DNA of 64,000 nucleotides from an uncultured Gammaproteobacteria bacterium (lineage in GTDB: Bacteria > Patescibacteriota > Microgenomatia > Levybacterales > UBA12049). How positions within the stretch are numbered: position 1 is the first letter of the stretch; each line of letters starts with the position of its first letter. The notes under the pieces were generated by a model that searched no databases, was not told the DNA's origin, and worked only from the letters and a program-made list of their open reading frames with translations. The position numbers and the translations under genes were made by a program. The stretch covers positions 14,213 to 78,212 of the forward strand of contig CAYYSJ010000006.1 in the NCBI GenBank assembly GCA_964474445.1, written 5' to 3'. Positions 1-64,000 of this stretch are shown here, in pieces.

Positions 1-175
1 CTAAGTTTTTTAATTTCATAAGCAAGTCTTTTTGATCTTTTACTGGCAGGACAGCTAAAAAATCTCGAGCCAACTGTCGTGCTTTCTCAACCTCGATTTT
101 ATTTGCTTTTAAATGCGCAATAATCAGGTCTAACAGCTCTTTTTCTATCTGTTTTACTTCCTGTAATAAATCCAT
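1..175 (-). CDS. Hypothetical protein, N-terminal fragment (gene continues past the window start)
   Basis: ATG at 173-175 on the minus strand; reading frame open to position 1 (MDLLQEVKQIEKELLDLIIAHLKANKIEVEKARQ...); no recognisable motif. Confidence 0.3.
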   Translation of the reverse strand, partial: MDLLQEVKQIEKELLDLIIAHLKANKIEVEKARQLARDFLAVLPVKDQKDLLMKLKNL

Positions 176-286
176 ATCTCTCCCTACTATAGTCTTTATT
201 CGTACGCAGGGTCAAGGCTTTCTTCCGAAAGCAGTGTTTCTTGCTTTTGCATCACCTTGCCATGCAGTATAATTATGTAGATTGTA

Positions 287-808
287 ATGCTAGATAAGGC
301 CACCCGCTTGATATTAGAATTACAAAATGTTTACAAGATGAAAGAAGAAGTATCAGCAGGAGGGGTTGTCTTTAGTACCCGTTTGGCAAACTCAAGGCAA
401 ACAGATTCTGGGCATAACCAGAATGACATATTTATCCTCGTTTCCAAGCATTCTGGACACCATGGATGGGTTTTCCCAAAAGGGCACGTGGGAGATAACA
501 TTCATAATGAATCCGCAGAGAGCGCTGCCCTTCGAGAAGTCAAGGAAGAGACAGGTATTACTGGAAAAATACTAGAGGCATTATCTCCCATTGACTACTG
601 GTATGAATTTAATGGAGAGAAGAGACACAAAATAGTCTTATACTTTCTTATGAGGTATGTTTCTGGAAATATTGAAGACCATGATTGGGAAATGGAAGAA
701 GTAGAATGGCTTCCCCTAGACAAAGTGGAAGAAAGACTTACCTACCCAGGAGATAAAAAAGTTTGGAGAGAGGCTAGAACAATAATGAATAAACACATAC
801 CCAAATAA
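287..808 (+). CDS. NUDIX hydrolase
   Basis: Nudix box GDNIHNE-SAESAAL-REVKEETGI matches G-x5-E-x7-REUxEExGU; 173-aa ORF. Confidence 0.8.
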   Translation: MLDKATRLILELQNVYKMKEEVSAGGVVFSTRLANSRQTDSGHNQNDIFILVSKHSGHHGWVFPKGHVGDNIHNESAESAALREVKEETGITGKILEALSPIDYWYEFNGEKRHKIVLYFLMRYVSGNIEDHDWEMEEVEWLPLDKVEERLTYPGDKKVWREARTIMNKHIPK

Positions 809-887
809 TCTAACATAATCAAGTGCTATCTTTTCAAAGCTTTGCTTCCCTCTAGTCAATAATATATAATCAATACTCAATACAAAA

Positions 888-975
888 GGAGAGGTCGCAT
901 AGTTGGTCTAGTGCGCTCGCTTGGAAAGCGGGTATCGTCGTGAGATGATCACGGGTTCGAATCCCGTCCTCTCCG
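888..975 (+). tRNA. tRNA-Ser, anticodon GGA (type II tRNA with long variable arm)
   Basis: Manual fold: acceptor GGAGAGG/CCTCTCC, D-arm GCA..TGC, anticodon stem CTCGC/GCGGG with loop TTGGAAA, long variable arm, T-arm ACGGG-TTCGAAT-CCCGT, discriminator G; CCA not encoded. Confidence 0.85.
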
Positions 976-990
976 CTAAAATTCAAATAA

Positions 991-2241
991 CTACGATTCT
1001 GAGAAAATGCGTTCTGACTGAGTTTTCTTACGTGATATCCTCACGAGCACTCTTGCTCCAGCTCTGGTTTGTCTTTTTTTATTTGTAACTCTAAACCATT
1101 CGCCAAAATGTTGTTCTGCTTGTACTATAAGAGCATCACTCCCTGCCCTAGGCAGCAGAAAAAATTCTACAGGAGGCGTTCTTTTCTTCTTAGTGGGATC
1201 CTGTTGAAATCTATCCTGAGGAAATAGTGTTTTATTTTTATAGATAGTCCGACGAAAATTACCCTCCGCATTTAAAAATGCTGCCGCTTGCAGGGTAAGC
1301 AGATCTGGCACTTCGTCATCAGATTTTAGATCCTCCAGATTTAAACTTTCTGTTCGCTCTAACTTACGCAAGAACTGTTCTCCCTTATTCCAAGTAAACA
1401 CAGCTGTAACTAATTCTTTACGGGTTCCTTTACCAAGTGGTTTAAGAGAATCATCTGGAGAAGGAATTAACCTGTCAAGCGGGAATTCTTCATCGCCATC
1501 AACTAAATTATACTCGCCCTGTTGCACTCGATTACTCACATCCTGCACATCTTGCTCAGATAAAGGGTTCTCTGGATGTTGTCGGAAAAGTTTAAGATCC
1601 GCCCATTCAACACCTGCTTTCATCAGCAATTGATGCAAGTCTCCCATTTCTTGATAATCCCATCTACTCTTATCCTGAGTGAGTCTATCCGTGACAATAA
1701 GTGCCCGGGCAAGAAAATATTGTTCCAAAACTCGTTCCATTTTTTCAGGAGAAAGATCTGCCAAGATTTTCTGCATATCCAGTTGTGTTGCTAGACTAGA
1801 GGCAACTTCTCTCAATTCTTTTTCAAGATAAGGACGGTTTTGTTCCTTAAGATATACGATTTCCTGCCGCAATGACTGTTGTCGTTGTTGCGCTTGTAGT
1901 GCATCAGTAATGAGTTGTGTTTGTATCGCTGAATCCAAACTCTGAAAAAAATTTGATGCTCCAGGATCCTCCACATGCTGAAATAATTCTCTAAGATCTG
2001 CACTTCTTGTTCCATATTCTTGACGCTCATCATGTGGCAAGCTTGCCACATCCATAAGATTTGTGTAGACTTGTCCTGATGCTTGAGCATTGTGTAGAGT
2101 TTGACCTTTATATCTATCTACTTTTGCTATGCGTGATTCGATTTGAGCTGTTTCTTTTCGAGCACTTTTAAGACGTGCTCTCACGTGCCCTTCTGTCTCT
2201 GCTAGAGTCATTTTACTTTCTTCTACATTCCTTGCATCCAT
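991..2241 (-). CDS. Hypothetical protein, coiled-coil rich, with a very basic C-terminal tail
   Basis: 416-aa ORF with ATG start; Q/E/L-rich heptad-like segments; C-terminus KKRQTRAGARVLVRISRKKTQSER; no known motif. Confidence 0.5.
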   Translation of the reverse strand: MDARNVEESKMTLAETEGHVRARLKSARKETAQIESRIAKVDRYKGQTLHNAQASGQVYTNLMDVASLPHDERQEYGTRSADLRELFQHVEDPGASNFFQSLDSAIQTQLITDALQAQQRQQSLRQEIVYLKEQNRPYLEKELREVASSLATQLDMQKILADLSPEKMERVLEQYFLARALIVTDRLTQDKSRWDYQEMGDLHQLLMKAGVEWADLKLFRQHPENPLSEQDVQDVSNRVQQGEYNLVDGDEEFPLDRLIPSPDDSLKPLGKGTRKELVTAVFTWNKGEQFLRKLERTESLNLEDLKSDDEVPDLLTLQAAAFLNAEGNFRRTIYKNKTLFPQDRFQQDPTKKKRTPPVEFFLLPRAGSDALIVQAEQHFGEWFRVTNKKRQTRAGARVLVRISRKKTQSERIFSES

Positions 2242-2336
2242 AGCTCCTCCTATTATGACAAAAAGGCAAAAGAAAGCAAATCCACACTGCTTTTTTGCTT
2301 GACAATCAAGGAAAAATTAACCAAACTAGACATAGC

Positions 2337-4022
2337 ATGAAATTTCTCCGTTTATTTCTTCCAAAAACAGTGTTGAAATATTCCCCTTCCATTATATTTG
2401 GATTGGTAATTCTTTTTTCAGTAATTATGCCAAGTTTTGCACAACGAGACTATACCATGCCCAGTACCGAGACAAACGTACCTCAAAACCTTCATACTTT
2501 GACACAAGGGTTACTCCTTGATCTTCTATCTGCAGCGACTTGCCAACTTGGTGGTGTGGACTTTATGACACCAAACCATAAATGTCTTGTTTATAACTCT
2601 CAAGGTCGACTAAGCTATGCAGATAACAGTTCAGGCGTGGTTGGTTTTCTCACCAATGCAATCCAAATCACCTATACGCCACCACTTCATACCTCCTATT
2701 ATGTGGCATATCTTAAAAATAATTTTGGTCTTGTGAAATCAGCTAATGCAGCAGGAAACAGCGGATTTGATCAACTGCAGCCCCTTACGAAGATTTGGTT
2801 AATATTCCGTAATCTCACATACCTTCTATATGTGATTATTTTTGTTGTTATTGGTTTTGCCATTATGCTTCGAGCGAAAATTGATCCCCGAACAGTTATG
2901 ACCATAGAAAATCAAATACCCAAACTCATTGTTAGCATTGTTCTGATCACTTTCTCCTTCGCTATAGCAGGCCTTCTAATTGATTTCCTTTGGGTGCTCA
3001 TGTATCTTGTCGTTAATGTTTTTGCCGCAGTAGACCCTAATTTACTGCCCGGAAATATTATTAGCGGCATAAGAGATAACCCAATTGGCGTCTATGGGAG
3101 AATTCAAGATGGATCCGTGTTTGGCCTCGCATGGCAAGTTGCAGGAGCATTAAATGACATGCTCAATGTAATCATAGGGAATGCTCTTAGTGCGCAGCTT
3201 GGATCAATACCAGTGGGCGGCCTTTTGTCAAAGATACTTGCCATCCTACCGCCATTTATTATTACTGCAACACTCCCGTGTGTTCCTTCAGCACTGCTAG
3301 GACTTATTCCTGGCTCTAACACTGATTTTGGGAAATGTATTGATGGGAATATGACTGCACAGCTCTCCTTTCTTGGAGCAATTGTTGCTTACCTTATTGT
3401 CCTTGTTGCTATGGTCGTTGCACTCTTTAAAATTTGGTTTACCCTTATTCAATCTTATGCAATGTTTCTCATTCTTGTTGCAACAGGACCGTTATTTATT
3501 TTGTCTGGAGTACTCCCTGGAAGTAAAGTGACATTTGAATGGTGGTTAAGACAACTCCTAGCCTACCTGTCATCCTTTATTGTTACCCTTGGTATTCTTC
3601 TTTTAGGAAAAGTTCTTATGGACGCTTTTGGCAACAGTACCAATGCGTTTGGCCCTCCTCTTATCGGAGGACAAATTGGACAAGTAGCAACAAGTACTCT
3701 TGGCGCAATTATTGGATTTGCAACATTTCTTCTTGTGCCACAAGCACTGACAATGGCCCGGGATGCAATCGGTGCAACACCTATTAAATATCTGCAGGGG
3801 ATTGGAGAAGGACTTGGTGCAGGAACGAAATTTGTTGGTGGAGTTGCTGGTGCAGGATTCAGGAGAGCATTCCACGACAGGAATCTCCAAACTGGGCAGG
3901 GAGAGGGATTTGGTACTCAATTATTGTTGGGACGAATTGACGAAGCGGGGACCTGGAGTGGCAAGTCATGGCAAGGATTTTTACGAAGAATGGCATATGG
4001 CAAGATGAAGGGAATGAAGTGA
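2337..4022 (+). CDS. Polytopic membrane protein, candidate VirB6/TrbL-like T4SS channel component
   Basis: N-terminal signal/TM (MKFLRLFLPKTVLKYSPSIIFGLVILFSVIMPSFAQ), many hydrophobic helices, Gly-rich C-terminus; sits in the T4SS-like cluster. ATG at 2337 preferred over the track's TTG at 2295. Confidence 0.45.
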   Translation: MKFLRLFLPKTVLKYSPSIIFGLVILFSVIMPSFAQRDYTMPSTETNVPQNLHTLTQGLLLDLLSAATCQLGGVDFMTPNHKCLVYNSQGRLSYADNSSGVVGFLTNAIQITYTPPLHTSYYVAYLKNNFGLVKSANAAGNSGFDQLQPLTKIWLIFRNLTYLLYVIIFVVIGFAIMLRAKIDPRTVMTIENQIPKLIVSIVLITFSFAIAGLLIDFLWVLMYLVVNVFAAVDPNLLPGNIISGIRDNPIGVYGRIQDGSVFGLAWQVAGALNDMLNVIIGNALSAQLGSIPVGGLLSKILAILPPFIITATLPCVPSALLGLIPGSNTDFGKCIDGNMTAQLSFLGAIVAYLIVLVAMVVALFKIWFTLIQSYAMFLILVATGPLFILSGVLPGSKVTFEWWLRQLLAYLSSFIVTLGILLLGKVLMDAFGNSTNAFGPPLIGGQIGQVATSTLGAIIGFATFLLVPQALTMARDAIGATPIKYLQGIGEGLGAGTKFVGGVAGAGFRRAFHDRNLQTGQGEGFGTQLLLGRIDEAGTWSGKSWQGFLRRMAYGKMKGMK

Positions 4023-4031
4023 TAGATACTT

Positions 4032-7000
4032 TTATCCTCCAACTTTCAAGCCGCTAAATATCATTTTGAAAAAGGTTCCAAATAACTCTCGAGTTATGTC
4101 TGCCGCAAATCCCACAGTATCTCCCCCATACTCTCCGGCGTAGAGTCTCCACCAAGGATTATTAAACCAGAGCAAGTATCTTCTTATTTTACCTGTATCT
4201 TCTAATAAGCCCAATTTGGCTATTCTGTCCCATTCGTCTATTGTAAAAAAGTCGCGCAAAATCTCAACTTCTTCCCCGTTAAAAGCAACCGATCGTGTCA
4301 TGCTATTAAATAATCCTTGCAGCATTTCTATTTCATTTGCACCGTAATATTTTGCAATCGCTCCTTTTGCACGCCATTGTCTATGAAATCGGATTTGTTC
4401 AGCAATAATATATGCTAAAAGGTTTCGTGCCATACCTGTTTTTTTCCAAGCCTCATCCTGTGTCTTTGAACCAGTATCTGTTTCTACTTCAAATCCATAC
4501 ATTTTCATGTCTTGCACTGTTTTCCCAAACATAAGATCACGCAAGGACTGTGTTGTCATCTTTACTGACCTGTCAACCTTACCTCGATAACCAGGCTGAG
4601 ATGTGTATGTCCAGGTTCGAAACTGTGCTTCAAAATTAGGAGCTTGCAAGTCAAGCATGTATCGAATCGGTTTCCAGAATTTATCAATGAAATCCCAAAA
4701 TGCCGAGGTATCAACGGTTAATAGACCGGTTCGCGGATCTGGTGAAACAATTTTATTAAACTCAATCTCAATTTTATTAAGCATCTTAAAGACAGCAAAA
4801 GCGTTACTTAAGTGATCTCCGTAAAATTGAGACATGGAATTCTCGTAGAAATCAAAAGAAGCAATATCTCCATCTAAATTCATATTGTCTCCTGCACCTC
4901 CCTGAAGGATCTCCCGAAGAGTAGTTCCTTTACCCATATTTCCATATCCACTTTCTCCCTGCTTTTGCACTCTCATGCCTTCATAAAAAGTAAAACTAAT
5001 TTTTTTAATGCCATTTATCGTAAAGACATTCCCGTATGCATTCTTGCCTTCCACTTGTCCCTCTCTATATCTCCTAATATTCATTAATTTGGACCAGGCG
5101 TTAAATCCAATACCAATGACGTCATTTTTTGCAGTACTGCCAAAAATATATGCCAAGTCATACGCATGCATATCAGCATACTTTGCCTCAAAAGCTGACA
5201 ACTTGAGCTGTTTGACCATGGCTGCTCGAAGAGCATCTCTCACTAATGCTCTTGATCCTCCAACCTCCTTGATAGAGCCAAATATATTAAGAAAAATCGC
5301 ATCATTTGAATCCCAGCTTTGTTTTGAGAAAGAAATTGCAAAGTCCTCCAACGACTTTCTCCCCTCTACAAAATCCTTAAATACCCCATTACTTACAAGC
5401 TCCGATGTCATGCCATATCCTTTTCCTACCATTGTATAAAGGAATTCTCTTCTCAAATCTTGAGAGTTCACTCGGGATTTTCTTTCGAGTGTTAGTGCGT
5501 TAAGTTCATTTAATTGTCTTTGAAAGGTCTCTTTCTTTCCAGAATCTGTTGATTGAGAAATATCCTTAGCAAGATCTTCTCGTATTCGAGCGAGGACACG
5601 TGTATAGTCTTCTTGAGAAATTCCCCATTCAACAAACTTTGAGGGTTCCTTTTGCTTTGGATCTCCTTCAAGACCTTTTTTATCTAACAGCAGAATATCC
5701 AACACATCCACTTTCTCCCAGTCTTGTCTTTCTCTAAATGCACCTTTATTTTCTCCCTCTTTCTCTTGGATAAATATTTTATTTAGTTCTTCTGTTAGTT
5801 TTTTTGCCATGCCAAATTGATCAGCGTATTTTTTGTCAAGTGTAATACGGATAACTTCACGGTAAAACTCTTTTGCCCCCTCAGTCCCAAGTGATTTTCT
5901 AAAAAGATTTTCGTACTCTTTTTCTTTTCCTTGCTCATCAACGCCTTTTATTCGAGCTCCCTGGTTAACCTCTGCCATATAGTCGTATGCATTTAACAAG
6001 CGCTGAACTGCTTTTCCAACGGTTCCCTGAGAAGTATAATCGTTATTCTCAACCTGCCTATCAATTTCTCCTTTCCCATTATGTGTTTGTTTATCAGTGC
6101 TTCCATAGCGAAGAATCTTTAGCAAACGATCACGTCCCTCAGTTAATGCATTTGGCTTACTATAAATACTTCCCAAGACTTCTGATAATTTGTCCTCGGA
6201 TCCCATTGCCGCCCGAAAGTCAACAGCAGAGTTGTGAATAAAGTCAGCAAGATAAGGCTCATAAAGGATATCGTCCCGAAGCCTGTCATATGCAGCATCT
6301 TGACGAGAAACCTCACGAACTTTGTAAACTTGAACGTCCTTAGGTTTAGAAGGATCATTAGGATCATATTCTTCTGAGACTTGAATATTAGGAGCAGGGA
6401 CCTCTGCGACAACCCTTAGCTCTCCTCTCTCGTTTTCACTTAAAAGCCCAACCAAGACACGTCCTGCACCATCTTTACGCACTTTACCATTCTCGTCTGT
6501 TAGGACAACACCTTCTCTGTTATACCTTTCCAAATCAACTCGCCAAACTCCATCTTCTTTTTTTACTTCCTGATAAATTTCCGTAGTTCGTTTACCCCAA
6601 TATGCATCAGTACCGTATAATTCAATTAAGTAATATGCACGAGTGGCAGTTGGAAGCTGAATATCCTGCAATAGGTTAATTTTGCTTGTTGCGTTTAAGT
6701 CATGATAAAACCATACTCTTCTTCTCACCCACAAAAGTAAGTTGTCTTTATTTACACGCTTCTCTCCAGTTTCAGAATCAATAGTAATAAGCGCATGTTT
6801 TCCACCAACGGAGAATTCATCAGACACCACATCGGAAATTCTTTCAACTAAATCTTCCAAATTTTTGGGAGTACTATAAAAATCCATCTGCTCATCTCGT
6901 AACTTTTCGTACCCGTAATACTTTTTCAGTGTATTCCCCAACTCTAAAGTCATGAGTCGAGCTGCGTTTTTGTCCTGTGCGGCAACTGTTGTTATCTGTT

Positions 7001-7490
7001 CAAGGCGTTTTTTCAGCTCTACCATCTCTTGTTTAAGACCAGGCGTTGTTTCTAATGCTCTTTTTGCTTTCCAACCCATACCAATAATACCCTCTATCAA
7101 GTTGGTAAACTGTACATCCGATTTTCCTGATTCACGCAATTCTTTCAATAAACTCTCGAGATGTTCTCGAGGGGTTTTAGGCTTTGTAGTTTCATCTTTA
7201 TCTATCTGTGACTGCGCCTCTTTTGCTTTTGCTTTCATGTTATCCCGAAAGTTAGCAGGAGCGGGCTCAATGGTCGATCGTACGTTTTCTCTATTGGACT
7301 CTGTCCCCATTTCTTCTAATACTTGGGCCACTTGTTCTGGAGTTAACCTTTGTCCATTATTAAAGAATCCGCCTTCCGAAATTGGCTGCCCTTGTGCTTC
7401 GGGAGAGGATCCTCCACCATCTATTGCCATACCTTCAGCATAGCTATTTTGAACTCTTGATGTCAATGTTGGGTCAAATTCGTAGTTCAT
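4032..7490 (-). CDS. Large hypothetical protein (about 1150 aa), no TM, no recognisable catalytic motif
   Basis: Long uninterrupted ORF; first ATG at 7490 (track TTG at 7499); no Walker motifs seen; lies between the VirB6-like gene and the pilin-like genes. Confidence 0.6.
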   Translation of the reverse strand: MNYEFDPTLTSRVQNSYAEGMAIDGGGSSPEAQGQPISEGGFFNNGQRLTPEQVAQVLEEMGTESNRENVRSTIEPAPANFRDNMKAKAKEAQSQIDKDETTKPKTPREHLESLLKELRESGKSDVQFTNLIEGIIGMGWKAKRALETTPGLKQEMVELKKRLEQITTVAAQDKNAARLMTLELGNTLKKYYGYEKLRDEQMDFYSTPKNLEDLVERISDVVSDEFSVGGKHALITIDSETGEKRVNKDNLLLWVRRRVWFYHDLNATSKINLLQDIQLPTATRAYYLIELYGTDAYWGKRTTEIYQEVKKEDGVWRVDLERYNREGVVLTDENGKVRKDGAGRVLVGLLSENERGELRVVAEVPAPNIQVSEEYDPNDPSKPKDVQVYKVREVSRQDAAYDRLRDDILYEPYLADFIHNSAVDFRAAMGSEDKLSEVLGSIYSKPNALTEGRDRLLKILRYGSTDKQTHNGKGEIDRQVENNDYTSQGTVGKAVQRLLNAYDYMAEVNQGARIKGVDEQGKEKEYENLFRKSLGTEGAKEFYREVIRITLDKKYADQFGMAKKLTEELNKIFIQEKEGENKGAFRERQDWEKVDVLDILLLDKKGLEGDPKQKEPSKFVEWGISQEDYTRVLARIREDLAKDISQSTDSGKKETFQRQLNELNALTLERKSRVNSQDLRREFLYTMVGKGYGMTSELVSNGVFKDFVEGRKSLEDFAISFSKQSWDSNDAIFLNIFGSIKEVGGSRALVRDALRAAMVKQLKLSAFEAKYADMHAYDLAYIFGSTAKNDVIGIGFNAWSKLMNIRRYREGQVEGKNAYGNVFTINGIKKISFTFYEGMRVQKQGESGYGNMGKGTTLREILQGGAGDNMNLDGDIASFDFYENSMSQFYGDHLSNAFAVFKMLNKIEIEFNKIVSPDPRTGLLTVDTSAFWDFIDKFWKPIRYMLDLQAPNFEAQFRTWTYTSQPGYRGKVDRSVKMTTQSLRDLMFGKTVQDMKMYGFEVETDTGSKTQDEAWKKTGMARNLLAYIIAEQIRFHRQWRAKGAIAKYYGANEIEMLQGLFNSMTRSVAFNGEEVEILRDFFTIDEWDRIAKLGLLEDTGKIRRYLLWFNNPWWRLYAGEYGGDTVGFAADITRELFGTFFKMIFSGLKVGG

Positions 7491-7558
7491 ATGAAGCAAG
7501 TTTACTTCCTAAAAGCACACTTGCCTTGATATTTACCTTACAGAATTCTTTTGATACG

Positions 7559-8902
7559 ATGATACATATGGATTCCGACCATCTTGAATCACTCTATCCA
7601 ACAGCAAGTAGACAAGAAGAAATCACTGAAATTCTTTCCTACGTAAAAGAAGGACAATCTTGTCAATTGATTGCTCTGCCAGGTGTTGGACGAGGAAACT
7701 TACTAAACCTTCTTGCATACAATAGAGATCTTCGAATACTCCATTTAGGAGAGGAGGTATACCTCAAATATCATTTTGTGTTGGCTAATTTTTCTGAGGT
7801 AAAGAATAGATCACTTCTAGACATTATGAAATTTCTTTTCCTCGAACTTTCTTCGTCCTTGCATGAGAGGAAAAGAGACGAGGAATTTTTAGAGGTTGAT
7901 CAAATGTTTAAAGAAGCAATATCTTATAACGATGAATTAGTGCTTTTTCAAGCACTCAAAAAAGCAATTGAGTACTTAACGCTTGAGAAAGATATAACAG
8001 TTGTTTTTCTTCTTGAAAGATTTGAAACGTATGTACCACTTGTTACACAGGATTTTTTTAACAATTTACGGAGTATCCGAAATCGTGCAAAATATAAATT
8101 CTCTGTTGTCTTCTCTGTCACAAGACCGTTAGAGGAAATTCTAGAGCCAGCTCTTCTTGCAGATTTCTACGAATTTGTCGTAGATCATAACATCTATTTG
8201 CCTCTTTTAGATATGCCTGGTATCAATTTCCGTATCAGTTATTTAGAAAAACTGACCAGAAAAAAAATACCAGAAGAAATTACAAAAAAAATTTTAGAAT
8301 TTACTGCTGGACATGGGAAATTAACAAGACTCACCTTGGAAATTGCATGCTCAGATCGTACTGAAGAGCGACAAGTAAACATAATAACACTACTTTCCCA
8401 CAAAACCATTCGAGGAGCTCTATTTGAAATTTGGAATTTTCTTACTCCCGATGAACAAAACGATGTCTTTTCACTAGTAAAAGGAGACTCTGTTTCAAAT
8501 GCTTTTCTAGAACATGTAGGACTTCTCCAAAACGGACATGTCACAATTCCTCTTTTTGCAGATTTCGTTAAGAATTATTTGTCCGAAGAAGTTGCACAAG
8601 AACAACATATCTTCTTTAACCCTGAGACAAATAGTATTACCAAAGGGCATCAGATCCTTTCCGACATTTTAACAGGATCAGAATTTAAACTACTTCGTTT
8701 ACTGCTTGAACATATAGACACAATTATTGACCGCGATCGAATTATCCAAACAGTGTGGACAGATACAAAATCTCAAACAGGAGTTTCGGATCAGGCAGTT
8801 GACCAACTCATATTCAGACTAAGAAAAAAAATTGAAGACGATCCGAATAATCCTGTACATATTCAGACAGTGAAAGGTCGCGGTGTTAAATTTACTCCAT
8901 AA
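7559..8902 (+). CDS. Transcriptional regulator: N-terminal NTPase-like domain plus C-terminal OmpR/PhoB-type winged-helix DNA-binding domain, no receiver domain
   Basis: C-terminus LLRLLLEHIDTIIDRDRIIQTVWTD...AVDQLIFRLRKKIEDDPNNPVHIQTVKGRGVKFTP matches the trans_reg_C pattern; N-terminal LIALPGVGRGNLLNLL is P-loop-like; first ATG at 7559 (track TTG 7382 would overlap the upstream gene). Confidence 0.6.
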   Translation: MIHMDSDHLESLYPTASRQEEITEILSYVKEGQSCQLIALPGVGRGNLLNLLAYNRDLRILHLGEEVYLKYHFVLANFSEVKNRSLLDIMKFLFLELSSSLHERKRDEEFLEVDQMFKEAISYNDELVLFQALKKAIEYLTLEKDITVVFLLERFETYVPLVTQDFFNNLRSIRNRAKYKFSVVFSVTRPLEEILEPALLADFYEFVVDHNIYLPLLDMPGINFRISYLEKLTRKKIPEEITKKILEFTAGHGKLTRLTLEIACSDRTEERQVNIITLLSHKTIRGALFEIWNFLTPDEQNDVFSLVKGDSVSNAFLEHVGLLQNGHVTIPLFADFVKNYLSEEVAQEQHIFFNPETNSITKGHQILSDILTGSEFKLLRLLLEHIDTIIDRDRIIQTVWTDTKSQTGVSDQAVDQLIFRLRKKIEDDPNNPVHIQTVKGRGVKFTP

Positions 8903-8945
8903 CTTTTCTTGACAAAGAAATGCTCACTGTGGGACGATAAACCTA

Positions 8946-9545
8946 ATGAAAAAGCTTTTCCTTTCCCTTGCCATGCTTCCTCTCTTTTTCGTACTTCCTC
9001 AACTGTCATTTGCCGGAGGATGCACTGATAATAGAAGCATCTGTGTAAATCAATCTCTTCCTTCAGGAGTCAAGCCAGGTGATGTTTGCGGAAACTCGAC
9101 GAATTATGTTTATGGTTCAACGTCAGTTTGCTTTGGCGGAGCTTCTCCATGTATTCCCCGTTGCGGACTTGGGGATTGGTGGTGCTGCGATCCAAAACCT
9201 GGATATACTCCGGTAAACAAGGGGCCAGCTGCTCCTCCATGCAACCAATCAGATAATGGTAATTGCCTTTCTGTTGAAACAGGTGTTGGAACGATATCCA
9301 CACAACCCGCAAACTTTGTTAATAGTATTTACAGGATTCTTTTGGGGCTTGCTGGCGGAGTAGCACTACTTCTTATTATTGGAGCTGGATATCAAATGAT
9401 GACATCGCAGGGAAACCCAGAGAAAGTCAAAGAAGCACGAGAACGTCTTACCTCTGCAATAGTCGGACTGCTTTTTATCATTTTTTCATTTACAATCTTG
9501 CAAATAATAGGAGTGCAAATTCTACAAATACCTGGCTTTAAATAA
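8946..9545 (+). CDS. VirB2/TrbC-like pilin-family protein with an N-terminal Cys-rich (10 Cys) extracellular extension
   Basis: Signal peptide MKKLFLSLAMLPLFFVLPQLSFA; Cys-rich segment; C-terminal core AGYQMMTSQGNPEKVKEARERLTSAIVGLLFIIFSF shared with the three downstream paralogues. Confidence 0.5.
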   Translation: MKKLFLSLAMLPLFFVLPQLSFAGGCTDNRSICVNQSLPSGVKPGDVCGNSTNYVYGSTSVCFGGASPCIPRCGLGDWWCCDPKPGYTPVNKGPAAPPCNQSDNGNCLSVETGVGTISTQPANFVNSIYRILLGLAGGVALLLIIGAGYQMMTSQGNPEKVKEARERLTSAIVGLLFIIFSFTILQIIGVQILQIPGFK

Positions 9546-9547
9546 TT

Positions 9548-9889
9548 ATGAAATTACTTGCATTGACAGTTGGTGGAGGTTCATCAGGAGAACCAACATT
9601 TACAATACAACCGCCCTCTGATCTTCTAGATGTTAGCAATCTTACATTAGATAGACTTATTCATAACGGTATTACTTTGCTTCTTTATGTAATTATTCTT
9701 CTTAGCTTTATTTTTGTTGTTATTGCTGGACTCAAATGGATACTTTCCCAAGGAGATAAGAAAGGGGTTGAAGAAGCGCGAAAAACATTAACATTTGCGA
9801 TAGGAGGACTCGTTCTCGCTTTTCTTTCATTCTTTATTATTAATCTTATTGGATATGCACTCGGTGGCATCCCCTTACTTGGCAGGTAG
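9548..9889 (+). CDS. VirB2/TrbC-like pilin-family small membrane protein (paralogue 2)
   Basis: Core GLKWILSQGDKKGVEEARKTLTFAIGGLVLAFLSFFII; two hydrophobic helices flanking a charged loop. Confidence 0.55.
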   Translation: MKLLALTVGGGSSGEPTFTIQPPSDLLDVSNLTLDRLIHNGITLLLYVIILLSFIFVVIAGLKWILSQGDKKGVEEARKTLTFAIGGLVLAFLSFFIINLIGYALGGIPLLGR

Positions 9890-9934
9890 ACACTTGACAA
9901 GGAGTAAAAATACCCATACGATAAAGATAATTCT

Positions 9935-10330
9935 ATGAAGCACTTAGCAACGTTTTTCCTTCCTTTTGTATCATTGGTCATTGTGCCACAAGCCTTTGCA
10001 GATGTTACTGTTAACACATGCCCCCCTGGAAACTTTAATGCGTTATGTTTAAATGCAACTGATTTAGGGAGAGTTATTGGGAATGGAATTAACTTTTTGT
10101 TTGTTGTTGCAGCACTTCTAGCATTTGGATTTCTTGTTCTAGGAGGAATTAAATGGCTTACTTCTCAAGGAGAAAAAGAAGGGATTAATAAAGCTCGAGA
10201 GACAATTGTTGCAGCAGTGGTGGGATTGATTATAATTTTTCTCTCCTACCTCATTGTTAACTTTATCCTTAATCTCTTTGTTGGAGTAAGTCTTTTCAAT
10301 CTTACTCTCCCAACTATTACCGGACATTAA
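9935..10330 (+). CDS. VirB2/TrbC-like pilin-family small membrane protein (paralogue 3)
   Basis: Signal peptide ...VPQAFA; core GIKWLTSQGEKEGINKARETIVAAVVGLIIIFLSYLIV. Confidence 0.55.
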   Translation: MKHLATFFLPFVSLVIVPQAFADVTVNTCPPGNFNALCLNATDLGRVIGNGINFLFVVAALLAFGFLVLGGIKWLTSQGEKEGINKARETIVAAVVGLIIIFLSYLIVNFILNLFVGVSLFNLTLPTITGH

Positions 10331-10351
10331 TCTTTGTAGCAACTAGCTCCA

Positions 10352-10690
10352 TTGCCTTTTTTTATACTCTTTGTTACGCTTTATCATATGTGGGGAACTT
10401 GTATAGTAAATGGCATTCCAACAATACAATGTATTTTCCCTCTCGTAAACATTATTATTAATGCAGCTCTTGGCCTTGTCGGCACTGTTGCAGTGCTCCT
10501 TATCCTTTATGCGTCTATCAAATACATTACTTCTGGAGGCGGAAAAAGCGCAGAAGAGGCAAAAAATATTCTTACCTATGCAATCGTTGGTCTTATTGTT
10601 GTTTTGGGTTCATTTTTTATTGTCAGGCTTATCGCTGGATTCACAGGTGTAGAATGCATCAATACATTTAGTTTCTTCAGTTGTCAATGA
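10352..10690 (+). CDS. VirB2/TrbC-like pilin-family small membrane protein (paralogue 4); start uncertain (TTG 10352 or ATG 10388)
   Basis: Core IKYITSGGGKSAEEAKNILTYAIVGLIVVLGSFFIV. Confidence 0.5.
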   Translation: MPFFILFVTLYHMWGTCIVNGIPTIQCIFPLVNIIINAALGLVGTVAVLLILYASIKYITSGGGKSAEEAKNILTYAIVGLIVVLGSFFIVRLIAGFTGVECINTFSFFSCQ

Positions 10691-11358
10691 CTACGATGAA
10701 GTCTCAATAAACCCTTCGTCATTCCTAACGTTAGGATATCAATAAAGATAGCAATCCCCAAATACCAGATCATTGACGAAAAAAGCAAATTCACAGAAGG
10801 AATTCCAACCCACCCTTGAATATAATTCCAAACATTCACTTTTAAAAAATACAAAAAAACAACAAGGACTATACAAATTGCTAAAAGACCTAAGGCTCCT
10901 TCCATGTCCTTTTTGCTCGAAAACATGGTATTACTTATTTCAAAAACGGCATACAGCAAGAGAAGTGTTTGCCCTGAGATAAGCTTGAGGTGTGGAAGAA
11001 AAAACCAAAAAAGAAGAAACAACATCGAAAGGCCAACAAGAAGTGGAGCAACACCAATAAGAAAACGCCTGAATGGATCTGTAGAGGCAATTGCAACACT
11101 GCCCATTTTCACCTCAGTACCTCGTATTTCAGGTAAAAATTCTATTTCTCCTGTAGGGACAAAAAGAATGCTTGCCGTCAAAAAATGAGAAAGCTCATGA
11201 ACGATAACCCCTGGTAAAAAAAGAATAGATAATAGCTGGATTACAATAGTCTGGTGTTTAAACATGTGGTAGAGCCATACAGACAAAAATTTTGTAAGCT
11301 GTTGGGAAAGAAGAAAAAGCACCACAAGCTCAACAAGAAAAATCCCTAGTATATACAT
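10684..11358 (-). CDS. Polytopic membrane protein with an intramembrane HExxH motif, putative zinc metallopeptidase
   Basis: VIVHELSHFLTASILFV lies within a hydrophobic helix; six or more predicted TM segments; convergent with the pilin array. Confidence 0.5.
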   Translation of the reverse strand: MYILGIFLVELVVLFLLSQQLTKFLSVWLYHMFKHQTIVIQLLSILFLPGVIVHELSHFLTASILFVPTGEIEFLPEIRGTEVKMGSVAIASTDPFRRFLIGVAPLLVGLSMLFLLFWFFLPHLKLISGQTLLLLYAVFEISNTMFSSKKDMEGALGLLAICIVLVVFLYFLKVNVWNYIQGWVGIPSVNLLFSSMIWYLGIAIFIDILTLGMTKGLLRLHRSH

Positions 11359-11483
11359 ACTCTTAGTATACTACCAACATTATTTAAGAAGGTAGGTTTC
11401 TGTTTTCACAAGATTTTTATGCCTAAGGCTGATCTATTTTGTAGGGGTTGCAATGAGATTTTTCACATAGTACGCTTTTGTAT

Positions 11484-12629
11484 ATGGATAATCACCCAAT
11501 CCCCCAAGATGTTACAAACTTCCAATTTCGTCTTATCGGAGATATGACAATAAAGCAGTTTGCTTACCTTGCTGCAGGTGTTGGTTCTGCTTGGATTCTC
11601 TTTGTTCTGCCTCTATCTTTTTTTATAAAATTTCCGCTCGTTGCTTTTTTAGGAGGGGGAGGTATTTTTTTGGCGTTTGTGCCTATTGAGGGGAGACCAG
11701 CAGATGCTATGATGTTATTCTTTTTAAAATCTCTTTTCTCCCCTACTCAATATATTTATCGACAATCTGGTGGTTCTTTTCCAACAACACCTGCTCCTCA
11801 GGACGAGAAGACTACGGTAAAACAGGAAGAGACAAAAGAGGAGAAAAAAGATGAGAAGGATGGAAAAATTCATTTAGAAGCATCGCCTACTCCTCTTGCA
11901 CAAACTGTGCTGCAACCATCACCGGTTGTTGAAGAAAAGAAAGAAGCTATAGAACAACCAGTAGCGACACCTCTTTCTGATGTTTCAACAGAAGAGACAT
12001 CGGCACAAGAGCTTGGGAAAGAAGCTGCAGAACTGGTAAAAGAACTTCAGGACGCAAAGAAGGAAGAGATACAAGCACAAGAAGGATCAAAAGAAGCAAC
12101 TGTTGCTCATGAAAAAGTGGCACAACTTGAAGATGAACTACAAACAATTCTTAAACAAAAACAAGAATTAGAAAAACAGCTTCTTGAACTAGAGAAGCAA
12201 CTAGCAGAAAAGAAACAACAGGTATTTACACCAAGCGCAGCACAAGATCAACCACAACAGACATCTCACGTTATTAAAGTCGCACCCAACCAACAAGCAT
12301 CAGTTGGTACGCCACTCACCAACGATGTCCCTAATCTGATCTCAGGTGTTGTAAAAGATCCTCGGGGGAATGTTTTGCCAAATATTCTTATCGAAGTAAA
12401 AGACAAGGATGGCAACCCCGTCCGTGCATTTAAGACAAATGGACTTGGTCAATTTGCTTCAGCAACCCCTGTTATCAGTGGCGTATATACCATTACCTTT
12501 GAAGACCCACAAGGCAAGCATCGCTTCGATGCTGTTGAGATAACTGCAAACGGGACAGTACTCCCACAACTGGAAGTTATCTCTGTTGACCAACGAGAAG
12601 AACTTCGACGTGAGTTATTTGGAGGATAA
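11484..12629 (+). CDS. PrgI/VirB3-like T4SS membrane protein with a long coiled-coil and a C-terminal beta-sandwich-like extension
   Basis: N-terminal FQFRLIGDMTIKQFAYLAAGVGSAWILFVLPL...GRPADAMMLFFLKSL resembles a PrgI-family TM hairpin; then an E/K/Q-rich coiled coil; C-terminus GVVKDPRGNVLPNILIEVKDKDGNPVRAFKTNGLGQFA. ATG at 11484. Confidence 0.5.
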   Translation: MDNHPIPQDVTNFQFRLIGDMTIKQFAYLAAGVGSAWILFVLPLSFFIKFPLVAFLGGGGIFLAFVPIEGRPADAMMLFFLKSLFSPTQYIYRQSGGSFPTTPAPQDEKTTVKQEETKEEKKDEKDGKIHLEASPTPLAQTVLQPSPVVEEKKEAIEQPVATPLSDVSTEETSAQELGKEAAELVKELQDAKKEEIQAQEGSKEATVAHEKVAQLEDELQTILKQKQELEKQLLELEKQLAEKKQQVFTPSAAQDQPQQTSHVIKVAPNQQASVGTPLTNDVPNLISGVVKDPRGNVLPNILIEVKDKDGNPVRAFKTNGLGQFASATPVISGVYTITFEDPQGKHRFDAVEITANGTVLPQLEVISVDQREELRRELFGG

Positions 12630-12631
12630 TC

Positions 12632-13288
12632 ATGAAACAACCTGCCCGACAAGCATCCACGCAACATTTTACAGAAGTCTTGGATATACACGATGAGATC
12701 GTTCTTCTCTCTGGAGGGAATGCGTGTATCATTGTGGAGGTTCAAGCTGTTAATTTTGCATTATTATCTGCTGAAGAACAGGATGCAAAAGTTTTTGGGT
12801 ACGCAGCACTACTTAATTCTCTTTCTTTCCCTGTTCAGATACTTATGAGAAGTAAAAAAATTGATATTATGCCATATATCAATTCACTTGCTGATGCGGC
12901 AACAAAAACAACGAATCCGAAACTTGCTGAGAATATTAATAAATATAAAGAATTTGTGAAACAATTGGTAACAACTGCAGTTGTTCTCGATAAAAAGTTC
13001 TATATGGTTCTCTCCTATTCTATGCTTGAGGAAGGAGTTGGAAGTATTACCAAGATTGCAAAAAACACTCCTTCTGATATGGATGATTTTTTTGTGAAAG
13101 CAAAGGCAGCCTTGCATACGAAAGCAGAGTCGCTCCTCTCTCAAATAGATAGAATGGCTCTTCGTGCAAAGATAGTAGAAAAAGATGCTCTTATTAACTT
13201 ATTTCACGATATGTTTAATGAGGAAGGAAGCCGTGCAAAGATACATGAAAGCCATGCTGTAACGGCAACCAAAGGAGGTGTTCACTAA
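12632..13288 (+). CDS. Hypothetical protein translationally coupled to VirB4; resembles a VirB4 N-terminal domain
   Basis: RBS GGAGGA then ATG; stop overlaps the VirB4 start (TAATG); segment ILLSGGNACIIVEVQAVNFALLSAEEQDAKVFGYAALLNSLSFPVQILMRS. Confidence 0.4.
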   Translation: MKQPARQASTQHFTEVLDIHDEIVLLSGGNACIIVEVQAVNFALLSAEEQDAKVFGYAALLNSLSFPVQILMRSKKIDIMPYINSLADAATKTTNPKLAENINKYKEFVKQLVTTAVVLDKKFYMVLSYSMLEEGVGSITKIAKNTPSDMDDFFVKAKAALHTKAESLLSQIDRMALRAKIVEKDALINLFHDMFNEEGSRAKIHESHAVTATKGGVH

Positions 13289-15114
13289 TGTTTGGGAAGA
13301 AAAACCCTTCTGCTCAACAAGTAGAGCAACCTCAACAAAATCTGTTAGAGAAAGGCATGCAGTCAATCCCTGATATTATTGCACCCTCATCTGTTGAGGT
13401 AGATTTTAAGTCAATCCGTGTTGGGGAACGATTTTATCGGACCTTTTTTATTGTTGGCTATCCTCGTTATGTATCAACAGGGTGGCTTTCCCCTGTCATT
13501 GATTTTGACCACTCTCTTGACATTAGCATGTTTATTTACCCAGTCTTTACTGATGACGTCTTATCTAATTTGAAGAGGAAAATTGCCGAAATGGAGGCAA
13601 CAATTTCTTCCGATGAAGAGAAGGGCAAGCCAGTAAATCCAAAAATTAACGCAGCGCTGAATGATGCATATGGACTCCAAAACGAATTAGCAAAAGGCAT
13701 TGAACGTTTTTTCCAATTTAGTCTCTATGTCGCTCTCTCTTCGGATGACAAAAAGGATTTAGAGGAAACGACAAAAAAACTTACCAGTACTCTCGCTTCG
13801 CTTTTAGTAACACCGAAGATAGCAACGCTTCAGATGGAAGACGGGTTTAAGACAATACTCCCTATTGGGCAAGATAGACTTTTCATCACGAGAAATATGG
13901 ATACATCCTCACTTGCTTCAACATTCCCCTTTACCTCCGCAACCCTAACACAAGATAAAGGGATTCTTTACGGAGTTAATCAACAAAACGGATCCTTAGT
14001 CGTTTTTGACAGATATTCTTTAGAAAACGCTAACAGTGTTATTTTTGGAAAATCAGGTTCAGGAAAATCATTCATGATTAAGCTTGAAATTATGCGCCAA
14101 TTCATGTTTGGGACAGAGGTTATTGTTATTGATCCTGAAAACGAATACGGAAAATTAGCACAAACGTTGGGAGGGGAATATCTGAACTTTTCAGCAATCT
14201 CTCCTATAAAGATAAACCCTTTTGATTTGGCAGGCGTCTATGAAGAAGGAGAGAACGAACTTGGAACAAAAATTATTTCACTTCGAGCGCTATTGAAAAT
14301 AATGCTTGGCAACATCACCCCAGCGGAGGATGCAATCTTAGATAGAGCCCTGGTAGCAACTTACTCTGAAAAGGGCATTACAGCAGATCCTGCAACGCAA
14401 TCTAAAACTCCACCTATTTTGGAGGATTTATACAAAGTACTCAAAACGATGCAAGATCAGATAGCTCAAGGACTAGCACTTCGTTTGGAGAAATATGTTA
14501 CCGGGAGTCTTGCAGGACTTTTCAACCAACAATCAAATTTTGACATTAAAAATCCACTCACAGTCTTTGCTTTAAGAGATCTAGAGGATGAAGTACGACC
14601 AATTGCCATGCATATTATCCTAGACTTTGTCTGGACACGTGTTCGAAAGACTTTGAAGAAGCGTCTTCTTATCGTGGATGAAGCATGGTATTTAATGAAA
14701 CATGAAGATTCCGCATCATTTATTTACGGCATTGCTAAACGCGCTCGTAAATACTATCTAGGACTCACTACCGCGACCCAGGACGTGCAGGATTTCCTTT
14801 CGAGTGATTATGGTCATGCTATCCTTTCGAACTCCTCTGTTCAAATTCTACTCAAGCAGAGTACTTCAGAAATAGAAACAGTTGCGACCACTTTTTATCT
14901 TTCAGAGGGTGAAAGGCAAATGCTTATTTCAGCTGGTGTTGGCCAAGGACTTTTTTTTGCTGGACAAAGTCATGTTGCCATACAAGTTGTTGCAGCACCA
15001 TTTGAGCATGAGATCATCACATCAAATCCTGCAGAACTACAAAGGCAACAAGAACAAACTTCTAATCAAACACAACCGGTTACAACTCCGCCTAATGCAA
15101 GAGGCATTCAATAA
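13288..15114 (+). CDS. VirB4/TrbE/TraC-family T4SS ATPase, Gram-positive (PrgJ/TrsE) type
   Basis: Walker A GKSGSGKSFMIK, Walker B RLLIVDEAWYLM, DPENEYGKLA, ATTFYLSEGE; RBS AAAGGAGGTG upstream. Confidence 0.85.
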   Translation: MFGKKNPSAQQVEQPQQNLLEKGMQSIPDIIAPSSVEVDFKSIRVGERFYRTFFIVGYPRYVSTGWLSPVIDFDHSLDISMFIYPVFTDDVLSNLKRKIAEMEATISSDEEKGKPVNPKINAALNDAYGLQNELAKGIERFFQFSLYVALSSDDKKDLEETTKKLTSTLASLLVTPKIATLQMEDGFKTILPIGQDRLFITRNMDTSSLASTFPFTSATLTQDKGILYGVNQQNGSLVVFDRYSLENANSVIFGKSGSGKSFMIKLEIMRQFMFGTEVIVIDPENEYGKLAQTLGGEYLNFSAISPIKINPFDLAGVYEEGENELGTKIISLRALLKIMLGNITPAEDAILDRALVATYSEKGITADPATQSKTPPILEDLYKVLKTMQDQIAQGLALRLEKYVTGSLAGLFNQQSNFDIKNPLTVFALRDLEDEVRPIAMHIILDFVWTRVRKTLKKRLLIVDEAWYLMKHEDSASFIYGIAKRARKYYLGLTTATQDVQDFLSSDYGHAILSNSSVQILLKQSTSEIETVATTFYLSEGERQMLISAGVGQGLFFAGQSHVAIQVVAAPFEHEIITSNPAELQRQQEQTSNQTQPVTTPPNARGIQ

Positions 15115-15131
15115 CGATATACTAATTGTAT

Positions 15132-16946
15132 ATGACTACCAACGTGGGGGAAGAAACTGCCTTTGCAAGATTTAGAAGGTTTTTGCTGGAAAAGGAAGGA
15201 GAAAAGAACGAACTTGAAACTGCTATCCAAACGGCAAATACAGAAGATCTTGGGAAAATCGCATACAATAAGGCGCATCAGTATTCTCAGCAAGGCTTAA
15301 TAGATCCTAAAACACTTGATGCCATTCAACAAACTGCTCCAGTAATTAATCCCGAACCTTTTGAACAACCCATCCCAACAATCCCTCCTGAAAAAGGACG
15401 TTCTGCTGACAATTCTTCTGACAAAAAACGCCATAGGAGTGAAAAAGCTCTTTCAAAAACTCCTGGTATACACACCCTTATTATAAATCAGCAAAAGGAA
15501 GAGCTTTTAAAAAAATTCGATGAACTAGCAGCAAATCCTGATAATAAAGACCGACTCCTTGATGAGCTACTCGATAGGTTTGAGGCAAAAGCACTATTTG
15601 ATGACTATCATACAAAATTTATATCGTCAATTCAACAACTCCCTTCTTTCCAGAACCTTACGCACCAACAACAAGCTGACTTGCTAGAGAGACTTACCAA
15701 ACAACAGGAAGAGCTAAGAAAAAGAGATCCACTTGAAAAAGAAGCGGGAGAGATAAGAGCAATAAAAGAAGCAAAAAGAGGTGCTCTAAAGTCTAAGATC
15801 GAAGAGTTATTAGAAACTCAAGACAGAAAAAGAGCGCAAGAAACTTTTTCGTCTCTTGTTTCAACACGTCAAACTGTTCAAGGAGAACTCGTGAAAGAGA
15901 TATTTCAGCCATCTCAACCTATATGGAAATCACAAGATTTTTCTTTTGTTTTCGAACAGCTTTACAATCCCCCTCCTCGGTTCGTCATAGTTGCTACAGT
16001 AGCACAATCACCCATTACACACTCTCTTCAGGAGAGCTACGAGGACGTTGAAAGACCTCTCTCTACACCATCTGATAGTGTTCCAAGACAAGTAAGACAA
16101 CAAGGCAAACAACCATTATTCCCACAGACAAGGGAGTTTGTGAAAAACTTAGGCAAAAATCTAGGGAAAAAACTACGTAATAAGGCAGCAGCAGAGGTCG
16201 GAAAAGGACTTGTAGAAAAAGGTTTCTTACGATGGGCCTTTACTGCACCACCTTATTTAGGAGAGATAGTTCTTGGACTTATGGCTCTCTTTGCTCTTGT
16301 TATGTTCGTAATTATATTCTCCTCGAAAAAATTGAATTCGCCATCTAATAATCAAGATGTTGCCAATATCACCCTTGTTGCGACAACAATTCAACTATGC
16401 GAAAAGACACCACTAGGGTTTTGGCTTCCTCCCGCTCCAGTTTGTGCGCTCACTATTCTTGGTCTTAATATTCTTAGCCCTGGAGATCTATTAAACTTTG
16501 CGAGAGCAATTATTGCTGCATACCCTGATTTTCAATGCGGACAATTCATTTGGGCCGCGGAACGGTATATTTTGCATTGGCCTGTCTTCCCAGGAAATGT
16601 AAATAGCGTGTTCGAGTGGTATCTCATTGATCGTGCAACACATAGTTTGCCTGGGTACACCTGGATTAGTAATCCAGACCTTGCTTCTCATCGACCTGAT
16701 CCGGCAAATATTGCTGCTGGTGATATTATTTTATATGGAAGCACTGGCCATACTGATCCTGGACACATTGCAATCGTGATTGATTTACCAAAGGATAAGA
16801 ATGGGAATGTTGACCACTTCAATATTACCGTTTCTGAGGCGAATTATCATCATGGGGCAATAGACATCCGCCCGACAAATTTATTTGATGACCTTGGAAG
16901 AGGAGCAAATATACTAGGCTGGTGGAGACGAATCGCAACACAATAA
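15132..16946 (+). CDS. Membrane-anchored cell-wall hydrolase with a C-terminal CHAP (Cys/His amidohydrolase/peptidase) domain; VirB1-functional analogue
   Basis: TM helix YLGEIVLGLMALFALVMFVIIF; CHAP signature FQCGQFIWAAERY ... GDIILYGSTGHTDPGHIAIVIDL; ATG at 15132. Confidence 0.65.
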   Translation: MTTNVGEETAFARFRRFLLEKEGEKNELETAIQTANTEDLGKIAYNKAHQYSQQGLIDPKTLDAIQQTAPVINPEPFEQPIPTIPPEKGRSADNSSDKKRHRSEKALSKTPGIHTLIINQQKEELLKKFDELAANPDNKDRLLDELLDRFEAKALFDDYHTKFISSIQQLPSFQNLTHQQQADLLERLTKQQEELRKRDPLEKEAGEIRAIKEAKRGALKSKIEELLETQDRKRAQETFSSLVSTRQTVQGELVKEIFQPSQPIWKSQDFSFVFEQLYNPPPRFVIVATVAQSPITHSLQESYEDVERPLSTPSDSVPRQVRQQGKQPLFPQTREFVKNLGKNLGKKLRNKAAAEVGKGLVEKGFLRWAFTAPPYLGEIVLGLMALFALVMFVIIFSSKKLNSPSNNQDVANITLVATTIQLCEKTPLGFWLPPAPVCALTILGLNILSPGDLLNFARAIIAAYPDFQCGQFIWAAERYILHWPVFPGNVNSVFEWYLIDRATHSLPGYTWISNPDLASHRPDPANIAAGDIILYGSTGHTDPGHIAIVIDLPKDKNGNVDHFNITVSEANYHHGAIDIRPTNLFDDLGRGANILGWWRRIATQ

Positions 16947-16948
16947 CT

Positions 16949-17686
16949 ATGGATAAGAAACTTTTTATTATTGCTGGAGGAAGTACACTTCTTTTATTTT
17001 GTTTCTTTCTCCTTGTTTTCTTTCTCGCCAGTATAAAAGAAAAAAATGTTCATCCTCCGATTGAATCCCCAACCCCGACACCTGTAAAAAGTAGTCAATT
17101 TTTGCTTAATGGACCAAGCAGTACACAGCAAAGACCAGTCAAACTGTTATATTTTTCACCAGCAGATGGGGCACGAAATGTTTCCTCTCAACAAGAAATT
17201 GTTATCACATTTGATCAACCTGTCGCAACAGAAAGTGTCTCTTTTTCGATCTTTCCAGAATTGGATGTCCGTATTTCTTCTCGTCTAAACTCAATTATCA
17301 TTATACCAAATACCCCTTACCAGCCTAATATTATCTATACATACAGTCTATTCACCCCAGATAATACAAAAATAATTTCTGCTTCTTTCTCCTCAGGAAA
17401 TTCTCAAACTCCAATAAACCCATTAAAGGGGGATTATAAAAATACAGATTCACTCGGAGACAGTGCTCAACGAGAGAATTATCCTGATGTTTATTTAGCA
17501 AGCTTTACTCCGTATGATGGCACGAGTTTCTTTGTAAACAATGAGTTTGAGTCATCACCAAGCGGTCACTATATATTTGTGATGACGCAGAAATTACAGA
17601 CTGGAAAGAGTGATTTTTTTGATTGGTTGAAAAAGCTTGGTTTGACACAAAGTCAAATAGATCGCATTACTGTAACATATCAATAA
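16949..17686 (+). CDS. Hypothetical secreted/membrane-anchored protein
   Basis: N-terminal TM MDKKLFIIAGGSTLLLFCFFLLVFFLASI; S/T/P-rich; last gene of the cluster before dnaN. Confidence 0.45.
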   Translation: MDKKLFIIAGGSTLLLFCFFLLVFFLASIKEKNVHPPIESPTPTPVKSSQFLLNGPSSTQQRPVKLLYFSPADGARNVSSQQEIVITFDQPVATESVSFSIFPELDVRISSRLNSIIIIPNTPYQPNIIYTYSLFTPDNTKIISASFSSGNSQTPINPLKGDYKNTDSLGDSAQRENYPDVYLASFTPYDGTSFFVNNEFESSPSGHYIFVMTQKLQTGKSDFFDWLKKLGLTQSQIDRITVTYQ

Positions 17687-17687
17687 T

Positions 17688-18794
17688 CTATGCCTGTGTT
17701 CGAATAGGCATGATCAAGTGGAGAAAAGTTGGATTTCCTTCAGTATGAAATACTCCTGGATTAAGAGGTCCCGTCATTTCAAAAGAAAGTTCTGAGTCTG
17801 TAATATTGGTCAAGGCATCTAAAATATATCGCGCATTAAAGGCGATTTCATTTTCCTCACCAGTAAGCCGTGCATCAACATCAACAGTATTTTCCCCTAA
17901 TGAAGGGGTTTTTGCGCTTACAACTACCTTTTCCTTTTGTAAAGAAAAGGTAATAATATTTGCTGTTTCACGAGCAAATATCGAGCAGATTTTCACTGCC
18001 TTTAATAATTCTTCTCTATCTACCGATACTTTTGTCGCAACGTCTGTTGGAATAACTTTCTCATAATTTGGGAATTCAGCGTCAATAAGACGGCCAACAA
18101 GTATTGTCTCCTCCTGTTCAAATAAAAGCTGATTTGTTTTTTCTGAAACATACATTGTGATGTTACCGTTCTCAGAAAGTACCATTGCTTCTTTGATAAT
18201 ACGTGCCGGAATAATAACTGGCCTTGCCAATTTCACACCATCTGTCGGTGTTGCTACTTCCTCTAAGGAAAGTCTGTACCCATCTGTTGCAACAACAACA
18301 AATCCATTATCTGTTTTTTTAATAAGCACTCCAGCAAGTGCAGGCCTGGTTGCCTCAGGGCTTGAAGAAAAAACAATTTTCCCAAAAATTCCTTTCATCT
18401 TTCCTTTTTCAAATGTTAATAATTCCTCACCCTTTTCATCGTAAAGCATTGGGAATTCATCTTTTGGGGAAGTCTGTAGAAGTGTTTTTGTTTTTTTACT
18501 GATGATCTCTAAACTTCCGTCTTTTGTTTGTAGAGTCATTTTATCTTGAGGAAGAGAATTAACTAATTCTAAGAAAAGTTTTGCTGGTACTGCAATTGCT
18601 CCTTCTTCTTCTATTTGTGCAGGAAGTGTTGTTTCTATTCCTATTTCAAGATCTGTACTAGATATAGATACTTTTCCATTCTTTGTTTCAAGTAAGACAT
18701 GAGAGAGTATTGGTAATTGATTTCGTGAAGAGATAGCATGGTTTGCTAGTGTTAACTTTTTTTGTAGATTTTCTGCTAAAAGGGTGACTTTCAT
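17688..18794 (-). CDS. dnaN: DNA polymerase III beta subunit (sliding clamp)
   Basis: MKVTLLAENLQKKLTLANHAISSRNQLPILSHVLLE...; three-domain length; directly downstream of dnaA. Confidence 0.9.
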   Translation of the reverse strand: MKVTLLAENLQKKLTLANHAISSRNQLPILSHVLLETKNGKVSISSTDLEIGIETTLPAQIEEEGAIAVPAKLFLELVNSLPQDKMTLQTKDGSLEIISKKTKTLLQTSPKDEFPMLYDEKGEELLTFEKGKMKGIFGKIVFSSSPEATRPALAGVLIKKTDNGFVVVATDGYRLSLEEVATPTDGVKLARPVIIPARIIKEAMVLSENGNITMYVSEKTNQLLFEQEETILVGRLIDAEFPNYEKVIPTDVATKVSVDREELLKAVKICSIFARETANIITFSLQKEKVVVSAKTPSLGENTVDVDARLTGEENEIAFNARYILDALTNITDSELSFEMTGPLNPGVFHTEGNPTFLHLIMPIRTQA

Positions 18795-18866
18795 ATATAT
18801 ATTTTTGTAGTTGTAGTAGTGTATCTGGAAATGTGGAAAAAAGCAAGAAGATAGCTTCAAAAATCC

Positions 18867-18945
18867 TGTGGATAACGTGTTGAAAACTTTTGGGATAACA
18901 TGTTGAAAAGATATTTTTTCTCAACTTTCCCTCTTATTATCCACG
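18867..18945. promoter_or_regulatory. DnaA boxes in the dnaA-dnaN intergenic region
   Basis: TGTGGATAA at 18867-18875 and TTATCCACG at 18937-18945. Confidence 0.5.
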
Positions 18946-20289
18946 CATCATTTTAGTTATCCCCATGATTTCCTCAGACAATATTTTGTTTTGTGTGGCT
19001 AAATCCTCCATCTTTTCCACACCATACATCACTGTTGTATGGTCTCTTCCCCCCAAGATATTTCCTATTTCAACATACGTTAATCCCAACTCTTTCTTTA
19101 AAAGAAACATTGTTACCTGTCGTGCTTTAACGAGGGAGGCATCTCTCTTCGGTCCCTTTAATTGGGTTGATTTGATTTTGTAAAAATTGCAGGTTGTTTC
19201 AATAACATCTTCTGCATGGAGGATATGATTCTCCCTATTCTCTCTCCCATTCCCTAATGCTTTTTCTGCGAGGTCCTCGGTTATTTCCGCTCCTCCTGTT
19301 GCTGCAGCTTGGGTAACAACTCGAAGCAACGCTCCTTCAAGGCTTCTGACGTCTTGTTCTTTTTCTGCAATTTTTTTGGCTATTTCAATAGAAAGGTTAT
19401 ATCCGAATTTCTCTGCCTTTTTCAAAACGATTGCTGTCCGAAGCTCAAAATCAGGTGCTTCAACATCAACGGTTAATCCACCTGCAAAGCGAGAGGAAAG
19501 TCTTGCCTCAAGTTTTTTAATCTCACTTGGCGGCCTATCAGAGGACAAAACAATTTGGGCGCCGCCATCAATGAGTGAGTTAAAAGTATGGAAAAGTTCT
19601 TCTTGAACCCTGTCTTTCCCTGCGATAAATTGCACATCGTCAATAATAAGTAAGTTTGCTGAACGGAATTTTTTCTTCATACGAGCAGTATCATTACTTC
19701 GAATAGCCTCAACAACTTCATTCGTAAATTCTTCAGAGGTGATATAAATAATTTTGTTATTAGGATCTTGGGAGTACACCTCATTTGCAATAGCTTGCAT
19801 TAAATGGGTTTTCCCTACTCCCACAGGACCATATATAAACAGAGGATTGTAAGATCGTCCAGGCGTTTTTGCAACATTCCGTGCTGATTCAAAGGCAAGC
19901 CTATTGGAATCAGAGACAGCAAGTGATTCGAAGGTATAATCAGGTCTTACTCGTGGAAGATGGCCAATGGGCATTTTAGGTCTAGTGTCTGTTGCAAAAA
20001 GCGGTGCTTCCTTGTCTTCTCTCTCTGTATGGTTCTGCACACTCTTGGCAACAAAGAGAATATCAGTGTCTTGCTTAGTGTGTTTTTCTAGAGCAGTCTT
20101 AATAGTATCCTTAAACCGTTTTTGGAGAAGGTCAATAACCATTGTGGATGGTGCAGCAATGGTTGCAATATTGTCTTCGAGTGATAATAATGCGGTATTT
20201 TTAAAGAGTGTGAGGAAGTTCGCTCGAGAAACCTCTATTTCTATATCTGAGAGAATATCTTTCCAAAGTTTTTCTGTCTTATCATTCAT
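18937..20289 (-). CDS. dnaA: Chromosomal replication initiator protein DnaA
   Basis: Walker A GPVGVGKTHLMQAIANE, Walker B LLIIDDVQFIAGK, C-terminal DNA-binding DHTTVMYGVEKM. Confidence 0.95.
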   Translation of the reverse strand: MNDKTEKLWKDILSDIEIEVSRANFLTLFKNTALLSLEDNIATIAAPSTMVIDLLQKRFKDTIKTALEKHTKQDTDILFVAKSVQNHTEREDKEAPLFATDTRPKMPIGHLPRVRPDYTFESLAVSDSNRLAFESARNVAKTPGRSYNPLFIYGPVGVGKTHLMQAIANEVYSQDPNNKIIYITSEEFTNEVVEAIRSNDTARMKKKFRSANLLIIDDVQFIAGKDRVQEELFHTFNSLIDGGAQIVLSSDRPPSEIKKLEARLSSRFAGGLTVDVEAPDFELRTAIVLKKAEKFGYNLSIEIAKKIAEKEQDVRSLEGALLRVVTQAAATGGAEITEDLAEKALGNGRENRENHILHAEDVIETTCNFYKIKSTQLKGPKRDASLVKARQVTMFLLKKELGLTYVEIGNILGGRDHTTVMYGVEKMEDLATQNKILSEEIMGITKMMRG

Positions 20290-20308
20290 TGTATGAGCAC
20301 TTTATCAA

Positions 20309-20382
20309 TGTGGATAACTTTTTGTCAAGAGGAATAAAGGTGATTGTTTCAAGAGCTGCACCAGAAAGCCAAATGTGGACAA
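20309..20382. promoter_or_regulatory. DnaA boxes / candidate oriC segment between divergent dnaA and rpmH
   Basis: TGTGGATAA at 20309-20317 (perfect reverse-complement of TTATCCACA) and TGTGGACAA at 20374-20382. Confidence 0.5.
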
Positions 20383-20413
20383 TCAAAAGTATTTTTGTTA
20401 TACTGGTGAGGAT

Positions 20414-20551
20414 ATGAAAAAAGGTCCAGCAATTGCAAAAAAAACAAAAGGTCAAAGAAAACATGGATTTTTAGCTCGAATGGATTCTCATGGAGGACGA
20501 AAAGTTCTTAAGAGAAGACGAGCCGAAGGAAGAGAATCCTTAACAAAATAG
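20414..20551 (+). CDS. rpmH: 50S ribosomal protein L34
   Basis: MKKGPAIAKKTKGQRKHGFLARMDSHGGRKVLKRRRAEGRESLTK; 45 aa, below the ORF-track cutoff; canonical position upstream of rnpA. Confidence 0.85.
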   Translation: MKKGPAIAKKTKGQRKHGFLARMDSHGGRKVLKRRRAEGRESLTK

Positions 20552-20635
20552 TAGTAAGAAGGCTGTATTTTTTAGAAAAAGAAGTCTTTTCTGCAAATCT
20601 TCTTTAATTTGCTACCTTTCCTCCTTTAACAAACT

Positions 20636-20956
20636 ATGTTAGCACGACAATTCCGTTTACCAGCAACTGTTTCATTTCAAAAAGCAAATGTGTTTCATTC
20701 TGCATATTTTACAGTAAGAGTTCTTTCCAACACCCTTTTTCATAATAGATATGCCTTTATTGCAGGAAAAAAACTAGACAAACGAGCTGTTGTGCGCAAT
20801 AAGGTAAAAAGAAGAGTAAGAGCTGTTGTAGAAAAAGAGGGGTTACTCCTGAAGGGGAAAGATGTTCTTTTCCTGTTAAAGCCTTCGACAAAAGATGCAA
20901 CACATGACCAACTTGCTGAAGCAGTCCGTGGTATACTGGAAAAACTGAAGAGCTAG
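20636..20956 (+). CDS. rnpA: Ribonuclease P protein component
   Basis: Basic RnpA pattern ...FIAGKKLDKRAVVRNKVKRRVRAVV; gene order rpmH-rnpA. Confidence 0.85.
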   Translation: MLARQFRLPATVSFQKANVFHSAYFTVRVLSNTLFHNRYAFIAGKKLDKRAVVRNKVKRRVRAVVEKEGLLLKGKDVLFLLKPSTKDATHDQLAEAVRGILEKLKS

Positions 20957-20970
20957 CTGCCCCTTTATCT

Positions 20971-21201
20971 ATGAAATATGTATTGGTAGTACTATTAAAA
21001 TTCTACAAATGGATTCTCTCTCCCCTTCTCCATCAGGTACTTGGGGTAAAGCATGCATGTCGCTACTCGCCAACGTGTAGTGAGTTTGCTATAATACACA
21101 TTAAGAAAGACGGAATATTAAAAGGAGGAATAAAGGCAATACTTAGAGTATTGTACTGCCAGCCCTTTGTTGAATCCCTTCCCTACTCTCTTCGAAAATA
21201 A
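20971..21201 (+). CDS. yidD: Membrane protein insertion efficiency factor YidD
   Basis: LLKFYKWILSPLL...CRYSPTCSEFAI. Confidence 0.85.
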   Translation: MKYVLVVLLKFYKWILSPLLHQVLGVKHACRYSPTCSEFAIIHIKKDGILKGGIKAILRVLYCQPFVESLPYSLRK

Positions 21202-22022
21202 TGAATATATTTAACTTACTGCTTGTTAACCCGATTATTAATATTTTAGTGGTTATTTATCAGGGGCTTGTTGCATTGCATGTTCCTTATGCCTTAGGTT
21301 TTTCAATTATTCTCCTGACCGTTGTTATTAGAGCAATCCTCTACCCGTTAATTCACTCTCAACTGAAAACTTCAAAAAAAATGCAGGAAATTACGCCTCA
21401 TCTCAATAGGCTCAAAGAACAACATAAAAACGATGCAACAAAACTGCAAGCAGAGACAATGAAGTTATATCAAGAACACGGTGTGAATCCAGTTGCTGGG
21501 TGTTTGCCTCTACTTATACAACTTCCTCTTATCTGGGGGCTGTACGGCGTGTTACAACAGGTTGTAAAGACAGATCCAACATCTGTGTTGCAGTACGTAA
21601 ACCATGCGTTATATGTTCCATCAATGAGACTTAGTCATATGTGGGATACCTCCTTTTTCGGTTTGTCTTTAGGGAATACCCCTTCTCATCTTCTCCCCCA
21701 TGTTGGTTTTGGCATTTTACTGATCCCTGTCCTCACCGGTGTTTTTCAACTTGTCCAATCAAAGATGATGTTTTCAACACCAGAACAAACAAATCTTCCT
21801 GCAAAGCAAGGGCAAAAGAAAGAAGATGACTTTGCAAGTGCTTTTCAGACACAATCGATGTATATTTTCCCTCTGATGATCGCATTCTTCTCCTGGACAC
21901 TTCCTGTGGGATTATCTTTGTACTGGAATACTTTCACAATTTTTGGTATACTGCAGCAGTACCAGATTTCAGGATTTGGAGGACTTTCCGAATGGATAAA
22001 CAAGGTACGACCAAATAAATAA
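21201..22022 (+). CDS. yidC: Membrane protein insertase YidC/Oxa1 (short form)
   Basis: Multi-TM; C-terminal LSLYWNTFTIFGILQQY. Confidence 0.85.
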   Translation: MNIFNLLLVNPIINILVVIYQGLVALHVPYALGFSIILLTVVIRAILYPLIHSQLKTSKKMQEITPHLNRLKEQHKNDATKLQAETMKLYQEHGVNPVAGCLPLLIQLPLIWGLYGVLQQVVKTDPTSVLQYVNHALYVPSMRLSHMWDTSFFGLSLGNTPSHLLPHVGFGILLIPVLTGVFQLVQSKMMFSTPEQTNLPAKQGQKKEDDFASAFQTQSMYIFPLMIAFFSWTLPVGLSLYWNTFTIFGILQQYQISGFGGLSEWINKVRPNK

Positions 22023-22026
22023 TCTT

Positions 22027-22479
22027 ATGAATCAAGAACAAACACAAAAAATCCAAGAAGTTGCCGAACATTTACTTTCTCTGCTTGGTATTCAAGCACA
22101 GGTTGAGGTTGTTGCAGGAGAAGAGGGTGTACAGGTACTACTCCAGACAGAAGAATCAGGGATGCTTATTGGATATCACGGAGAAACACTCGAGTCTTTA
22201 CAGACAATCCTTTCCCTCGTTGCAAGTCGACAGCTTGGTGAGTTTGTGAGAGTAAGCATTGAAGTTGGCGATTACAAAAAGAATCGTGTAGAATACCTTA
22301 AGCATCTCGTACAACAGGCAAAAGAGCAAGCTTTGTCTCAAAATACTGGAATCAGTCTTTCTAACTTAAAATCCTGGGAGAGACGTGAAGTACATGTGAT
22401 GCTTGCTAATGATCAAGAAGTTACTACAGAATCTATGGGTGAAGGTAGAGACCGCGTCTTGGTGGTCAAGCCTCGCTAA
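22027..22479 (+). CDS. jag: Jag/KhpB RNA-binding protein (KH plus R3H domain)
   Basis: Conserved position after yidC; R3H-like C-terminus ...SWERREVHVMLAND. Confidence 0.75.
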   Translation: MNQEQTQKIQEVAEHLLSLLGIQAQVEVVAGEEGVQVLLQTEESGMLIGYHGETLESLQTILSLVASRQLGEFVRVSIEVGDYKKNRVEYLKHLVQQAKEQALSQNTGISLSNLKSWERREVHVMLANDQEVTTESMGEGRDRVLVVKPR

Positions 22480-23722
22480 CCTCTTCCATTCTCAACTTGT
22501 CTTTCTTTATCTCCTTATCCTTTTCTTGCCAACGCAACTCGGTAAACATTTTTGGCCCTCATGGAGTTACTTGTATGGGCAACGTATCGATTACCTCTCC
22601 CCTACTCTTTACATAACAGATATTTTGATTGGATTTTTATTTGTTCTCTCCTTGATAAAAAAACAAGTACGTATTCCCCTGCTCTTTGTATTACTTATAC
22701 TTTACCTATCCTTTACTGTTTTTCTCTCTCAAAATCCTCTTGCTGGTTGGTATACTCTTCTTAAATTTTTAGAAATGAGCTTTGTAACATGGTATGTGAT
22801 GTCATCTCTACGAAAATCGACGACTGTAGTAAAAGTAACTACAGGTGTTGTATTGGCTATAACTGTCATCTTTGAAAGTCTTCTCTCTTTTATCCAGTTT
22901 TATCTTCATAGCTCTGTAGGAGGCTTGCTCTACTTTTTAGGAGAGAGAACGTTTAGTAGTGAAACCCCTGGAATAGCAAATGCATCTGTCCACGGTACGT
23001 TAGTGTTAAGACCATATGGAACCTTTTCCCATCCCAACGTCTTAGCAGGGTTCTTGCTTATTGGCATGTTGGTTGTGTGGTACGTTCTCTACGAGGAACA
23101 CAGATGGTGGAAAAGGTATGTTCTTTTTAGCATGTCGCTTCTGGGTTCAGCTGGAATTCTTTTCACCCTCAGCAGAACAACATTATTAGTAGGACTTAGT
23201 ATCGGACTCATTTTCCTACTGAAAAAACTAAATAAAAGAATTATTGTAGCGTCCCTCGGATTATTGGTGTTTCTTGTTTTTCTTTTTCCAACAATTTTCT
23301 ATCGATTTGCCCCAAGTACTTTTGAAGAATCAGCTGTAGTAAGAGAGCGTCTTTTTCAAGCTTCATTGAGCATGACTGCTTCTCATCCTTTCTTTGGTGT
23401 CGGATTAGGGAACTTTTTATCATCACTTCCCTCTTCAATGACCATCCAGCCAGTACATAATATTTTTTTTCTATGGTTATCCGAAACTGGAATAATTGGT
23501 GCGGTAATAGTCTTAGTATTTGTCTTTATTCTTTCTAGACAAATCATCAGGACATGGCAGAGGTCAAAAACCTATGAACGGCAACAATTTCTTCCCTTAC
23601 TCTTTGCTCTGTGCTCTTTGTTTATTCTTGGCATGTTTGATCATTACTTTTTAACATTACAACAAGGGCAACTTCTTTTCGCTTTGGTTATTGGACTAGT
23701 CCTTGCTCACCTGAACAAATAG
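22409..23722 (+). CDS. O-antigen ligase (Wzy_C)-like polytopic membrane protein; start uncertain
   Basis: LSRTTLLVGLSIGLIFLLKK, more than 10 TM helices; track start is TTG 22403, first ATG 22409; either would overlap jag by about 70 nt. Confidence 0.5.
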   Translation: MIKKLLQNLWVKVETASWWSSLANLFHSQLVFLYLLILFLPTQLGKHFWPSWSYLYGQRIDYLSPTLYITDILIGFLFVLSLIKKQVRIPLLFVLLILYLSFTVFLSQNPLAGWYTLLKFLEMSFVTWYVMSSLRKSTTVVKVTTGVVLAITVIFESLLSFIQFYLHSSVGGLLYFLGERTFSSETPGIANASVHGTLVLRPYGTFSHPNVLAGFLLIGMLVVWYVLYEEHRWWKRYVLFSMSLLGSAGILFTLSRTTLLVGLSIGLIFLLKKLNKRIIVASLGLLVFLVFLFPTIFYRFAPSTFEESAVVRERLFQASLSMTASHPFFGVGLGNFLSSLPSSMTIQPVHNIFFLWLSETGIIGAVIVLVFVFILSRQIIRTWQRSKTYERQQFLPLLFALCSLFILGMFDHYFLTLQQGQLLFALVIGLVLAHLNK

Positions 23723-23746
23723 AATCCCTCATGTTACAATACAAGC

Positions 23747-24970
23747 ATGCAACTTTTTAAAAAGATAGCGTCAAATACCTTCTGGCAAATTGTTGCTCGA
23801 GTTGTCTCCTCTGGAATAAGCTTTGTTATCACCATTGTTATTGCAAGAACGTTAGGGGTTACTGGATACGGTGATTTGGCAAAAATTACTGCATTTGTTT
23901 CTCTTTTCTATCTATTCGTTGATTTAGGACTAAACGCCATTTTCTTGCAACTTGATACAGAACAAAATCGATTTCGTGACCTTCTTTCCTTTAGATTGCT
24001 CTTAGCGGTCGGTGTTTTTTGTCTTATTGGTATTGTTGCGCTGTTTCTTCCCTTTAACCTGAGAAATGGCATTGGATATTCTCCCCTTGTTAAGGTGGGC
24101 ATTCTTCTCTTTGGATTGACATTTTTCTCAAGAGCAATTGTTTTTTCAACAGCGGCAGTATTTCAACTGAAATATCAATACAAACTAACAGCGTACGCTA
24201 CAGTACTTGGGTCTCTCGCAACACTAGGAAGTCTTGGAATATTTCTTGTCTTTCACCCCCCCTTTCTTTTTATAGTCGGAGCATATGTTATTGGAGCATT
24301 AATAGAGGCACTGTTTTCGTTGTTCTTTTTGCAACAAAAACTTTTTCCTTTATCTTTGGATAAAACATTTATAAAAGACATGACTCTACAAACTCTTCCT
24401 ATTGCCGCGATGCTACTTCTTAACCTTATTTATTTTCGGGTTGATATGTTTTTCCTTTCTGTCATGAAACCAACACAAGACGTTGCCATATATGACTTTG
24501 CCTATAAGTTCTTTGATTTTCTCATTGCACTGCCCTTATTTTTATCAAACAGCTTTTATCCAATGCTCTTAGATTCAGAAAAAAATATGCGAACTGCGTT
24601 CCCAAAGCTAATGGTTTATTTAGTTGGCTTCGCTTTTTTAGGAGTGTTGACTGCTTTTCCTACATGGTTTGCAGCATCTCTTCTTGGTTTTGTAAAACCG
24701 GAATTTGCTCCGGCAACACTCGCACTGAGACTTCTTGTTTTGTCCCTTCCTATCTTTTTTGCAACGAGTATCATTCAATGGATTTTTATCGCAAAGAAAA
24801 AACAACAGTTTCTCTTGTCTGTTTATGCGAGTTCGTTAGTTCTCAACGTAGTGCTCAATCTTCTTTTTATTCCCCACTATAGTTATGTTGCATCTGCTAT
24901 AATCACTGGAGTCTCAGAGACAGGAGTATTAGCCGCTCTCTTGGGCTATTCCTTATTCGGTAATCTATGA
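23747..24970 (+). CDS. Wzx-like polysaccharide/oligosaccharide flippase (MOP superfamily)
   Basis: FWQIVARVVSSGISFVITIVIARTLGVTGYGDLAKITAF, about 12 TM helices. Confidence 0.6.
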   Translation: MQLFKKIASNTFWQIVARVVSSGISFVITIVIARTLGVTGYGDLAKITAFVSLFYLFVDLGLNAIFLQLDTEQNRFRDLLSFRLLLAVGVFCLIGIVALFLPFNLRNGIGYSPLVKVGILLFGLTFFSRAIVFSTAAVFQLKYQYKLTAYATVLGSLATLGSLGIFLVFHPPFLFIVGAYVIGALIEALFSLFFLQQKLFPLSLDKTFIKDMTLQTLPIAAMLLLNLIYFRVDMFFLSVMKPTQDVAIYDFAYKFFDFLIALPLFLSNSFYPMLLDSEKNMRTAFPKLMVYLVGFAFLGVLTAFPTWFAASLLGFVKPEFAPATLALRLLVLSLPIFFATSIIQWIFIAKKKQQFLLSVYASSLVLNVVLNLLFIPHYSYVASAIITGVSETGVLAALLGYSLFGNL

Positions 24971-25383
24971 AGTTAACAATTTTTACAGATGGTGGATCTC
25001 GTGGTAATCCTGGTCCTGCAGCCTATGGATTTTCTATCTCCAATGAGGACGGGGTGGAAATTGCAGGAGTTGGGGAATACATTGGAACGAATACGAATAA
25101 CGTTGCAGAATATTCAGCGGTGACAGAATCTCTGCAATGGGTGCTTACTCATCGGGAATCGTTAGGAAATCTTTCGGGAATTAGTTATTACATGGATTCA
25201 GAACTTGTGTGTAAGCAACTTAATGGAGAATATAAAGTGAAACATCCAATTATGCAGGGACTTTTTGCAACAGTACAAAAACGCATTCAAGCACTTCACC
25301 TTCCCGTAACATTTACTCACGTCAGGCGGGAAAAGAATAAACGAGCAGATGAACTCGTGAACCGTGCACTGGACAACCTCTAA
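24967..25383 (+). CDS. rnhA: Ribonuclease HI
   Basis: MKLTIFTDGGSRGNPGPAAYGF; start overlaps upstream stop (ATGA). Confidence 0.8.
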   Translation: MKLTIFTDGGSRGNPGPAAYGFSISNEDGVEIAGVGEYIGTNTNNVAEYSAVTESLQWVLTHRESLGNLSGISYYMDSELVCKQLNGEYKVKHPIMQGLFATVQKRIQALHLPVTFTHVRREKNKRADELVNRALDNL

Positions 25384-28078
25384 AGCCCGGCTTTACAATA
25401 AGAATACTATGTATTCCCCGGAACCAGAAAACGTGGAGAAAAAGCAAAAACGCAATGCTCTTATTGTTGATAAAGAAGGAGTAATAGGAAAACCGTTAGC
25501 CCAGAATCTTTCAGAACACATAGCAACTGTTCTTGTCTCAAAAACAAAACCCCCCGCTGATTCAACGATTATTCATATCCCTTTTTCAGAGGTCATTCCT
25601 GCAATTCCTGATGGGTTATACAGCTACATCGTATATATTTTTGACATAAAGAGTAAGGATCTTCTTGATCCTCTCATGAAAAAAGGCGCACTCGATAAAG
25701 CAAACTTTTTTATTGTCGTTCCTTATGAACAAGTTCCTTTGTTGTCAGAGTATTTATCGAACAAAGAAGTCTACGGACATGTGATAGTGGTGGGTGATCT
25801 ATTTGGTTACGAGGATGGAGAGTTAGATGCTTGGCTTTACGAAAGCAAAAAAACGAAGAAGGTTGTCCTTTCCAACATGGGTCTTAACTCGTGGTATCCG
25901 ATTTATTTTAAAGATGCTATCAGCGCTCTCGCAGACATTTGTCTGTCCACTCACCATACAGGGAAACAGATCTACCTTCTTGCACCAACGCATCCTATTA
26001 CACAAATAACCCTCGCTCACGCATTGCAGAAAGCTGACCCTCTTCTTCGCGTTGATTTTTCGGGGACAGGAGAACAAGTCTTTTCTTCTCTTCCAGAAGG
26101 AACGCATGTCTTAGGAGGGTATGATGCCTTGAGCAAAATCACAATATATTACCAAAGTTTACCTATCAATAAACAAACAGAAAAAATATCCTTTTCTTTG
26201 TTTTCAACACCCATCAATCATTCTTCACAAAAAAAGAAAAAGGGGAATGCCATTTTTTTCATTCTCTATACACTCATCACTTTTCTATTTATGCCAGCGC
26301 TTCTTACGGTACTTACCGCAATAACAGGAAAATGGCTTCTGTTCTCGGGAATAGCTGATATAAAACAAGGCAATTTTCAGACAGCCAAACAAAAAATTGC
26401 TGCAGCATCCTCTGATATTTCTCTGTCTCAATTTTTCTCTCAAGTTGTTGGTCAAGAGCTTTCTCTTGCTGGCAAAGGAAACCAACTCGCCTCACTCAAC
26501 AGACAGCTTTCCCTTGCCTCTGTTGCAGTGGGTACATTACAAGAAGGCATTACCGTGGGGATAAACATGCAGTCTGTTATAACAGGGAAGTCTCAAAGAC
26601 CAGTAGAGGATACAAAGACTGCTGTCAATGCCCTCAAAGCAACTTTAATTATGCTGCAAAAACTTGAGGCTGAAGATCTTCCAAAGGAATACAAAGAAAC
26701 ATTACATGGACTCAATACCTATGCGCCATTTCTTGAAACAATCACAGACGAGCTTCCACAGTTGGTTGGAGCAGGGGATGAAAAGAAGTACCTGGTATTA
26801 TTCCAAAATAACACGGAACTTCGTCCTGGGGGCGGTTTTATTGGCTCCTACGGGGTATTACAGTTGAGTCATGGAAGATTCAAAGACTTTACTATCCATG
26901 ATGTGTACGATGCTGATGGACAATTGAAAGGGCATGTTGAGCCTCCATTTGCAATTAGACGATATCTTCCCCTTGTTCACTTATATCTACGCGATAGTAA
27001 CTTTGATGTAGATTTTGTAAAGAGTGCTCAAAAAGCAGCATTTATGCTACAGGCAGAGACAGGGGATAAAGTTGATGGAGTAATGGCCATTGATTTATCC
27101 TATGTTCAAAGTCTCATTAGCGCATTGGGAAGCGTTTATGTGCCAGGATATAACGAAACAGTTACAAAAGATAACTTCTTCCTTCTTACCGAACAACATG
27201 CTGAAAAAAATTCTTTCCCTGGCTCAACACAAAAAAAAGATTTCTTATCCTCACTCTCTTTTGCCCTGAAGGAAAAGTTGCAAACAAAAGGCATTCCTTA
27301 TGAAAAGCTTCTGACAAGTCTTTTAAACGGTATTGATGAGAAGCACGTATTGTTTGCTATCCAAAACCCTGTGGGACAGGAATCCTTTAGTGTTAATGGA
27401 TTGTCTTCTGCGTTATTAGATACGCGAGAAAAAGTTGATGGTATCCTGAACGATTTTATCGGAATTAATGAAGCAAATATTGGCGTTGATAAAGTTAACT
27501 ATTACATAAAAAGATCTCTTGATCAAAAAGTGTTGGTTACTGATAAAGGGGAAGTGAAAGAGTCGGTCATTCTTTCATATACAAATACCTCTGATGGAAC
27601 ATGGCCAGGAGGGGATTACAAAAATTATCTTCGCTTTATTCTCCCCAAGAATGCGACACTGGATAGTGTTGCAATAAACGGTATTGATCAAAAGATCATA
27701 CCAGCAGTGACAGACCCTCAGATCTATGAAGCACCATATTTTGTTGCACCGAAAGGTTTGGAAGTTGAAAGAGCAGACGAAAATGAAAAAAGCATATATG
27801 GTTTCTTAGTAAACATTCCAGTGAAATCCTCTGTACAGGTGGCAATTTCTTACACACTAGCAGAAGCGGTGAATACAAATCAATCTCTCCCAAAATACTC
27901 ACTGCAGCTCTTCAAACAGCCAGGTATCGACATTTTGCCTTATACGTTGGAAGTAGCATATCCCCGAGGGTATTCTTTACTTACCGCTAACCCAAAGGTT
28001 AGTAGTACAAATAGTGTCGTCTCTTTTACCCAAAATATTGTTAAAGATATGCTTCTTGAAGTAGATTTTAAACAGTAA
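25364..28078 (+). CDS. Large membrane protein: N-terminal cytoplasmic domain, one TM, extracytoplasmic DUF4012-like domain
   Basis: TM AIFFILYTLITFLFMPALLTVLTAI; ELRPGGGFIGSYGVLQLSHGRF matches my recollection of DUF4012. Confidence 0.5.
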   Translation: MHWTTSKARLYNKNTMYSPEPENVEKKQKRNALIVDKEGVIGKPLAQNLSEHIATVLVSKTKPPADSTIIHIPFSEVIPAIPDGLYSYIVYIFDIKSKDLLDPLMKKGALDKANFFIVVPYEQVPLLSEYLSNKEVYGHVIVVGDLFGYEDGELDAWLYESKKTKKVVLSNMGLNSWYPIYFKDAISALADICLSTHHTGKQIYLLAPTHPITQITLAHALQKADPLLRVDFSGTGEQVFSSLPEGTHVLGGYDALSKITIYYQSLPINKQTEKISFSLFSTPINHSSQKKKKGNAIFFILYTLITFLFMPALLTVLTAITGKWLLFSGIADIKQGNFQTAKQKIAAASSDISLSQFFSQVVGQELSLAGKGNQLASLNRQLSLASVAVGTLQEGITVGINMQSVITGKSQRPVEDTKTAVNALKATLIMLQKLEAEDLPKEYKETLHGLNTYAPFLETITDELPQLVGAGDEKKYLVLFQNNTELRPGGGFIGSYGVLQLSHGRFKDFTIHDVYDADGQLKGHVEPPFAIRRYLPLVHLYLRDSNFDVDFVKSAQKAAFMLQAETGDKVDGVMAIDLSYVQSLISALGSVYVPGYNETVTKDNFFLLTEQHAEKNSFPGSTQKKDFLSSLSFALKEKLQTKGIPYEKLLTSLLNGIDEKHVLFAIQNPVGQESFSVNGLSSALLDTREKVDGILNDFIGINEANIGVDKVNYYIKRSLDQKVLVTDKGEVKESVILSYTNTSDGTWPGGDYKNYLRFILPKNATLDSVAINGIDQKIIPAVTDPQIYEAPYFVAPKGLEVERADENEKSIYGFLVNIPVKSSVQVAISYTLAEAVNTNQSLPKYSLQLFKQPGIDILPYTLEVAYPRGYSLLTANPKVSSTNSVVSFTQNIVKDMLLEVDFKQ

Positions 28079-28915
28079 CTAACTAACAAAAAGCAAAATT
28101 GCGAGACGATATATTTCCCAGAGTCCCCATAACGCAATACCGATAAATGCAAGACTCCCAAAAAGAATGATAACAGGTTGTTTGACAACTCTAACCGTTG
28201 CCGACGGAGAAGCAAAAAGAGCAATGTTTAAAAGCATGTGTCCTAGGAAAACCCCAATGGAAAATCCAAAGACATTGATAACATTAAAAAGTGGAATATA
28301 CCCCGCAAAATCATCAAGTCCCAAAATAAGTGGGACGGTAAATGCAAAAATCCCAAGAGCAAGGAATGACGACCTGGCAGTTGATTGGGCAGATGTATGA
28401 GGAACAATAACTCTAATAAGGGGCTCAAAGAGTTTATTAATGTCTTTAAGGACTGTTAGTATGGGGTGAATGAGCGAAAGAGTAAACGAGGGGAGGTGTT
28501 TATTAAATGCCAAAAGTTCCTCAAGTCCTTCTTCTGCCATTTCTAACAACACAACTGAGGCAAGAAAAATCATAAACATCATAAGCAGAGGAACTTCTTT
28601 AAAAAATGTCCAAACAATGAGTACAAAGAGCGTTCCTGCTGCATTTCCAAGTGCCGTTCCAATTTCTATAGCAATTCGCTTTCTCCATCCAGGATTTTTT
28701 GCCATTAACTTTCCCATAAAAATTGCAAAATCAACAGAAGTCTTTAGATATATGGTGAGACCTACCAGAATGTCAGTGAGATGAATACGCGGAATTATTT
28801 TGTCAGAAAGAGGAAAAAGATTAAGCAGTGCAATAAAGTTATAGAGAAGAATACAAAGTGCAAAAAATGTTAAAACGGTTAAGAAAATGGGGAAGAGTTG
28901 TTGAGAAAACTTCAT
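28079..28915 (-). CDS. Hypothetical polytopic membrane protein
   Basis: At least eight hydrophobic helices; internal acidic loop EMAEEGLEELLAF; no firm family assignment. Confidence 0.45.
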   Translation of the reverse strand: MKFSQQLFPIFLTVLTFFALCILLYNFIALLNLFPLSDKIIPRIHLTDILVGLTIYLKTSVDFAIFMGKLMAKNPGWRKRIAIEIGTALGNAAGTLFVLIVWTFFKEVPLLMMFMIFLASVVLLEMAEEGLEELLAFNKHLPSFTLSLIHPILTVLKDINKLFEPLIRVIVPHTSAQSTARSSFLALGIFAFTVPLILGLDDFAGYIPLFNVINVFGFSIGVFLGHMLLNIALFASPSATVRVVKQPVIILFGSLAFIGIALWGLWEIYRLAILLFVS

Positions 28916-28977
28916 GGCTTGTCTTATTGGGAGTCACTATCTCTTACCGTAATTTATATTTCTAACTGATGAACTCG

Positions 28978-29682
28978 TCAACTAGTTGAATTGCATAAGA
29001 CACAATCCTCCTGCCCACAATGCAAACGATCTTGTTTTTTCTTCCTCATATTTCTTCCATGTTCAATTAAAAGGTAGGTGAGTGAAAACCAGTCTTTTTG
29101 GTCAAAAAGTTTCATTAAGTCCTGCTCAATCTTTTCCGGAGTTTTCTCTTTGGTAAGACCAAGGAGTTGGGATTGTTTTGCAACATGCGTATCAACAGCA
29201 ATTCCTTCATAAATTCCGTATGCGTTTCCTAAGAAAACATTAGCTGTTTTTCGTCCAACGCCTGGGATAGTTGTTAATTCTGCAATAGAATGGGGGAGAA
29301 TTCCGTGATACGTATCCAACACTGTCTTTGCTGCTGCCTGAACACTACGTGCTTTATTATGATAAAAGCCTGTCGGTTTTATATCTTGCTCAAGTTCCGT
29401 AATTGGTACAAACGCAAAGTTAACAAGCTCAATAATTTCCTCCTTTGGTAATTGAATTCGCATATATTTTTGATAATTGTCAAGGAATTCTGGTCTTTCT
29501 CTCCTGTATTTTGGAAAAACGATGGATGTTACCTCATTAACTTTTTTATCGGTACATTGTGCAGAGAGAATGATAGCAATCAATAGTTCAAAGTTATTCC
29601 CCCATTGCAATATCATTTTTGCATCAGGGTAGTGCTGTTTAAGTAGTTTAAAAATATGATAAGCGTATTCTTTAGAAACCAT
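28978..29682 (-). CDS. nth: Endonuclease III (HhH-GPD DNA glycosylase with 4Fe-4S cluster)
   Basis: HhH LTTIPGVGRKTANVFLGNAYG; C-terminal Cys cluster C-x6-C-x2-C. Confidence 0.85.
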   Translation of the reverse strand: MVSKEYAYHIFKLLKQHYPDAKMILQWGNNFELLIAIILSAQCTDKKVNEVTSIVFPKYRRERPEFLDNYQKYMRIQLPKEEIIELVNFAFVPITELEQDIKPTGFYHNKARSVQAAAKTVLDTYHGILPHSIAELTTIPGVGRKTANVFLGNAYGIYEGIAVDTHVAKQSQLLGLTKEKTPEKIEQDLMKLFDQKDWFSLTYLLIEHGRNMRKKKQDRLHCGQEDCVLCNSTS

Positions 29683-29703
29683 ACAAAGATTATAGCAGAG
29701 GAT

Positions 29704-30903
29704 TTATTTTTTCTTGAGTGCTTCAAGACCGGGGAGAGTACCATTCTCAATAAATTCTAGCATTGCTCCGCCACCAGTTGAAATGTGGGTTATTTTTTCT
29801 AAATGGTGTTTGTGTTGAATGGCATTAAGTGTATCTCCTCCTCCAACGATGGAAATAGCATCGGGGTTGTGAGCAATAGAAAAGTAAATAAAATCTGTCC
29901 CTTGTTTGTATGCTGGGTTCTCAAATAATCCCATTGGCCCATTCCAGACTATTGTTCTGGCTTTTGCAATGATTGCGCCAAAACGTGCTTTCGTCTCAGG
30001 TCCAATATCCAGTGCAGAGCCTCCTTCTGGAATTTCATTAATGCGATAGACTTTTCCGGCATGCTTTGTATTCTTTGGGTCACCCACGACAACATCGGAT
30101 GGCAAAACAACCATGGTATTTCTTTGAGCCGCCATAAAAAGAAGTTTCTTTGCATTCTCTACTTCTTCCAATTCACAGTAACTTTTCCCAATGTTATACC
30201 CTTCTGCACAGAAGAACGTATTAGCAAGCCCTCCTCCTAAAATCAGGTAATCTGCAAGTTCGAGCAATTTCCCAAGAATAGGGAGTTTGGTTGAAATTTT
30301 TGCTCCTCCAATAATTGCAACAAGAGGTTTTTTAGGATTTTTAATAACCTTTGCAATCATGGTTACTTCCTTAGTAAGAAGGAGGCCTGCATATGAGGGA
30401 AGATAGTGAGGAAGACCAACAACTGTTGCAGATTTCCTATGAGAAACACCAAAAGCATCATTTACAAAAACATCACCGAGAGAGGCAAGTTCTTTGGTAA
30501 AAGTTTGATCGTTTGTTTTTTCTCCTGGATAGAATCGAAGATTCTCCAAAAGAATAATGTCTTTCTCTGTTTGATCTTCAAGTTGTTTTTTCCCTTCTTC
30601 AGTTTGAAAATCATTGACCAAAACAATATTGAAGTGTGGAAAATATTTCTGCAAATCTTTAGCAACAATTGCGAGGGAAAAATTCGGATCTCGTTCCTCA
30701 GGTCTTCCTAAGTGTGACAGAAGAATAAGCTTATTTTTGTGTTTTAACAAATATTCAAGAGTAGGGAGGGATTGGGTAATACGAGTATCATTTGCTATTT
30801 CCCCGTCATGAAGAGCAATATTATAATCAACCCGAATAATAACTCGCTTATTTTCTATCTTTGCATCTTGAATCGTTGGAATATTAAATCCGTCTTTTAT
30901 CAT
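29704..30903 (-). CDS. pgk: Phosphoglycerate kinase
   Basis: VNDAFGVSHR and GGGAMLEFIENGTLPG motifs; about 400 aa. Confidence 0.9.
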   Translation of the reverse strand: MIKDGFNIPTIQDAKIENKRVIIRVDYNIALHDGEIANDTRITQSLPTLEYLLKHKNKLILLSHLGRPEERDPNFSLAIVAKDLQKYFPHFNIVLVNDFQTEEGKKQLEDQTEKDIILLENLRFYPGEKTNDQTFTKELASLGDVFVNDAFGVSHRKSATVVGLPHYLPSYAGLLLTKEVTMIAKVIKNPKKPLVAIIGGAKISTKLPILGKLLELADYLILGGGLANTFFCAEGYNIGKSYCELEEVENAKKLLFMAAQRNTMVVLPSDVVVGDPKNTKHAGKVYRINEIPEGGSALDIGPETKARFGAIIAKARTIVWNGPMGLFENPAYKQGTDFIYFSIAHNPDAISIVGGGDTLNAIQHKHHLEKITHISTGGGAMLEFIENGTLPGLEALKKK

Positions 30904-31847
30904 TGGTACTGTAAGTATTCTAAAACATTTTTCCTGCTACCCGCAATGAGAGGAATTCTTTGATGAATATGGGTAGGTTTTGCTTTAAGCAATGGGGAAT
31001 GTCCTTGTACCGCCATACCTCCTGCTGTTTCAATAAGAAAAGCCATTGGATTTGCTTCAAGCATCAGTCGAAGTTTTCCTTCAGGGTGTTTGGTCTCAGA
31101 AGGGTAGAGAAAAATGCCACCTTTGAGAAGAGTCCGATGAATATCTGCGACTAGTGATCCAATATATCGAAGAGACGATTTTGGTTTGTTTTTGAGTGAT
31201 GAGAGGTATGCTTGTATGTGTGTTGAAAAAAGTGGGGAGTACGCTTCATTAAGAGAGTATGTTGATCCCTCTTCTGGAATTTTGATATCAGGATGAGAGA
31301 GTAGGAAACTTCCCATAGATGGATCTAAAGTAAATCCATTAACGCTTTCGCCTGTTGTATAGACAAGCATGGTACTTGAGCCGTAGATAGCATAGCCAGC
31401 AGCGACTTGTTTGGTTCCCTGTTGAAGAAGGGTCTTCCCTTTATGATAAATAGAAAAAATTGTTCCGATAGGGGCGTTTGTATCAATGTTGGACGATCCA
31501 TCTAAAGGGTCGAAATAAACAATATAGTCTCCAGCCTGTTTTTTAGGAGTATAAATAGGGTGTTCCACCTCTTCTGAAATAAGTGCGTAGGTTTGACCGC
31601 TTGCTTGTAGCATAGCGGTAAGTTTGGTATTACTAAATTCATCAAGTTTTTGTACTTCTTCTTGAAATGAGTTTGTTTTTCCTGTTGACCCGAGAATATC
31701 AACAAGCCCTGACTCTCTCACATGACTTGCAATAATTTTTGCAGCATTTTCGAGTTGTACCAATAAAAGGGTAAAATTGCCTGTTGCATGTGGATGCTTC
31801 TCTTCTTCAGCAAGGAGAAAGTCTGTAAACGTAACAATATGATTCAT
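30900..31847 (-). CDS. fbp: Fructose-1,6-bisphosphatase class 1
   Basis: DPLDGSSNIDTNAPIGTIFSIY metal-binding motif; 4-nt overlaps with pgk and gdhA. Confidence 0.85.
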   Translation of the reverse strand: MNHIVTFTDFLLAEEEKHPHATGNFTLLLVQLENAAKIIASHVRESGLVDILGSTGKTNSFQEEVQKLDEFSNTKLTAMLQASGQTYALISEEVEHPIYTPKKQAGDYIVYFDPLDGSSNIDTNAPIGTIFSIYHKGKTLLQQGTKQVAAGYAIYGSSTMLVYTTGESVNGFTLDPSMGSFLLSHPDIKIPEEGSTYSLNEAYSPLFSTHIQAYLSSLKNKPKSSLRYIGSLVADIHRTLLKGGIFLYPSETKHPEGKLRLMLEANPMAFLIETAGGMAVQGHSPLLKAKPTHIHQRIPLIAGSRKNVLEYLQYQ

Positions 31848-33142
31848 TTGTTTCCTTGTTTTCCCCAGACTTTAACAATTCTTTTTAATGCGAGTATATA
31901 TGCAGCGTCTCTCAGATTTACTTTATATGTTTTCTGTGCTGCAAGCACTTCTCTCGTTACTCTCTCGAGTCGATTTTTTAAACGAGAAAAAACTTCTTTT
32001 TTATTCCATGTTTCCTCATGCATATTTTGATACCACTCATAATAAGATGTTGTTACTCCTCCTGAATTAGCAAGGATATCTGGAATAACAATTGTTCCTT
32101 CTTTATCTAACAGGGCATCTGCACCATTGGTAATAGGCCCATTTGCCATTTCCAAAATAATCGACGCTTTAACCCGAGAAGCATTTTCTTTTGTAATAAC
32201 ATTTTCAAGGGCTGCTGGGACTAAAACATCCACATCAAGCTCCAATAGCTCTTCATTTGTTATCTTTCGTCCTTTTTTTAAATCGCATACTGATCCAACG
32301 CAATAACATCCTGAGAGGTATCCTTTCTTTTGTTTGCATTCAAGTGTTAGCTTTGGATTAAGACCCTCCTCGACGAAAATACCTTCTTTCGAGTCGGAGA
32401 CTGCTACGACTTTCATGCCAGCATCTGCTAAATACGTAGCAATGTAATAGCCAACATTTCCAAATCCTTGCACTGCAACGGTCATTCCTTTTGGATTCTT
32501 CTTCAACTTTCGAAGCGTTTCAAGAAGTACGTAACTTCCTCCAATCCCTGTTGCTTCTGTTCTCCCTCGAGAACCACCTTTATTCAACGGTTTTCCTGTG
32601 AGAGCAGCTCGTAATTGGGCCTTTGGCAATTGCTGTTTGACATGTTTTGCATATTCATCAACCATCCATGCCATAACTTTGGGATTTGTATTCACATCAG
32701 GAGCTGGGACATCAATTGTCGGTCCAATTACTGTTCCAAGACGGTTGATAAACAATTTACTTAATTGCTTTAACTCTTCTTCAGATAATTCTTTTGGATT
32801 GACAGTAATTCCTCCTTTTCCTCCACCAAAAGGGATATCAACAACAGCACATTTCATCGTCATCCAAAAAGCAAGTGCACGTACTTCATCCATGGAGACA
32901 TCTGGGTGATAGCGAAGACCTCCTTTGTACGGTCCAAGAATGTTATCATGCTGAACCCGATATCCTTCAAAGACTTTGACAGTTCCATTATCCATTTTCA
33001 AAGGAAGTGACACTGAAATTGTCCTATCTGGTTCAGAGAGTCGTGCTAGAAGAAGAGGAGGGATATTGATCTGTGCAGAAACTTTTTCTAATTGTCTTTT
33101 TGCTCGAAGCCAAGGGTTATTTGTATCCATGTGAGATAGCAT
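31844..33142 (-). CDS. gdhA: Glutamate dehydrogenase (Glu/Leu/Phe/Val dehydrogenase family)
   Basis: GGGKGGITVNP active-site region and NAD(P) Rossmann QGFGNVGYYIATYLADAGMKVVAVSD; start at ATG 33142 (MLSHMDTNNP) or 33130. Confidence 0.85.
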   Translation of the reverse strand: MLSHMDTNNPWLRAKRQLEKVSAQINIPPLLLARLSEPDRTISVSLPLKMDNGTVKVFEGYRVQHDNILGPYKGGLRYHPDVSMDEVRALAFWMTMKCAVVDIPFGGGKGGITVNPKELSEEELKQLSKLFINRLGTVIGPTIDVPAPDVNTNPKVMAWMVDEYAKHVKQQLPKAQLRAALTGKPLNKGGSRGRTEATGIGGSYVLLETLRKLKKNPKGMTVAVQGFGNVGYYIATYLADAGMKVVAVSDSKEGIFVEEGLNPKLTLECKQKKGYLSGCYCVGSVCDLKKGRKITNEELLELDVDVLVPAALENVITKENASRVKASIILEMANGPITNGADALLDKEGTIVIPDILANSGGVTTSYYEWYQNMHEETWNKKEVFSRLKNRLERVTREVLAAQKTYKVNLRDAAYILALKRIVKVWGKQGNK

Positions 33143-33238
33143 AGAGTATATAGTACTCCCCAACTTGACGCAAGAAAAACATTTACAAACACAAATACCT
33201 GACAAAACTCATGGCAAAAAAAAGAAAAAAGAGCTATA

Positions 33239-34561
33239 ATGCACCCAACTATGGACATTTCAGTTACAGAAATGCAGTATCCCCTTAGCTTTCGTACCCA
33301 GGAAGCACGTCTTCTGGGAGATAATCTTCAACATCGCCATAGCGTCGAATTTATTGGCATGAAACGGGTTGGTATTAGTAACTTCCTGAGATTTTTTCTC
33401 TATCATAAGGACATCAAGAAACAATATCTTCCTCATGATGGCAAAAATCTTTTTATTCCTGTTGACCTGAATAACCTTATTGAACGAGAAATTTTCCCTT
33501 TCTGGAGACTTACGTTCAAAAGAATTGTCGATACAGTTGAAAATAACCTTTTTGATAGCGCAATAAAACAGAAAATTAATGATCTGTTTCTGAGTAGTAT
33601 CCAATCAGGGGACTTATTCCTTACGTTTGATGGAGTACGAGAATCACTCGTGCAATTGGTAAAAGCAAATATCTATCCAACAATTTTTTTACTTCGTTTC
33701 GATAGACTTTCAGAAGCAGCTACTCCAGAATTTTTCAACAACCTACAAAGCCTTCAAGATGCTACTAATCAAAAACTTTCCTATGTCTTCACCAGTTCTC
33801 GAGAATTGGATAAATTGTCTCCGACTGTTTTTTCAAGACAAGCAGTTTCTTCCTTTGTTAACACGCTCTATATAAAGCCATCAGGAAAAGCAGATATGGA
33901 TATTATTTTTGAAACAATTGCTGAAAAATACAATTTGTCAGTTCCTCCCACTTTGAAAGATATTTTGATTGATCTTTCGGGGGGCCATTTGCAGTATTTA
34001 CAACTCTCACTTACCATTCTGCATGAGTTAAGCACAAAGAAAAAATTGGCGACAGAAGATGAAGTTATTATGGCAATAGAATCAGACGAGCGTATCTCTT
34101 TGCAGTCTGAAGAATTATGGGAAAGCCTCACTCCAGAAGAACGCGATATTGCAAAACGAGTAGATGAAGGGAAAAAGGTTACCCCTTCTGAAAAAGAAGC
34201 AGCAAAATATTTATGGAATACGGGTTTTGTTGTTGAAGATCATGGAATGAGTCATCTTTTCAGCCCATTGTTATCAAATTTTGTTGAAAATGGGGAAAAG
34301 AAGAAAAATCCAGAGGGAGTTGCTATTGAATTCAGTAAAAAAGAGAATATGCTTTTTGAACTTTTATCCGAACATCCAAACATTGTCGTTGAGCGGGAGA
34401 AAATTGTTGAGGAAGTCTGGCCTGAATATAAAGAATATGGTGTTTCGGATTGGTCTGTTGATAGACTTGTTGCTCGAGTAAGACAGAAACTCAAAAAGCG
34501 ACGAAGCGATGTGGAGATAATTACAGTCAGAACTCGTGGATACAAATTGGTTACTAAATAA
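33239..34561 (+). CDS. Second NTPase-like plus OmpR/PhoB-type winged-helix regulator (paralogue of 7559..8902), no receiver domain
   Basis: C-terminus FELLSEHPNIVVEREKIVEEVWPEYKEYGVSDWSVDRLVARVRQKLKKRRSDVEIITVRTRGYKLV (trans_reg_C); N-terminal SVEFIGMKRVGISNFLRFF P-loop-like. Confidence 0.55.
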   Translation: MHPTMDISVTEMQYPLSFRTQEARLLGDNLQHRHSVEFIGMKRVGISNFLRFFLYHKDIKKQYLPHDGKNLFIPVDLNNLIEREIFPFWRLTFKRIVDTVENNLFDSAIKQKINDLFLSSIQSGDLFLTFDGVRESLVQLVKANIYPTIFLLRFDRLSEAATPEFFNNLQSLQDATNQKLSYVFTSSRELDKLSPTVFSRQAVSSFVNTLYIKPSGKADMDIIFETIAEKYNLSVPPTLKDILIDLSGGHLQYLQLSLTILHELSTKKKLATEDEVIMAIESDERISLQSEELWESLTPEERDIAKRVDEGKKVTPSEKEAAKYLWNTGFVVEDHGMSHLFSPLLSNFVENGEKKKNPEGVAIEFSKKENMLFELLSEHPNIVVEREKIVEEVWPEYKEYGVSDWSVDRLVARVRQKLKKRRSDVEIITVRTRGYKLVTK

Positions 34562-34572
34562 AGCCTTACGTT

Positions 34573-34601
34573 TTGACAAGATAATGCGTGAGTGGTATAG
34601 T
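34573..34601 (+). promoter_or_regulatory. Sigma-70-type promoter upstream of valS
   Basis: TTGACA (34573-34578), 17-bp spacer, TATAGT (34596-34601). Confidence 0.5.
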
Positions 34602-34679
34602 GCAGTATATGAATAGAAAAAACTCAGTTGTCACTATCGTCCCTCTTTCTTGAGGCGGATTGACCGTGACACGCTCGAT

Positions 34680-34708
34680 ACCGCCGGAAGGCGGTTTTTC
34701 TTTATTTG
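34680..34708 (+). terminator. Leader terminator/attenuator hairpin between the valS promoter and start codon
   Basis: ACCGCC-GGAA-GGCGGT hairpin with GNRA loop, then TTTTTCTTTATTT; upstream GGCGG (34654-34658) could pair with the 5-prime arm. Confidence 0.5.
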
Positions 34709-34735
34709 AAAGGTTAAACAGGGTATAATAAGCAT

Positions 34736-36892
34736 ATGGATAAAACATACGATCATACAAAAGTTGAGGAAAAGACTTATGAGTTGTGGGAAAAGGGAGG
34801 GTATTTTAAACCTGAGGTTAATCCAAACGGAAAACCGTTTAGTATTGTTTTACCCCCACCTAATGTAACAGGAACCCTCCATATTGGCCATGCTCTCATG
34901 TTGGTTATTGAAGATATCCTTGTACGATACCACCGCATGAAAGGGGATAAAGCACTGTGGCTTCCAGGAACAGATCATGCTGCGATTGCTACCCAATCAA
35001 AGGTAGAAGCCTTAATTTATAAGGCAGAGGAAAAAACTCGTTTTGATTTGGGTCGTGAAGCATTCTTAAAGCGTGTTGAACAATTTGCACAAGAGAGTCA
35101 CGACACCATAGAACATCAGATACGAAAAATGGGTGCTTCTGTTGATTGGGATAGAGAAGCATATACCCTTGATACCGCAAGAAATTTGGCTGTTCGAAAA
35201 GCCTTTGTGAGTATGTATGAAGATGGACTTATTTATCGAGGAGAGACAATTGTTAACTGGGACCCAAAATTACAAACAACAGTGTCAGACGATGAAATAG
35301 AATGGGTAGAAGAACAAGGACAATTCTATTACCTTCAATATGGTCCTTTTATGATTGGTACTGCACGTCCTGAGACGAAATTCGGTGACAAATATGTTGT
35401 CATGCATCCTGAGGACAAGAGATATAAAGACTATCATGAGGGAGATACGTTTGAGCTAGAGTGGATAAATGGAAAAGTAACGGCAACAGTTATTAAAGAT
35501 TCCATTGTTGACATGGAATTTGGAACAGGAGTTATGACAATTACTCCTTGGCATGATAAAACAGATTTTGAAATTGCAAAACGCCATAATCTTCCGGTTG
35601 AGCAAGTAATTGATTTTAATGGAAAATTGTTGCCAATTGCGGGGGAGTTTGCAGGAATGCATATTAAAAAAGTGCGTCCCCTTCTTGTTGAAAAGCTTAA
35701 ACAAAAAGGATTATTAGTAAAAACAGATGAAAGTTACACTCACCGTTTAGCAACCAACTATCGAGGCGGAGGTGTGATTGAACCCCAAGTGAAAAAACAA
35801 TGGCTTGTTGATGTAAACCGAGAATTTGTGCTTAAGCACTCAGAGATAGAGGGTATCCCTAGTGGGAGCGTTGTTACTCTTAAAAAACTTATGAAACAAG
35901 TTATTGAGACAAAACAGATTACGATTAACCCTTCAAACTTTGTCAAAACCTATTATCATTGGATAGACAATCTCCGTGATTGGTGTATTTCGCGCCAAAT
36001 TTGGTACGGGCATAGGATCCCCGTTTGGTATAAAGGAGAAGATATGTATGTGGGCATCGATGCACCAGCAGGGGAAGGTTGGGAACAGGACTCAGACACT
36101 CTTGATACGTGGTTTTCATCAGGGCTTTGGACATTTTCAACTCTAGGATGGCCACAGGATACAGAAGATTTACGAACATTCCATCCGACAAGTGTCTTAG
36201 AAACTGGCTATGATATTTTATTCTTCTGGGTTGCACGAATGATTCTTATGACGACGTACCTGTTAGGCCAAGTGCCGTTTAAGCAAGTGCTTCTCCATGG
36301 TTTAGTGCGAGATGCAAATAGACAAAAAATGAGTAAATCAAAAGGAAATGTTATCGATCCTTTAGATGTGGCTTCTTTATATGGAACAGATGCCCTTCGT
36401 ATTGCTCTTGTTTTTTCAACTGCTGCTGGGAATGATATTCCCATGTCTGAAGATAAAGTAAGAGGAATGAAGTTCTTTACAAATAAAGTATGGAATATGG
36501 CACGATTTATCGAAATGAAAAAACCAGAAGGTATGGAAAGTGTGCAAGAAATGACTCTGCACGAGTTACGTAAGATGGCTCTCTCACAACCTGATAAAGA
36601 CATGATAGACGCTGTCGAAAGAATGGCAGCAACCATTACGCAAGATATTGAGAACTTTCGCTTACATGAGGCAGCTCAAGAACTCTATCAATTTACGTGG
36701 CATATTTTTGCGGATAAGTACATTGAAGATGTAAAAAATAGAGTTGATGAAAATTCATACACTGTTTTGAAGAATTTGTTTTTAACACTGATAACCCTGC
36801 TCCACCCTTTTATGCCATTTGTAACTGAGGAGATTTATAGCAAGATAGGGGATAATAATATGCCGCTTATTGTAACTTCCTGGCCAAAATAG
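34736..36892 (+). CDS. valS: Valine--tRNA ligase (compact form lacking the C-terminal coiled-coil)
   Basis: PPPNVTGTLHIGHAL (HIGH) and KMSKSKGN (KMSKS); 718 aa. Confidence 0.85.
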   Translation: MDKTYDHTKVEEKTYELWEKGGYFKPEVNPNGKPFSIVLPPPNVTGTLHIGHALMLVIEDILVRYHRMKGDKALWLPGTDHAAIATQSKVEALIYKAEEKTRFDLGREAFLKRVEQFAQESHDTIEHQIRKMGASVDWDREAYTLDTARNLAVRKAFVSMYEDGLIYRGETIVNWDPKLQTTVSDDEIEWVEEQGQFYYLQYGPFMIGTARPETKFGDKYVVMHPEDKRYKDYHEGDTFELEWINGKVTATVIKDSIVDMEFGTGVMTITPWHDKTDFEIAKRHNLPVEQVIDFNGKLLPIAGEFAGMHIKKVRPLLVEKLKQKGLLVKTDESYTHRLATNYRGGGVIEPQVKKQWLVDVNREFVLKHSEIEGIPSGSVVTLKKLMKQVIETKQITINPSNFVKTYYHWIDNLRDWCISRQIWYGHRIPVWYKGEDMYVGIDAPAGEGWEQDSDTLDTWFSSGLWTFSTLGWPQDTEDLRTFHPTSVLETGYDILFFWVARMILMTTYLLGQVPFKQVLLHGLVRDANRQKMSKSKGNVIDPLDVASLYGTDALRIALVFSTAAGNDIPMSEDKVRGMKFFTNKVWNMARFIEMKKPEGMESVQEMTLHELRKMALSQPDKDMIDAVERMAATITQDIENFRLHEAAQELYQFTWHIFADKYIEDVKNRVDENSYTVLKNLFLTLITLLHPFMPFVTEEIYSKIGDNNMPLIVTSWPK

Positions 36893-36972
36893 ATGACAAG
36901 TAGTAAGTACTTTATTTCTTGAGAGTTAATAGAAACCTCCCTAAGCATTACTAAATACGCTACAATACTTCT

Positions 36973-37473
36973 ATGGTTAAAAAGGAACTTCCAAAGCGTG
37001 TTTTTAAAAGAGGGAAAAAACCGCTCGGTAAAACATCGGGGAAAGTTCGGGAAAAGAAAGAGAAAATTCTTGCACAGGAGATAAAGGAGTCGAAGTTTGT
37101 CTTTGAATTCCCGAATATTCACCTATTTTTTGCCGAAAGCAAAAAACAACTACGATCCATTTCTGGAGTACGTTATGGCTGGATCATTGTCATTGCTGCT
37201 GGAATCTTGTTGTGTCTTTGGCAATTGTGGGTATTTGTTAGTATCTCTCCTCAATTTTTCCATCTCATATCAGAGAGAACAATGCTTGAAGCCCAATTAC
37301 ATACATGGGAAAGTCTTGGAAATCGTTATACAAGCTACCGAGATGCACATTTTGAGTCTGCACTCTTGGCATATAGGTTAGGGAAGAAGGATGTCATGGA
37401 TGAAGAGCTAAAAAAGGTTTTAGAAATAGATCCAAATTTTGCGCTGGTACAACAATTGCAAAAAGAAAAGTAA
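36973..37473 (+). CDS. Hypothetical membrane protein with basic N-terminus and TPR-like C-terminus
   Basis: TM GWIIVIAAGILLCLWQLWVFVSI; C-terminal ...ALLAYRLGKKDVMDEELKKVLEIDPNFA. Confidence 0.4.
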   Translation: MVKKELPKRVFKRGKKPLGKTSGKVREKKEKILAQEIKESKFVFEFPNIHLFFAESKKQLRSISGVRYGWIIVIAAGILLCLWQLWVFVSISPQFFHLISERTMLEAQLHTWESLGNRYTSYRDAHFESALLAYRLGKKDVMDEELKKVLEIDPNFALVQQLQKEK

Positions 37474-37490
37474 TTTGATTGGGGTAACTG

Positions 37491-38168
37491 TTATTCTGCT
37501 GGCGTTTCTGCTCCCTCTGTTGGGGCTTCTCCACCTTCTGCTGGTGCTTCGCCTTCGCCACTTACTGCTTCTGCTGCAGCTGCTTCTTCGGCTGCCTGTT
37601 CTTCAGCTTCATGACTGACAAGTTCTGCAATTCGTGCAACTTCATGTTCACCATCTGTAACAATGCTAACTCCTGCTGGGGTTTTCAAATCTGCAACCTT
37701 AATACTATCTCCAACTTGTGCTAGATGAGTGACATCAGCTTCTATCTTTTCAGGAAGATCTGTTGGTAATGCTTCAACTTCAACTTCATTCAATGAATGC
37801 ATAAGAAGTCCAAGCTTTTCTGTAACTGCTTGTGGCTCTCCAACTAAAACTACTGGAACAACTGCTTTTACTTTTTCCTTCAAGTTCACTTTATAAAAAT
37901 CAACGTGCAATAAATCGTGGTTAATATGATCATACGTTACTTCATGAACCAGTGTTGGAATTGCTTTTCCATCTATTGTCAACTCAACAACTCCTGAATG
38001 GCCTGCTTTCTCAAAGACATCTGAAAATACTTTCGTAGGCATTTGGACAGCAACAGATGCAAAATCATGTCCATAAATATTTCCTGGGAGAGTTCCTTCT
38101 TTTCGAAGGTTTTTTACTTTTTTGCCAAAGATTTCTCGCTTTGTGACAGAAAGTGTATGCTTTTGCAT
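37491..38168 (-). CDS. rplY: 50S ribosomal protein L25 / general stress protein Ctc
   Basis: MQKHTLSVTKREIFGKKVKNLRKEGTLPGNIYG...; acidic A/E-rich C-terminal extension. Confidence 0.8.
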   Translation of the reverse strand: MQKHTLSVTKREIFGKKVKNLRKEGTLPGNIYGHDFASVAVQMPTKVFSDVFEKAGHSGVVELTIDGKAIPTLVHEVTYDHINHDLLHVDFYKVNLKEKVKAVVPVVLVGEPQAVTEKLGLLMHSLNEVEVEALPTDLPEKIEADVTHLAQVGDSIKVADLKTPAGVSIVTDGEHEVARIAELVSHEAEEQAAEEAAAAEAVSGEGEAPAEGGEAPTEGAETPAE

Positions 38169-38213
38169 AGAGCTATTATACAGAAACCTTTTCCTATATG
38201 CAAATCGATTGTA

Positions 38214-38258
38214 GGTTCATAGTTCTTGGTTCATAGAAAGGGGTGTGGTACTATGAAC
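38214..38258. promoter_or_regulatory. Repeat element in the divergent rplY/ruvC promoter region
   Basis: GGTTCATAG at 38214-38222 and 38228-38236; inverted copy CTATGAAC at 38251-38258. Confidence 0.35.
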
Positions 38259-38273
38259 AATGTGTAAACTATT

Positions 38274-38753
38274 ATGCGTATTCTTGGTATTGATCCTGGT
38301 ATTGGAAGAATGGGATGGGGAATTATAGAAAAGATGCACGGAGCATCGTTTACCGTTCATGGGTACGGATGTGTGGAGACAGAACCTAATTCCGATGTTC
38401 CAGGACGATTATACGCAATTTATGATGAAGTCTGTCGGATAATTGATGAATATCAACCCGAAACGTTAGCTATTGAGGATTTGTTTTTTGCTAAAAATGT
38501 TAAAACAGCATTTACTGTCGGACAAGCACGAGGTGTTATTCTCCTTGCTGCATCACAAAAAAACCTTAATGTTGTTGTCTACACACCATTGCAAGTAAAA
38601 AGTGCTATCACAGGATATGGGAAGGCTGAGAAAAAGCAGGTTGGGCAAATGGTCAAGGTTCTTCTTCACTTGAAAGAAATTCCCAAACCTGATGATACAG
38701 CTGATGCATTGGCAATTGCATTAACCTATGCTGTCATGCAGAAATATGCATAA
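38274..38753 (+). CDS. ruvC: Holliday junction resolvase RuvC
   Basis: MRILGIDPGIGRMGWGIIE ... catalytic D/E pattern; 159 aa. Confidence 0.85.
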   Translation: MRILGIDPGIGRMGWGIIEKMHGASFTVHGYGCVETEPNSDVPGRLYAIYDEVCRIIDEYQPETLAIEDLFFAKNVKTAFTVGQARGVILLAASQKNLNVVVYTPLQVKSAITGYGKAEKKQVGQMVKVLLHLKEIPKPDDTADALAIALTYAVMQKYA

Positions 38754-39291
38754 CATCGTTATTACTATTGGTTTTTGTCTTTTAGTGATACGAAGCGTGT
38801 ACTGGGTCTATGCAGTATGGGAAAAAGGAAATCCAGGAGGGAACGTGTTGGTAGGACAGTTAGGCGAACTTTTCCTTCTCCTTTTTCTTTTTACGCAGGT
38901 GAGCGGTCTTCGTGTCCTGCCAATGCCTTTTTCTCCCGTAACATTCTGGATAGGTTTTCTCTTCACGGTTGGAGGTGCTGGGATGAGTTTTATGGGCAAG
39001 GGGCAATTGGGGAGTAGTTGGCACTATGCAGGGGGCGTGAAAGAGACAAAAAAGCTTGTGATAACAGGACTGTACAAATACGTTCGTCATCCAATTTATG
39101 GAGGATATATTCTCTCATTTGTGGGAATTGAGTTGCTTCTCGGAAGCTACTTATGGGTTTCTTTCTTGGGGCTTTTTATTCCATTCTTATTGCAAATTCA
39201 CAAGGAAGAAGTATCTTTGGAAAAACGATTTGGGATTTTGTATAAGGAATATAAAAGAAAAACAAAATCTGTTATTCCATTTATTTGGTAA
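38728..39291 (+). CDS. Isoprenylcysteine carboxyl methyltransferase (ICMT/PEMT) family membrane methyltransferase
   Basis: GLYKYVRHPIYGGYILSFVG matches the RHPxY-hydrophobic-E family motif; 4-5 TM helices; overlaps the ruvC 3-prime end, start uncertain. Confidence 0.6.
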   Translation: MLSCRNMHNIVITIGFCLLVIRSVYWVYAVWEKGNPGGNVLVGQLGELFLLLFLFTQVSGLRVLPMPFSPVTFWIGFLFTVGGAGMSFMGKGQLGSSWHYAGGVKETKKLVITGLYKYVRHPIYGGYILSFVGIELLLGSYLWVSFLGLFIPFLLQIHKEEVSLEKRFGILYKEYKRKTKSVIPFIW

Positions 39292-39340
39292 TACGTACAA
39301 TACTTACTGCAGGCTGTGTTATAATCAACTAACTTCACGT

Positions 39341-39910
39341 ATGATTGGGCTTCTTAAAGGAATATTGTTGCTTCGTAATGACCCCTATGTCGTGGTAGAC
39401 GTGCATGGTGTTGGTTATAAGGTTTGTGCAAGTCCTGATTTTCTTTCGAAATATCATATTGGAGATACCATAACGTTATTTATTCATACCCATGTTCGAG
39501 AAGATGCACTTGAATTGTTCGGCTTTACAGATCAGGCACATCTTGAGTTATTTGAGCTTTTAATTAGTGTGAGTGGTATTGGGCCAAAAACAGCAATTGG
39601 AGTATTCGGTATTGGAGGGAAGGACCAAATTATTGGAGCAATTCGAAAAGCAGACGTTGATTTTTTCACTGGAGTACCCAGACTTGGAAAGAAAAATGCA
39701 CAGAAAATTATCATAGAACTTAAAAATAAGATTGGGGCAGTGGAAGAGCTGGACTTAGCAGGAGAAAGAGATGTTGATGAAGTTGTTTCTGCTCTTACTT
39801 CTTTTGGATTCTCAGAAGCAGAAGCAAAAGCGGCGTTAAGACAAATTGGAGAAACTGATGCAAGTGTTTCTGAAAAAGTGCGCTTAGCATTAAAGTACTT
39901 AGGCAAATAA
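39341..39910 (+). CDS. ruvA: Holliday junction branch migration protein RuvA
   Basis: MIGLLKGILLLRNDPYVVVDVHGVGYKV...; HhH LISVSGIGPKTAIGVFG; ATG 39341 chosen over the longer track ORF. Confidence 0.85.
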   Translation: MIGLLKGILLLRNDPYVVVDVHGVGYKVCASPDFLSKYHIGDTITLFIHTHVREDALELFGFTDQAHLELFELLISVSGIGPKTAIGVFGIGGKDQIIGAIRKADVDFFTGVPRLGKKNAQKIIIELKNKIGAVEELDLAGERDVDEVVSALTSFGFSEAEAKAALRQIGETDASVSEKVRLALKYLGK

Positions 39911-39935
39911 ACAGACTCAGTGACGGAATACATGT

Positions 39936-40958
39936 ATGAATAATGGTAAAGATGAATTTTTAGAGAGTTCTCCTGAAGAGGAAAAGCTGTTCACTAATTT
40001 GCGGGCAAGCGATTGGTCTGAGTTCTATGGACAAGATACTGTTAAGGAAGCATTACAAATTGCTATTGCTGCAGCCAAAAAACGAGAAGAGGCTCTTGAG
40101 CACGTTCTTCTCTATGGTCCTCCTGGTCTTGGAAAAACAACGCTTTCTCATTTAATAACAAAAGAAATGGGAGCTCATATACGAATTACGTCTGGTCCGG
40201 CAATTGAACGGGCTGGAGATTTAGCGTCAATTCTTACAAATTTAGAAAAAGGGGATATTCTTTTTATTGATGAAATTCATCGACTAAACAAAGTTGTGGA
40301 AGAAATTTTATATCCCGCAATGGAGGATTATGCATTGGATATTGTCATAGGAAAAGGTCCAGCTGCACGGACTATCCGGCTTGACTTACAACCTTTTACA
40401 ATAATCGGGGCAACAACGAAAGTAGGAAGTTTATCTGCACCACTTCGAGATAGGTTTGGGCATATTCATCGGCTTGATTTTTATGCGCCAGAACAACTAG
40501 AAAAAATTATAGCGAAAGCTGCAGAGAAAATGACAATTGAGATAGATGCGGAAAGTGTGTTGGAAATTGCTCGTAGGTCGCGAGGAACGCCTCGTATTGC
40601 ATTGAAATTGCTCAAACGCGCACGGGATTTTGCACAAGTAAAAGGGAAGGGTCGTGTTGTACCGTCTCTAACGCATGAAGTAATGGCGATGTTGGAGATA
40701 GATGATGTAGGACTCGATAAATCAGATATCCGCTTTCTTAGGGCCATTGTAGAGCACCACAATGGGGGTCCAGTAGGCGTTGAAACATTGGCGGCAACAC
40801 TCTCAGAAGATGCGAATACCATTGAGGAAGTTATTGAACCATTCTTATTACAACGTGGGCTATTGAAAAAAACGGCACGGGGTCGTATTGCAACAGAACT
40901 TGCTTACAAACACTTAGGGAAAGCGTTTGATAAAGAAAAACAAGGACAACTACTGTAA
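39936..40958 (+). CDS. ruvB: Holliday junction branch migration helicase RuvB
   Basis: Walker A LLYGPPGLGKTTLSHLI, Walker B ILFIDEIHRL, sensor SRGTPRIA. Confidence 0.9.
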   Translation: MNNGKDEFLESSPEEEKLFTNLRASDWSEFYGQDTVKEALQIAIAAAKKREEALEHVLLYGPPGLGKTTLSHLITKEMGAHIRITSGPAIERAGDLASILTNLEKGDILFIDEIHRLNKVVEEILYPAMEDYALDIVIGKGPAARTIRLDLQPFTIIGATTKVGSLSAPLRDRFGHIHRLDFYAPEQLEKIIAKAAEKMTIEIDAESVLEIARRSRGTPRIALKLLKRARDFAQVKGKGRVVPSLTHEVMAMLEIDDVGLDKSDIRFLRAIVEHHNGGPVGVETLAATLSEDANTIEEVIEPFLLQRGLLKKTARGRIATELAYKHLGKAFDKEKQGQLL

Positions 40959-40983
40959 CCTCATCAACTGTATAAACATTTCT

Positions 40984-41624
40984 GTGGATATCTGTTCTAT
41001 CCAACAATATCTCTGAAAGCTTTTTGTTATATCTGGTAACTCAATAGATTCTTTCGTCAAGCATGGACGTTATCCCCAAGATATCCACATGATACGTATT
41101 CTCTAGAGCAAGAATATGGACTTTACAAGAAAGGTAATCAATTCATAAGATTTGTGAAAGAACTGTCTGTCAATGGTTGCAGTAATGACCCCACAACTGT
41201 TTAAGAAAATTCTGGAAGTTTATTGAGAAACAAAGCTCTCCTATGAGCTAAAGCCGTTTCTTCTGGGTTGGAGTATGTTTCAATATCCATAAGATGTTGA
41301 AATGGGGAGTTTTTTCCCCTTAACCATCAGAATTGAGGCTAGAGATACTAGATGTGTTGGTAGTTTTGCATACCTGGAAAAAGGTTAATGTTTAAAGAAC
41401 TGCAACGTTGTTTGTGCAACTCATTTTGGAGAACTTTTAAAAATGAGAGTATGAGAGAAGGCTATTGGAGTTCCTAACGTTCTTTTTATTTTTTCCGATT
41501 TTGTCTAGTTTCCTGTCATAATCAAAGTAAACAATGATAAAGAATAGAACAATTGGATTGTAAGGGAAAGACGTTATTGGTTTTTGTATTTCCCTCCACA
41601 TAGAATATCCACAAGTTATCCACA
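40984..41624. promoter_or_regulatory. Cluster of five or more DnaA-box-like 9-mers in an 890-bp non-coding gap
   Basis: TGTGGATAT 40984-40992; TTATCCCCA 41070-41078; ATATCCACA 41081-41089; ATATCCACA 41605-41613; perfect TTATCCACA 41616-41624; AT-rich surroundings; no credible ORF. Confidence 0.5.
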
Positions 41625-41848
41625 GGAAAAAAGTAAATCTTTTTTATGAAAAATCTCCGCCGCATTTTTGAGAGCAAAAAAGCTTTTGTAGTATATCTTA
41701 AAATACATGTGTAAAAACCTGTATATGCTTAAAAAGCACACTGCATTACGAAGGCTGTATTACAGAATTTTTATGATTTTCTTTCAATGTGTCAATATAA
41801 ATCTTACGTTCTTCTTGCACAGCATTTATAGCATAAGTATTACTGCCT

Positions 41849-43009
41849 ATGTCTCAACAATCCCAAAATTATCTTTTGAAAAAAATTTCTAAGGCAGCTC
41901 TCCAGTTTTCAATACAGCTCACTCCAGATGAAACCTACAATACCATTATTTCCGAAGCTCTTTCTCTTGCAAAAGGAGATGAAGGAGTGGTTATTCTACA
42001 TAAACAAGACCATTTAGAACCTGTGTACACCAAGCCTGCAAGTAGTATGCGAGTAGAACCTCGGAAAGAAGGATTTGCATATAAAGCTTTAGAAACAGGA
42101 AAAGCATTCCTTGTGCATGATACAATTTTTGGAGAAATCCACCCCGAACTTGCAGCAAAAATAAAAAGCTCATTGTTTATTCCTCTTTCTTATGAATCAA
42201 CGCACATTGGGGTATTAGTGATTCGTTTTTATAAACACAAGAATCTTTCTCAGGAAGTATTAGATGCGTTAAATCTTTTTGGTTCAATAGCAAGCATGAA
42301 TATCCATAAAATGCAGTTGTATTCTGATTCTCAAAAAGCACTTATGATGAGAGATCTTTTTATTGCTCTCGCATCTCATGAGTTAAAGACTCCTTTAACA
42401 ACAATGACAATGTATGTGCAGCTATTTGAGTCACGTTTACAAATGGGAAGACCTCTCGAAGAAAAGTGGGTCAAAAACCTTTCTATGGAAACGACAAGAT
42501 TAGCTCATCTTGTCAATGAGCTTTTACAGCTGGATCAAATTGAGAAAGGGCACCTTCATTTTACACCCAAAACATGCAGCCTTAAAAGCATTATTGAGCG
42601 TGCAATAAATGATTTTCGACTTCTCCATTCAGAATATACGGTCTCTTTACTAGACAATACACATGGAAAAGATATGTTGGAATGCGATTATGACAAAATG
42701 CTACAAGTAGTTATCAATCTTTTAAATAATGCAGCAAAGTTCTCAGACCATCACAAGGAAATTCAGTTAAGCCTTGTTAGGAAAAAAAAGATGCTCTGTC
42801 TTCGTATTAAAGATAAAGGACAAGGCATTGCAACACGTGATTTACCAAAAGTCTTTGATCAATTTTATAAAGGGACTTCTCATAAAAAGGATGGGATGGG
42901 ACTGGGGCTTTTTCTGACAAAAAACATTATAGAAAATCACGGAGGGCAAATTTCTATTCACTCAGAACTGCATAAAGGAACTGCAGTGGAGGTACAACTA
43001 CCTATATGA
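41849..43009 (+). CDS. Sensor histidine kinase (GAF-like N-terminus, HisKA, HATPase_c)
   Basis: H-box ALASHELKTPLTTM; N-box LNNAAKFSD; G-boxes DKGQGIA and GMGLGLFLTKNIIENHGG. Confidence 0.8.
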   Translation: MSQQSQNYLLKKISKAALQFSIQLTPDETYNTIISEALSLAKGDEGVVILHKQDHLEPVYTKPASSMRVEPRKEGFAYKALETGKAFLVHDTIFGEIHPELAAKIKSSLFIPLSYESTHIGVLVIRFYKHKNLSQEVLDALNLFGSIASMNIHKMQLYSDSQKALMMRDLFIALASHELKTPLTTMTMYVQLFESRLQMGRPLEEKWVKNLSMETTRLAHLVNELLQLDQIEKGHLHFTPKTCSLKSIIERAINDFRLLHSEYTVSLLDNTHGKDMLECDYDKMLQVVINLLNNAAKFSDHHKEIQLSLVRKKKMLCLRIKDKGQGIATRDLPKVFDQFYKGTSHKKDGMGLGLFLTKNIIENHGGQISIHSELHKGTAVEVQLPI

Positions 43010-43068
43010 CGTTTGATGATAGTTCTCCTCCAAATAGAGAACACGTGAGGATGAGGAATGGTCCTGAA

Positions 43069-44481
43069 TTACGATTGTAATACATTATTAAGTTTCTTTA
43101 GGAAAAGGGCTGTGCTCTTTTTTGCAGTGCCTATATGTGTAGACGGATTGCAGAGTTGTTGCAATTGGCTTGGACTGAGATATTTTGTTATTTCAGGTTC
43201 ATTTTGCAAAAGAGCTAACAGTGAAGTTTCTTCTCCCTGGTCCTTAGCTTCCCAAACTTTCATACTCATATGTTTCAGTAACTCATGCATCTGCTGCCTG
43301 TTGGCACCCTTTTTTGTGATTGCCATCAGTATTGGCTCAACTCCAGAAAATTGACCATAGGTTGCAAGGTTCTTTTCAATGGCAGCCTGATTAATAAGGA
43401 GGTTATCGAGTAATCCTTGTACTGTGTGCAAGCACTCGTCAATTGTTAAAAATCCTTCAGGAAGAAAAATGCGCTGAGCAGCTGAATCATCAAGAGTTCT
43501 CTCTAGCAGAGCATTTGCAGGATTACTCCACGCGAGAGGGACTAGAGACGAAACATATCGGCAAAGAGAACATACTTTTTCTGCTTTATCAGGATTTCTT
43601 TTAAAGGGCATGGCCGAAGATCCAATTCGTTTAGAATTTCTTTTTTCAACCCATTCCCCAAAAGCAGGACTTTGCATAATGCGAAAATCAAAACAGAACT
43701 TATGTAAAGAGGCTGCTATATTGGATAGTGCTTCTACAATAAGCAAGTCAATTTTCCTGGGGTACGTTTGGGTAGCAATGTCTACTGCCTGTATTCCAAG
43801 CTCTTGTAAAATACTTTCTTCAAGCTGTTGTACTTTTTCTTCAGAACCAAGAAGTTGTGTATAACTTGCTGCAGTTCCTACTGCTCCCTTCATGCCTTTT
43901 CCTTGTAAAAAGGGTTCTATTTTTTCTAGGAATTGTAAGTCAATAAGCAGGTCTTGTGCATAAAATGCAAATCGATAGCCGAGAGTTGTTGGTTCAGCAG
44001 GCTGAAGATGGGTATACCCCATACATACGACGTTTTGATATTCTTTGATTTTTTCTACAAATGTTTTGAGAAGATTTCGGAGATTTCTCTTTGTTAAATT
44101 GAGTGCTTCATGAATTTGGATCATCTGAGCGTTATCTAAAATATCAGCACTGGTTGCTCCTAAATGGATTTTTCCTCCACCAATTGGTGCAATTTCTGCA
44201 AATGCTTTAATCTCAGACATTAATTCGTGATACACATCTTTTTCTATTTCCTTACTTCGTACGATATCAAGGTTTCCACTCTGTTTTTCTATGTCAAGAA
44301 ACTCATCTTTTGTAAGAAATCCTGCTTGGTACTCTGCTCGCGCAAGCTCAGTCCAGACTTTTCTCCACAGTTTTCGTCTATTCTCCTCCGACCAAATGGT
44401 TCGCATTTCCGAACTTCCGTAACGAGTAGTAAATGGGGAAAGATACGTAGAGTAATCAAAAGAGTTTTTCATGCTTGTCAT
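43069..44481 (-). CDS. purB: Adenylosuccinate lyase
   Basis: N-terminal YLSPFTTRYGSSEMRTIWSEE and fumarate-lyase signature GSSAMPFKRNP. Confidence 0.85.
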   Translation of the reverse strand: MTSMKNSFDYSTYLSPFTTRYGSSEMRTIWSEENRRKLWRKVWTELARAEYQAGFLTKDEFLDIEKQSGNLDIVRSKEIEKDVYHELMSEIKAFAEIAPIGGGKIHLGATSADILDNAQMIQIHEALNLTKRNLRNLLKTFVEKIKEYQNVVCMGYTHLQPAEPTTLGYRFAFYAQDLLIDLQFLEKIEPFLQGKGMKGAVGTAASYTQLLGSEEKVQQLEESILQELGIQAVDIATQTYPRKIDLLIVEALSNIAASLHKFCFDFRIMQSPAFGEWVEKRNSKRIGSSAMPFKRNPDKAEKVCSLCRYVSSLVPLAWSNPANALLERTLDDSAAQRIFLPEGFLTIDECLHTVQGLLDNLLINQAAIEKNLATYGQFSGVEPILMAITKKGANRQQMHELLKHMSMKVWEAKDQGEETSLLALLQNEPEITKYLSPSQLQQLCNPSTHIGTAKKSTALFLKKLNNVLQS

Positions 44482-44520
44482 TGATGCTCATGGCCTCTTA
44501 GTTTGCCAATAAACCATAAA

Positions 44521-47671
<3,151 letters not shown>

Positions 47672-47717
47672 TGGTGGGGTTCCCCTTTTAACCCATATTT
47701 GATACAATACGCATACT

Positions 47718-48803
47718 ATGAAAGCGCAAAAGGGAATTAATCTATTAGGTGATATCGCAGATTCTGCAAAGAAGCGTGGATACATTACTCAGGAAGAGAT
47801 CCTCGGAATCTTTAGCAAGCCAGAAGAACACGTAGAAGAACTTGATGAGTTATATGACAAGCTCATGAAGATGGATATTGACGTGTTTGAGAACGTTGAT
47901 GAGGAGAAGGACCAAGCAAAGCCAATTGAGGATTTGGAAAAAGAGTTAGAAGCTCTCACTGTACTTACAGAAGGTACAGTAAGCGATCCCGTGAGAATGT
48001 ATCTCAAAGAAATTGGTCGAATTCCGCTTCTGACATTTGACGAAGAAATTGAACTTGCAAAGCAAGTTGAAAAGGGGAGCAAAGAAGCAAAGCAAAAATT
48101 AATTACTTCTAACCTTCGTTTGGTTGTGTCTATTGCAAAGAAATATGTAGGAAGAGGTTTAACCTTGCTGGACTTAATCCAAGAAGGTAACCAGGGACTA
48201 ATTCGTGCAGTTGAAAAATATGACTGGAGACGAGGATACAAATTCTCAACCTATGCTACCTGGTGGATCAGACAAAGTATTACTCGTGCTATTGCTGACC
48301 AAGCACGTACTATTCGTATTCCAGTTCATATGGTTGAAAATATTAATAGATTTTTGAGAGCTTCGCGAAAACTTATGCAGGAATTAGGTCGTGAGCCAAC
48401 TCCAGAGGAAGTTGCAAAAGTACTTGGTATCGAGCCTGATAAAGCGCTAGAAATTATTAAAATTTCCCAGGAGCCAGCCTCTCTTGAATCCCCTGTCGGC
48501 GATGAGGAAGATAGTAGACTTGGAGACTTTATTCATGATACAAGCACTCCAACGCTTTTTGATGCGGCATCGCGCGAACTTTTAAAAGAACAAGTAGCAC
48601 AAGTGTTGGAATCTCTATCTGATCGTGAGAGAGAAGTACTTAAACAACGATTCGGTCTTGACGATGGACGACCAAAGACACTTGAAGAAGTTGGCAAACT
48701 CTTTAAAGTTACTCGTGAACGTATTCGACAGATTGAAGCAAAAGCACTTCGAAAATTACGACATCCTTCTCGAGGGAACAAATTAAGAGACTACTTGGCA
48801 TAA
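47718..48803 (+). CDS. rpoD: RNA polymerase sigma factor RpoD (sigma-70)
   Basis: Region 2.4 [33 protein letters not shown]; region 4 [15 protein letters not shown]; dnaG-rpoD order. Confidence 0.9.
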
Positions 48804-48815
48804 AGACACTGGTTT

Positions 48816-49589
48816 TTACTCTTGGAGCAAGAAGTACTCTGTTCCAGAAGAATTTGATAAATTTTTCTTCACAATATCAGCACATTTGCTTGGATCTGGG
48901 ACAGAATCTAGATATATCTTTTCTTTTAATGCGGGGTTATATATCTCAATAGAACCAAAATTAAACAATCTTCCCCAAAAGCCTTGTTCAAAAGTTACTT
49001 GTTGTGTATGATTACACAAAAATATTTTTTCACTGTGTTTTAAAATACCGCTTTTATATCGTATTTCCCCCCGTCCGATATGATACCGGTTTGTTACCCA
49101 TCCTAAAGCGGCAATAAGCATAATAATAACTTTCATGATATTTAATAAGACAAAACAAACAAAATAAGCTGGCATTAATTGATTTTGTAATGCAGGAGAA
49201 AAGCTAAAATAAATTGATGGGAATTTTAAGCCAATGTAGATAAGGTCAAAAAATATTTCGATACTAATGAGATTGATAATAAGGAGGAAAACACTTCGTC
49301 GAAGGACAACTTTTTCTGGAACAGAAGTGGCCGCAAAATTGCTTTGAGTTATGTTAGAAGCAACGGATTCGATGGCTTGTGTACTGGTGTTTTTATCTAA
49401 AGGGTTTCGTCTTAAATAGGCATTACGGTATGCTTCGCGGAGAATGCCAAAAGGAACCTTTCGCAACCAAGAGTAAAATTCCTGTTGTTTCTTGTATTGT
49501 AGTGATTCGTGTCTCTCTTCATGGGATGGTATATTATTACCCCCTATAATCATTATCTGGATTATTACACAAATACAATTTGCTGTCAA
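48816..49589 (-). CDS. Membrane protein with a YdbS/YdbT-like bacterial PH (bPH_2) domain
   Basis: Two TM helices then IRYKSGILKHSEKIFLCNHTQQVTFEQGFWGRLFNFGSIEIYN (bPH_2-like pattern); TTG start. Confidence 0.4.
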   Translation of the reverse strand: MTANCICVIIQIMIIGGNNIPSHEERHESLQYKKQQEFYSWLRKVPFGILREAYRNAYLRRNPLDKNTSTQAIESVASNITQSNFAATSVPEKVVLRRSVFLLIINLISIEIFFDLIYIGLKFPSIYFSFSPALQNQLMPAYFVCFVLLNIMKVIIMLIAALGWVTNRYHIGRGEIRYKSGILKHSEKIFLCNHTQQVTFEQGFWGRLFNFGSIEIYNPALKEKIYLDSVPDPSKCADIVKKNLSNSSGTEYFLLQE

Positions 49590-49697
49590 AATCGTGCTAA
49601 ACTAAAAAAAAGATTTTTAAAGAATATTATTGTGAAGGATCATTTATAAATTTTGGGGTGGATTTCAGAAATGTTTGATGCTAAAATAATCTAATCT

Positions 49698-49769
49698 TCC
49701 GCGATAGCTCAATGGTAGAGCAGGTCGCTGTTAACGACAAGGTTCTAGGTTCGAGTCCTAGTCGCGGAG
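49698..49769 (+). tRNA. tRNA-Asn, anticodon GTT
   Basis: Manual fold: acceptor TCCGCGA/TCGCGGA, D-arm GCTC-AATGGTA-GAGC, anticodon stem GGTCG/CGACA with loop CTGTTAA, T-arm CTAGG-TTCGAGT-CCTAG, discriminator G. Confidence 0.85.
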
Positions 49770-49833
49770 CAGAAATCGTCCTATAGCCATGTCCTAATGG
49801 GACAGCTTAAATTCTTTCTGTTACACTAATTAC

Positions 49834-50682
49834 GTGTTAATTATTTATTCATTCATTGCTCTGTTCGTATTGTTCCAAACTCTTAGTAGTGCATTATCCA
49901 GTTGGGTGACAAAAAAGACTCGGTATGAGGGGGCATATACCGTTCTTTGGCAACTTACTAGTGGAGGTCTTATGTTTTTTACTTTGCCTTTTGTTAAGCT
50001 TTATACAAATTTTGATGTAAAAATCCTTTTAATTTTTGCAATATCTCTTATTTTTTGGGCGTTAACAAATGTTTTCCTCTTTAAAGCTTATAAAAATGAG
50101 GATGTAAGCATAATAACAACTGTATATCCTCTTTATAATATTATCGCCTTCGGTGTTACTGCATTATTTTTTGGTGCTAAATTTAATTTGGTAATAGTAC
50201 TTGGATTTTTACTTATCACCTTTGCCAGTTTTTTGACTGGTTTTTATAGAACTAAATTTAATCCATCAAAAGGCGTAAGATTTATCCTTTTAAGTGTTCT
50301 TTGCGAAGGAATTGCACTTGGACTTAGTATTCCAGTAACAAAAGTTTACTCAAGCTTTCTGTATATTGCAGTTGGTTTTACTGTGCCTGGACTTATAAAT
50401 CTATTTCTTTTTATCCGTCCAAAAATATCACACCTTGCATATGAATTAAGTAGACAATGGAAAGCAATTTTTATTAATGCAATATGCGTTGATTTGCTTT
50501 ATATATTCGAATATGCAGCACTTCAAAGAGGAAATGTCTCACAGGTTGTTTCGTTTGGTGAAGCTTCTACATTATTAACTGTTATATCAGGTATAGTGTT
50601 TTTACACGAAAGAAAGCATATAGCTATCAAGCTAACAGCGGCAATAATAGTAATAGTTGGAATTATTTTAGCTCAGCAGTAG
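49834..50682 (+). CDS. DMT/EamA-like transporter family membrane protein (about 10 TM helices)
   Basis: Two internally similar five-helix halves; GTG start. Confidence 0.45.
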   Translation: MLIIYSFIALFVLFQTLSSALSSWVTKKTRYEGAYTVLWQLTSGGLMFFTLPFVKLYTNFDVKILLIFAISLIFWALTNVFLFKAYKNEDVSIITTVYPLYNIIAFGVTALFFGAKFNLVIVLGFLLITFASFLTGFYRTKFNPSKGVRFILLSVLCEGIALGLSIPVTKVYSSFLYIAVGFTVPGLINLFLFIRPKISHLAYELSRQWKAIFINAICVDLLYIFEYAALQRGNVSQVVSFGEASTLLTVISGIVFLHERKHIAIKLTAAIIVIVGIILAQQ

Positions 50683-50688
50683 GAAGCT

Positions 50689-50853
50689 TTAGATATCCTT
50701 TTCAATGTTTTTAATAATTTGCTCTAAGTCTTCAATTACCATTTGAAAATGTTCCATTTCTGCTTTTTTATGTGATTTCTTGAGCATTTTCAATACATCA
50801 ATTGCCTTAAGAATGTCTTTTATAATTTGATGCTTTGCATTTTCATCAGTCAT
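50689..50853 (-). CDS. Small hypothetical protein (54 aa), charged and helical
   Basis: ATG-initiated ORF MTDENAKHQIIKDILKAIDVLKMLKKSHKKAEMEHFQMVIEDLEQIIKNIEKDI, below track cutoff; no homology recognised. Confidence 0.25.
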   Translation of the reverse strand: MTDENAKHQIIKDILKAIDVLKMLKKSHKKAEMEHFQMVIEDLEQIIKNIEKDI

Positions 50854-51274
50854 GCTTGTAGTTTATCACCTATCTATTTGACTTAACAAGTATTGTGTTT
50901 GTTCAAAGATAATCTTTGGATATTCAACTTCCGCCAGTCTTCCGTAGAAATTGTCCCACTGGGCGAGCAGAAAAACACCGTTTCAGAACGAGTATCTCGT
51001 TAGCTTCAAAAGGTAGATAAAAGAATTTGGATGAGTAACCGAATGTTGGAGTGATGAAGTTCCTTTAAGACCATTTAAATGGTCTTGCACAATTAGTGAA
51101 CATTTAGAGTCTTCTCTTTAAAAATATCCATTGAACTACAAATCTGCATATTTGAATGATTCAAACCCTTTCATACTTTTTGTAAATTGTGATACGTCAA
51201 AAATTTTTATTAGACAAGATAGTAATTGCGTCACAAAAAGTTCTTTCTCCCGTTTTATATAAGTAGATAAAGAT

Positions 51275-51685
51275 ATGCCATCACTCATTCTTCTTATTGC
51301 ATTCGGACTTGGAATTGCATTTTTTGCAACGCAGAACACTGGAGCTGTTCATATCGTTTTGGGCAATTATGTTTTAACGAATATTCCACTTTATACGATC
51401 GTTGTTGGATCAATTCTTTTCGGCGTTTTTGTTAGCTGGCTAGTTAATATTGTGGATACACTTTTCACTCTTTTTACATTGCGCAATAAAGATAGTCTGT
51501 TAAAAAAATCTCAACATACCATGGAAAAATTGCAAGAAAAAAATTTTGAACTTGAAAAAGAGATAGCGCAACTTAAAGAAAATACAAATGTCCCAGATCA
51601 AGAAGACAGTGAGAAAAAAGATGTAAATTATGAACCAGAACTGCTTAAAAGTTTCAAACATGGATTAAACCTGTCTCAGCAATAA
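51275..51685 (+). CDS. LapA-domain (DUF1049)-like membrane protein with C-terminal coiled coil
   Basis: MPSLILLIAFGLGIAFFATQNTGAVHIVLGNYVLTNIPLYTIVVGSILFGVFVSWLV, then E/K-rich helix. Confidence 0.4.
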   Translation: MPSLILLIAFGLGIAFFATQNTGAVHIVLGNYVLTNIPLYTIVVGSILFGVFVSWLVNIVDTLFTLFTLRNKDSLLKKSQHTMEKLQEKNFELEKEIAQLKENTNVPDQEDSEKKDVNYEPELLKSFKHGLNLSQQ

Positions 51686-51963
51686 TAACGATGAATATAA
51701 AAGGGGGAATGTATATGGCAACAATATTGTATATTTTGCTCGTTTTTTTTACTCCTATGCAATTCAACTTTTTTTGGTTTTTTGTCAGTGTGCTTTTTTC
51801 TCTTGTTGAAACAGGCGGAAGAATCATTTACCGATATACAACAGATAAGTCATTGGCAGGACATATGGAGGAATTATAAAGTAGGTTTTTTCCTAATTTG
51901 ATTAGGAAAAAAGGACATTTTTAATATAATTCATTGGCAAACAGTGTTTGCTATACTGGGAAT

Positions 51964-52253
51964 ATGAAATCGGTAAATTGTGTCGATACATACATTGAGA
52001 ATGTCCAAAAGAAGTACAAGGGAGACTTCGAGAGATTCGGTAAGCAATCAAATCAGTTGCTCCAGATACTGAAGAAACGATAAGTTATGGAATGCCCTAT
52101 TATCATTACAAGGGACGACTTGCTTATTTTGCAGTCTTTAAAAACCATATAAGTCTTTTTGCAATTCCCCCAATTGTAGAAGAACACAAAAGTGAACTAG
52201 TAAAATATAAAATCAACAATTCAATTCCCTTTAGATCAAAAACTTTCTATTAA
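51964..52253 (+). pseudogene. DUF1801 (YdhG-like) gene disrupted by a frameshift
   Basis: Frame 1 MKSVNCVDTYIENVQKKYKGDFERFGKQ... stops at 52081-52083; a second frame continues IKSVAPDTEETISYGMPYYHYKGRLAYFAVFKNHISLFAIPP... to the stop at 52251-52253; shift near 52041-52050. Confidence 0.55.
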
Positions 52254-52317
52254 TTTGATAAAAAAGCTGGTGAAAGCACAGATTAAAAAAATTGAAGAAG
52301 GACAAAAGAGAAAATAA

Positions 52318-52680
52318 TTATTTTCTCCCAGGTTTCATACGAGAGCCTACTGCCAATGCTATTGCAGCAAAAAAGATGGCAAAATCTCGAAAAAGAATAT
52401 CAATTTGCGTAGAATTTGCTCCTATAATGCCCAAAAGCGTTAGTGCTGCAAGTGATGCAGCATAGAATGTCTTCCATCCGGTCAGTATCCATACACTGAG
52501 TACAGTCTGGAATAAAGAGAATCCAAGAAGCAGTAGTTGTGCAGGAAATATATTTCGTGCGATCTGAGGAATATAACCGATCCAATTGTATGGCTGAAAT
52601 GTTGCGGCAACTGCTGCATAGAGAAAAACACTAGCAATGCTAAGACGAAGAAGAAGAAAGACAAGTTTAGGATGGGACAT
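52318..52680 (-). CDS. DoxX-family membrane protein
   Basis: MSHPKLVFLLLRLSIASVFLYAAVAATFQPYNWIGYIPQ, four TM helices. Confidence 0.5.
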   Translation of the reverse strand: MSHPKLVFLLLRLSIASVFLYAAVAATFQPYNWIGYIPQIARNIFPAQLLLLGFSLFQTVLSVWILTGWKTFYAASLAALTLLGIIGANSTQIDILFRDFAIFFAAIALAVGSRMKPGRK

Positions 52681-52681
52681 A

Positions 52682-53164
52682 TTATTGGACGATGATTATT
52701 CCTGTTTGACCTGGGTTAAGATGATTATGATATCCGTAAGTGCCAGGTGTAGGGAATGTTAGGGAAAGCGATCCTCCATTAGAAAAGCTTCCGAGGTTAA
52801 GTGGCGGATAGGCAGTATGTGTGGGGTGGGGATTTGAATTGACAGTTGCAGTTTGGCCACTCTTATTAATCCACGTCACTGTTTGACCTGTTTTAATAGT
52901 AAGCGTTGCCGGAGACCATCCATTCTGTGTCAATGTAATGATATTTTGTTGTTGTGCTGGTGATTGAGCAGGCGTTGTTTTGCTTGCTGTTGTGGGAGAT
53001 GCATATTCTCCTCGTTCGTTATTGTTATAGCTACCCCTTCTGGCAAAGACAAAGTAGTAAATAAGACCGTACAAAATGGCTCCAATAACAACATAGAGAA
53101 GAAGCCATTGCCATAATGGTCGCTTTCCATAACCAGAAGTATTTTGTTGTATAGTATCTGCCAT
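52682..53164 (-). CDS. Membrane-anchored cupredoxin-fold protein lacking the canonical Cys copper ligand
   Basis: N-terminal TM; C-terminal ATLTIKTGQTVTWINKSGQTATVNSNPHPTHTAYPPLNLGSFSNGGSLSLTFPTPGTYGYHNHLNPGQTGIIIVQ fits the plastocyanin/amicyanin fold but has no Cys. Confidence 0.5.
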   Translation of the reverse strand: MADTIQQNTSGYGKRPLWQWLLLYVVIGAILYGLIYYFVFARRGSYNNNERGEYASPTTASKTTPAQSPAQQQNIITLTQNGWSPATLTIKTGQTVTWINKSGQTATVNSNPHPTHTAYPPLNLGSFSNGGSLSLTFPTPGTYGYHNHLNPGQTGIIIVQ

Positions 53165-53330
53165 CTTAGTTTATCTTCATACATTGAAAGTAAGAAATCA
53201 AGTCGTGGTTCCCAAAGAAATTGTGATGAGTTTAGAGAAAGGCGCTTCACAAATATAGTTGAAAAATTGGCCTTGCAGTCTGCTATAGTTATATGAAGCA
53301 GTAAGATAATTTGTAAAGGGGGTGATAACA

Positions 53331-53738
53331 ATGACGCAACTTACTCCATATCTTTCATTTGATGGAAATTGTACTGAAGCAATGGAATTTTATAAATCCT
53401 GTCTTGGTGGAGAGCTCGATATTCAAAAAGTAGGAGATAGTCCAATGAGAAGTGAAGATCCAAGAAAAAATGACCAGGTAATGCACTCAGTACTTACATC
53501 AAATGCGATTGTCTTAATGGCATCAGACCTTGTAATGGGAGGAGATCTACAGCGAGGAAATGGTGTAACACTCACTCTTAGTGGTGGCAGTAAAGAAGAA
53601 ACGAAAAAACTCTTTACCAAACTCTCAGAAGGTGGTCATGTAACCCACGCGTTTGAGGAAACATTCTTTGGCTATTATGGTGACTTAACTGACAAATACG
53701 GTGTTTTGTGGGCTTTCCAAGCTGACAAACAAGAATAG
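53331..53738 (+). CDS. VOC-superfamily protein, PhnB / 3-demethylubiquinone-9 3-methyltransferase-like
   Basis: MTQLTPYLSFDGNCTEAMEFYKSCLGGEL...FGYYGDLTDKYGVLWAF. Confidence 0.65.
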   Translation: MTQLTPYLSFDGNCTEAMEFYKSCLGGELDIQKVGDSPMRSEDPRKNDQVMHSVLTSNAIVLMASDLVMGGDLQRGNGVTLTLSGGSKEETKKLFTKLSEGGHVTHAFEETFFGYYGDLTDKYGVLWAFQADKQE

Positions 53739-54053
53739 TAATGTCATCATGAAGAGCATAAAAACAAAGCAATCGCCTATTGAATGAGATTAAAATTGTT
53801 GTGAACTATTCCAATCTTTTCAATGGCACTTCTTAAGAAAGAAAACTGCTGGTTGAATCTCTCCCAGCAGTTTTTTCTAGAACTTACATTCCAAAGAAAA
53901 CGATTTTAATAATTGCTGCAATAAGGACAATTGTAAAAAAGAAAATAGAAAGTCCAATAGGTGATCCCCATCCATACCACTTCATTGCATACTCTGTTGG
54001 TAGGCCATGTATATCTTCTAAATGATGGTTTTTATTCATTTATGCCACCTCCT

Positions 54054-54563
54054 TTATATGTCCAAATACTCAACTGGCTTTTCTTCTTTTTCTAAAAGAT
54101 TTACCAGTGTTGTATATAAGTCACTTGGTAGTTTCTTCTCGAAATCTTTTGGCTTTGTGCCGACAAAAAGTTCAGCATGCCAAGGATTTATAAGATAATC
54201 ACCACTCTCTTTCCATGCTTTTTTATCAGTCAAAAGTGAGGCTTTGCAAACAGTTATAACGTGTACTGCCCAGTTATCTTTTTGTGTATGATAGATGGTT
54301 GCTTGCATCCACCATTGCTTGTCATCACTAAATCCTTGCCATTTTCCAATAGTGCTTCCCACAAATCTTTTTTCGCTTTCTACATCATGGCTACCGACAC
54401 GCAGAGATACTTCCTTCATCCCTTTTGCTTTTTGCTGATGTCTCGCAACATACTCACGAAGTGCAATAGAAATAACGGAAGAGAGGGCTTCTCCTGCTAA
54501 CTGCTTTGCTTCTTCAAATAGTGATGCATCTGCTTCACTGACGTAAATAGTTTTATTTGGCAT
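54054..54563 (-). CDS. Hypothetical protein
   Basis: ATG at 54563 (MPNKTIYVSEADASLFEEAKQLAGEAL...); Trp-rich C-terminal half; no family recognised. Confidence 0.4.
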   Translation of the reverse strand: MPNKTIYVSEADASLFEEAKQLAGEALSSVISIALREYVARHQQKAKGMKEVSLRVGSHDVESEKRFVGSTIGKWQGFSDDKQWWMQATIYHTQKDNWAVHVITVCKASLLTDKKAWKESGDYLINPWHAELFVGTKPKDFEKKLPSDLYTTLVNLLEKEEKPVEYLDI

Positions 54564-54767
54564 ATGCATATAATATACGTATATGTATATTTTGTCAAGA
54601 AGGAGAAATGGTTGAGATGTGCTCACGGTGCTTGAAGGGGAAATCAAATTGGGAAATGGATTATATATATCAAAAACAGTAACATCAACAAAGTAACTTT
54701 TTTTAAAAAAGAAAATAATTCAAAAATATTCCTTGACGAGAATATTCCTCTTTGGTAATATATTTTT

Positions 54768-55088
54768 ATGAATCCACAGATGTTTAGTGTTTTATCTGAA
54801 CAAAATCGTTTAAATATTGTAGAACTCCTTTATGATCATCCTCGGTCAGTGAACGAGCTAGTTGATACTCTTCACCTTAGACAGCCTCAAGTAAGTAAAC
54901 ATTTAAAAGTTTTGGCAGATGCGGGGGTGGTTGACATGAAGCCAAATAAAAACAAAAGAGTTTATGCACTTAAGTCTGAACCATTTAAAGAATTAGACAA
55001 ATGGCTCGAAAAATATCGCAAAATGTGGGAGGACAGATTTGATAGACTCGATAAACTCTTAAGGAAGGAGGTTAAAAAAAAGAATTGA
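54768..55088 (+). CDS. ArsR/SmtB-family transcriptional regulator
   Basis: LSEQNRLNIVELLYDHPRSVNELVDTLHLRQPQVSKHLKVLADAGVV winged HTH. Confidence 0.75.
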   Translation: MNPQMFSVLSEQNRLNIVELLYDHPRSVNELVDTLHLRQPQVSKHLKVLADAGVVDMKPNKNKRVYALKSEPFKELDKWLEKYRKMWEDRFDRLDKLLRKEVKKKN

Positions 55089-55465
55089 AATTACTAAAAA
55101 GTATTGGAGCAGTACTTGCCGGTTTTATGGCCGTTGTTATTTTAAGTATTGTTACCGATTTTATTGTTGAATCACTAAAGTTTTTCCCTCCAGCGAATCA
55201 GTCAACTGCCTATGTTTGGTGGATGCTTTTAATTGCACTTATCTATAGAACTCTCTATACAGTAGTGGGAGGCTATGTGACCGCTTTGTTAGCGCCAAAC
55301 AAGCCAATTCGTCATACAGTAATTCTTGGAATAGTAGGAATTATTGCAGGGATATTAGGAACAGTGGCCAACTGGAATATGGGAAATCAATGGTATCCAA
55401 TTATGCTAGTAGTCTTGGCTCTTCCTTCTACATGGTTAGGAGGTCGGTTGTTTGCAAAAAAGTGA
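55085..55465 (+). CDS. Small four-TM membrane protein, hypothetical
   Basis: Hydrophobic ORF overlapping the arsR stop by 4 nt (operonic). Confidence 0.4.
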   Translation: MKLLKSIGAVLAGFMAVVILSIVTDFIVESLKFFPPANQSTAYVWWMLLIALIYRTLYTVVGGYVTALLAPNKPIRHTVILGIVGIIAGILGTVANWNMGNQWYPIMLVVLALPSTWLGGRLFAKK

Positions 55466-55535
55466 ATTGTCATTCTTGATCTTATAGAGAACCCGACAAG
55501 AGATTTTGTTTTTGTGGAAATGACAATGAAAGGAG

Positions 55536-56048
55536 GTGACAAAAATGGAAGAACAGAAGAAAATAATCATTGAAAGAATTTTTGATGCTCCACGAGAAAA
55601 AGTGTGGAAAACATGGACTACTCCAGAACTTGTGAAAGAGTGGTGGGGTCCAGAAGGCTTCTCTGCACCTTCTGTAAAAATAGATTTTCGAGTTGGAGGG
55701 AAATATATCTATGCGATGCATGGGCCAGAAGGATCTCCTTGGGATAGAGATTTATATAGTGCGGGAGTCTTTAAAGAAATCGTTCCAATGGAAAGACTTG
55801 TTATCACAGATTATTTTTCCGATGACGAAGGAAATAAAACGAGTCCGACAGAGCAAGGTTTAAGCAGTGATATGCCGGCAGAAATGACAGTCGTCGTGCG
55901 CTTTGAAGATGTTAATGGAAGTAAGACCAAACTCTCAATTATTTATACTGCTGATTCAGAAGAGATGTATCAAGCTATGATCAAAAGTGGTATGCAAGAA
56001 GGATGGAGTACCTCTTTGGATAAGTTTGCAAGGGTTGTGGAAAGATAA
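55536..56048 (+). CDS. SRPBCC-superfamily protein (AHSA1 / activator of Hsp90 ATPase homologue-like)
   Basis: IIERIFDAPREKVWKTWTTPELVKEWWGPEGFS; strong RBS AAAGGAGGTGA. Confidence 0.7.
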   Translation: MTKMEEQKKIIIERIFDAPREKVWKTWTTPELVKEWWGPEGFSAPSVKIDFRVGGKYIYAMHGPEGSPWDRDLYSAGVFKEIVPMERLVITDYFSDDEGNKTSPTEQGLSSDMPAEMTVVVRFEDVNGSKTKLSIIYTADSEEMYQAMIKSGMQEGWSTSLDKFARVVER

Positions 56049-56096
56049 AAGTTTTTATCTTATTTCGGGGTAAGCATAGAAAGGAGGTGAGCATGA

Positions 56097-56591
56097 ATGG
56101 CACAGACACAAAAAATTACACCATATTTATGGTTTGACAATAATGCAGAGGAAGCAGTGAGTTTCTATATTTCAGTATTTGGAGATGGCAAAGTCTTACA
56201 TACAAGCCGATTTGATGAAGCAGGGTCAAAAGTGTCAGGTATGCCTGTAGGTACAGTAATGGTCATAGAATTTGAGCTCTTTGGTCAAAAGTTTGCAGCT
56301 CTCAACGGAGGACCTGTGTTTCAATTTAATGAGGCAATTTCTTTTCTGGTAAATTGTGACACCCAAGAAGAAATAGATAAGTATTGGGAAGTACTTTCAT
56401 CAGATCCGAAAGACGAACAGTGTGGATGGTTGAAAGATAAATTTGGTCTTTCCTGGCAAATTGTTCCAAAGCAACTTAGTGAGCTAATGAGTGATCAAAA
56501 TGCAAAAAAGTCAGGAGCAGTCATGCAAGCGATGCTGCAAATGAAAAAGATTGATATTGGACAGTTGCAGAAAGCATATGAGAGGGCCTAA
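56097..56591 (+). CDS. VOC-superfamily protein, PhnB-like
   Basis: KITPYLWFDNNAEEAVSFYISVFGDGKV...FGLSWQIVP; RBS GAAAGGAGGTG. Confidence 0.65.
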   Translation: MAQTQKITPYLWFDNNAEEAVSFYISVFGDGKVLHTSRFDEAGSKVSGMPVGTVMVIEFELFGQKFAALNGGPVFQFNEAISFLVNCDTQEEIDKYWEVLSSDPKDEQCGWLKDKFGLSWQIVPKQLSELMSDQNAKKSGAVMQAMLQMKKIDIGQLQKAYERA

Positions 56592-56673
56592 GTTCTCTTG
56601 TTGTCCTGAAAAGTTCAGGACAACGAACAAATAAAATTCCGAAATAAGTTCGGAATTTTATGATCGAAAGGAG

Positions 56674-57162
56674 GTGAAACAGATGAATCAAACAAAAATA
56701 ACAACAGAGCCTAACAAACAGGAAATCTGGATTGAACGTGAATTTGACGCCCCACGAGAATTAGTTTTCAAACTAACAACAGATCCAAAATATATCCCAC
56801 AGTGGTGGGGACCACGCATGTATACTACGTCAATAGATAAAGCGGACATACGGTCTGGCGGAGAATGGCGATATGTGCAGCAAGCAAATGGTCAGGATTT
56901 TGGATTTCATGGCGTATATCATGAAGTCTTAGCACCAGAGAGAGTTATTGACACATTTGAATGGGAAGGACTTCCTGAGAAAGGGCATGTTATTTTGGAG
57001 ACTGCGCGGTATGAAGAACTACCAGAGAATAGAACCAAACTACGAATACAGCAAGTCTTCCAATCAGTTCAAGATCGTGATGGCATGGTAGCCTCCGGTC
57101 AAAAAGAAGGACTTGAAGAGTCTTATGAAAGACTTGATGAGTTACTTGCAAAACTGAAGTAA
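56674..57162 (+). CDS. SRPBCC-superfamily protein (AHSA1-like), second copy
   Basis: [30 protein letters not shown]; RBS AAAGGAGGTGA. Confidence 0.7.
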
Positions 57163-57207
57163 TTCAAGGAGAAATTACACACTCGGTGTGAGTATAAAAT
57201 ACATCGG

Positions 57208-57642
57208 GTGTGGATTTTCCCTGAATTGTTTGACATAATAAATCAAATGGCTGAAGAGAAAACATCACAGAAAATGCTATGGTTAGGAAGAGGGCTTAGC
57301 ACATTTGTTACTCTTTTTTTACTCCTTGATGCAGTTATTCATGTCATGAATGTCCCTCCAGTTGTTGCTGCATCTCACCAATTAGGGCTTCCAGACTCAA
57401 TGGCTCTGACAATTGGGATTATCGAATTTATCTCCCTCATATTGTATGTCATTCCAAAAACATCAATACTTGGAGCAATTCTTTTAACGGGCTATTTGGG
57501 AGGTGCAGTTGCTAGCAATTTACGCGCAAATATGCCTCTTCTTTCAAACACTCTTTTTCCTGTTTACACAGGACTTTTTGTTTGGGGCGGCCTTTTTTTC
57601 AGGGAAAAAAGACTGCGGGAACTGATTCCTTTTAAAAAATAA
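57208..57642 (+). CDS. DoxX-like membrane protein
   Basis: Four TM helices (LWLGRGLSTFVTLFLLLDAVIHV...); start may be the internal ATG (MAEEKTSQK). Confidence 0.4.
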   Translation: MWIFPELFDIINQMAEEKTSQKMLWLGRGLSTFVTLFLLLDAVIHVMNVPPVVAASHQLGLPDSMALTIGIIEFISLILYVIPKTSILGAILLTGYLGGAVASNLRANMPLLSNTLFPVYTGLFVWGGLFFREKRLRELIPFKK

Positions 57643-57643
57643 T

Positions 57644-58213
57644 ATGAGGAAAGTGTTTTTATTTATGATGACTTCCCTCGACGGATATATTGAAGGGCCA
57701 GACCATGATTTGTCATGGCACAATGTCGATGATGAGTTTAATAAATTTGCTGCAGAACAAATGGGTGAGGCCGGTACTATTATATTTGGTCGTCGAACAT
57801 ATCAATTGATGGAAAGCTTTTGGCCAACAAAGGCAGGACTAGAGGAAGATCCAGTAGTGGCAAAATATATGAATGAAGCACAAAAGGTTATTTTTTCTCA
57901 TACATTAGAAAGCGTTACAGAAACAGAAATTTGGAAAAATGTTCGGTTGGTGAGAAGCAATGTTGCACAAGAAGTTGCAAAACTCAAAGAACAATTAGGA
58001 AAAGATATTGTTGTGCTTGGAAGTAATAATTTTTGTGTCACACTGTTGGAATTAGGTTTACTTGATGAAGCTCGTATTATGGTTAATCCTGTTGTAATAG
58101 GTAGGGGGACGCCACTCTTTGTAGGTATAAAAGAAAAAGTAAAATTTGAACTTCTCAAAACAAGAAATTTTCAAAACGGGAATATCCTTCTTACCTACGA
58201 CGTCATAAGTTAA
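57644..58213 (+). CDS. Dihydrofolate reductase-like protein (RibD C-terminal domain family)
   Basis: MRKVFLFMMTSLDGYIEGPDHDLSWH...IIFGRRTYQLM...VLGSNNFCVTLLELGLLDEARIMVNPVVIGRGTPLF. Confidence 0.7.
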   Translation: MRKVFLFMMTSLDGYIEGPDHDLSWHNVDDEFNKFAAEQMGEAGTIIFGRRTYQLMESFWPTKAGLEEDPVVAKYMNEAQKVIFSHTLESVTETEIWKNVRLVRSNVAQEVAKLKEQLGKDIVVLGSNNFCVTLLELGLLDEARIMVNPVVIGRGTPLFVGIKEKVKFELLKTRNFQNGNILLTYDVIS

Positions 58214-58219
58214 AAATTT

Positions 58220-58489
58220 CTATCTTCCGAAAAGCTTCCTTAATTCATTTTTTGCCTCTTCTAAAATTTCTCTTTTTTCAGATGTAAGGTTTTTTCCTGC
58301 ACGATTGATATAAAAATTAAGCATGCTCATAGCTGACTGAAATGGAGAAGCCTTTCTTCTTGTGCTCGTTTCTGCGGAGTGTTTCAGGCTTTGAGCAATT
58401 TTCTTTGGACTCTTCCACGTAAATACTCCTTCATCTAAATCTAGAGCTCTGCTTGTTTTGGTAATCTCTGCAGACCATCGAGTTTTCAT
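58220..58489 (-). CDS. DUF3175-family small protein
   Basis: WSAEITKTSRALDLDEGVFTWKSPKKIAQSLKHSAETSTRRKASPFQSAMSMLNFYINRAGKNL matches my memory of the DUF3175 consensus. Confidence 0.55.
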   Translation of the reverse strand: MKTRWSAEITKTSRALDLDEGVFTWKSPKKIAQSLKHSAETSTRRKASPFQSAMSMLNFYINRAGKNLTSEKREILEEAKNELRKLFGR

Positions 58490-58555
58490 AAAAATATTGT
58501 ACTACGCATGAGTAATAAGAGTAAGGTTGTGTCAAAAACATATTGAAATCTTACA

Positions 58556-58954
58556 ATGGAAGAATATAATAGAAATATGCTGAATTTTAATTCTATTCTT
58601 CTCTTCTCCGAAAATCCCGAAGCACTTGCAGATTTTTATAAAAGTGTTTTTGAAAAAAATCCGGATATGGTTGGAGATGGCTATTTTGGCTTTATGGTGG
58701 GGAGTGGATTTTTTACTATTGGCCCTCATGATAAAGTAAAAGGGGAAAATTCGAATCCAGAACGGGTTCTCCTAAATTTTGAGGCAGAAGATGTACAGCA
58801 GGAATTTGAAAGAATAAAAAATTTGGGAGCAACAGTGATTGCAGAGCCTTATCAGCCCTCAGAATCAGAAGAAGAGATGTGGATAGCAACATTTGCAGAT
58901 CCTGATAATAATTACTTTCAGCTCATGTCCCCATGGAAGCAACCAAGCAACTGA
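58556..58954 (+). CDS. Glyoxalase/VOC-family protein
   Basis: βαβββ-like pattern ILLFSENPEALADFYKSVF ... GFMVGSGFFTIGPH ... GATVIAEP. Confidence 0.55.
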   Translation: MEEYNRNMLNFNSILLFSENPEALADFYKSVFEKNPDMVGDGYFGFMVGSGFFTIGPHDKVKGENSNPERVLLNFEAEDVQQEFERIKNLGATVIAEPYQPSESEEEMWIATFADPDNNYFQLMSPWKQPSN

Positions 58955-59515
58955 TTATTCACACCCTGCTTTTTCTCCTCTTGTAATAAGCTGATAAAGA
59001 GTTTGAACAGTCCAACCATTATTTTGTGCTAGGAGCCTATGTCCACAAAGACTGGTTGTTTTATATACATCAGGTCCCAATGACAACACAGTATCATAGT
59101 CTGCAAGTGCCTTTTGCTTATCTTTGAGATAATAGTAATTGTATATGTCTCCTCGATTCATCAAGGCGTTGACATATGCAGGTCGAATCTGAATAGCAGC
59201 ATCCAAATCTGGTAAAGCTTTACTATATTGGTGCATTCTCATATAGGTATATGCCCTATTGTTATATGCTTCAGCAAAATTTGGATTGGCTTGCAAAGCT
59301 TGTGTATAGTCGACAATTGCCTTGAGGCAATCGCCTATATCATAGTCATAATTTCCTTGATCAAAGTAGTCTTGAGCTGTCGTGACTTGAGTTGGTGGTT
59401 TGTTAGTGGTTATATGCGTCTTAATGCATTGCGTGTCTTGCTGCGATGTTTTTAAGCTAATAACGACTCCGCCTCCAATGATAAAAAGAATACATAACAA
59501 AACAACATACCTCAT
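58955..59515 (-). CDS. Secreted/lipo- TPR-repeat protein
   Basis: Signal MRYVVLLCILFIIGGGVV; TPR repeats (AIVDYTQALQANPNFAEAYNNRAYTYMRMHQYSKAL...). Confidence 0.6.
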   Translation of the reverse strand: MRYVVLLCILFIIGGGVVISLKTSQQDTQCIKTHITTNKPPTQVTTAQDYFDQGNYDYDIGDCLKAIVDYTQALQANPNFAEAYNNRAYTYMRMHQYSKALPDLDAAIQIRPAYVNALMNRGDIYNYYYLKDKQKALADYDTVLSLGPDVYKTTSLCGHRLLAQNNGWTVQTLYQLITRGEKAGCE

Positions 59516-59739
59516 AAGATTTTATTCTAGTCTCCAGGAGAAGACTATCTATATACTATATATAGTATAGTCAGGTTTTTGCAAAAAGAGTACATGCACT
59601 TTATACTTATGTTATGAAAAGAAAAAGAGTGAGAATAAAAAGTAAGCAGTTACAAAAACTTCTAGAAAAAGGAGAGAGACAAGAAGTTCGGAAGGATTTC
59701 TTTGAACTTCTTCGCCGTGCAGCTAATCATACCCCTGTT

Positions 59740-60210
59740 TCATCTTGAGGTATCTTGTTTCTGGACCACTTTAAATTCAAATGTGTTAAAGAATGTCCAT
59801 TTAATAACTTCTTCAGATTCAGTCAATAGGTCTCCATTGTTCAATCTCATTAAATCTTTTATGTTTTTATACATTCTCCATGCAGTTTTATATGTAACTT
59901 CTAGTTCTTGTTGCAATTGGCGGATAGAAATTTTTGCGCGTGTATGTGTCATAAGAAACATACAGAAAAACCACAAGCGAAGCGGTGTTGTCGTTTTCTC
60001 GAAGATAGTTCCAACAAGTGGATATACCTGATGTCTACAATATTCACATGCATATGCGTTGCGTTTTTCCACTTTATAATGTTTGGTTATCCTGTTACAA
60101 AGAGGACATTCTATGCCCTTTGGATAGCGGAGTTTTTTTACTTCTTCCAGGCATGATTCATCAGAAGGGAATTGTTTTAAAAAATCTGAGAAAGTAAATG
60201 GCCGAATCAT
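59740..60210 (-). mobile_element. IS1595-family transposase, N-terminal zinc-ribbon/HTH fragment (DDE domain missing)
   Basis: FPSDESCLEEVKKLRYPKGIECPLCNRITKHYKVEKRNAYACEYCRHQVYPLVGTIFEKTTTPLRLWFFCMFLMTHTRAKISIRQLQQELEVTYKTAWRMYKNIKDLM matches the IS1595/ISXO2 N-terminal domain; ORF stops after 156 aa with no DDE-like frame downstream. Confidence 0.6.
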
Positions 60211-60349
60211 AAAAATATTATATTGAATTTATTTACGTGTTTTCAAGGGATAACTAGTTAAATTGCTTGTTGACGACTTTTCAAGTTTTTGTTTACTATT
60301 GTAATAGATACAATTTAGTATCTGTTAGTCTTTATACTATTTAATATAT

Positions 60350-62638
60350 ATGAGAAATACAATTTCATTATTTGTTGATGGTGCAATAACACTTCTTCTC
60401 CTCGTTGTTGCTGGTCTTACCCCTCTTCTTTTCATTGGTCAGATGACAGAATTCTATGAAATGCCAAAACTGGCTTTTTTAGTTGTTAGTACAATATTAC
60501 TTCTTGGTCTTTGGATTTTCTCCTGGATTGTGAAAGGGAAAGTAAGTATCAATAGAACGCCTCTTGATATTCCATTGTTAGCATTATTAGTAGTTATTCT
60601 CGTTTCAACATACTTCAGTGTCTCCAAGCCAGTTGCTATTTTTGGTAACTTTCCGAAAGTACATGGATCAACTATTGCGTGGGTAACGTATATACTATTA
60701 TATTTTGTTACTGTATCCAATTTGCGATCTTTGAATAAAATAAAAAATTTTCTCTATGTTTTGTATGCAAGTGGAGTGGTAGTTGCAGTTCTCACAATCC
60801 TCTCATTCTTTAGTGTTTTTCTTCCTTTAGATTTTGCAAGAGCTGTTAATTTTACCCCAACTGGTTCATCCTTCTCAACTATTGCATTCTTGTTATTGCT
60901 ATTGCCATTACCATTGCTCTCTTTAGTTAATCCTAGTAAATATATGCCAATTCCAATGGCCACCATATTGGCAATACTCTTTGGTGTTACTATTGCTTTA
61001 ACTGGATCACTTCCAACGTATGTTGCACTGCTGCTTGTTGTTGCCCTGTGTGTTGTCGTTGCAAAGCCACAACATATCCGCAGAACTCTTCCATTGTTTG
61101 TCTTACCAATTGTTGCAACTGCATTGGCCTTAGCACTTGCGTACTTACCACTTCCAGGAAATAAAGTGCAAAAATTAGAAGCAAACTTCCCTAAAGAAGT
61201 ACAACTTCCTTTCTCAATATCATGGAAAATAAGTGCATCAGCTTTTAGAGATGGTCCATTCATTGGCTCAGGTCCTTCCTCCTATCTTTTCAACTTTACA
61301 AGTTACAAACCAGCAGAGTTCAATGCAACCAATCTTTGGAGCTTCTCATTTGATGCAGCCTACAACGAATTCTTGCAAGTCTTGGGTACCTTAGGAGTCT
61401 TTGGACTTGGTGCTGTAGTACTTTTTGTACTGGTTGTTTTGAATGTTACTAGAAAAAATATAGCTATGCACAGTGGAGAAGAAGATGAAAGTACTCGTAT
61501 AATGCTTCCATCTTTAGCAGTGAGTGGAATTATGTCTGTTGTCCTGCTTGCTATTCATGCGACGACACTTGTCTCTATTGTTGTTACATTTTTTGTGCTC
61601 GCAGCTTTCATGATGTCTCAAAGATCTATTAGAGAAAAAGTTATGGAATTATCCATGGGTCTTAAAGCATCAACAGCAGATGGATCACACTTTGACCTTT
61701 TCCCAGTTATTATTTTCATCCTTTTCCTTGTGGGGGCTGTACCTACTATGTATCAAACCTATACAACAGTTGCTGCAGACTACTATCATAGACAAGCTCT
61801 TGTCCAAGCAAATAAGAGTGGTACGGCAACATATCAGAACTTGCAAAAAGCAGAAACCCTTAACCCATACATTGACCTTTACAGAGTTGATATGGCGCAA
61901 ACTAATTTTGCCTTGGCAAATGCTCTTGCTGCTCAAAAAGGACCAACTCAAGCAAATCCAAATGGCTCTTTGACTGACCAAGATAAAGCAACGATTCAGA
62001 CCCTTCTTTCTCAAGCAATTGCTGAGGGAAGAGTAAGTGTAGCTCTCAATCCTCTTTCATCAAGAAATTGGGTAGTATTAGCATCAGTTTACAGAAATAT
62101 TAGTGGGGTTGCTCAAAACGCACTTGCATTTGCCCTTGATGCATATGGACGAGCAATCCAACTTGATCCTCTTAATCCTGCTCTTCGTGTAAGTGTTGGA
62201 GGAATTTACTACAGTGCTAAGAATTATCCTCTTGCAACAAGATATTTCACAGATGCAGCTAATTTGAAACCTGATTATGCAAACGCATACTACAATTTAG
62301 CTATAACATTACAAGATAGTAATGACCTTACTAATGCTGCTCTTGTTGCACAACAACTTGTTAACCTTGTCTCAAAAGATACACAAAGTCCTGACTATAA
62401 AACAGCGAATTCACTTCTTTCAGATCTGAAATCTAAATTAGCAAATGCTCAATCTCAACAGCAGACACAAGCAGGACAATTGCAATCCACGCCAACACAA
62501 TCAAATAGCGCATTGCAAAACCCAAATCTTCCTAATGTAACGACATTAAGTAATCCTCCACAGGTAACACCAGTACCAGCTGTAAAGCCAAATCCTAATG
62601 CAAACATCCCTCAGCTAAGTCCAGTACCTTCTAAATAA
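60350..62638 (+). CDS. Large polytopic membrane protein (O-antigen ligase-like region) with C-terminal TPR repeats and a Pro/Gln-rich tail
   Basis: About 12 TM helices; TPR-like YYNLAITLQDSNDLTNAALVAQQLV; tail NPPQVTPVPAVKPNPNANIPQLSPVPSK. Confidence 0.5.
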   Translation: MRNTISLFVDGAITLLLLVVAGLTPLLFIGQMTEFYEMPKLAFLVVSTILLLGLWIFSWIVKGKVSINRTPLDIPLLALLVVILVSTYFSVSKPVAIFGNFPKVHGSTIAWVTYILLYFVTVSNLRSLNKIKNFLYVLYASGVVVAVLTILSFFSVFLPLDFARAVNFTPTGSSFSTIAFLLLLLPLPLLSLVNPSKYMPIPMATILAILFGVTIALTGSLPTYVALLLVVALCVVVAKPQHIRRTLPLFVLPIVATALALALAYLPLPGNKVQKLEANFPKEVQLPFSISWKISASAFRDGPFIGSGPSSYLFNFTSYKPAEFNATNLWSFSFDAAYNEFLQVLGTLGVFGLGAVVLFVLVVLNVTRKNIAMHSGEEDESTRIMLPSLAVSGIMSVVLLAIHATTLVSIVVTFFVLAAFMMSQRSIREKVMELSMGLKASTADGSHFDLFPVIIFILFLVGAVPTMYQTYTTVAADYYHRQALVQANKSGTATYQNLQKAETLNPYIDLYRVDMAQTNFALANALAAQKGPTQANPNGSLTDQDKATIQTLLSQAIAEGRVSVALNPLSSRNWVVLASVYRNISGVAQNALAFALDAYGRAIQLDPLNPALRVSVGGIYYSAKNYPLATRYFTDAANLKPDYANAYYNLAITLQDSNDLTNAALVAQQLVNLVSKDTQSPDYKTANSLLSDLKSKLANAQSQQQTQAGQLQSTPTQSNSALQNPNLPNVTTLSNPPQVTPVPAVKPNPNANIPQLSPVPSK

Positions 62639-62880
62639 GTTTTCATAACAGTGCTAACACCTCTTATACGAACTAATATGCAAGTATTTCTAAATAGCTT
62701 TTGGTGAGACTTTCTAGGTTCAAGTATTACATGTTTTCTTAAGGACGGATAATAGTATTTCAAAAGGAGAATAGGATGGGGTTGAGAAATTAGCCTAAGA
62801 GATGTATAAATACAAGTTTTTTGAAGTATACCCTTCCTCTCATCTTTTCTCACTGCTTCATCTATCGGAGTACTTATTAT

Positions 62881-63960
62881 CTATAGTCCTTCAGAAGCGC
62901 TTTGTAGATCTTGAAGGTTGAGAGAATTTCCATTTATGCGTTTCATAATAGTATTTGCCAGCTCCAGTACTTGAGTAGGATCCGAAGCAAATTGGAGTGT
63001 CTCAAAGAGAATAAGATTTTTGCTATAAAATCCATCTCCATAGACACGATCTAATGTCTTTTCAAGCCGTTTCTCATCTTTAGCAAAATAAATATCTGCG
63101 AGTTCACTCTCAGGGATGATTTTGGTCATTTCAGAAATAATTTTGACATAAACAGGATATCCTAGATTAGTATCAACATGAAAATTATCTTTTATTGTTT
63201 GTCTAGCAAAATATTCGGTAAGTCCTTCTTCAAAAAAAGTACTGACAAATTGTTTATTGGGAATGTAACTTGCGTAGTGAAGATATTCATGAGCTACGGT
63301 CTCAAAATAGTTGGCAATGATATGAGTACCTTTACTTGTGACGACAATCTGTACATTGTTAGGTTGGAGAAAAAGGCCTAGCTCAAATGGAATGTTTGCT
63401 TTAGTTACTTGCATTACTTGTTTTTGAGCAGTAAAAAATTTTTGATAATATTCATAACTTGCTAGTTGTTCCTGGTCGTAACTTAATTGTTTTTGCCATG
63501 TGGTAAGATCATTCGTAGTTGTTTGCTGGATTGTTTCTTGATTGTCACGTATTCTTTGGCAGTAGTCTCTGCTGTTATAGTGTAGAAACTCATTCCCATT
63601 GTAATACCCAGCATTAATGCAGTCGGTGTATTGTTTCTCATTTTTTATGGATGTTTGATTAATAGCACTTTGTGTCGTTGTAATAAGATCTTTATCATAC
63701 TGAATATGTGCAGAGGTTGAACTGATATCTGATGCAATTGTTTTTAATTCATCACCGATTTTGCTAAGTTTCGCTGCATACTCGTCAGTTCGTGTTTTTT
63801 CGTATTCTGCTGGGGTCATAACTTGCACGTTAGGATATGCTTTGATTTTTCGTGTTGGGAAATACTGCTGTACCAACAGATTCCCAATAATAGGAGTGAT
63901 TTTTTGTAAGTCACCCCTACTTATTTTGGTTACAATAAGCGTATTATCAATAAGCAGCAT
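62881..63960 (-). CDS. Hypothetical protein with HExxH motif (zincin-like); true start may lie at or beyond the window edge
   Basis: ETVAHEYLHYASYIP ... FFEEGLTEYFA (HExxH plus downstream Glu). Confidence 0.45.
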   Translation of the reverse strand: MLLIDNTLIVTKISRGDLQKITPIIGNLLVQQYFPTRKIKAYPNVQVMTPAEYEKTRTDEYAAKLSKIGDELKTIASDISSTSAHIQYDKDLITTTQSAINQTSIKNEKQYTDCINAGYYNGNEFLHYNSRDYCQRIRDNQETIQQTTTNDLTTWQKQLSYDQEQLASYEYYQKFFTAQKQVMQVTKANIPFELGLFLQPNNVQIVVTSKGTHIIANYFETVAHEYLHYASYIPNKQFVSTFFEEGLTEYFARQTIKDNFHVDTNLGYPVYVKIISEMTKIIPESELADIYFAKDEKRLEKTLDRVYGDGFYSKNLILFETLQFASDPTQVLELANTIMKRINGNSLNLQDLQSASEGL

Positions 63961-64000
63961 ACTCGATGTGGGTTGAATAATTGGAAGTACTAAGAGACTT

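Follow-up and report, generated by a model that had tools for sequence, protein, structure and literature searches.

The 64-kb window, meaning the whole stretch of DNA that was analysed, contains four successive small open reading frames (ORFs) on the + strand, as an earlier note had claimed: the pilin genes p1 (8946..9545, 199 aa), p2 (9548..9889, 113 aa), p3 (9935..10330, 131 aa) and p4 (10388..10690, 100 aa), which we assign to classes 1 to 4, respectively. The p1 product has an exact match (P0121), p2 scores 83 bits against our own hidden Markov model (HMM) of the array and fits an alignment of position-2 orthologues, p3 is placed by an alignment of position-3 orthologues, and p4 is identical to P0241 at 100 aa. 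While the mechanically called p4 frame begins at a TTG at 10352, the true start is most likely the ATG at 10388, because this 100-aa form is identical to P0241 and the same start is found on three independent Logan contigs; in the position-4 orthologue alignment the TTG extension is not kept. The start of p2 lies 2 nt past the stop of p1, so these two genes are probably co-translated, and a 45-nt spacer separates p2 from p3.

Genes of a type IV secretion system (T4SS) flank the array. Directly upstream on the same strand is a putative regulator with a C-terminal OmpR/PhoB-type winged helix (7568..8902; PF00486, 67 bits; mechanical ORF start at TTG 7382), which occurs in 22 related loci and in most of these precedes the array, and further upstream is a VirB6/TrbL-like polytopic membrane protein (2295..4022, + strand; PF04610, 29.9 bits, cut-off 25.9). 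Downstream, a PrgI/VirB3-like protein with a C-terminal CarboxypepD_reg domain (11484..12629, + strand; PF12666, 34.4 bits; PF13620, 35.1 bits) is kept in 76 of 80 loci, and a TrsD-like protein (12632..13288, + strand), kept in 77 of 80, corresponds to the N-terminal part of a split VirB4 (NCBIfam VirB4_plasma positions 128-284, E = 2.2e-7; TrsD, E = 1.7e-3). It is followed by a VirB4-like ATPase of the monoderm-type CD1110 family (13288..15114, + strand; NF045971, 410 bits, cut-off 325; PF19044, 110 bits), which has its closest relatives in Patescibacteria/Levybacteria and begins 2.6 kb past the end of the array, the median array-to-VirB4 distance in related loci being 2632 bp. A protein with a weak CHAP domain (15126..16946, + strand; PF05257, 22 bits, cut-off 26) is a candidate cell-wall hydrolase, or VirB1 analogue, and was not found by BLAST to be kept in related loci. 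The chromosomal origin region is marked by dnaN and dnaA (17688..20289, - strand), recognized by profile matches at 7-8 kb from the array and syntenic in about 60 of 80 loci, and a Pfam scan of roughly 40 larger ORFs of the window detected neither a relaxase nor a coupling protein. Convergent with p4, and overlapping its stop codon, is a gene for a polytopic membrane protein with an HExxH motif (10684..11358, - strand) that is weakly M50-like (Pfam M50, E of only 0.14). Its membership in the secretion system is uncertain. The idea of a dedicated pilin peptidase conserved alongside the array was rejected, since only five related loci have the gene in this place. The four genes are very probably a Patescibacteria-type T4SS pilin array, carried on the chromosome of a Levybacteria-like member of the Microgenomatia.

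The four proteins can be aligned over about 75 C-terminal residues, comprising two hydrophobic helices and the common loop motif G-x-K-[WY]-[IL]-T-S-[QG]-G-x-K...EA[RK]..[LI]..A[IV].GL. The shared core described in the earlier note does align in all four, but p1 deviates from it (YQMMTSQG) and p4 is one loop residue short. Full-length identity of the other array proteins to p1 is 30-39%, while local identity within the array is 39-48%, with pairwise BLAST E-values from 6e-5 to 2e-18; what links p2 to the family is its local identity of 48% with p3 (E = 1.7e-18). An HMM built from the four cores and searched against all window ORFs of at least 50 aa matches exactly p1-p4. The similarity among the four proteins that the note claimed is significant by both pairwise BLAST and this HMM. 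Of the pilin profiles, alignment succeeded for Pfam T4SS_pilin (PF18895; gathering cut-off 26.6 bits), which p1, p3 and p4 pass with 40.3, 34.6 and 34.7 bits and p2 just misses with 24.3 bits (E = 3.4e-5), but not for TrbC/VirB2 (PF04956), the profile that the note had proposed, where scores of 22.2, 14.8 and 11.7 bits, and no match for p4, leave all four under the cut-off of 27.9. The similarity of the array proteins to PF18895 lies far beyond chance. With 36.9, 18.0, 16.4 and 29.8 bits against a cut-off of 40 (E-values from 2e-9 for p1 to 5e-3), they are by the same measure related to the NCBIfam equivalog NF045849 (Mbov_0395 pilin-like conjugal transfer protein) but not members of it.

Short, hydrophobic proteins of low complexity, one of them (p2) under the Pfam cut-off, might be thought to resemble each other by chance or composition, with some of the ORFs not being genes. 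We consider this reading refuted and its residual probability negligible: gene calls on independent contigs supply exact or near-exact database counterparts of all four proteins, more than 20 genomes have the orthologues in this order, and the window-wide HMM search matches nothing besides p1-p4.

Hydropathy profiles indicate two long hydrophobic helices with a short polar loop. The AF2 model of p1 has helices at residues 121-153 and 158-192 (mean pLDDT 82.7, block-mean 84-93 across the two helices), and that of p4 a hairpin at 13-48 and 53-85 (mean pLDDT 73) with tails of low confidence. By hhalign, the class-1 profile aligns to Agrobacterium VirB2, represented by a profile of five Agrobacterium/Rhizobium/Acetobacter VirB2 sequences collected through tblastn, with a probability of 74.5% and E = 2.7e-5 over 60 columns; the class-4 alignment shows no similarity to the same profile (probability 0.5%). 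A PDB sequence search with the four-protein profile returned only cytochrome oxidase helices (E about 0.1), and Foldseek of the p1 model against the PDB returned generic helical hairpins (best E 1.2), the Cys-rich domain being unmatched. No match to the p1 pilin domain was found by tblastn among 72,556 plasmids, and any relationship of the array pilins to the VirB2/TrbC of plasmids is therefore not a close one. The label VirB2/TrbC/PrgC-like, used for these proteins in the earlier note, holds insofar as they are VirB2-like paralogues of the T4SS pilin family in a T4SS locus, but its PrgC part is a misnomer. The pCF10 protein PrgC sits at the cell surface, anchored to the wall, and has an LPXTG sortase signal, then a hydrophobic stretch and a charged tail. 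A C-terminal LPXTG signal is absent here, and the VirB2-like protein of pCF10 is PrgF (bioRxiv 10.64898/2025.12.18.695078). A candidate sortase signal in p3 (LPTITG) was rejected: the protein ends in ...LTLPTITGH after the second helix, without a downstream anchor, and the consensus of its class is [LI]-P-[TSK]-[LIF], not LPXTG.

Beyond the shared hairpin, each protein has features of its own. The common signal peptide that had been claimed is borne out, by eye, in p1 (MKKLFLSLAMLPLFFVLPQLSFA preceding GG) and p3 (MKHLATFFLPFVSLVIVPQAFA preceding DV), both of Sec type, but p2 and p4 are without one. Class 1 combines its signal peptide with a hypervariable Cys-rich ectodomain and a highly conserved pilin domain, ending in IPGF, that is the most conserved of the four classes. 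In p1 the ectodomain is beta-rich, spans about residues 24-118 and contains 10 Cys, and the hairpin has the C-terminus IPGFK. About 35 full-length homologues of p1 have conserved Cys positions, while class-1 ectodomains range in length from 78 to 570 aa and only about 6% of pairs are BLAST-detectable. A search with the p1 ectodomain gave only two matches at E<=1e-3 among 1.84 billion representatives, namely a class-1 pilin with the module duplicated and an unrelated repetitive protein. Class 2, which has no signal peptide, carries the conserved N-terminal motif MKxLALxIxG...P.G.P.; class 3 combines a signal peptide with a conserved N-tail Cys pair and the C-terminal motif L-x-[LI]-P-[TS]-[LI]; and class 4, again without a signal peptide, carries one Cys pair in each of its N- and C-tails. 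From the conserved Cys pairs we infer that the tails are extracytoplasmic.

These features bear on the possibility that the proteins are not pilus subunits but stay in the membrane throughout, either as small integral parts of the stalk or translocation channel or as chaperone-like helpers of VirB6/VirB3. Such a role would suit a generic transmembrane hairpin, a fold for which structure searches cannot separate unrelated examples, as well as the sub-threshold TrbC/VirB2 scores and the fact that no pilus or filament has been observed for any Patescibacterial T4SS. We nevertheless think it unlikely, given that the large secreted Cys-rich ectodomain of class 1 and the conserved, presumably extracytoplasmic Cys pairs of classes 3 and 4 fit exposed subunits, that the possible remote VirB2 homology of the class-1 profile spans the whole mature pilin, and that the monoderm homologue PrgF behaves as pilus-forming in mutagenesis and labelling (bioRxiv 10.64898/2025.12.18.695078).

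To assess conservation, we used the 23 related loci in which VirB4 identity is at least 64% and the upstream flank is no shorter than 7 kb. A pilin array is present in 21 of them, the four-gene form being commonest: exactly four genes occur in 15 loci, five in three, three in two, seven in one and none in two. The rarity that the earlier note attributed to a four-copy array is not upheld, multi-pilin arrays being both this frequent among related loci and already documented in Patescibacteria according to PMC12102498. Among more distant Microgenomatia, no array was detected within 10 kb of VirB4 in 24 of 29 loci, nor did a search with relaxed thresholds bring one to light, and the array is therefore not universally linked to the T4SS machine. 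Cross-genome best matches respect array position for 505 of 506 comparisons at position 1, 433 of 506 at position 3 and 455 of 506 at position 4, while those of position-2 genes fall to position 2 in 282 and to position 3 in 194 of 506, so that positions 2 and 3 are not cleanly separated. Median identity between genes at the same position is 57, 41, 52 and 47% for positions 1 to 4, against 39% within arrays, and across the 23 genomes the paralogues group by position in the array, each class keeping its own N- and C-terminal signatures. Genes at the same position are orthologous, and they make up four old classes, a fixed set in Levybacteria-like genomes.

Promoter-like sites precede p1, p3 and p4, by a pattern that was defined post hoc and does not count as evidence of function. 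The first (TTGACA-N18-GACGAT, 8909..8941, + strand) ends 7 nt before the p1 ATG, and another (TTGACA-N17-TACGAT, 9894..9925, + strand), in the p2-p3 spacer, is the best sigma-70-like match on the + strand between 7000 and 13500 (10/12). The composite pattern is no more frequent than in shuffles, and the placement of the sites alone is suggestive; with internal sites of this kind, differential expression would be possible.

Separate expression of this sort would be compatible with the idea, put forward for Patescibacteria pilin arrays in PMC12102498, that the copies are interchangeable major pilins serving surface or host-range variation, as in the VirB2 arrays of Anaplasma/Bartonella, with one copy or another expressed to suit different hosts or to evade defences. 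The low within-array identity (30-39%), an array size of three to seven between genomes and the truly hypervariable class-1 ectodomain also fit. However, the paralogues group by position and not by genome, each class has distinct conserved termini and Cys patterns, the four-gene order is kept in 15 of 23 related loci, p1 and p2 lie 2 nt apart and are probably co-translated, and the changes are concentrated in one domain of one class; the Southlakia pilin genes, reported as essential in PMC10633639, likewise speak against redundancy. The findings speak against mere surface variation through exchangeable copies, which we rate as rather improbable. Positional orthology and the class-specific features instead favour subunits of a single pilus or conduit that are differentiated and not redundant, and that may form a heteropolymer or have specialized roles.

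According to Quinonero-Coronel et al. 2025 (PMC12102498), 441 arrays of 2-11 pilin genes occur in 383 Patescibacteria assemblies, enriched in Microgenomatia and often near dnaA, with a reported within-array identity of 25% on average and 54% at most; the 'Sec secreted array' of TM7x is one such example. That report defines an array as at least two pilin genes in tandem or one gene apart, and the present locus has four adjacent, highly divergent genes near a virB4 of the Patescibacteria/MPF-FATA clade. Like the arrays described there, it has tandem divergent PF18895/VirB2-like genes beside virB4, prgI/virB3, trsD and virB6, a chromosomal location close to dnaA, a lineage within the Microgenomatia and a within-array identity in the reported range. 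Among the window ORFs scanned, no relaxase or coupling protein was detected near it either, and we see no categorical difference. With multi-pilin arrays already documented in the group, this locus is thus one more typical case rather than an exception. In the saccharibacterium Southlakia epibionticum ML1, whose array comprises six pilins by the count given in PMC12857230, the pilin genes of the T4SS cluster are described as essential for epibiotic growth (Wang et al. 2023, PMC10633639). Relative to what is available of PMC12102498 and PMC10633639, the additions made here appear to be the four-class positional orthology and the hypervariable Cys-rich ectodomain of the first gene.

With Gram-negative VirB2/TrbC/TraA (PF04956) the array proteins share two hydrophobic helices folded into a hairpin around a short, positively charged polar loop, an inferred N-out/C-out topology, genes beside virB3 and virB4, a Sec signal peptide (in two of four) and the alignment of the class-1 profile to mature Agrobacterium VirB2. 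Unlike these, they have a loop that is eight residues longer with a conserved S-[QG]-G motif, number four where one is usual, include one protein with a large N-terminal ectodomain and two without a signal peptide, belong to a monoderm without VirB7/9/10, and all fall under the PF04956 cut-off. TrbC/VirB2 pilins are trimmed of their signal peptide to about 70 aa, are cyclized or acetylated in some members, and build an extracellular helical filament whose lumen is lined by the loop. PrgF is a VirB2-like pilus protein of Gram-positive T4SSs; a survey of such systems found several candidates in about half of the reference plasmids, and in 16 inspected examples only one candidate per plasmid was modelled as a pilus (bioRxiv 10.64898/2025.12.18.695078). 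The PrgF and Mbov_0395 (Mycoplasma ICE) systems have the same MPF-FATA-type machinery (CD1110-family VirB4, PrgI, TrsD) and a small two-helix membrane protein encoded near virB6/virB4, but the best array score stays under the NF045849 cut-off (36.9 versus 40), and those systems are conjugative, with a relaxase and a coupling protein, whereas the array system appears not to be. Anaplasma and Bartonella also have several divergent virB2-like genes in a row and a T4SS for host interaction; in contrast to their lineage-specific, interchangeable expansions, the array paralogues are old, ordered and class-specific. The minor pilins of type IV pili and type II secretion (GspH/I/J/K; PilV/W/X/FimU) offer a functional analogy only: there, too, four pilin-like genes, differentiated from one another, come in a conserved order, and one of them, larger than the rest, could serve as cap or primer of the filament; there is no homology, and their fold, leader (prepilin peptidase) and assembly ATPase differ.

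The best overall explanation, which we hold to be probable, is that the four genes encode anciently diverged, non-redundant VirB2-like subunits of a chromosomal, monoderm-type (MPF-FATA-derived) T4SS. What the sequences show is the protein family, the T4SS setting, the conserved array, orthology by position and the features of each class; the model proposes from these a topology, filament formation, hetero-assembly and an adhesin role. Each pilin would be a membrane helical hairpin with both tails outside, as in VirB2/TraA, and with the conserved, positively charged S-[QG]-G loop on the cytoplasmic face. The VirB4/TrsD ATPase, together with VirB3/PrgI and VirB6, would extract subunits from the membrane, which would then be polymerized into a short pilus or conduit reaching the host bacterium. 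Class 1, in which a very conserved pilin anchor bears a hypervariable and presumably disulfide-rich ectodomain, would most likely be the host-recognition subunit, at the tip or decorating the filament, and classes 2-4 would be structural or priming subunits. This specific heteromeric version, with class 1 as adhesin, has in our estimate slightly less than an even chance of being right. In a more elaborate form, a single heteromeric T4SS filament would require all four classes: class 1 would act as a modular, fast-evolving, disulfide-rich binder of host receptors that sets host range and takes the role of the missing VirB5-type tip adhesin; disulfides between the class-4 N-tail and C-tail would be the non-covalent-backbone equivalent of the head-to-tail cyclization of TrbC/VirB2; and leaderless promoters of their own, controlled by the adjacent wHTH regulator, would drive classes 2-4. 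As a joint proposal, this strikes us as speculative and somewhat unlikely to hold in full.

The Patescibacterial T4SS is the first T4SS reported to be essential for the survival of its owner, and is thought to be the conduit by which these ultra-small epibionts exploit host bacteria. This single locus adds little to that picture, and the comparative four-class result is the more useful one. It provides a concrete, testable model in which class 1 would set host specificity and classes 2-4 would form the structural core, and the fixed four-class set argues against these arrays being antigenic-variation cassettes.

Four consecutive plus-strand ORFs make up the pilin array, with the proteins numbered in gene order: p1 (8946-9545, 199 aa), p2 (9548-9889, 113 aa), p3 (9935-10330, 131 aa) and p4 (10352-10690, 112 aa as an ORF). 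The start of p4 is most likely ATG 10388, giving a predicted protein of 100 aa, since the database protein P0241 is identical to this shorter form and the same start is called on three independent metagenomic contigs. In a MAFFT alignment, the C-terminal ~75 residues are common to all four proteins, the aligned region being two hydrophobic helices on either side of a loop with the pattern G-x-K-[WY]-[IL]-T-S-[QG]-G-x-K..EA[RK]. Full-length identity of p2-p4 to p1 is 30-39%, and local BLAST identity among the pilin domains is 39-48% (E-values of 6e-5 to 2e-18). An iterated HMM made from the four pilin cores matched only p1-p4 when run against every ORF of 50 aa or more in the 64-kb window; the similarity among four consecutive ORFs claimed in the earlier note is therefore real. 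The signal peptide that it had described as shared was found by inspection in p1 and p3, where it is of Sec type, but not in p2 or p4.

Sequence comparison between genomes shows the array members to be positional orthologues. The best cross-genome match of a position-1 gene is another position-1 gene in 505 of 506 cases, with corresponding values of 433/506 for position 3 and 455/506 for position 4; position-2 best matches fall to position 2 in 282 cases and to position 3 in 194. Median identities between genes at the same position (57, 41, 52 and 47% for positions 1 to 4) exceed the within-array value of 39%. Each class also has its own termini. Class 1 carries a signal peptide and a Cys-rich ectodomain of 78-570 aa, followed by the most conserved of the four pilin domains, which ends in IPGF with an invariant PG. 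In class 2 the signal peptide is absent and the N-terminus carries the conserved motif MKxLALxIxG...P.G[VI]PTGG; class 3 combines a signal peptide with a conserved N-tail Cys pair and an L-x-[LI]-P-[TS]-[LI] motif at the C-terminus; and in class 4 each tail has a conserved Cys pair. The class-1 ectodomains are essentially unalignable between genomes, with a BLAST match in only ~6% of pairs, and a search with the p1 ectodomain alone matched only two of 1.84 billion representatives, one of them a class-1 pilin with a duplicated Cys module. P0256, a related class-1 pilin, has two tandem Cys-rich modules as compared with one in p1 (9015-9299), so that the ectodomain is modular and can be expanded by duplication. 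By analogy with Anaplasma and Bartonella, the four pilins might be interchangeable variants, a reading that fits poorly with the positional orthology, the class-specific termini and the essentiality of Southlakia T4SS-cluster pilin genes for epibiotic growth reported by Wang et al. 2023 (PMC10633639). Most economically, p1-p4 would be subunits with non-redundant roles in a single filament or conduit associated with the T4SS.

The VirB2-like family assignment proved right. Against the T4SS_pilin model PF18895 (cut-off 26.6 bits), p1 to p4 score 40.3, 24.3, 34.6 and 34.7 bits, respectively; all four are under threshold for the TrbC/VirB2 model PF04956, and match the NCBIfam 'Mbov_0395 pilin-like conjugal transfer protein' of Mycoplasma ICEs at sub-threshold level (best E 2.2e-9). 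In a remote-homology test, an alignment of 36 class-1 sequences matched mature VirB2, represented by proteins drawn from annotated plasmids, over 60 columns (probability 74.5%, E 2.7e-5), with a class-1 loop that is 8 residues longer than that of VirB2; the class-4 family showed no similarity to the same VirB2 alignment. The conserved tail cysteines imply extracytoplasmic tails, which would place the positively charged loop in the cytoplasm before assembly, a topology that would be that of VirB2/TraA. AlphaFold2 models of p1 and p4 are helical hairpins (mean pLDDT 82.7 and 73), too simple for fold searches to tell apart from other folds, and solved structures gave no sequence match for the pilins. 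With a fold this generic and no filament observed, the four proteins could also be membrane components that form no pilus.

The array belongs to a monoderm-type T4SS locus with a VirB6/TrbL-like gene (2295-4022), a PrgI/VirB3 protein with a CarboxypepD_reg domain, and dnaN, dnaA and yidC as neighbors. VirB4 is split into two genes, a 218-aa TrsD-like protein (12632-13288, plus strand), weakly matching TrsD and covering positions 128-284 of the full-length Mycoplasma-ICE VirB4 model as counterpart of the VirB4 N-terminal part, and a CD1110-family ATPase (13288-15114, plus strand); the first stop overlaps the second start, and the pair is kept in 77 of 80 Microgenomatia loci. The nearest VirB4 proteins (up to 91% identity) are from Patescibacteria, as are the 80 loci taken from GTDB genomes, chiefly Levybacteria along with other Microgenomatia. 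A minus-strand gene (4032-7499) separates virB6 from the regulator; its 1155-aa product has no Pfam or NCBIfam match, is only weakly conserved (22-32% identity in 4 related loci) and is a possible variable surface or effector protein. The regulator (7568-8902, plus strand), encoded immediately 5' of the pilin genes, combines an unrecognized N-terminal region of ~400 aa, containing a degenerate P-loop-like GVGRGN, with an OmpR/PhoB winged helix and has no receiver domain; of the 22 related loci that carry it, most have it in this same place, and it has a paralogue 24 kb off (33239-34561, plus strand; 23% identity, E 8e-31). Downstream, convergent with p4 and overlapping its stop codon, is a gene (10684-11358, minus strand) for a polytopic 224-aa HExxH protein (VHELSHF; Pfam M50, a faint E of 0.14), found between array and prgI in only 5 related loci and thus not a fixed partner; a part in processing the pilins is conceivable but unsupported. 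The virB4-dnaN interval (15126-17686, plus strand), encoding a protein with a weak CHAP match and a Big_5 Ig-like protein (BLAST conservation in 0/80 and 2/80 loci), is a variable cargo slot beside the conserved T4SS core. The remaining window is housekeeping chromosome (PGK, FBPase, a class I aminoacyl-tRNA synthetase, RuvB, DnaG and a sigma-70 family factor), with no relaxase or coupling protein among the ORFs scanned.

Only 2 nt separate p1 from p2. Plus-strand promoter-like sites precede the regulator (7555-7570), p1 (8909-8948), p3 (9894-9937), p4 (10352-10390) and prgI (11448-11486), all five without a Shine-Dalgarno sequence. The pattern TTGnnn-N17/18-[TG]ACG[AC]T, set after the sites had been seen, ends 7 nt upstream of the p1, p4 and prgI start codons, the distance at p3 being 12 nt; at the regulator, the -10-like hexamer alone, without the TTGnnn -35-like element, is 7 nt before the called ATG. 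These four matches, the only ones in the window, are not above shuffled expectation (3.8). The missing Shine-Dalgarno sequences and hexamer spacing suggest, as a lead rather than a result, leaderless or very short-leader mRNAs from several promoters in the locus.

If the four pilins are non-redundant subunits, VirB4/TrsD, PrgI and VirB6 would pull them out of the membrane, class 1 would serve as the host-recognition subunit, and classes 2-4 would be structural or priming subunits. Such a division of roles would resemble that of Gram-negative VirB2 and VirB5; the resemblance to the minor pilins of type IV and type II systems, also four in number, is one of analogy only.

The four-gene array is not unusual in this lineage, and for this phylum the earlier note was mistaken in calling the number unusual. 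Quinonero-Coronel et al. 2025 (PMC12102498), who applied the same Pfam models to 3,035 Patescibacteria genomes, report pilin arrays with a mean within-array identity of 25% and T4SS loci frequently close to dnaA, and a 2025 review (PMC12857230) describes six sequence-divergent VirB2-like pilins in the Southlakia cluster. The comparison made here agrees: of 23 related loci with sufficient flanking sequence upstream and at least 64% VirB4 identity, 21 have the array, with exactly four genes in 15; in more distant Microgenomatia, 24 of 29 loci have no array within 10 kb. A Levyibacteriota locus (L030:3117-6928) has seven consecutive pilin genes, the first position lacking a long class-1 gene, and a Woesebacteria locus (L057:741-3286) has five on the strand opposite to virB4; array size and orientation thus vary outside the four-gene core group. 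The array type itself being already known in Patescibacteria, what is new here is a modest comparative refinement.

Follow-up and report, generated by a model that had tools for sequence, protein, structure and literature searches.

The 890-bp interval between ruvB and a sensor kinase gene in the 64-kb window (the whole stretch of DNA analyzed here) appears, almost certainly, to be a decayed comM/yifB pseudogene, that is, the minus-strand relic of a gene for a Mg-chelatase-like AAA+ ATPase. The explanation of this locus that we consider probable is a composite one, in which the comM relic carries an oriC-proximal cluster of DnaA boxes, of the same general kind as the DnaA-box clusters (DBCs) and datA, that arose within the coding sequence and outlived the gene.

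The interval is flanked on the left by ruvB (39936..40958, plus strand; Pfam domains RuvB_N, AAA_lid_4 and RuvB_C) and on the right by a gene for a GAF-HisKA-HATPase sensor kinase (41849..43009, plus strand; domains assigned with Pfam). As the initial annotation had noted, this gap is unusually long and lacks a credible ORF: a six-frame scan of the 890 bp finds stop codons throughout all six frames, and there is no longer stretch without a credible ORF in the 64-kb window. The gap had also been described as AT-rich, which is correct as to the direction of the bias, but the enrichment is mild, with a GC content of 0.337 compared to 0.382 across the window. The description of the gap as gene-free, by contrast, has to be abandoned in favor of a comM pseudogene.

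When the 64-kb window was searched by tblastn with the intact ComM protein of a relative (hereafter L088), four collinear minus-strand segments with internal stops were detected (sum E = 4e-18), corresponding to ComM residues 149-165 (41647..41597), 170-262 (41586..41323), 286-358 (41278..41069) and 369-394 (41040..40963). The stitched translation of the relic matches the Pfam family PF01078 (Mg_chelatase) with a score of 34.4 bits (cut-off 20.3, E = 1.9e-8), and the motifs ALAHRRALFLNKLPEF, CGYLGDN, RYNKKLSEILLDRTDIH and FPVDNLWIFYV are still legible. The relic as a whole (40963..41647, minus strand) spans approximately residues 149-394 of the 508 residues of ComM, is interrupted by in-frame stops, frame changes and small indels, and lacks the N-terminal ~148 and the C-terminal ~114 codons. 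The presence of stops in all frames, the division of the homologous region into four frame-shifted segments and the survival of residues ~149-394 only jointly indicate that this is a pseudogene. At the DNA level, the overall identity between the relic and the L088 comM is 60%, and of the bases that do not vary among live comM genes, the relic retains 0.60, 0.66 and 0.73 at codon positions 1, 2 and 3, respectively; such nearly equal loss over the three codon positions fits neutral decay of a dead gene.

The genomic context of comM in related bacteria supports this identification. The window (38% GC) belongs to a genome of the CPR/Patescibacteria near Candidatus Levybacteria, and the relatives discussed here are from the same Levybacteria-like clade. 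The best RuvB matches among species-representative genomes come from Levybacteria MAGs (66-71% identity), and exact-protein look-ups for RuvB and the kinase returned solely short contigs with 100% identity that hold no comparative information. In the RuvB relatives at ~70% identity, there is no gap 3' of ruvB, and in several of these, ruvB is followed by an ATPase gene and a minus-strand gene encoding a 510-aa protein, the latter being comM. Closer relatives were found by kinase homology (71-78% identity). The ruvB-kinase interval of L088 contains five genes that encode a P-type ATPase (minus strand), the 508-aa ComM/YifB (minus strand), an MBOAT protein, a hypothetical protein and PurF, and in L086 (78% kinase identity), the corresponding place is occupied by a 1237-bp gap with a frameshifted, less decayed comM fragment. 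In seven further loci of the clade, comM adjoins purA/purB-dnaG-rpoD, with ruvCAB located on the other side in six of the seven (the exception being L176); the order ruvC-ICMT-ruvA-ruvB ... comM ... purB-purA-dnaG-rpoD is common to L086, L088 and L171-L175. Thus, the relic, which is located between ruvB and purB-purA-dnaG-rpoD in the same manner as comM of the relatives, occupies the orthologous position. The ruvB-comM interval varies among the relatives, containing toxin-antitoxin genes or an ATPase gene, and this variable DNA lies beyond the comM stop, away from the DnaA-box motifs.

The remainder of the interval consists of two parts. The segment 41648..41763 is decayed DNA to which no gene can be assigned: no significant protein similarity was detected for this segment. 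Its only alignments are with the L086 counterpart and, at a weak level, with the DNA around the purF stop of L088 and L090; at ~41738-41763, the 3' end of purF has left a faint trace. The last ~85 bp (41764..41848, plus strand) comprise a conserved promoter/leader region of the kinase gene that is common to the window, L086, L088 and L090, with the invariant GCATAAGTATTACTGC immediately 5' of the ATG in all four; a 20-nt block within this region (41829-41848) is exactly shared with L086. An origin of these 85 bp from comM was considered and ruled out, given that the same DNA follows purF in L088 and L090; this is the ancestral upstream region of the kinase gene. The current arrangement resulted from deletions that, on one side, removed the P-type ATPase gene and the 3' end of comM and, on the other side, the 5' end of comM together with the MBOAT gene, the hypothetical gene and purF; close relatives still have these genes.

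A scan of the whole window for TTATCCACA with at most one mismatch recovers the same five DnaA boxes in the gap that had been reported initially. These are ATATCCACA on the minus strand at 40983..40991 and, on the plus strand, TTATCCCCA at 41070-41078, ATATCCACA at 41081-41089 and again at 41605-41613 (one mismatch each), and the perfect TTATCCACA at 41616-41624. The initial annotation implied a box density in the gap above the background. The excess is modest for the window, with 37 boxes compared to 19 +/- 4.3 in shuffled sequences, and marginal for the gap, the probability of finding at least 5 of 37 randomly placed boxes within some 890-bp span being 0.046.

All five boxes are relic codons of the ComM motifs CGYLGDN, PVDNL and DIH, and in the intact comM of L088, four of the five 9-mers are already present at the same codons. 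Four of the boxes form two tandem pairs. Site A (41069..41091) consists of TTATCCCCA, AG, and ATATCCACA, with an 11-bp period, and is the reverse complement of TGT GGA TAT CTT GGG GAT AAC, which encodes C-G-Y-L-G-D-N; the 20-mer of the tandem pair is TGTGGATATCTTGGGGATAA. The 23-nt block of site A is identical in the relic of the window, the relic of L086 and the gene of L088, and the same 18-21 nt are also found in nine intact comM lineages. The TTATCCCCA half departs from the consensus at box position 7, where an A is normally obligatory.

Site B (41605..41631) consists of an inner box ATATCCACA, AG, and the perfect, strong box TTATCCACA followed by GGAAAAA; the 20-mer is TGTGGATAACTTGTGGATAT. 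The strong box with its flank is the reverse complement of TTT CCT GTG GAT AAC TTG (F-P-V-D-N-L), and the pair (41605-41624) is the reverse complement of GTG GAT AAC TTG TGG ATA T, encoding (P)VDNLWI. A 20-nt exact block (41612-41631) is shared with L088 and L086, and L088, L090, L171-L175 and the two relics all have CCT GTG GAT AAC, which L176, L007, L005 and L008 lack. The inner half of site B differs among live comM genes: it reads TGGGGATAT in L088, and a G>T change in the relic reduced the number of mismatches from two to one. The fifth box (40983..40991) corresponds to the codons GAT ATC CAC A, that is, D-I-H of LLDRIDIH. This box exists in the L088 gene. The L086 relic reads ATACCCACA here, and the other intact genes, with ATC CAT, GTA CAT or TTG CAT, differ in synonymous positions or in the amino acid. 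There is no synonymous conservation; the D-I-H box probably is a chance by-product.

Codon usage in live comM genes suggests that the site A pair TGTGGATATCTTGGGGATAA and the perfect box in its extended form CCTGTGGATAAC are likely to be constrained as DNA. In an alignment of nine intact comM lineages, with 64-100% amino-acid identity, 233 columns contain an identical residue other than Met or Trp, and only 12 of these (5%) show the same codon in all lineages. Half of these 12 invariant-codon columns are the consecutive codons of C-G-Y-L-G-D, the sole codon run that is identical in all nine lineages, and this run uses GGG, a rare Gly codon and the only one that preserves the box. In a comparison of four genes, the longest runs of identical codons are CGYLGDN (7) and FPVDNL (6), followed by a run of 3. 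The genes of L088 and L090, which share 88% amino-acid identity and 46% synonymous codon identity, have their longest identical-codon run in VFPVDNLGI. At site B, the residues themselves have changed, from YP(V/S/L)xTL in the outgroups to FPVDNL in the subclade, where CCT GTG GAT AAC makes a perfect box. Site B arose within the subclade, with the protein changing toward the DNA motif.

A metagenome scan with ComM yielded only distant homologs (50-59% identity), which were used as a negative control; none of these 80 comM genes (GC content 0.34-0.73, 0-2 boxes each) encodes boxes at CGY.GD. In 276 kb from 13 related loci, the perfect TTATCCACA occurs 13 times; nine of these occurrences are the site B box of comM, and two more flank dnaA in the window. 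In most of the relatives' loci, the site B box is the sole perfect TTATCCACA. The 12-mer CCTGTGGATAAC is common to site B and a box in the dnaA-dnaN spacer.

To gauge how the two sites fared after the death of the gene, we used 29 positions of site A and the strong site B box that are invariant in six live genes and thus were chosen independently of the window. The relic keeps all 29, compared to 213 of the 336 other invariant positions (Fisher p = 3.6e-6). The difference persists when only aligned positions are counted (29/29 vs 213/306, p = 4.9e-5) and in a four-gene version of the test (p = 6e-6); for the L086 relic, which is much less decayed (87% retention), p is only 0.02. The longest exact matches between the relic and the L088 gene, of 23 and 20 nt, correspond to sites A and B, and the next ones are 12, 11, 10 and 10 nt long. 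Stretches of 15-29 identical nt are likewise found when live orthologs of ruvB, the kinase gene and purB are compared (66-77% identity), and the run length is informative here only because the identity of the relic is just 60%. Furthermore, the boxes coincide with the most conserved peptide motifs of ComM, so that part of the conservation predates the death of the gene, and in a block permutation of retention, the two sites make up almost all of the blocks with high invariance.

On balance, we lean toward the possibility that the boxes function as a DnaA-binding cluster, given the pattern of codon conservation and retention. Under this scenario, sites A and B are putative high-affinity DnaA-binding sites that share the replichore of the neighboring genes, at a distance of ~21 kb from dnaA. 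As in the DBCs of B. subtilis and datA of E. coli, DnaA bound at the cluster would buffer or modulate the availability of the initiator. While comM was alive, in the head-on orientation, the sites may also have affected its transcription or coupled its expression to DnaA. A DnaA-buffering role would be independent of ComM, which could explain why the sites outlived the gene. The possibility of a datA- or DARS-like locus, raised in the initial annotation, thus gains indirect support from the synonymous-site conservation in the live genes and the selective retention in the dead one; we do not claim membership in the datA or DARS class because this would require the box geometry and co-factor sites to be established. 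It is quite possible, although more tentative, that in this family-level clade of Levybacteria, initiator-control sites evolved inside comM, reshaped its codons (and, in the case of site B, its amino acids) and are so important that they persist unaltered after gene death.

The most serious competing explanation, which we consider unlikely, holds that the boxes are functionless by-products of the codons for conserved motifs in an AT-rich genome and that their survival in the relic is due to luck or a mutational quirk. The location of all five boxes in codons of ComM motifs, with four of them already present in the intact L088 gene, is what such an origin would predict, and the D-I-H box without synonymous conservation, the variability of the inner half of site B in live genes, the marginal clustering at the window level and the long exact runs between live orthologs all agree with it. 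It is, however, difficult to reconcile with six consecutive codons, including GGG, that are identical in nine lineages over a background of 5%, with the replacement of YPxxTL by FPVDNL that made a perfect consensus box, with the retention of 29 of 29 positions compared to ~65% elsewhere, and with the lack of such boxes in the 80 other comM genes. Improbable, in our assessment, is a constraint on the 20-mers that has nothing to do with DnaA, such as binding of another protein, a role as the attachment core of a recombinase or transposon, or an mRNA signal. The constraint is shown statistically, whereas the partner is presumed; TTATCCCCA is a poor DnaA box; in other bacteria, comM is known as a hotspot for integration; and the ruvB-comM interval is variable in the relatives. 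The variable DNA, however, is found past the comM stop and not at the motifs, an mRNA signal would not survive the death of the gene, and site B is a perfect DnaA consensus, with the same extended flanks as the box in the dnaA-dnaN spacer.

The other two alternatives to a box cluster in a comM relic concern the gap as a whole. The initial annotation had proposed that the gap could be the true oriC, displaced from dnaA. We reject the identification of this locus as a replication origin, and consider it very improbable that the gap is oriC proper or half of a bipartite origin ~21 kb away from dnaA. The features that invite this interpretation are the five boxes, with two same-orientation pairs at an 11-bp spacing as in origin arrays, the status of the gap as the longest non-coding stretch in the window, the short spacers on the two sides of dnaA (76 and 126 bp), and a box-spacer-(NAN)x4 pattern that can be read by eye beside site B under the criteria of PMC8287927, a permissive pattern in a flank that is not conserved. 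The ~21 kb distance between the gap and dnaA (18937-20289, minus strand) is as originally given. The dnaA gene lies in the canonical dnaN-dnaA / rpmH-rnpA-yidD-yidC arrangement, and its product has the canonical recognition motif GGRDHTTV. The box scan and the rpmH-dnaA-dnaN arrangement place the primary DnaA-box cluster around dnaA (18832..20382): six boxes at the 3' end of dnaA, in the spacer and at the 5' end of dnaN (18832-19021) are denser than the cluster in the gap, the 76-bp dnaA-dnaN spacer holds a 23-bp direct repeat, and the 126-bp dnaA-rpmH spacer contains two more boxes. The strand-corrected third-codon GC skew switches sign within the window, with the best change-point at 27-30 kb, to the right of dnaA; the weighted residual is 101 at this change-point and higher both at dnaA (122, ~20 kb) and at the gap (150, ~42 kb). 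Between 34.7 and 41 kb, just left of the gap, seven plus-strand genes show a positive skew (+0.18 to +0.44), as do the genes on its right side, and in L086, L088, L171 and L173, the sign of the skew is unchanged across comM or its relic, so that neither in the window nor in these four relatives does the gap coincide with a sign switch. A duplex-stability scan revealed no standout unwinding element in the gap, as its weakest 80 bp rank only within the top ~1% across the window and at least 15 other places are less stable, and the sequence beside the boxes is not conserved beyond GGAAAAA. Finally, the initial annotation had itself regarded its proposals as incompatible with the region encoding a conserved protein when relatives are compared; in nine lineages, the homologous DNA lies within an intact comM, and therefore the origin hypothesis fails by its own standard. 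The least probable of all explanations, also mentioned initially, is a structured non-coding RNA, perhaps under the control of DnaA. One 120-nt segment (41220-41339) does fold with a z-score of -3.9, but the hairpin falls in comM codons that have mutated and is not found in L086; the folding z-score averages -0.47 over the gap and -0.28 over coding controls, in which values as low as -3.4 occur. The Rfam search of the gap, which had been suggested as a check for conserved RNA structure, gave no match at either the gathering or permissive thresholds, only chance-level hits with E > 2; no tRNA or tmRNA was detected in the gap, promoter and terminator scans of the gap yielded predictions at the chance level, and sequence conservation in the gap does not extend past the box sites and the leader of the kinase gene.

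The finding that a box-rich, apparently empty gap near dnaA is a gene relic calls for caution in motif-based prediction of origins in streamlined genomes. A search of the literature on DnaA boxes in comM or on oriC in Patescibacteria returned nothing relevant. The sequence-level evidence suggests that, in the ultra-compact genomes of CPR bacteria, DnaA boxes can reside in, and constrain, coding sequences and subsequently survive the loss of the gene, and hints at a role in DnaA buffering or regulation in organisms that are not amenable to genetics. If this interpretation is correct, CPR bacteria would gain their first inferred DnaA regulatory locus outside the origin, and with it a clear case of a cis-element that outlived its carrier gene. 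The two short, defined DNA targets and the cognate DnaA make the idea directly testable in vitro.

Several known systems resemble the box cluster in one or another respect. Similarly to the two sites described here, datA of E. coli, a locus that lowers the initiation potential, includes a few boxes outside oriC, some of them closely spaced, but it is intergenic, whereas the sites in question are intragenic in the relatives. The datA locus is far from oriC, and its stimulation of DnaA-ATP hydrolysis depends on an IHF site as well as on particular boxes. DARS1 and DARS2 of E. coli are short three-box clusters that act on the nucleotide state of DnaA; in the DARS core, boxes I and II are oppositely oriented and are accompanied by box III, whereas the conserved boxes identified here all point in the same direction. 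The DBCs of B. subtilis are likewise small clusters of consensus boxes outside yet near oriC (Okumura et al. 2012, PMC3245932); they are intergenic and contain more boxes, whereas the putative sites in the relic arose within a coding sequence, now a pseudogene. The basal unwinding system of oriC (PMC8287927) shares with these sites the tandem boxes in the same orientation, 2 bp apart, and differs in that the locus analyzed here has no conserved trios, no standout AT-rich unwinding element and no skew switch and is intragenic in the relatives. Compared with other comM/yifB genes and pseudogenes, the relic is alike in the homology to PF01078, the LFLDE-like, CGYLGD and LLDRIDIH motifs and the orthologous position; it differs in the destroyed frame and the deletion of both ends, and the comM of this clade embeds boxes, unlike the 80 others. 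Thus, the comM pseudogene in itself is ordinary, and what would be new are initiator sites that appear to constrain the codons of their host gene and outlive it.

The density of DnaA boxes (9-mers with at most one mismatch) is the highest in the whole window at 18832-19021, where a cluster of six boxes runs from the 5' end of dnaN through the 76-bp dnaA-dnaN spacer (18861-18936) into the 3' end of dnaA (18937-20289, minus strand). Within the spacer, a 23-bp stretch, TTTTCAACAYGTTATCCMMA, is present as a direct repeat. As is the case with the boxes in the comM relic, the decayed minus-strand comM/yifB pseudogene between ruvB and the GAF kinase gene, the boxes of this cluster extend into coding sequence. 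The cluster around the dnaA-dnaN spacer is the likeliest location of the oriC core.

The switch in strand-corrected third-codon GC skew also falls within the window, in the 11000-34000 region, with the best change-point fit at 27-30 kb, roughly 8-10 kb rightward from dnaA, and the plus-strand genes at 22.4-28 kb show a skew similar to that of the left replichore. This offset may be due to noise, to inversion of a local segment, or to an origin that lies a short distance away from dnaA. Directly to the right of dnaA, the region 20290-21200 looks like a second long gap, but three short genes, rpmH (20416-20551), rnpA (20636-20956) and yidD (20971-21201), are located there ahead of yidC; these genes are missing from the 120-aa ORF list because they are too short.

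The 85 bp upstream of the GAF kinase gene (41764-41848) are conserved in four lineages and include an invariant GCATAAGTATTACTGC that directly abuts the ATG, leaving little space for a leader or a Shine-Dalgarno sequence; the kinase mRNA may be leaderless or carry a very short leader. Logan short-read contigs from three samples, 100% identical to the window, stop within the 890-bp gap that holds the comM relic or at the kinase start (contig ends at 41507, 41554 and 41830-41858); poor read coverage or differences between strains at the relic may explain this.

Upstream of the gap, the longest ruvA ORF begins at 39098 and so shares about 190 bp (39098-39291) with the ICMT-family gene (38728-39291); given that gene calls on identical contigs place the ruvA start at 39230, the upstream ATG is probably not the start in use. 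Farther downstream, tRNA-Asn (49698-49770) precedes a stretch (50000-52300) of low GC content (0.31-0.32) in which the ORFs are all short and several gaps measure 200-420 bp; this stretch may be foreign or decaying DNA.

The frameshifted comM relic of the related locus L086 (8764-10000) and the relic in the window (40959-41848) seem to share the right-hand deletion junction. The L086 relic retains 87% of the ancestrally invariant bases (those identical in the live comM genes of relatives) compared to 65% in the window relic, whereas the live genes flanking the two relics are about equally diverged. The unequal decay could stem from differing neutral rates, from independent events, or from function having been lost late in L086. 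In three related loci with intact comM, the comM-ruvB interval differs (L173, 11636-13968; L088, 1905-4259; L175, 9067-10216), its contents across these loci being a P-type ATPase gene, RelB/YafQ toxin-antitoxin genes together with one PRiA4_ORF3 gene, or small hypothetical genes; this interval looks like a local hotspot of gene turnover.

Follow-up and report, generated by a model that had tools for sequence, protein, structure and literature searches.

A probable long-lived flexible gene slot at tRNA-Asn, with mostly resident cargo, in a Candidatus Levybacteria genome

In the 64 000-nucleotide window (the whole stretch of DNA analysed), a core block of purA, dnaG and rpoD is followed by a bPH_2 gene, a tRNA-Asn and a run of short genes that extends to a conserved right-hand block. 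Gene products were assigned by profile searches against Pfam and NCBIfam, and tRNAs by ARAGORN and Rfam, as listed below.

48816..49589, minus: bPH_2 membrane protein, encoded in the rpoD/tRNA-Asn interval (Pfam PF03703)
49698..49770, plus: tRNA-Asn(GTT), intron-free, left anchor of the variable slot (ARAGORN; Rfam RF00005, 67.6 bits)
49834..50682, plus: EamA/DMT transporter, tRNA-proximal (Pfam PF00892)
50689..50853, minus: 54-aa hypothetical ORF, in the stretch 50683-51274
51275..51685, plus: LapA-domain-like membrane/coiled-coil protein (PF06305, 24 bits, below cutoff)
51964..52317, plus: DUF1801 (YdhG-like) pseudogene (PF08818 on stitched peptide)
52318..52680, minus: DoxX (PF07681, 23.3 bits, marginal)
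52682..53164, minus: cupredoxin-like protein with N-terminal transmembrane segment (PF13473, 25.3 bits, marginal)
53322..53738, plus: PhnB-like VOC protein, PhnB1 (PF06983, E = 2e-11)
53884..54039, minus: 51-aa membrane ORF with an AGGAGG site (sequence inspection; called on L082)
54054..54569, minus: EXLDI-family protein (NCBIfam TIGR04342, 56.5 bits)
54700..54767, plus: putative ArsR promoter/operator (five-species alignment; promoter scan match at 54733-54761)
54768..58213, plus: seven-gene operon (ArsR, 126-aa membrane protein, AHSA1a, PhnB2, AHSA1b, DoxX_2, RibD_C)
54768-55088, plus: ArsR, winged-HTH, first operon gene (Pfam PF01022)
55545-56048 and 56683-57162, plus: AHSA1/SRPBCC pair, AHSA1a and AHSA1b (Pfam)
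56097-56591, plus: PhnB2, VOC/PhnB-type (Pfam)
57247-57642, plus: DoxX_2 (Pfam)
57644-58213, plus: RibD_C/DHFR-like protein (Pfam)
58220..58489, minus: DUF3175 (Pfam)
58556..58954, plus: Glyoxalase_6, VOC/PhnB-type (Pfam)
58955..59515, minus: TPR protein (Pfam)
59614..59748, plus: conserved 44-aa basic ORF, in the stretch 59516-59739, convergent with the next gene and overlapping its 3' end
59740..60210, minus: 156-aa Zn-ribbon and HTH-like protein (PF12760; NF033547 positions 2-54 of 215 only)
60350..62638, plus: Wzy_C and TPR membrane protein (Pfam)
62881..63960, minus: 359-aa protein, function unassigned (unk359)

The original prediction, a tRNA-Asn(GTT) followed by many short ORFs, was borne out both by the tRNA calls and by a median gene length of 157 aa in the region versus 361 aa in the rest of the window (p = 6e-6), with coding densities of 0.77 and 0.93 respectively. 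Pfam and NCBIfam also agreed with the families it had named (a DMT transporter, two DoxX, a cupredoxin, three VOC/PhnB, ArsR, two AHSA1, a DHFR-like protein and DUF3175), and the frameshift that it had seen in DUF1801 was confirmed: the peptide stitched from three frames over 51964-52317 matched PF08818 with 43.9 bits (E = 3e-11), and three-frame translation revealed two or more frameshifts together with an in-frame stop. DoxX and the cupredoxin-like gene form a co-directional pair (52318..53164, minus strand), with cupredoxin homologues 3' of rpoD in L053, L093 and others. In 50854-51274 (~420 nt, GC 0.31) we detected neither a gene nor an RNA family, with no Rfam match. The segment 53739-54053, previously read as non-coding, holds the 51-aa membrane ORF as well as a bidirectional terminator-like hairpin; this ORF and the EXLDI gene are both called on L082, a contig identical to that of the window.

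At the far end, the gene at 59740-60210 had been taken for a truncated IS1595 transposase, a reading ruled out by the ~155-aa length of its family, its fixed synteny and its full-length homologues; what stood is the PF12760 zinc ribbon lacking a DDE domain. Its product has 265 homologues of 152-179 aa (56-81% identity, 97-100% coverage), conserved end to end where aligned, and no second copy of the gene was found within the window. In the relatives examined, the gene always diverges from a Wzy_C/TPR gene (~760 aa) and has the 44-aa ORF behind it, the Zn-ribbon/Wzy pair being retained even at 54-61% identity. Wzy (63-77%) and unk359 (43-51%) are both syntenic with it in L085, L088, L089, L090, L096 and L101, and only Wzy (63-67%) was seen beside it in L100 and L103. 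The 44-aa ORF, which marks the left edge of the right-hand block, recurs in L085, L088, L090 and L096 at 40-51% identity with an invariant DFxELLxR motif. Like IS1595 transposases, the protein has an N-terminal CxxC...CxxC and an HTH-like segment, and over the first 120-135 aa of true family members (285-330 aa) its identity is ~50%; unlike them, it is short, single-copy and ends in a conserved C-terminal tail of its own. We regard the gene as descended from the N-terminal portion of an IS1595 transposase; being complete, constant in length and fixed in synteny, it is not an IS remnant. Length conservation, single copy, fixed Wzy_C/44-aa ORF neighbours and the C-terminal tail point to domestication rather than decay, and the domain family and its conservation suggest that the protein probably regulates the divergent Wzy_C promoter by binding DNA there.

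In function, the region centres on the seven-gene operon headed by arsR, with intergenic gaps of at most 90 nt. Its putative promoter consists of TTGACG, a spacer with the palindrome-like GAGAATATTCC, and TAATAT, with the ATG 6 nt past the −10 box (6-9 nt across five species), and is probably leaderless and self-repressed. Over the five species the promoter/operator columns are invariant while the upstream flank varies. Of the four relatives in the alignment, three have GGAATATTCC as the operator-like site, and L093 has GTATATTCC. Ribosome-binding sites of the form GAAAGGAGGTGA precede AHSA1a, PhnB2 and AHSA1b, and the membrane-protein gene has AGGAGG in another context. Strong AGGAGG sites, predicted as a mark of lateral cargo, are indeed commoner inside the region (before 4 of 17 genes, versus 2 of 46 elsewhere; Fisher p = 0.04), and all four genes belong to this one operon (55085-57162); since these sites and the ArsR operator are kept in relatives, they are not a foreign signature. 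The ArsR protein is devoid of cysteine and hence lacks the thiolate metal and arsenite sites known from classical ArsR/SmtB sensors. As in ArsR/SmtB operons, a winged-HTH ArsR comes first, 3' of a conserved palindrome overlapping its own promoter; unlike in those operons, the partners are SRPBCC, VOC, DoxX and RibD_C proteins, with no efflux pump or arsenate reductase. The cysteine-free repressor probably binds the GGAATATTCC palindrome, and a non-metal signal would release it to allow expression of the small ligand-binding SRPBCC/AHSA1 proteins and the VOC/PhnB, DoxX and RibD_C-like reductase proteins. Judging from their domain families and conservation, these proteins may protect the cell in a general way against toxic or oxidising small molecules.

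Much of this cargo recurs in relatives. Eleven orthologues, including those of the ArsR operon, are clustered in largely the same order and with 51-84% identity in L095, a contig of the sister-species MAG that includes L002. These identities fall broadly in the range of purA and bPH2 (74-75%), dnaG (87%) and rpoD (98% in L002) being higher. Operon counterparts in L085 and L095 comprise all genes but RibD_C with their order kept (52-84%), and L088 has ArsR, the 126-aa membrane protein, AHSA1a and RibD_C (70-72%) adjoining the Zn-ribbon gene; at the nucleotide level, the operon of L095 is 71.8% identical to that of the window over 2.2 kb, and core sequence 76.2% over 6.4 kb. L085 has seven cargo orthologues (53-75%), which, as in L088, adjoin the Zn-ribbon/Wzy pair. 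Both L085 and L095 have PhnB1 (74-76%), Glyoxalase_6 (67-72%) and the TPR protein (57-62%), the LapA-like orthologue of L095 (51%) adjoins ArsR there, and DUF3175 homologues lie 3' of rpoD in L009 and L069 (71-75%). The L095 cluster is flanked by LytR_C and by FTR1, hemE and hemCD, with neither tRNA-Asn nor Wzy seen beside it; with such different flanks, the cluster may have been relocated as a block or may be mobile as a whole, and the bin membership of L093 and L095, which rests on MAG binning, could be wrong. MAGs with the labels Chloroflexi, Bacteroidota and Doudnabacteria encode AHSA1b-type proteins at 63-73% identity, making older inter-phylum transfer of individual genes plausible. In L101 the left and right blocks lie 8.3 kb apart, with tRNA-Asn and wholly different cargo between them; the two blocks appear to be anciently linked.

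For the left side, we retrieved 80 loci, mostly labelled Levybacteria. The purA-dnaG-rpoD order is kept in about 80 Levybacteria/Microgenomates loci, and 44 of the 80 have tRNA-Asn 3' of rpoD, with a group I intron in the homologues from L002, L004, L005 and L006. The bPH_2 gene is itself accessory, with a tblastn match among relatives in L002 only (74%), and the rpoD-to-tRNA segment ranges from 64 nt to 7.8 kb. DNA 3' of the tRNA, as foreseen, differs in each near relative (e.g. L002, L004, L006). In ten relatives, reading frames of large serine recombinases end inside tRNA-Asn, and in an eleventh, L077, such a gene abuts a tRNA 3' fragment; excisionase-like and replication-initiator genes adjoin the recombinase in L050. 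Five to six relatives have the tRNA 3' end directly repeated downstream (L021, L025, L053, L056, L066, L101). Where contigs end less than 10 kb past rpoD (41 cases), ten of them end in or at the tRNA, an approximately ten-fold enrichment, and where the tRNA is inverted (L101, L103) the variable DNA is still on its 3' side. As these loci indicate, the 3' flank of tRNA-Asn is a true recombination/integration hotspot in the lineage and across the phylum. The window itself revealed no integrase or integrase remnant, and the region no phage, plasmid or defence signatures. The predicted direct repeat of the tRNA 3' end did not materialize, the best score in the window being 9, where the null gives 9.8 ± 1.1 (p = 0.86); a weak 16/21 match at 50953-50973, not above chance, has a spacing similar to that of the real repeats in L021 and L056.

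Composition did not set the region apart as predicted. It is native except for the AT-rich EamA end: gene GC (p = 0.20) and GC3 (0.288 versus 0.296 in the core, p = 0.60) do not differ, tetranucleotide deviation is limited to windows covering 50-52 kb (z 1.8-2.6), and codon-usage distance is slightly higher (p = 0.013), a measure confounded by short gene lengths. EamA (GC 0.318) has the lowest GC3 in the window (0.205). Its family is rare, with only three close homologues (60-75%) among 5.8 billion proteins, two of which were examined and lie in unrelated surroundings; EamA is the strongest candidate for a gene inserted later.

We consider it probable that the stretch from 49771 to ~59613 is a flexible slot of long standing, set between conserved blocks of a Candidatus Levybacteria (Patescibacteria/CPR) genome, with most of its cargo resident and vertically inherited. 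Its flanks would be purA-dnaG-rpoD-tRNA-Asn on the left and the 44-aa ORF, Zn-ribbon protein, Wzy_C-TPR and unk359 on the right. The ArsR operon, PhnB1, the LapA-like gene, Glyoxalase_6 and the TPR protein would be residents of a clade accessory pool, on which local rearrangement, the gain of genes such as EamA by the tRNA, and decay, as in the DUF1801 pseudogene, were later superimposed. The slot would stay variable because integrative elements with large serine recombinases repeatedly target the tRNA-Asn 3' end; such targeting is seen in relatives and may also have shaped the window. Since no relative has an empty slot, gains in it cannot be dated. The original prediction of a decayed island, a single element integrated at tRNA-Asn that lost its integrase and att site, ends in a truncated IS1595 and brought in the entire 10.5 kb laterally, is very improbable. 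The synteny break, beginning at the 3' end of a tRNA that is clearly an integration site in the lineage, stood, as did the short genes, low coding density, single pseudogene and differing content in L002, L004 and L006. Against one lateral island spanning 49.7-60.2 kb are the lack of an att repeat or recombinase remnant, native GC, GC3 and k-mer composition over 52-60 kb, a supposed IS end that is an intact, conserved and syntenic gene, cargo orthologues at purA/bPH2-range divergence and anchored to the right-hand block, and regulatory DNA conserved over five species; for 54.7-60.2 kb the model is largely refuted. Uniform composition and synteny conserved in all relatives had been named as refuting it: composition was uniform, and synteny was conserved only in part.

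A possible, more tentative variant confines recent acquisition at tRNA-Asn to the left end (~49771-51274: EamA, the 54-aa ORF and the 420 nt of AT-rich non-coding DNA), the remainder being ancestral. Low GC (0.31), the tetranucleotide signal, the scarcity and scattered contexts of EamA homologues and the spacing of the 16/21 match are in line with it; yet that match is at chance level, a 10-TM membrane protein and intergenic DNA are expected to be AT-rich anyway, there is no mobility gene, and EamA homologues at 60-75% fit inheritance within the clade. This variant refines rather than excludes the flexible slot. That the region is plain lineage-specific chromosome content and tRNA-Asn plays no role, its adjacency being coincidental and the variation reflecting deep divergence (~76% nucleotide identity), is unlikely: the available relatives are indeed different species or genera, the rpoD-tRNA segment varies as well, and L062 and L063 have cargo families on the 5' side of the tRNA too, but purA-dnaG-rpoD synteny survives the same divergence upstream, and the recombinases in eleven relatives, the tRNA-end repeats, the contig-end enrichment and the inverted tRNAs of L101 and L103 all single out its 3' end. 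Overall, the region is ordinary, ancestral and flexible, with no recently inserted decayed island.

The slot shares features with several known systems. The High-Pathogenicity Island of Yersinia and E. coli lies at asn-tRNA genes, carries a P4-type tyrosine integrase and is flanked by direct repeats. Likewise, accessory genes in the window begin at the tRNA-Asn 3' end, a site reused in the lineage; unlike that island, the window has no integrase, direct repeats or compositional contrast, most cargo is common to relatives at purA/bPH2-range divergence, and the recombinases at tRNA-Asn in those relatives are large serine enzymes. Short, mostly co-directional genes with their own ribosome-binding sites and some intervening hairpins recall integron cassette arrays, but the window has no IntI, attC-type repeats or repeated inter-gene element beyond the ribosome-binding site, and gene order is kept in relatives. 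Plasticity zones or flexible genomic islands, hypervariable regions of Helicobacter, Chlamydia and marine bacteria, are similar in their fixed position and conserved flanks, with species-variable content in which, here, PhnB/VOC, ArsR, AHSA1 and DUF1801 recur. The slot differs from them in belonging to a small-genome CPR phylum and in its anchor, a tRNA that in relatives has recombinase genes overlapping its 3' end.

The most plausible reading of the region from tRNA-Asn(GTT) to a 156-aa zinc-ribbon gene (49698-60210) is a flexible slot of long standing that separates two conserved blocks, purA-dnaG-rpoD-tRNA-Asn on the left and a 44-aa ORF, the zinc-ribbon gene and a Wzy_C/TPR gene on the right. 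As a kind of feature it is ordinary, a flexible region next to a tRNA, in a phylum that has been little studied. The original prediction was right in describing a tRNA-anchored accessory zone but largely wrong in inferring one decayed island bounded by an insertion sequence. For rpoD, dnaG and purA in the window (GC ~38.5%), the nearest relatives are MAGs labelled Candidatus Levybacteria or Levyibacteriota (Patescibacteria or CPR). Samples SRR12266073/74 contain contigs identical to the window, and a search for the exact rpoD protein gave a 3.5-kb contig only. Taxon labels are unreliable here, many public MAGs with Levybacteria-like purA-dnaG-rpoD being titled 'uncultured Gammaproteobacteria', 'Saccharimonadales' or 'Acidiferrales' (L002, L005, L010 and L021 among the relatives' loci retrieved for comparison, and many others). 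No description of the locus was found in the literature.

Features of the region (window coordinates)
49698-49770: tRNA-Asn(GTT), without intron (ARAGORN, Rfam)
49834: start of the first accessory gene
50689-50853: 54-aa ORF, in a supposed non-coding stretch
51964-52317: frameshifted DUF1801 gene
53884-54039: 51-aa membrane ORF, in a supposed non-coding stretch
54768-58213, + strand: operon beginning with ArsR
59614-59748: conserved 44-aa ORF, in a supposed non-coding stretch

With its first accessory gene starting just after the tRNA, the region begins at the tRNA 3' end. Pfam and NCBIfam bore out the predicted gene list almost item by item, identifying EamA, a LapA-like protein, DoxX, a cupredoxin-like protein, a PhnB-like VOC protein and an EXLDI-family protein; the operon genes for ArsR, a 126-aa membrane protein, AHSA1, PhnB, AHSA1, DoxX_2 and RibD_C; and then DUF3175, Glyoxalase_6, a TPR protein and the 156-aa protein with an IS1595 zinc ribbon. 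The frameshifted DUF1801 was confirmed, its three stitched frames scoring 43.9 bits against PF08818, and the ORFs are indeed short (median 157 aa in the region versus 361 aa elsewhere, p=6e-6), with a coding density of 77% compared to 93% elsewhere. The stretches described as non-coding are partly coding, containing the 51-, 54- and 44-aa ORFs, and no hidden RNA genes or riboswitches were detected in them by Rfam at E<=1, where the sole matches were the tRNA and a chance-level PhrS (19 bits, E=0.29). Promoter-like sites in the region showed no enrichment over shuffles and terminator-like sites a weak one (11 versus 6.4 +/- 2.7).

The far end of the region had been taken for a truncated IS1595 transposase. 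The 156-aa protein does have the IS1595 zinc ribbon (PF12760, E=2e-10, with an invariant CxxC...CxxC), but it is not a fragment, since its length and C-terminus are conserved and its genomic position is fixed. The best 120 of its 265 homologues are 152-179 aa long and 56-81% identical, with coverage mostly 97-100% and PF12760 only, and conservation runs end to end through the CxxC...CxxC, a GVTYKTAWRM motif and a C-terminal tail specific to the family. The gene is single-copy within the window and divergent from the ~760-aa Wzy_C/TPR gene in nine of nine distinct contexts examined (the window, L085, L088, L089, L090/L091, L096-L099, L100, L101 and L103), at identities as low as 54%; in most of these the small 44-aa ORF comes next, convergent with it. 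Downstream there is no DDE catalytic domain or degraded remains of one, the 3' flank being taken by that ORF. Because the NCBIfam transposase model NF033547 aligns only over positions 2-54 of 215, and the first 120-135 residues share ~50% identity with the N-terminal parts of genuine IS1595 transposases of 285-330 aa (metagenome matches), the protein appears to derive from a transposase N-terminal domain. The gene is read as a domesticated IS1595 N-terminal domain belonging to the conserved right block; the supposed insertion-sequence end is an intact, syntenic gene, which should not be annotated as a transposase pseudogene, and the variable region ends at ~59613, not 60210.

The Wzy_C/TPR gene (~760 aa), the divergent ~155-aa zinc-ribbon protein and the basic 44-aa ORF, which overlaps the 3' end of the zinc-ribbon gene, occur as a three-gene unit in the window (59614-62638) and in L085, L088, L089, L090, L096, L100, L101 and L103, down to 54-61% identity. 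In the window, 139 bp (60211-60349) separate the zinc-ribbon gene from Wzy_C. The zinc-ribbon protein is a possible domesticated regulator of the surface-glycan gene.

The foreign composition predicted for an island was not found. GC is 0.362 in the region versus 0.385 in the rest, a gap that stems from 50-52 kb (EamA plus intergenic DNA, GC 0.31), while region and core genes do not differ in GC (p=0.20) or GC3 (0.288 versus 0.296, p=0.60). Tetranucleotide distance is unremarkable over 52-60 kb, k-mer deviation being confined to 50-52 kb, and codon-usage distance is slightly higher in the region (p=0.013), a measure confounded by gene length. The EamA segment is the only part of the region with any compositional oddity and a patchy, context-shifting distribution, and a recent insertion of this tRNA-proximal segment is conceivable, if rather unlikely. 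The expected direct repeat of the tRNA-Asn 3' end was absent: no exact repeat of >=12 nt occurs anywhere in the window, and when the final 45 nt of the tRNA, together with 15 nt of flanking DNA, were aligned locally to 49.8-60.3 kb, the best score was 9 versus 9.8 +/- 1.1 in shuffles (p=0.86), the same test being positive in relatives L021, L025, L053, L056, L066 and L101. Fuzzy matches to the tRNA end in the window were not above chance; one of 16/21 at 50953-50973 was discarded as such. Pfam found no recombinase family, integrase or remnant in the region, and tblastn of the relatives' serine recombinases against the window gave only matches with E>0.5. Nor did any of 80 genome and 80 metagenome loci hold an empty site joining rpoD/tRNA-Asn directly to the zinc-ribbon and Wzy genes; content 3' of the tRNA differs in L002, L004 and L006, again with no empty site seen. 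Two other origins were considered and rejected: nothing specific to phage, defence systems or plasmids emerged from PHROGs, PADLOC or blastn against phages and plasmids, and an integron-like cassette array was discarded for want of IntI, attC-like repeats or any repeated inter-gene element.

Comparison with relatives cut both ways. Content after the tRNA is variable, as predicted, but the cargo is shared, being tied to the right-hand block in L085 and L088 and clustered in L095. In L088, RibD_C, AHSA1a, the 126-aa membrane protein and ArsR lie directly beside the zinc-ribbon gene at 70-72% identity, in the order and orientation of the window (zinc-ribbon 72%, Wzy 73%), and L085 has Glyoxalase_6, TPR, the membrane protein, AHSA1a, ArsR, PhnB1 and RibD_C at 53-75% (zinc-ribbon and Wzy both 77%). 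L095 is a contig of the same MAG as L002, the nearest species representative (rpoD 98%, dnaG 87% and purA 75% identical). There, eleven genes of the region are clustered elsewhere in the sister genome at 51-84% identity (RibD_C, PhnB1, LapA-like, ArsR, membrane protein, AHSA1a, PhnB2, AHSA1b, DoxX_2, TPR and Glyoxalase_6), with the operon in the same order except for RibD_C. Nucleotide identity to this MAG is 71.8% over 2.2 kb of the operon versus 76.2% for 6.4 kb of core. A smaller version of the cluster occurs in L093, from the MAG of L005. The cargo is best read as mainly resident, clade-level accessory genes.

The operon itself bears on this reading. A ~45-nt block upstream of ArsR is near-invariant in five species, DNA further upstream not being so, and comprises TTGACA, a spacer containing the palindrome GGAATATTCC, and TAATAT; the distance from the -10 box to the ATG is just 6-9 nt. 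Three of the four relatives in the alignment have this exact palindrome, and the window and L093 each carry one mismatch. ArsR has no Shine-Dalgarno sequence in its upstream segment (54700-54767), and its mRNA is probably leaderless, whereas AGGAGG-type sites precede four downstream genes in the window. Such strong sites, proposed as a sign of lateral origin, are enriched in the region (4/17 genes versus 2/46, p=0.04), but all four fall within this one operon, and GAAAGGAGGTGA/GGGGGTGA ribosome-binding sites also precede the orthologues in relatives, so they do not mark foreign DNA. Together with the orthologues in relatives, these conserved elements point to a functional, self-regulated operon inherited vertically since before these species diverged. 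ArsR/SmtB metal(loid) sensors have a cysteine-based metal or arsenite binding motif. The ArsR of the window shares their winged helix-turn-helix (PF01022, E=1.5e-11) but differs in that its 106-aa sequence is cysteine-free and has no such motif. From the domain families, the targets of this repressor would be small ligand-binding proteins along with VOC, DoxX and reductase-like ones, with a possible role in defence against small molecules that are toxic or oxidising. Between operon genes, immediately 5' of ribosome-binding sites (56592-56682 and 57163-57207), there are strong hairpins, namely GTTGTCCTGAAAAGTTCAGGACAAC and one with a 13-bp stem at 56631-56661, which may be processing, stability or attenuation elements.

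In relatives, the tRNA-Asn flank is a hotspot. The purA-dnaG-rpoD order is syntenic in ~80 loci, 44 of them with tRNA-Asn after rpoD, and every near relative has different content after the tRNA: a GH5 cellulase in L002; S6PP-like, PRTase, ArsR, oxidoreductase, FMN reductase and AlkA genes in L004; and a serine recombinase in L006. A count over 26 relatives covered 145 ORFs lying up to 5.5 kb 3' of the tRNA, with ORFs overlapping the tRNA filtered out; 149 Pfam families were matched, the commonest being PhnB-type VOC (10) and Glyoxalase (6), with AHSA1, DUF1801 and ArsR at 3 each. Searches with tblastn found large serine recombinases (500-580 aa; Resolvase, Recombinase and Zn_ribbon_recom domains) in eleven relatives, only 23-62% identical to one another.

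Serine recombinases in relatives (locus:coordinates; all on the strand opposite to the tRNA)
L006:11504-12995
L013:11197-12858
L016:13410-15023
L022:4579-6273
L050:11316-12908
L060:12764-14509
L062:16779-18341
L065:12490-14064
L070:2473-4083
L077:14497-16155
L103:3776-5287

Their reading frames end inside the tRNA in ten loci, those with a mapped tRNA end, and in seven the overlap is 13 nt, with the stop codon in the T-stem. In L050, an excisionase-like gene and a replication-initiator gene lie beside the recombinase. No distal ends of these elements were found within 10 kb. The data suggest that Levybacteria and Gottesmanbacteria harbour a varied family of integrative elements that target tRNA-Asn. 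In L021, L025, L053, L056, L066 and L101 the tRNA 3' end recurs as a direct repeat of 13-56 nt, 0.1-1.9 kb downstream, and the repeats in L056 bracket two PhnB genes. Moreover, of 41 contigs stopping within 10 kb after rpoD, 10 stop in or at the tRNA, ~10x the uniform expectation (contig ends at tRNA-Asn: L001, L005, L008, L012, L017, L042, L043, L058, L064, L067, L076), which fits a branching assembly graph, structural variation between strains or a tRNA segment that is repeated. On the single contig of L101, the only locus linking both conserved blocks, Wzy and the zinc-ribbon gene are followed by tRNA-Asn, then 7 kb of unrelated cargo, then rpoD-dnaG, an arrangement that shows an ancient link between the two blocks; its tRNA is inverted relative to the window, with variable DNA still on the tRNA 3' side. 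The tRNA is also inverted relative to rpoD in L103 (3716-3788; L101, 11817-11891), L047, L059 and L069; in L101 and L103 its place is not beside rpoD but 1.3 kb from the zinc-ribbon gene, with variable DNA 3' of it. These cases suggest inversions of the whole slot.

Recombination at tRNA-Asn thus keeps the slot plastic in relatives, and we infer the same for the window's own past. A broader proposal, which we hold tentatively and think rather unlikely as it stands, is that the tRNA-Asn 3' end is a phylum-wide attachment site for serine-recombinase elements and the slot the accreted, recombinase-free residue of repeated captures. Elements of a diverse family in Levybacteria and Gottesmanbacteria, with recombinase frames terminating inside the tRNA, would deliver small detoxification modules at tRNA-Asn, such as the PhnB pair of L056 with its tRNA-end repeats, and these would later become fixed as regulated chromosomal genes. 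If true, reduced CPR genomes would gain genes by a serine-recombinase path that targets a tRNA.

The interest of the region is mainly corrective: what looked like a decayed island with an insertion-sequence scar is a native accessory neighbourhood, under regulation and for the most part inherited vertically. Three tractable leads on accessory gain and retention in symbiotic reduced genomes follow: CPR bacteria, with genomes of ~1 Mb, maintain a dedicated flexible slot that holds small proteins of the VOC, SRPBCC and DoxX types; serine recombinases repeatedly target tRNA-Asn in the phylum; and an IS1595 N-terminal domain has apparently been domesticated beside a Wzy_C/TPR surface-glycan gene. 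The by-products, mostly outside the window, outrank the finding itself in interest, namely the tRNA-embedded recombinases, the IS1595 domain paired with Wzy_C and group I introns.

Such introns, of 186-231 nt (Rfam RF00028, 65-107 bits), lie at or just after the anticodon of tRNA-Asn(GTT) in the four closest relatives.

Group I introns in tRNA-Asn of relatives (locus:coordinates)
L002:12499-12722
L004:2671-2862
L005:12499-12684
L006:11253-11483

ARAGORN misses these tRNA-Asn genes because the intron interrupts the tRNA. Group I introns are already known in CPR tRNAs (PMC8172020), and no literature report specific to tRNA-Asn was found. The tRNA of the window is intron-less at the homologous site (49732-49734), and L015, L022 and L065 have gaps of comparable length in the tRNA, L060 one of 582 nt.
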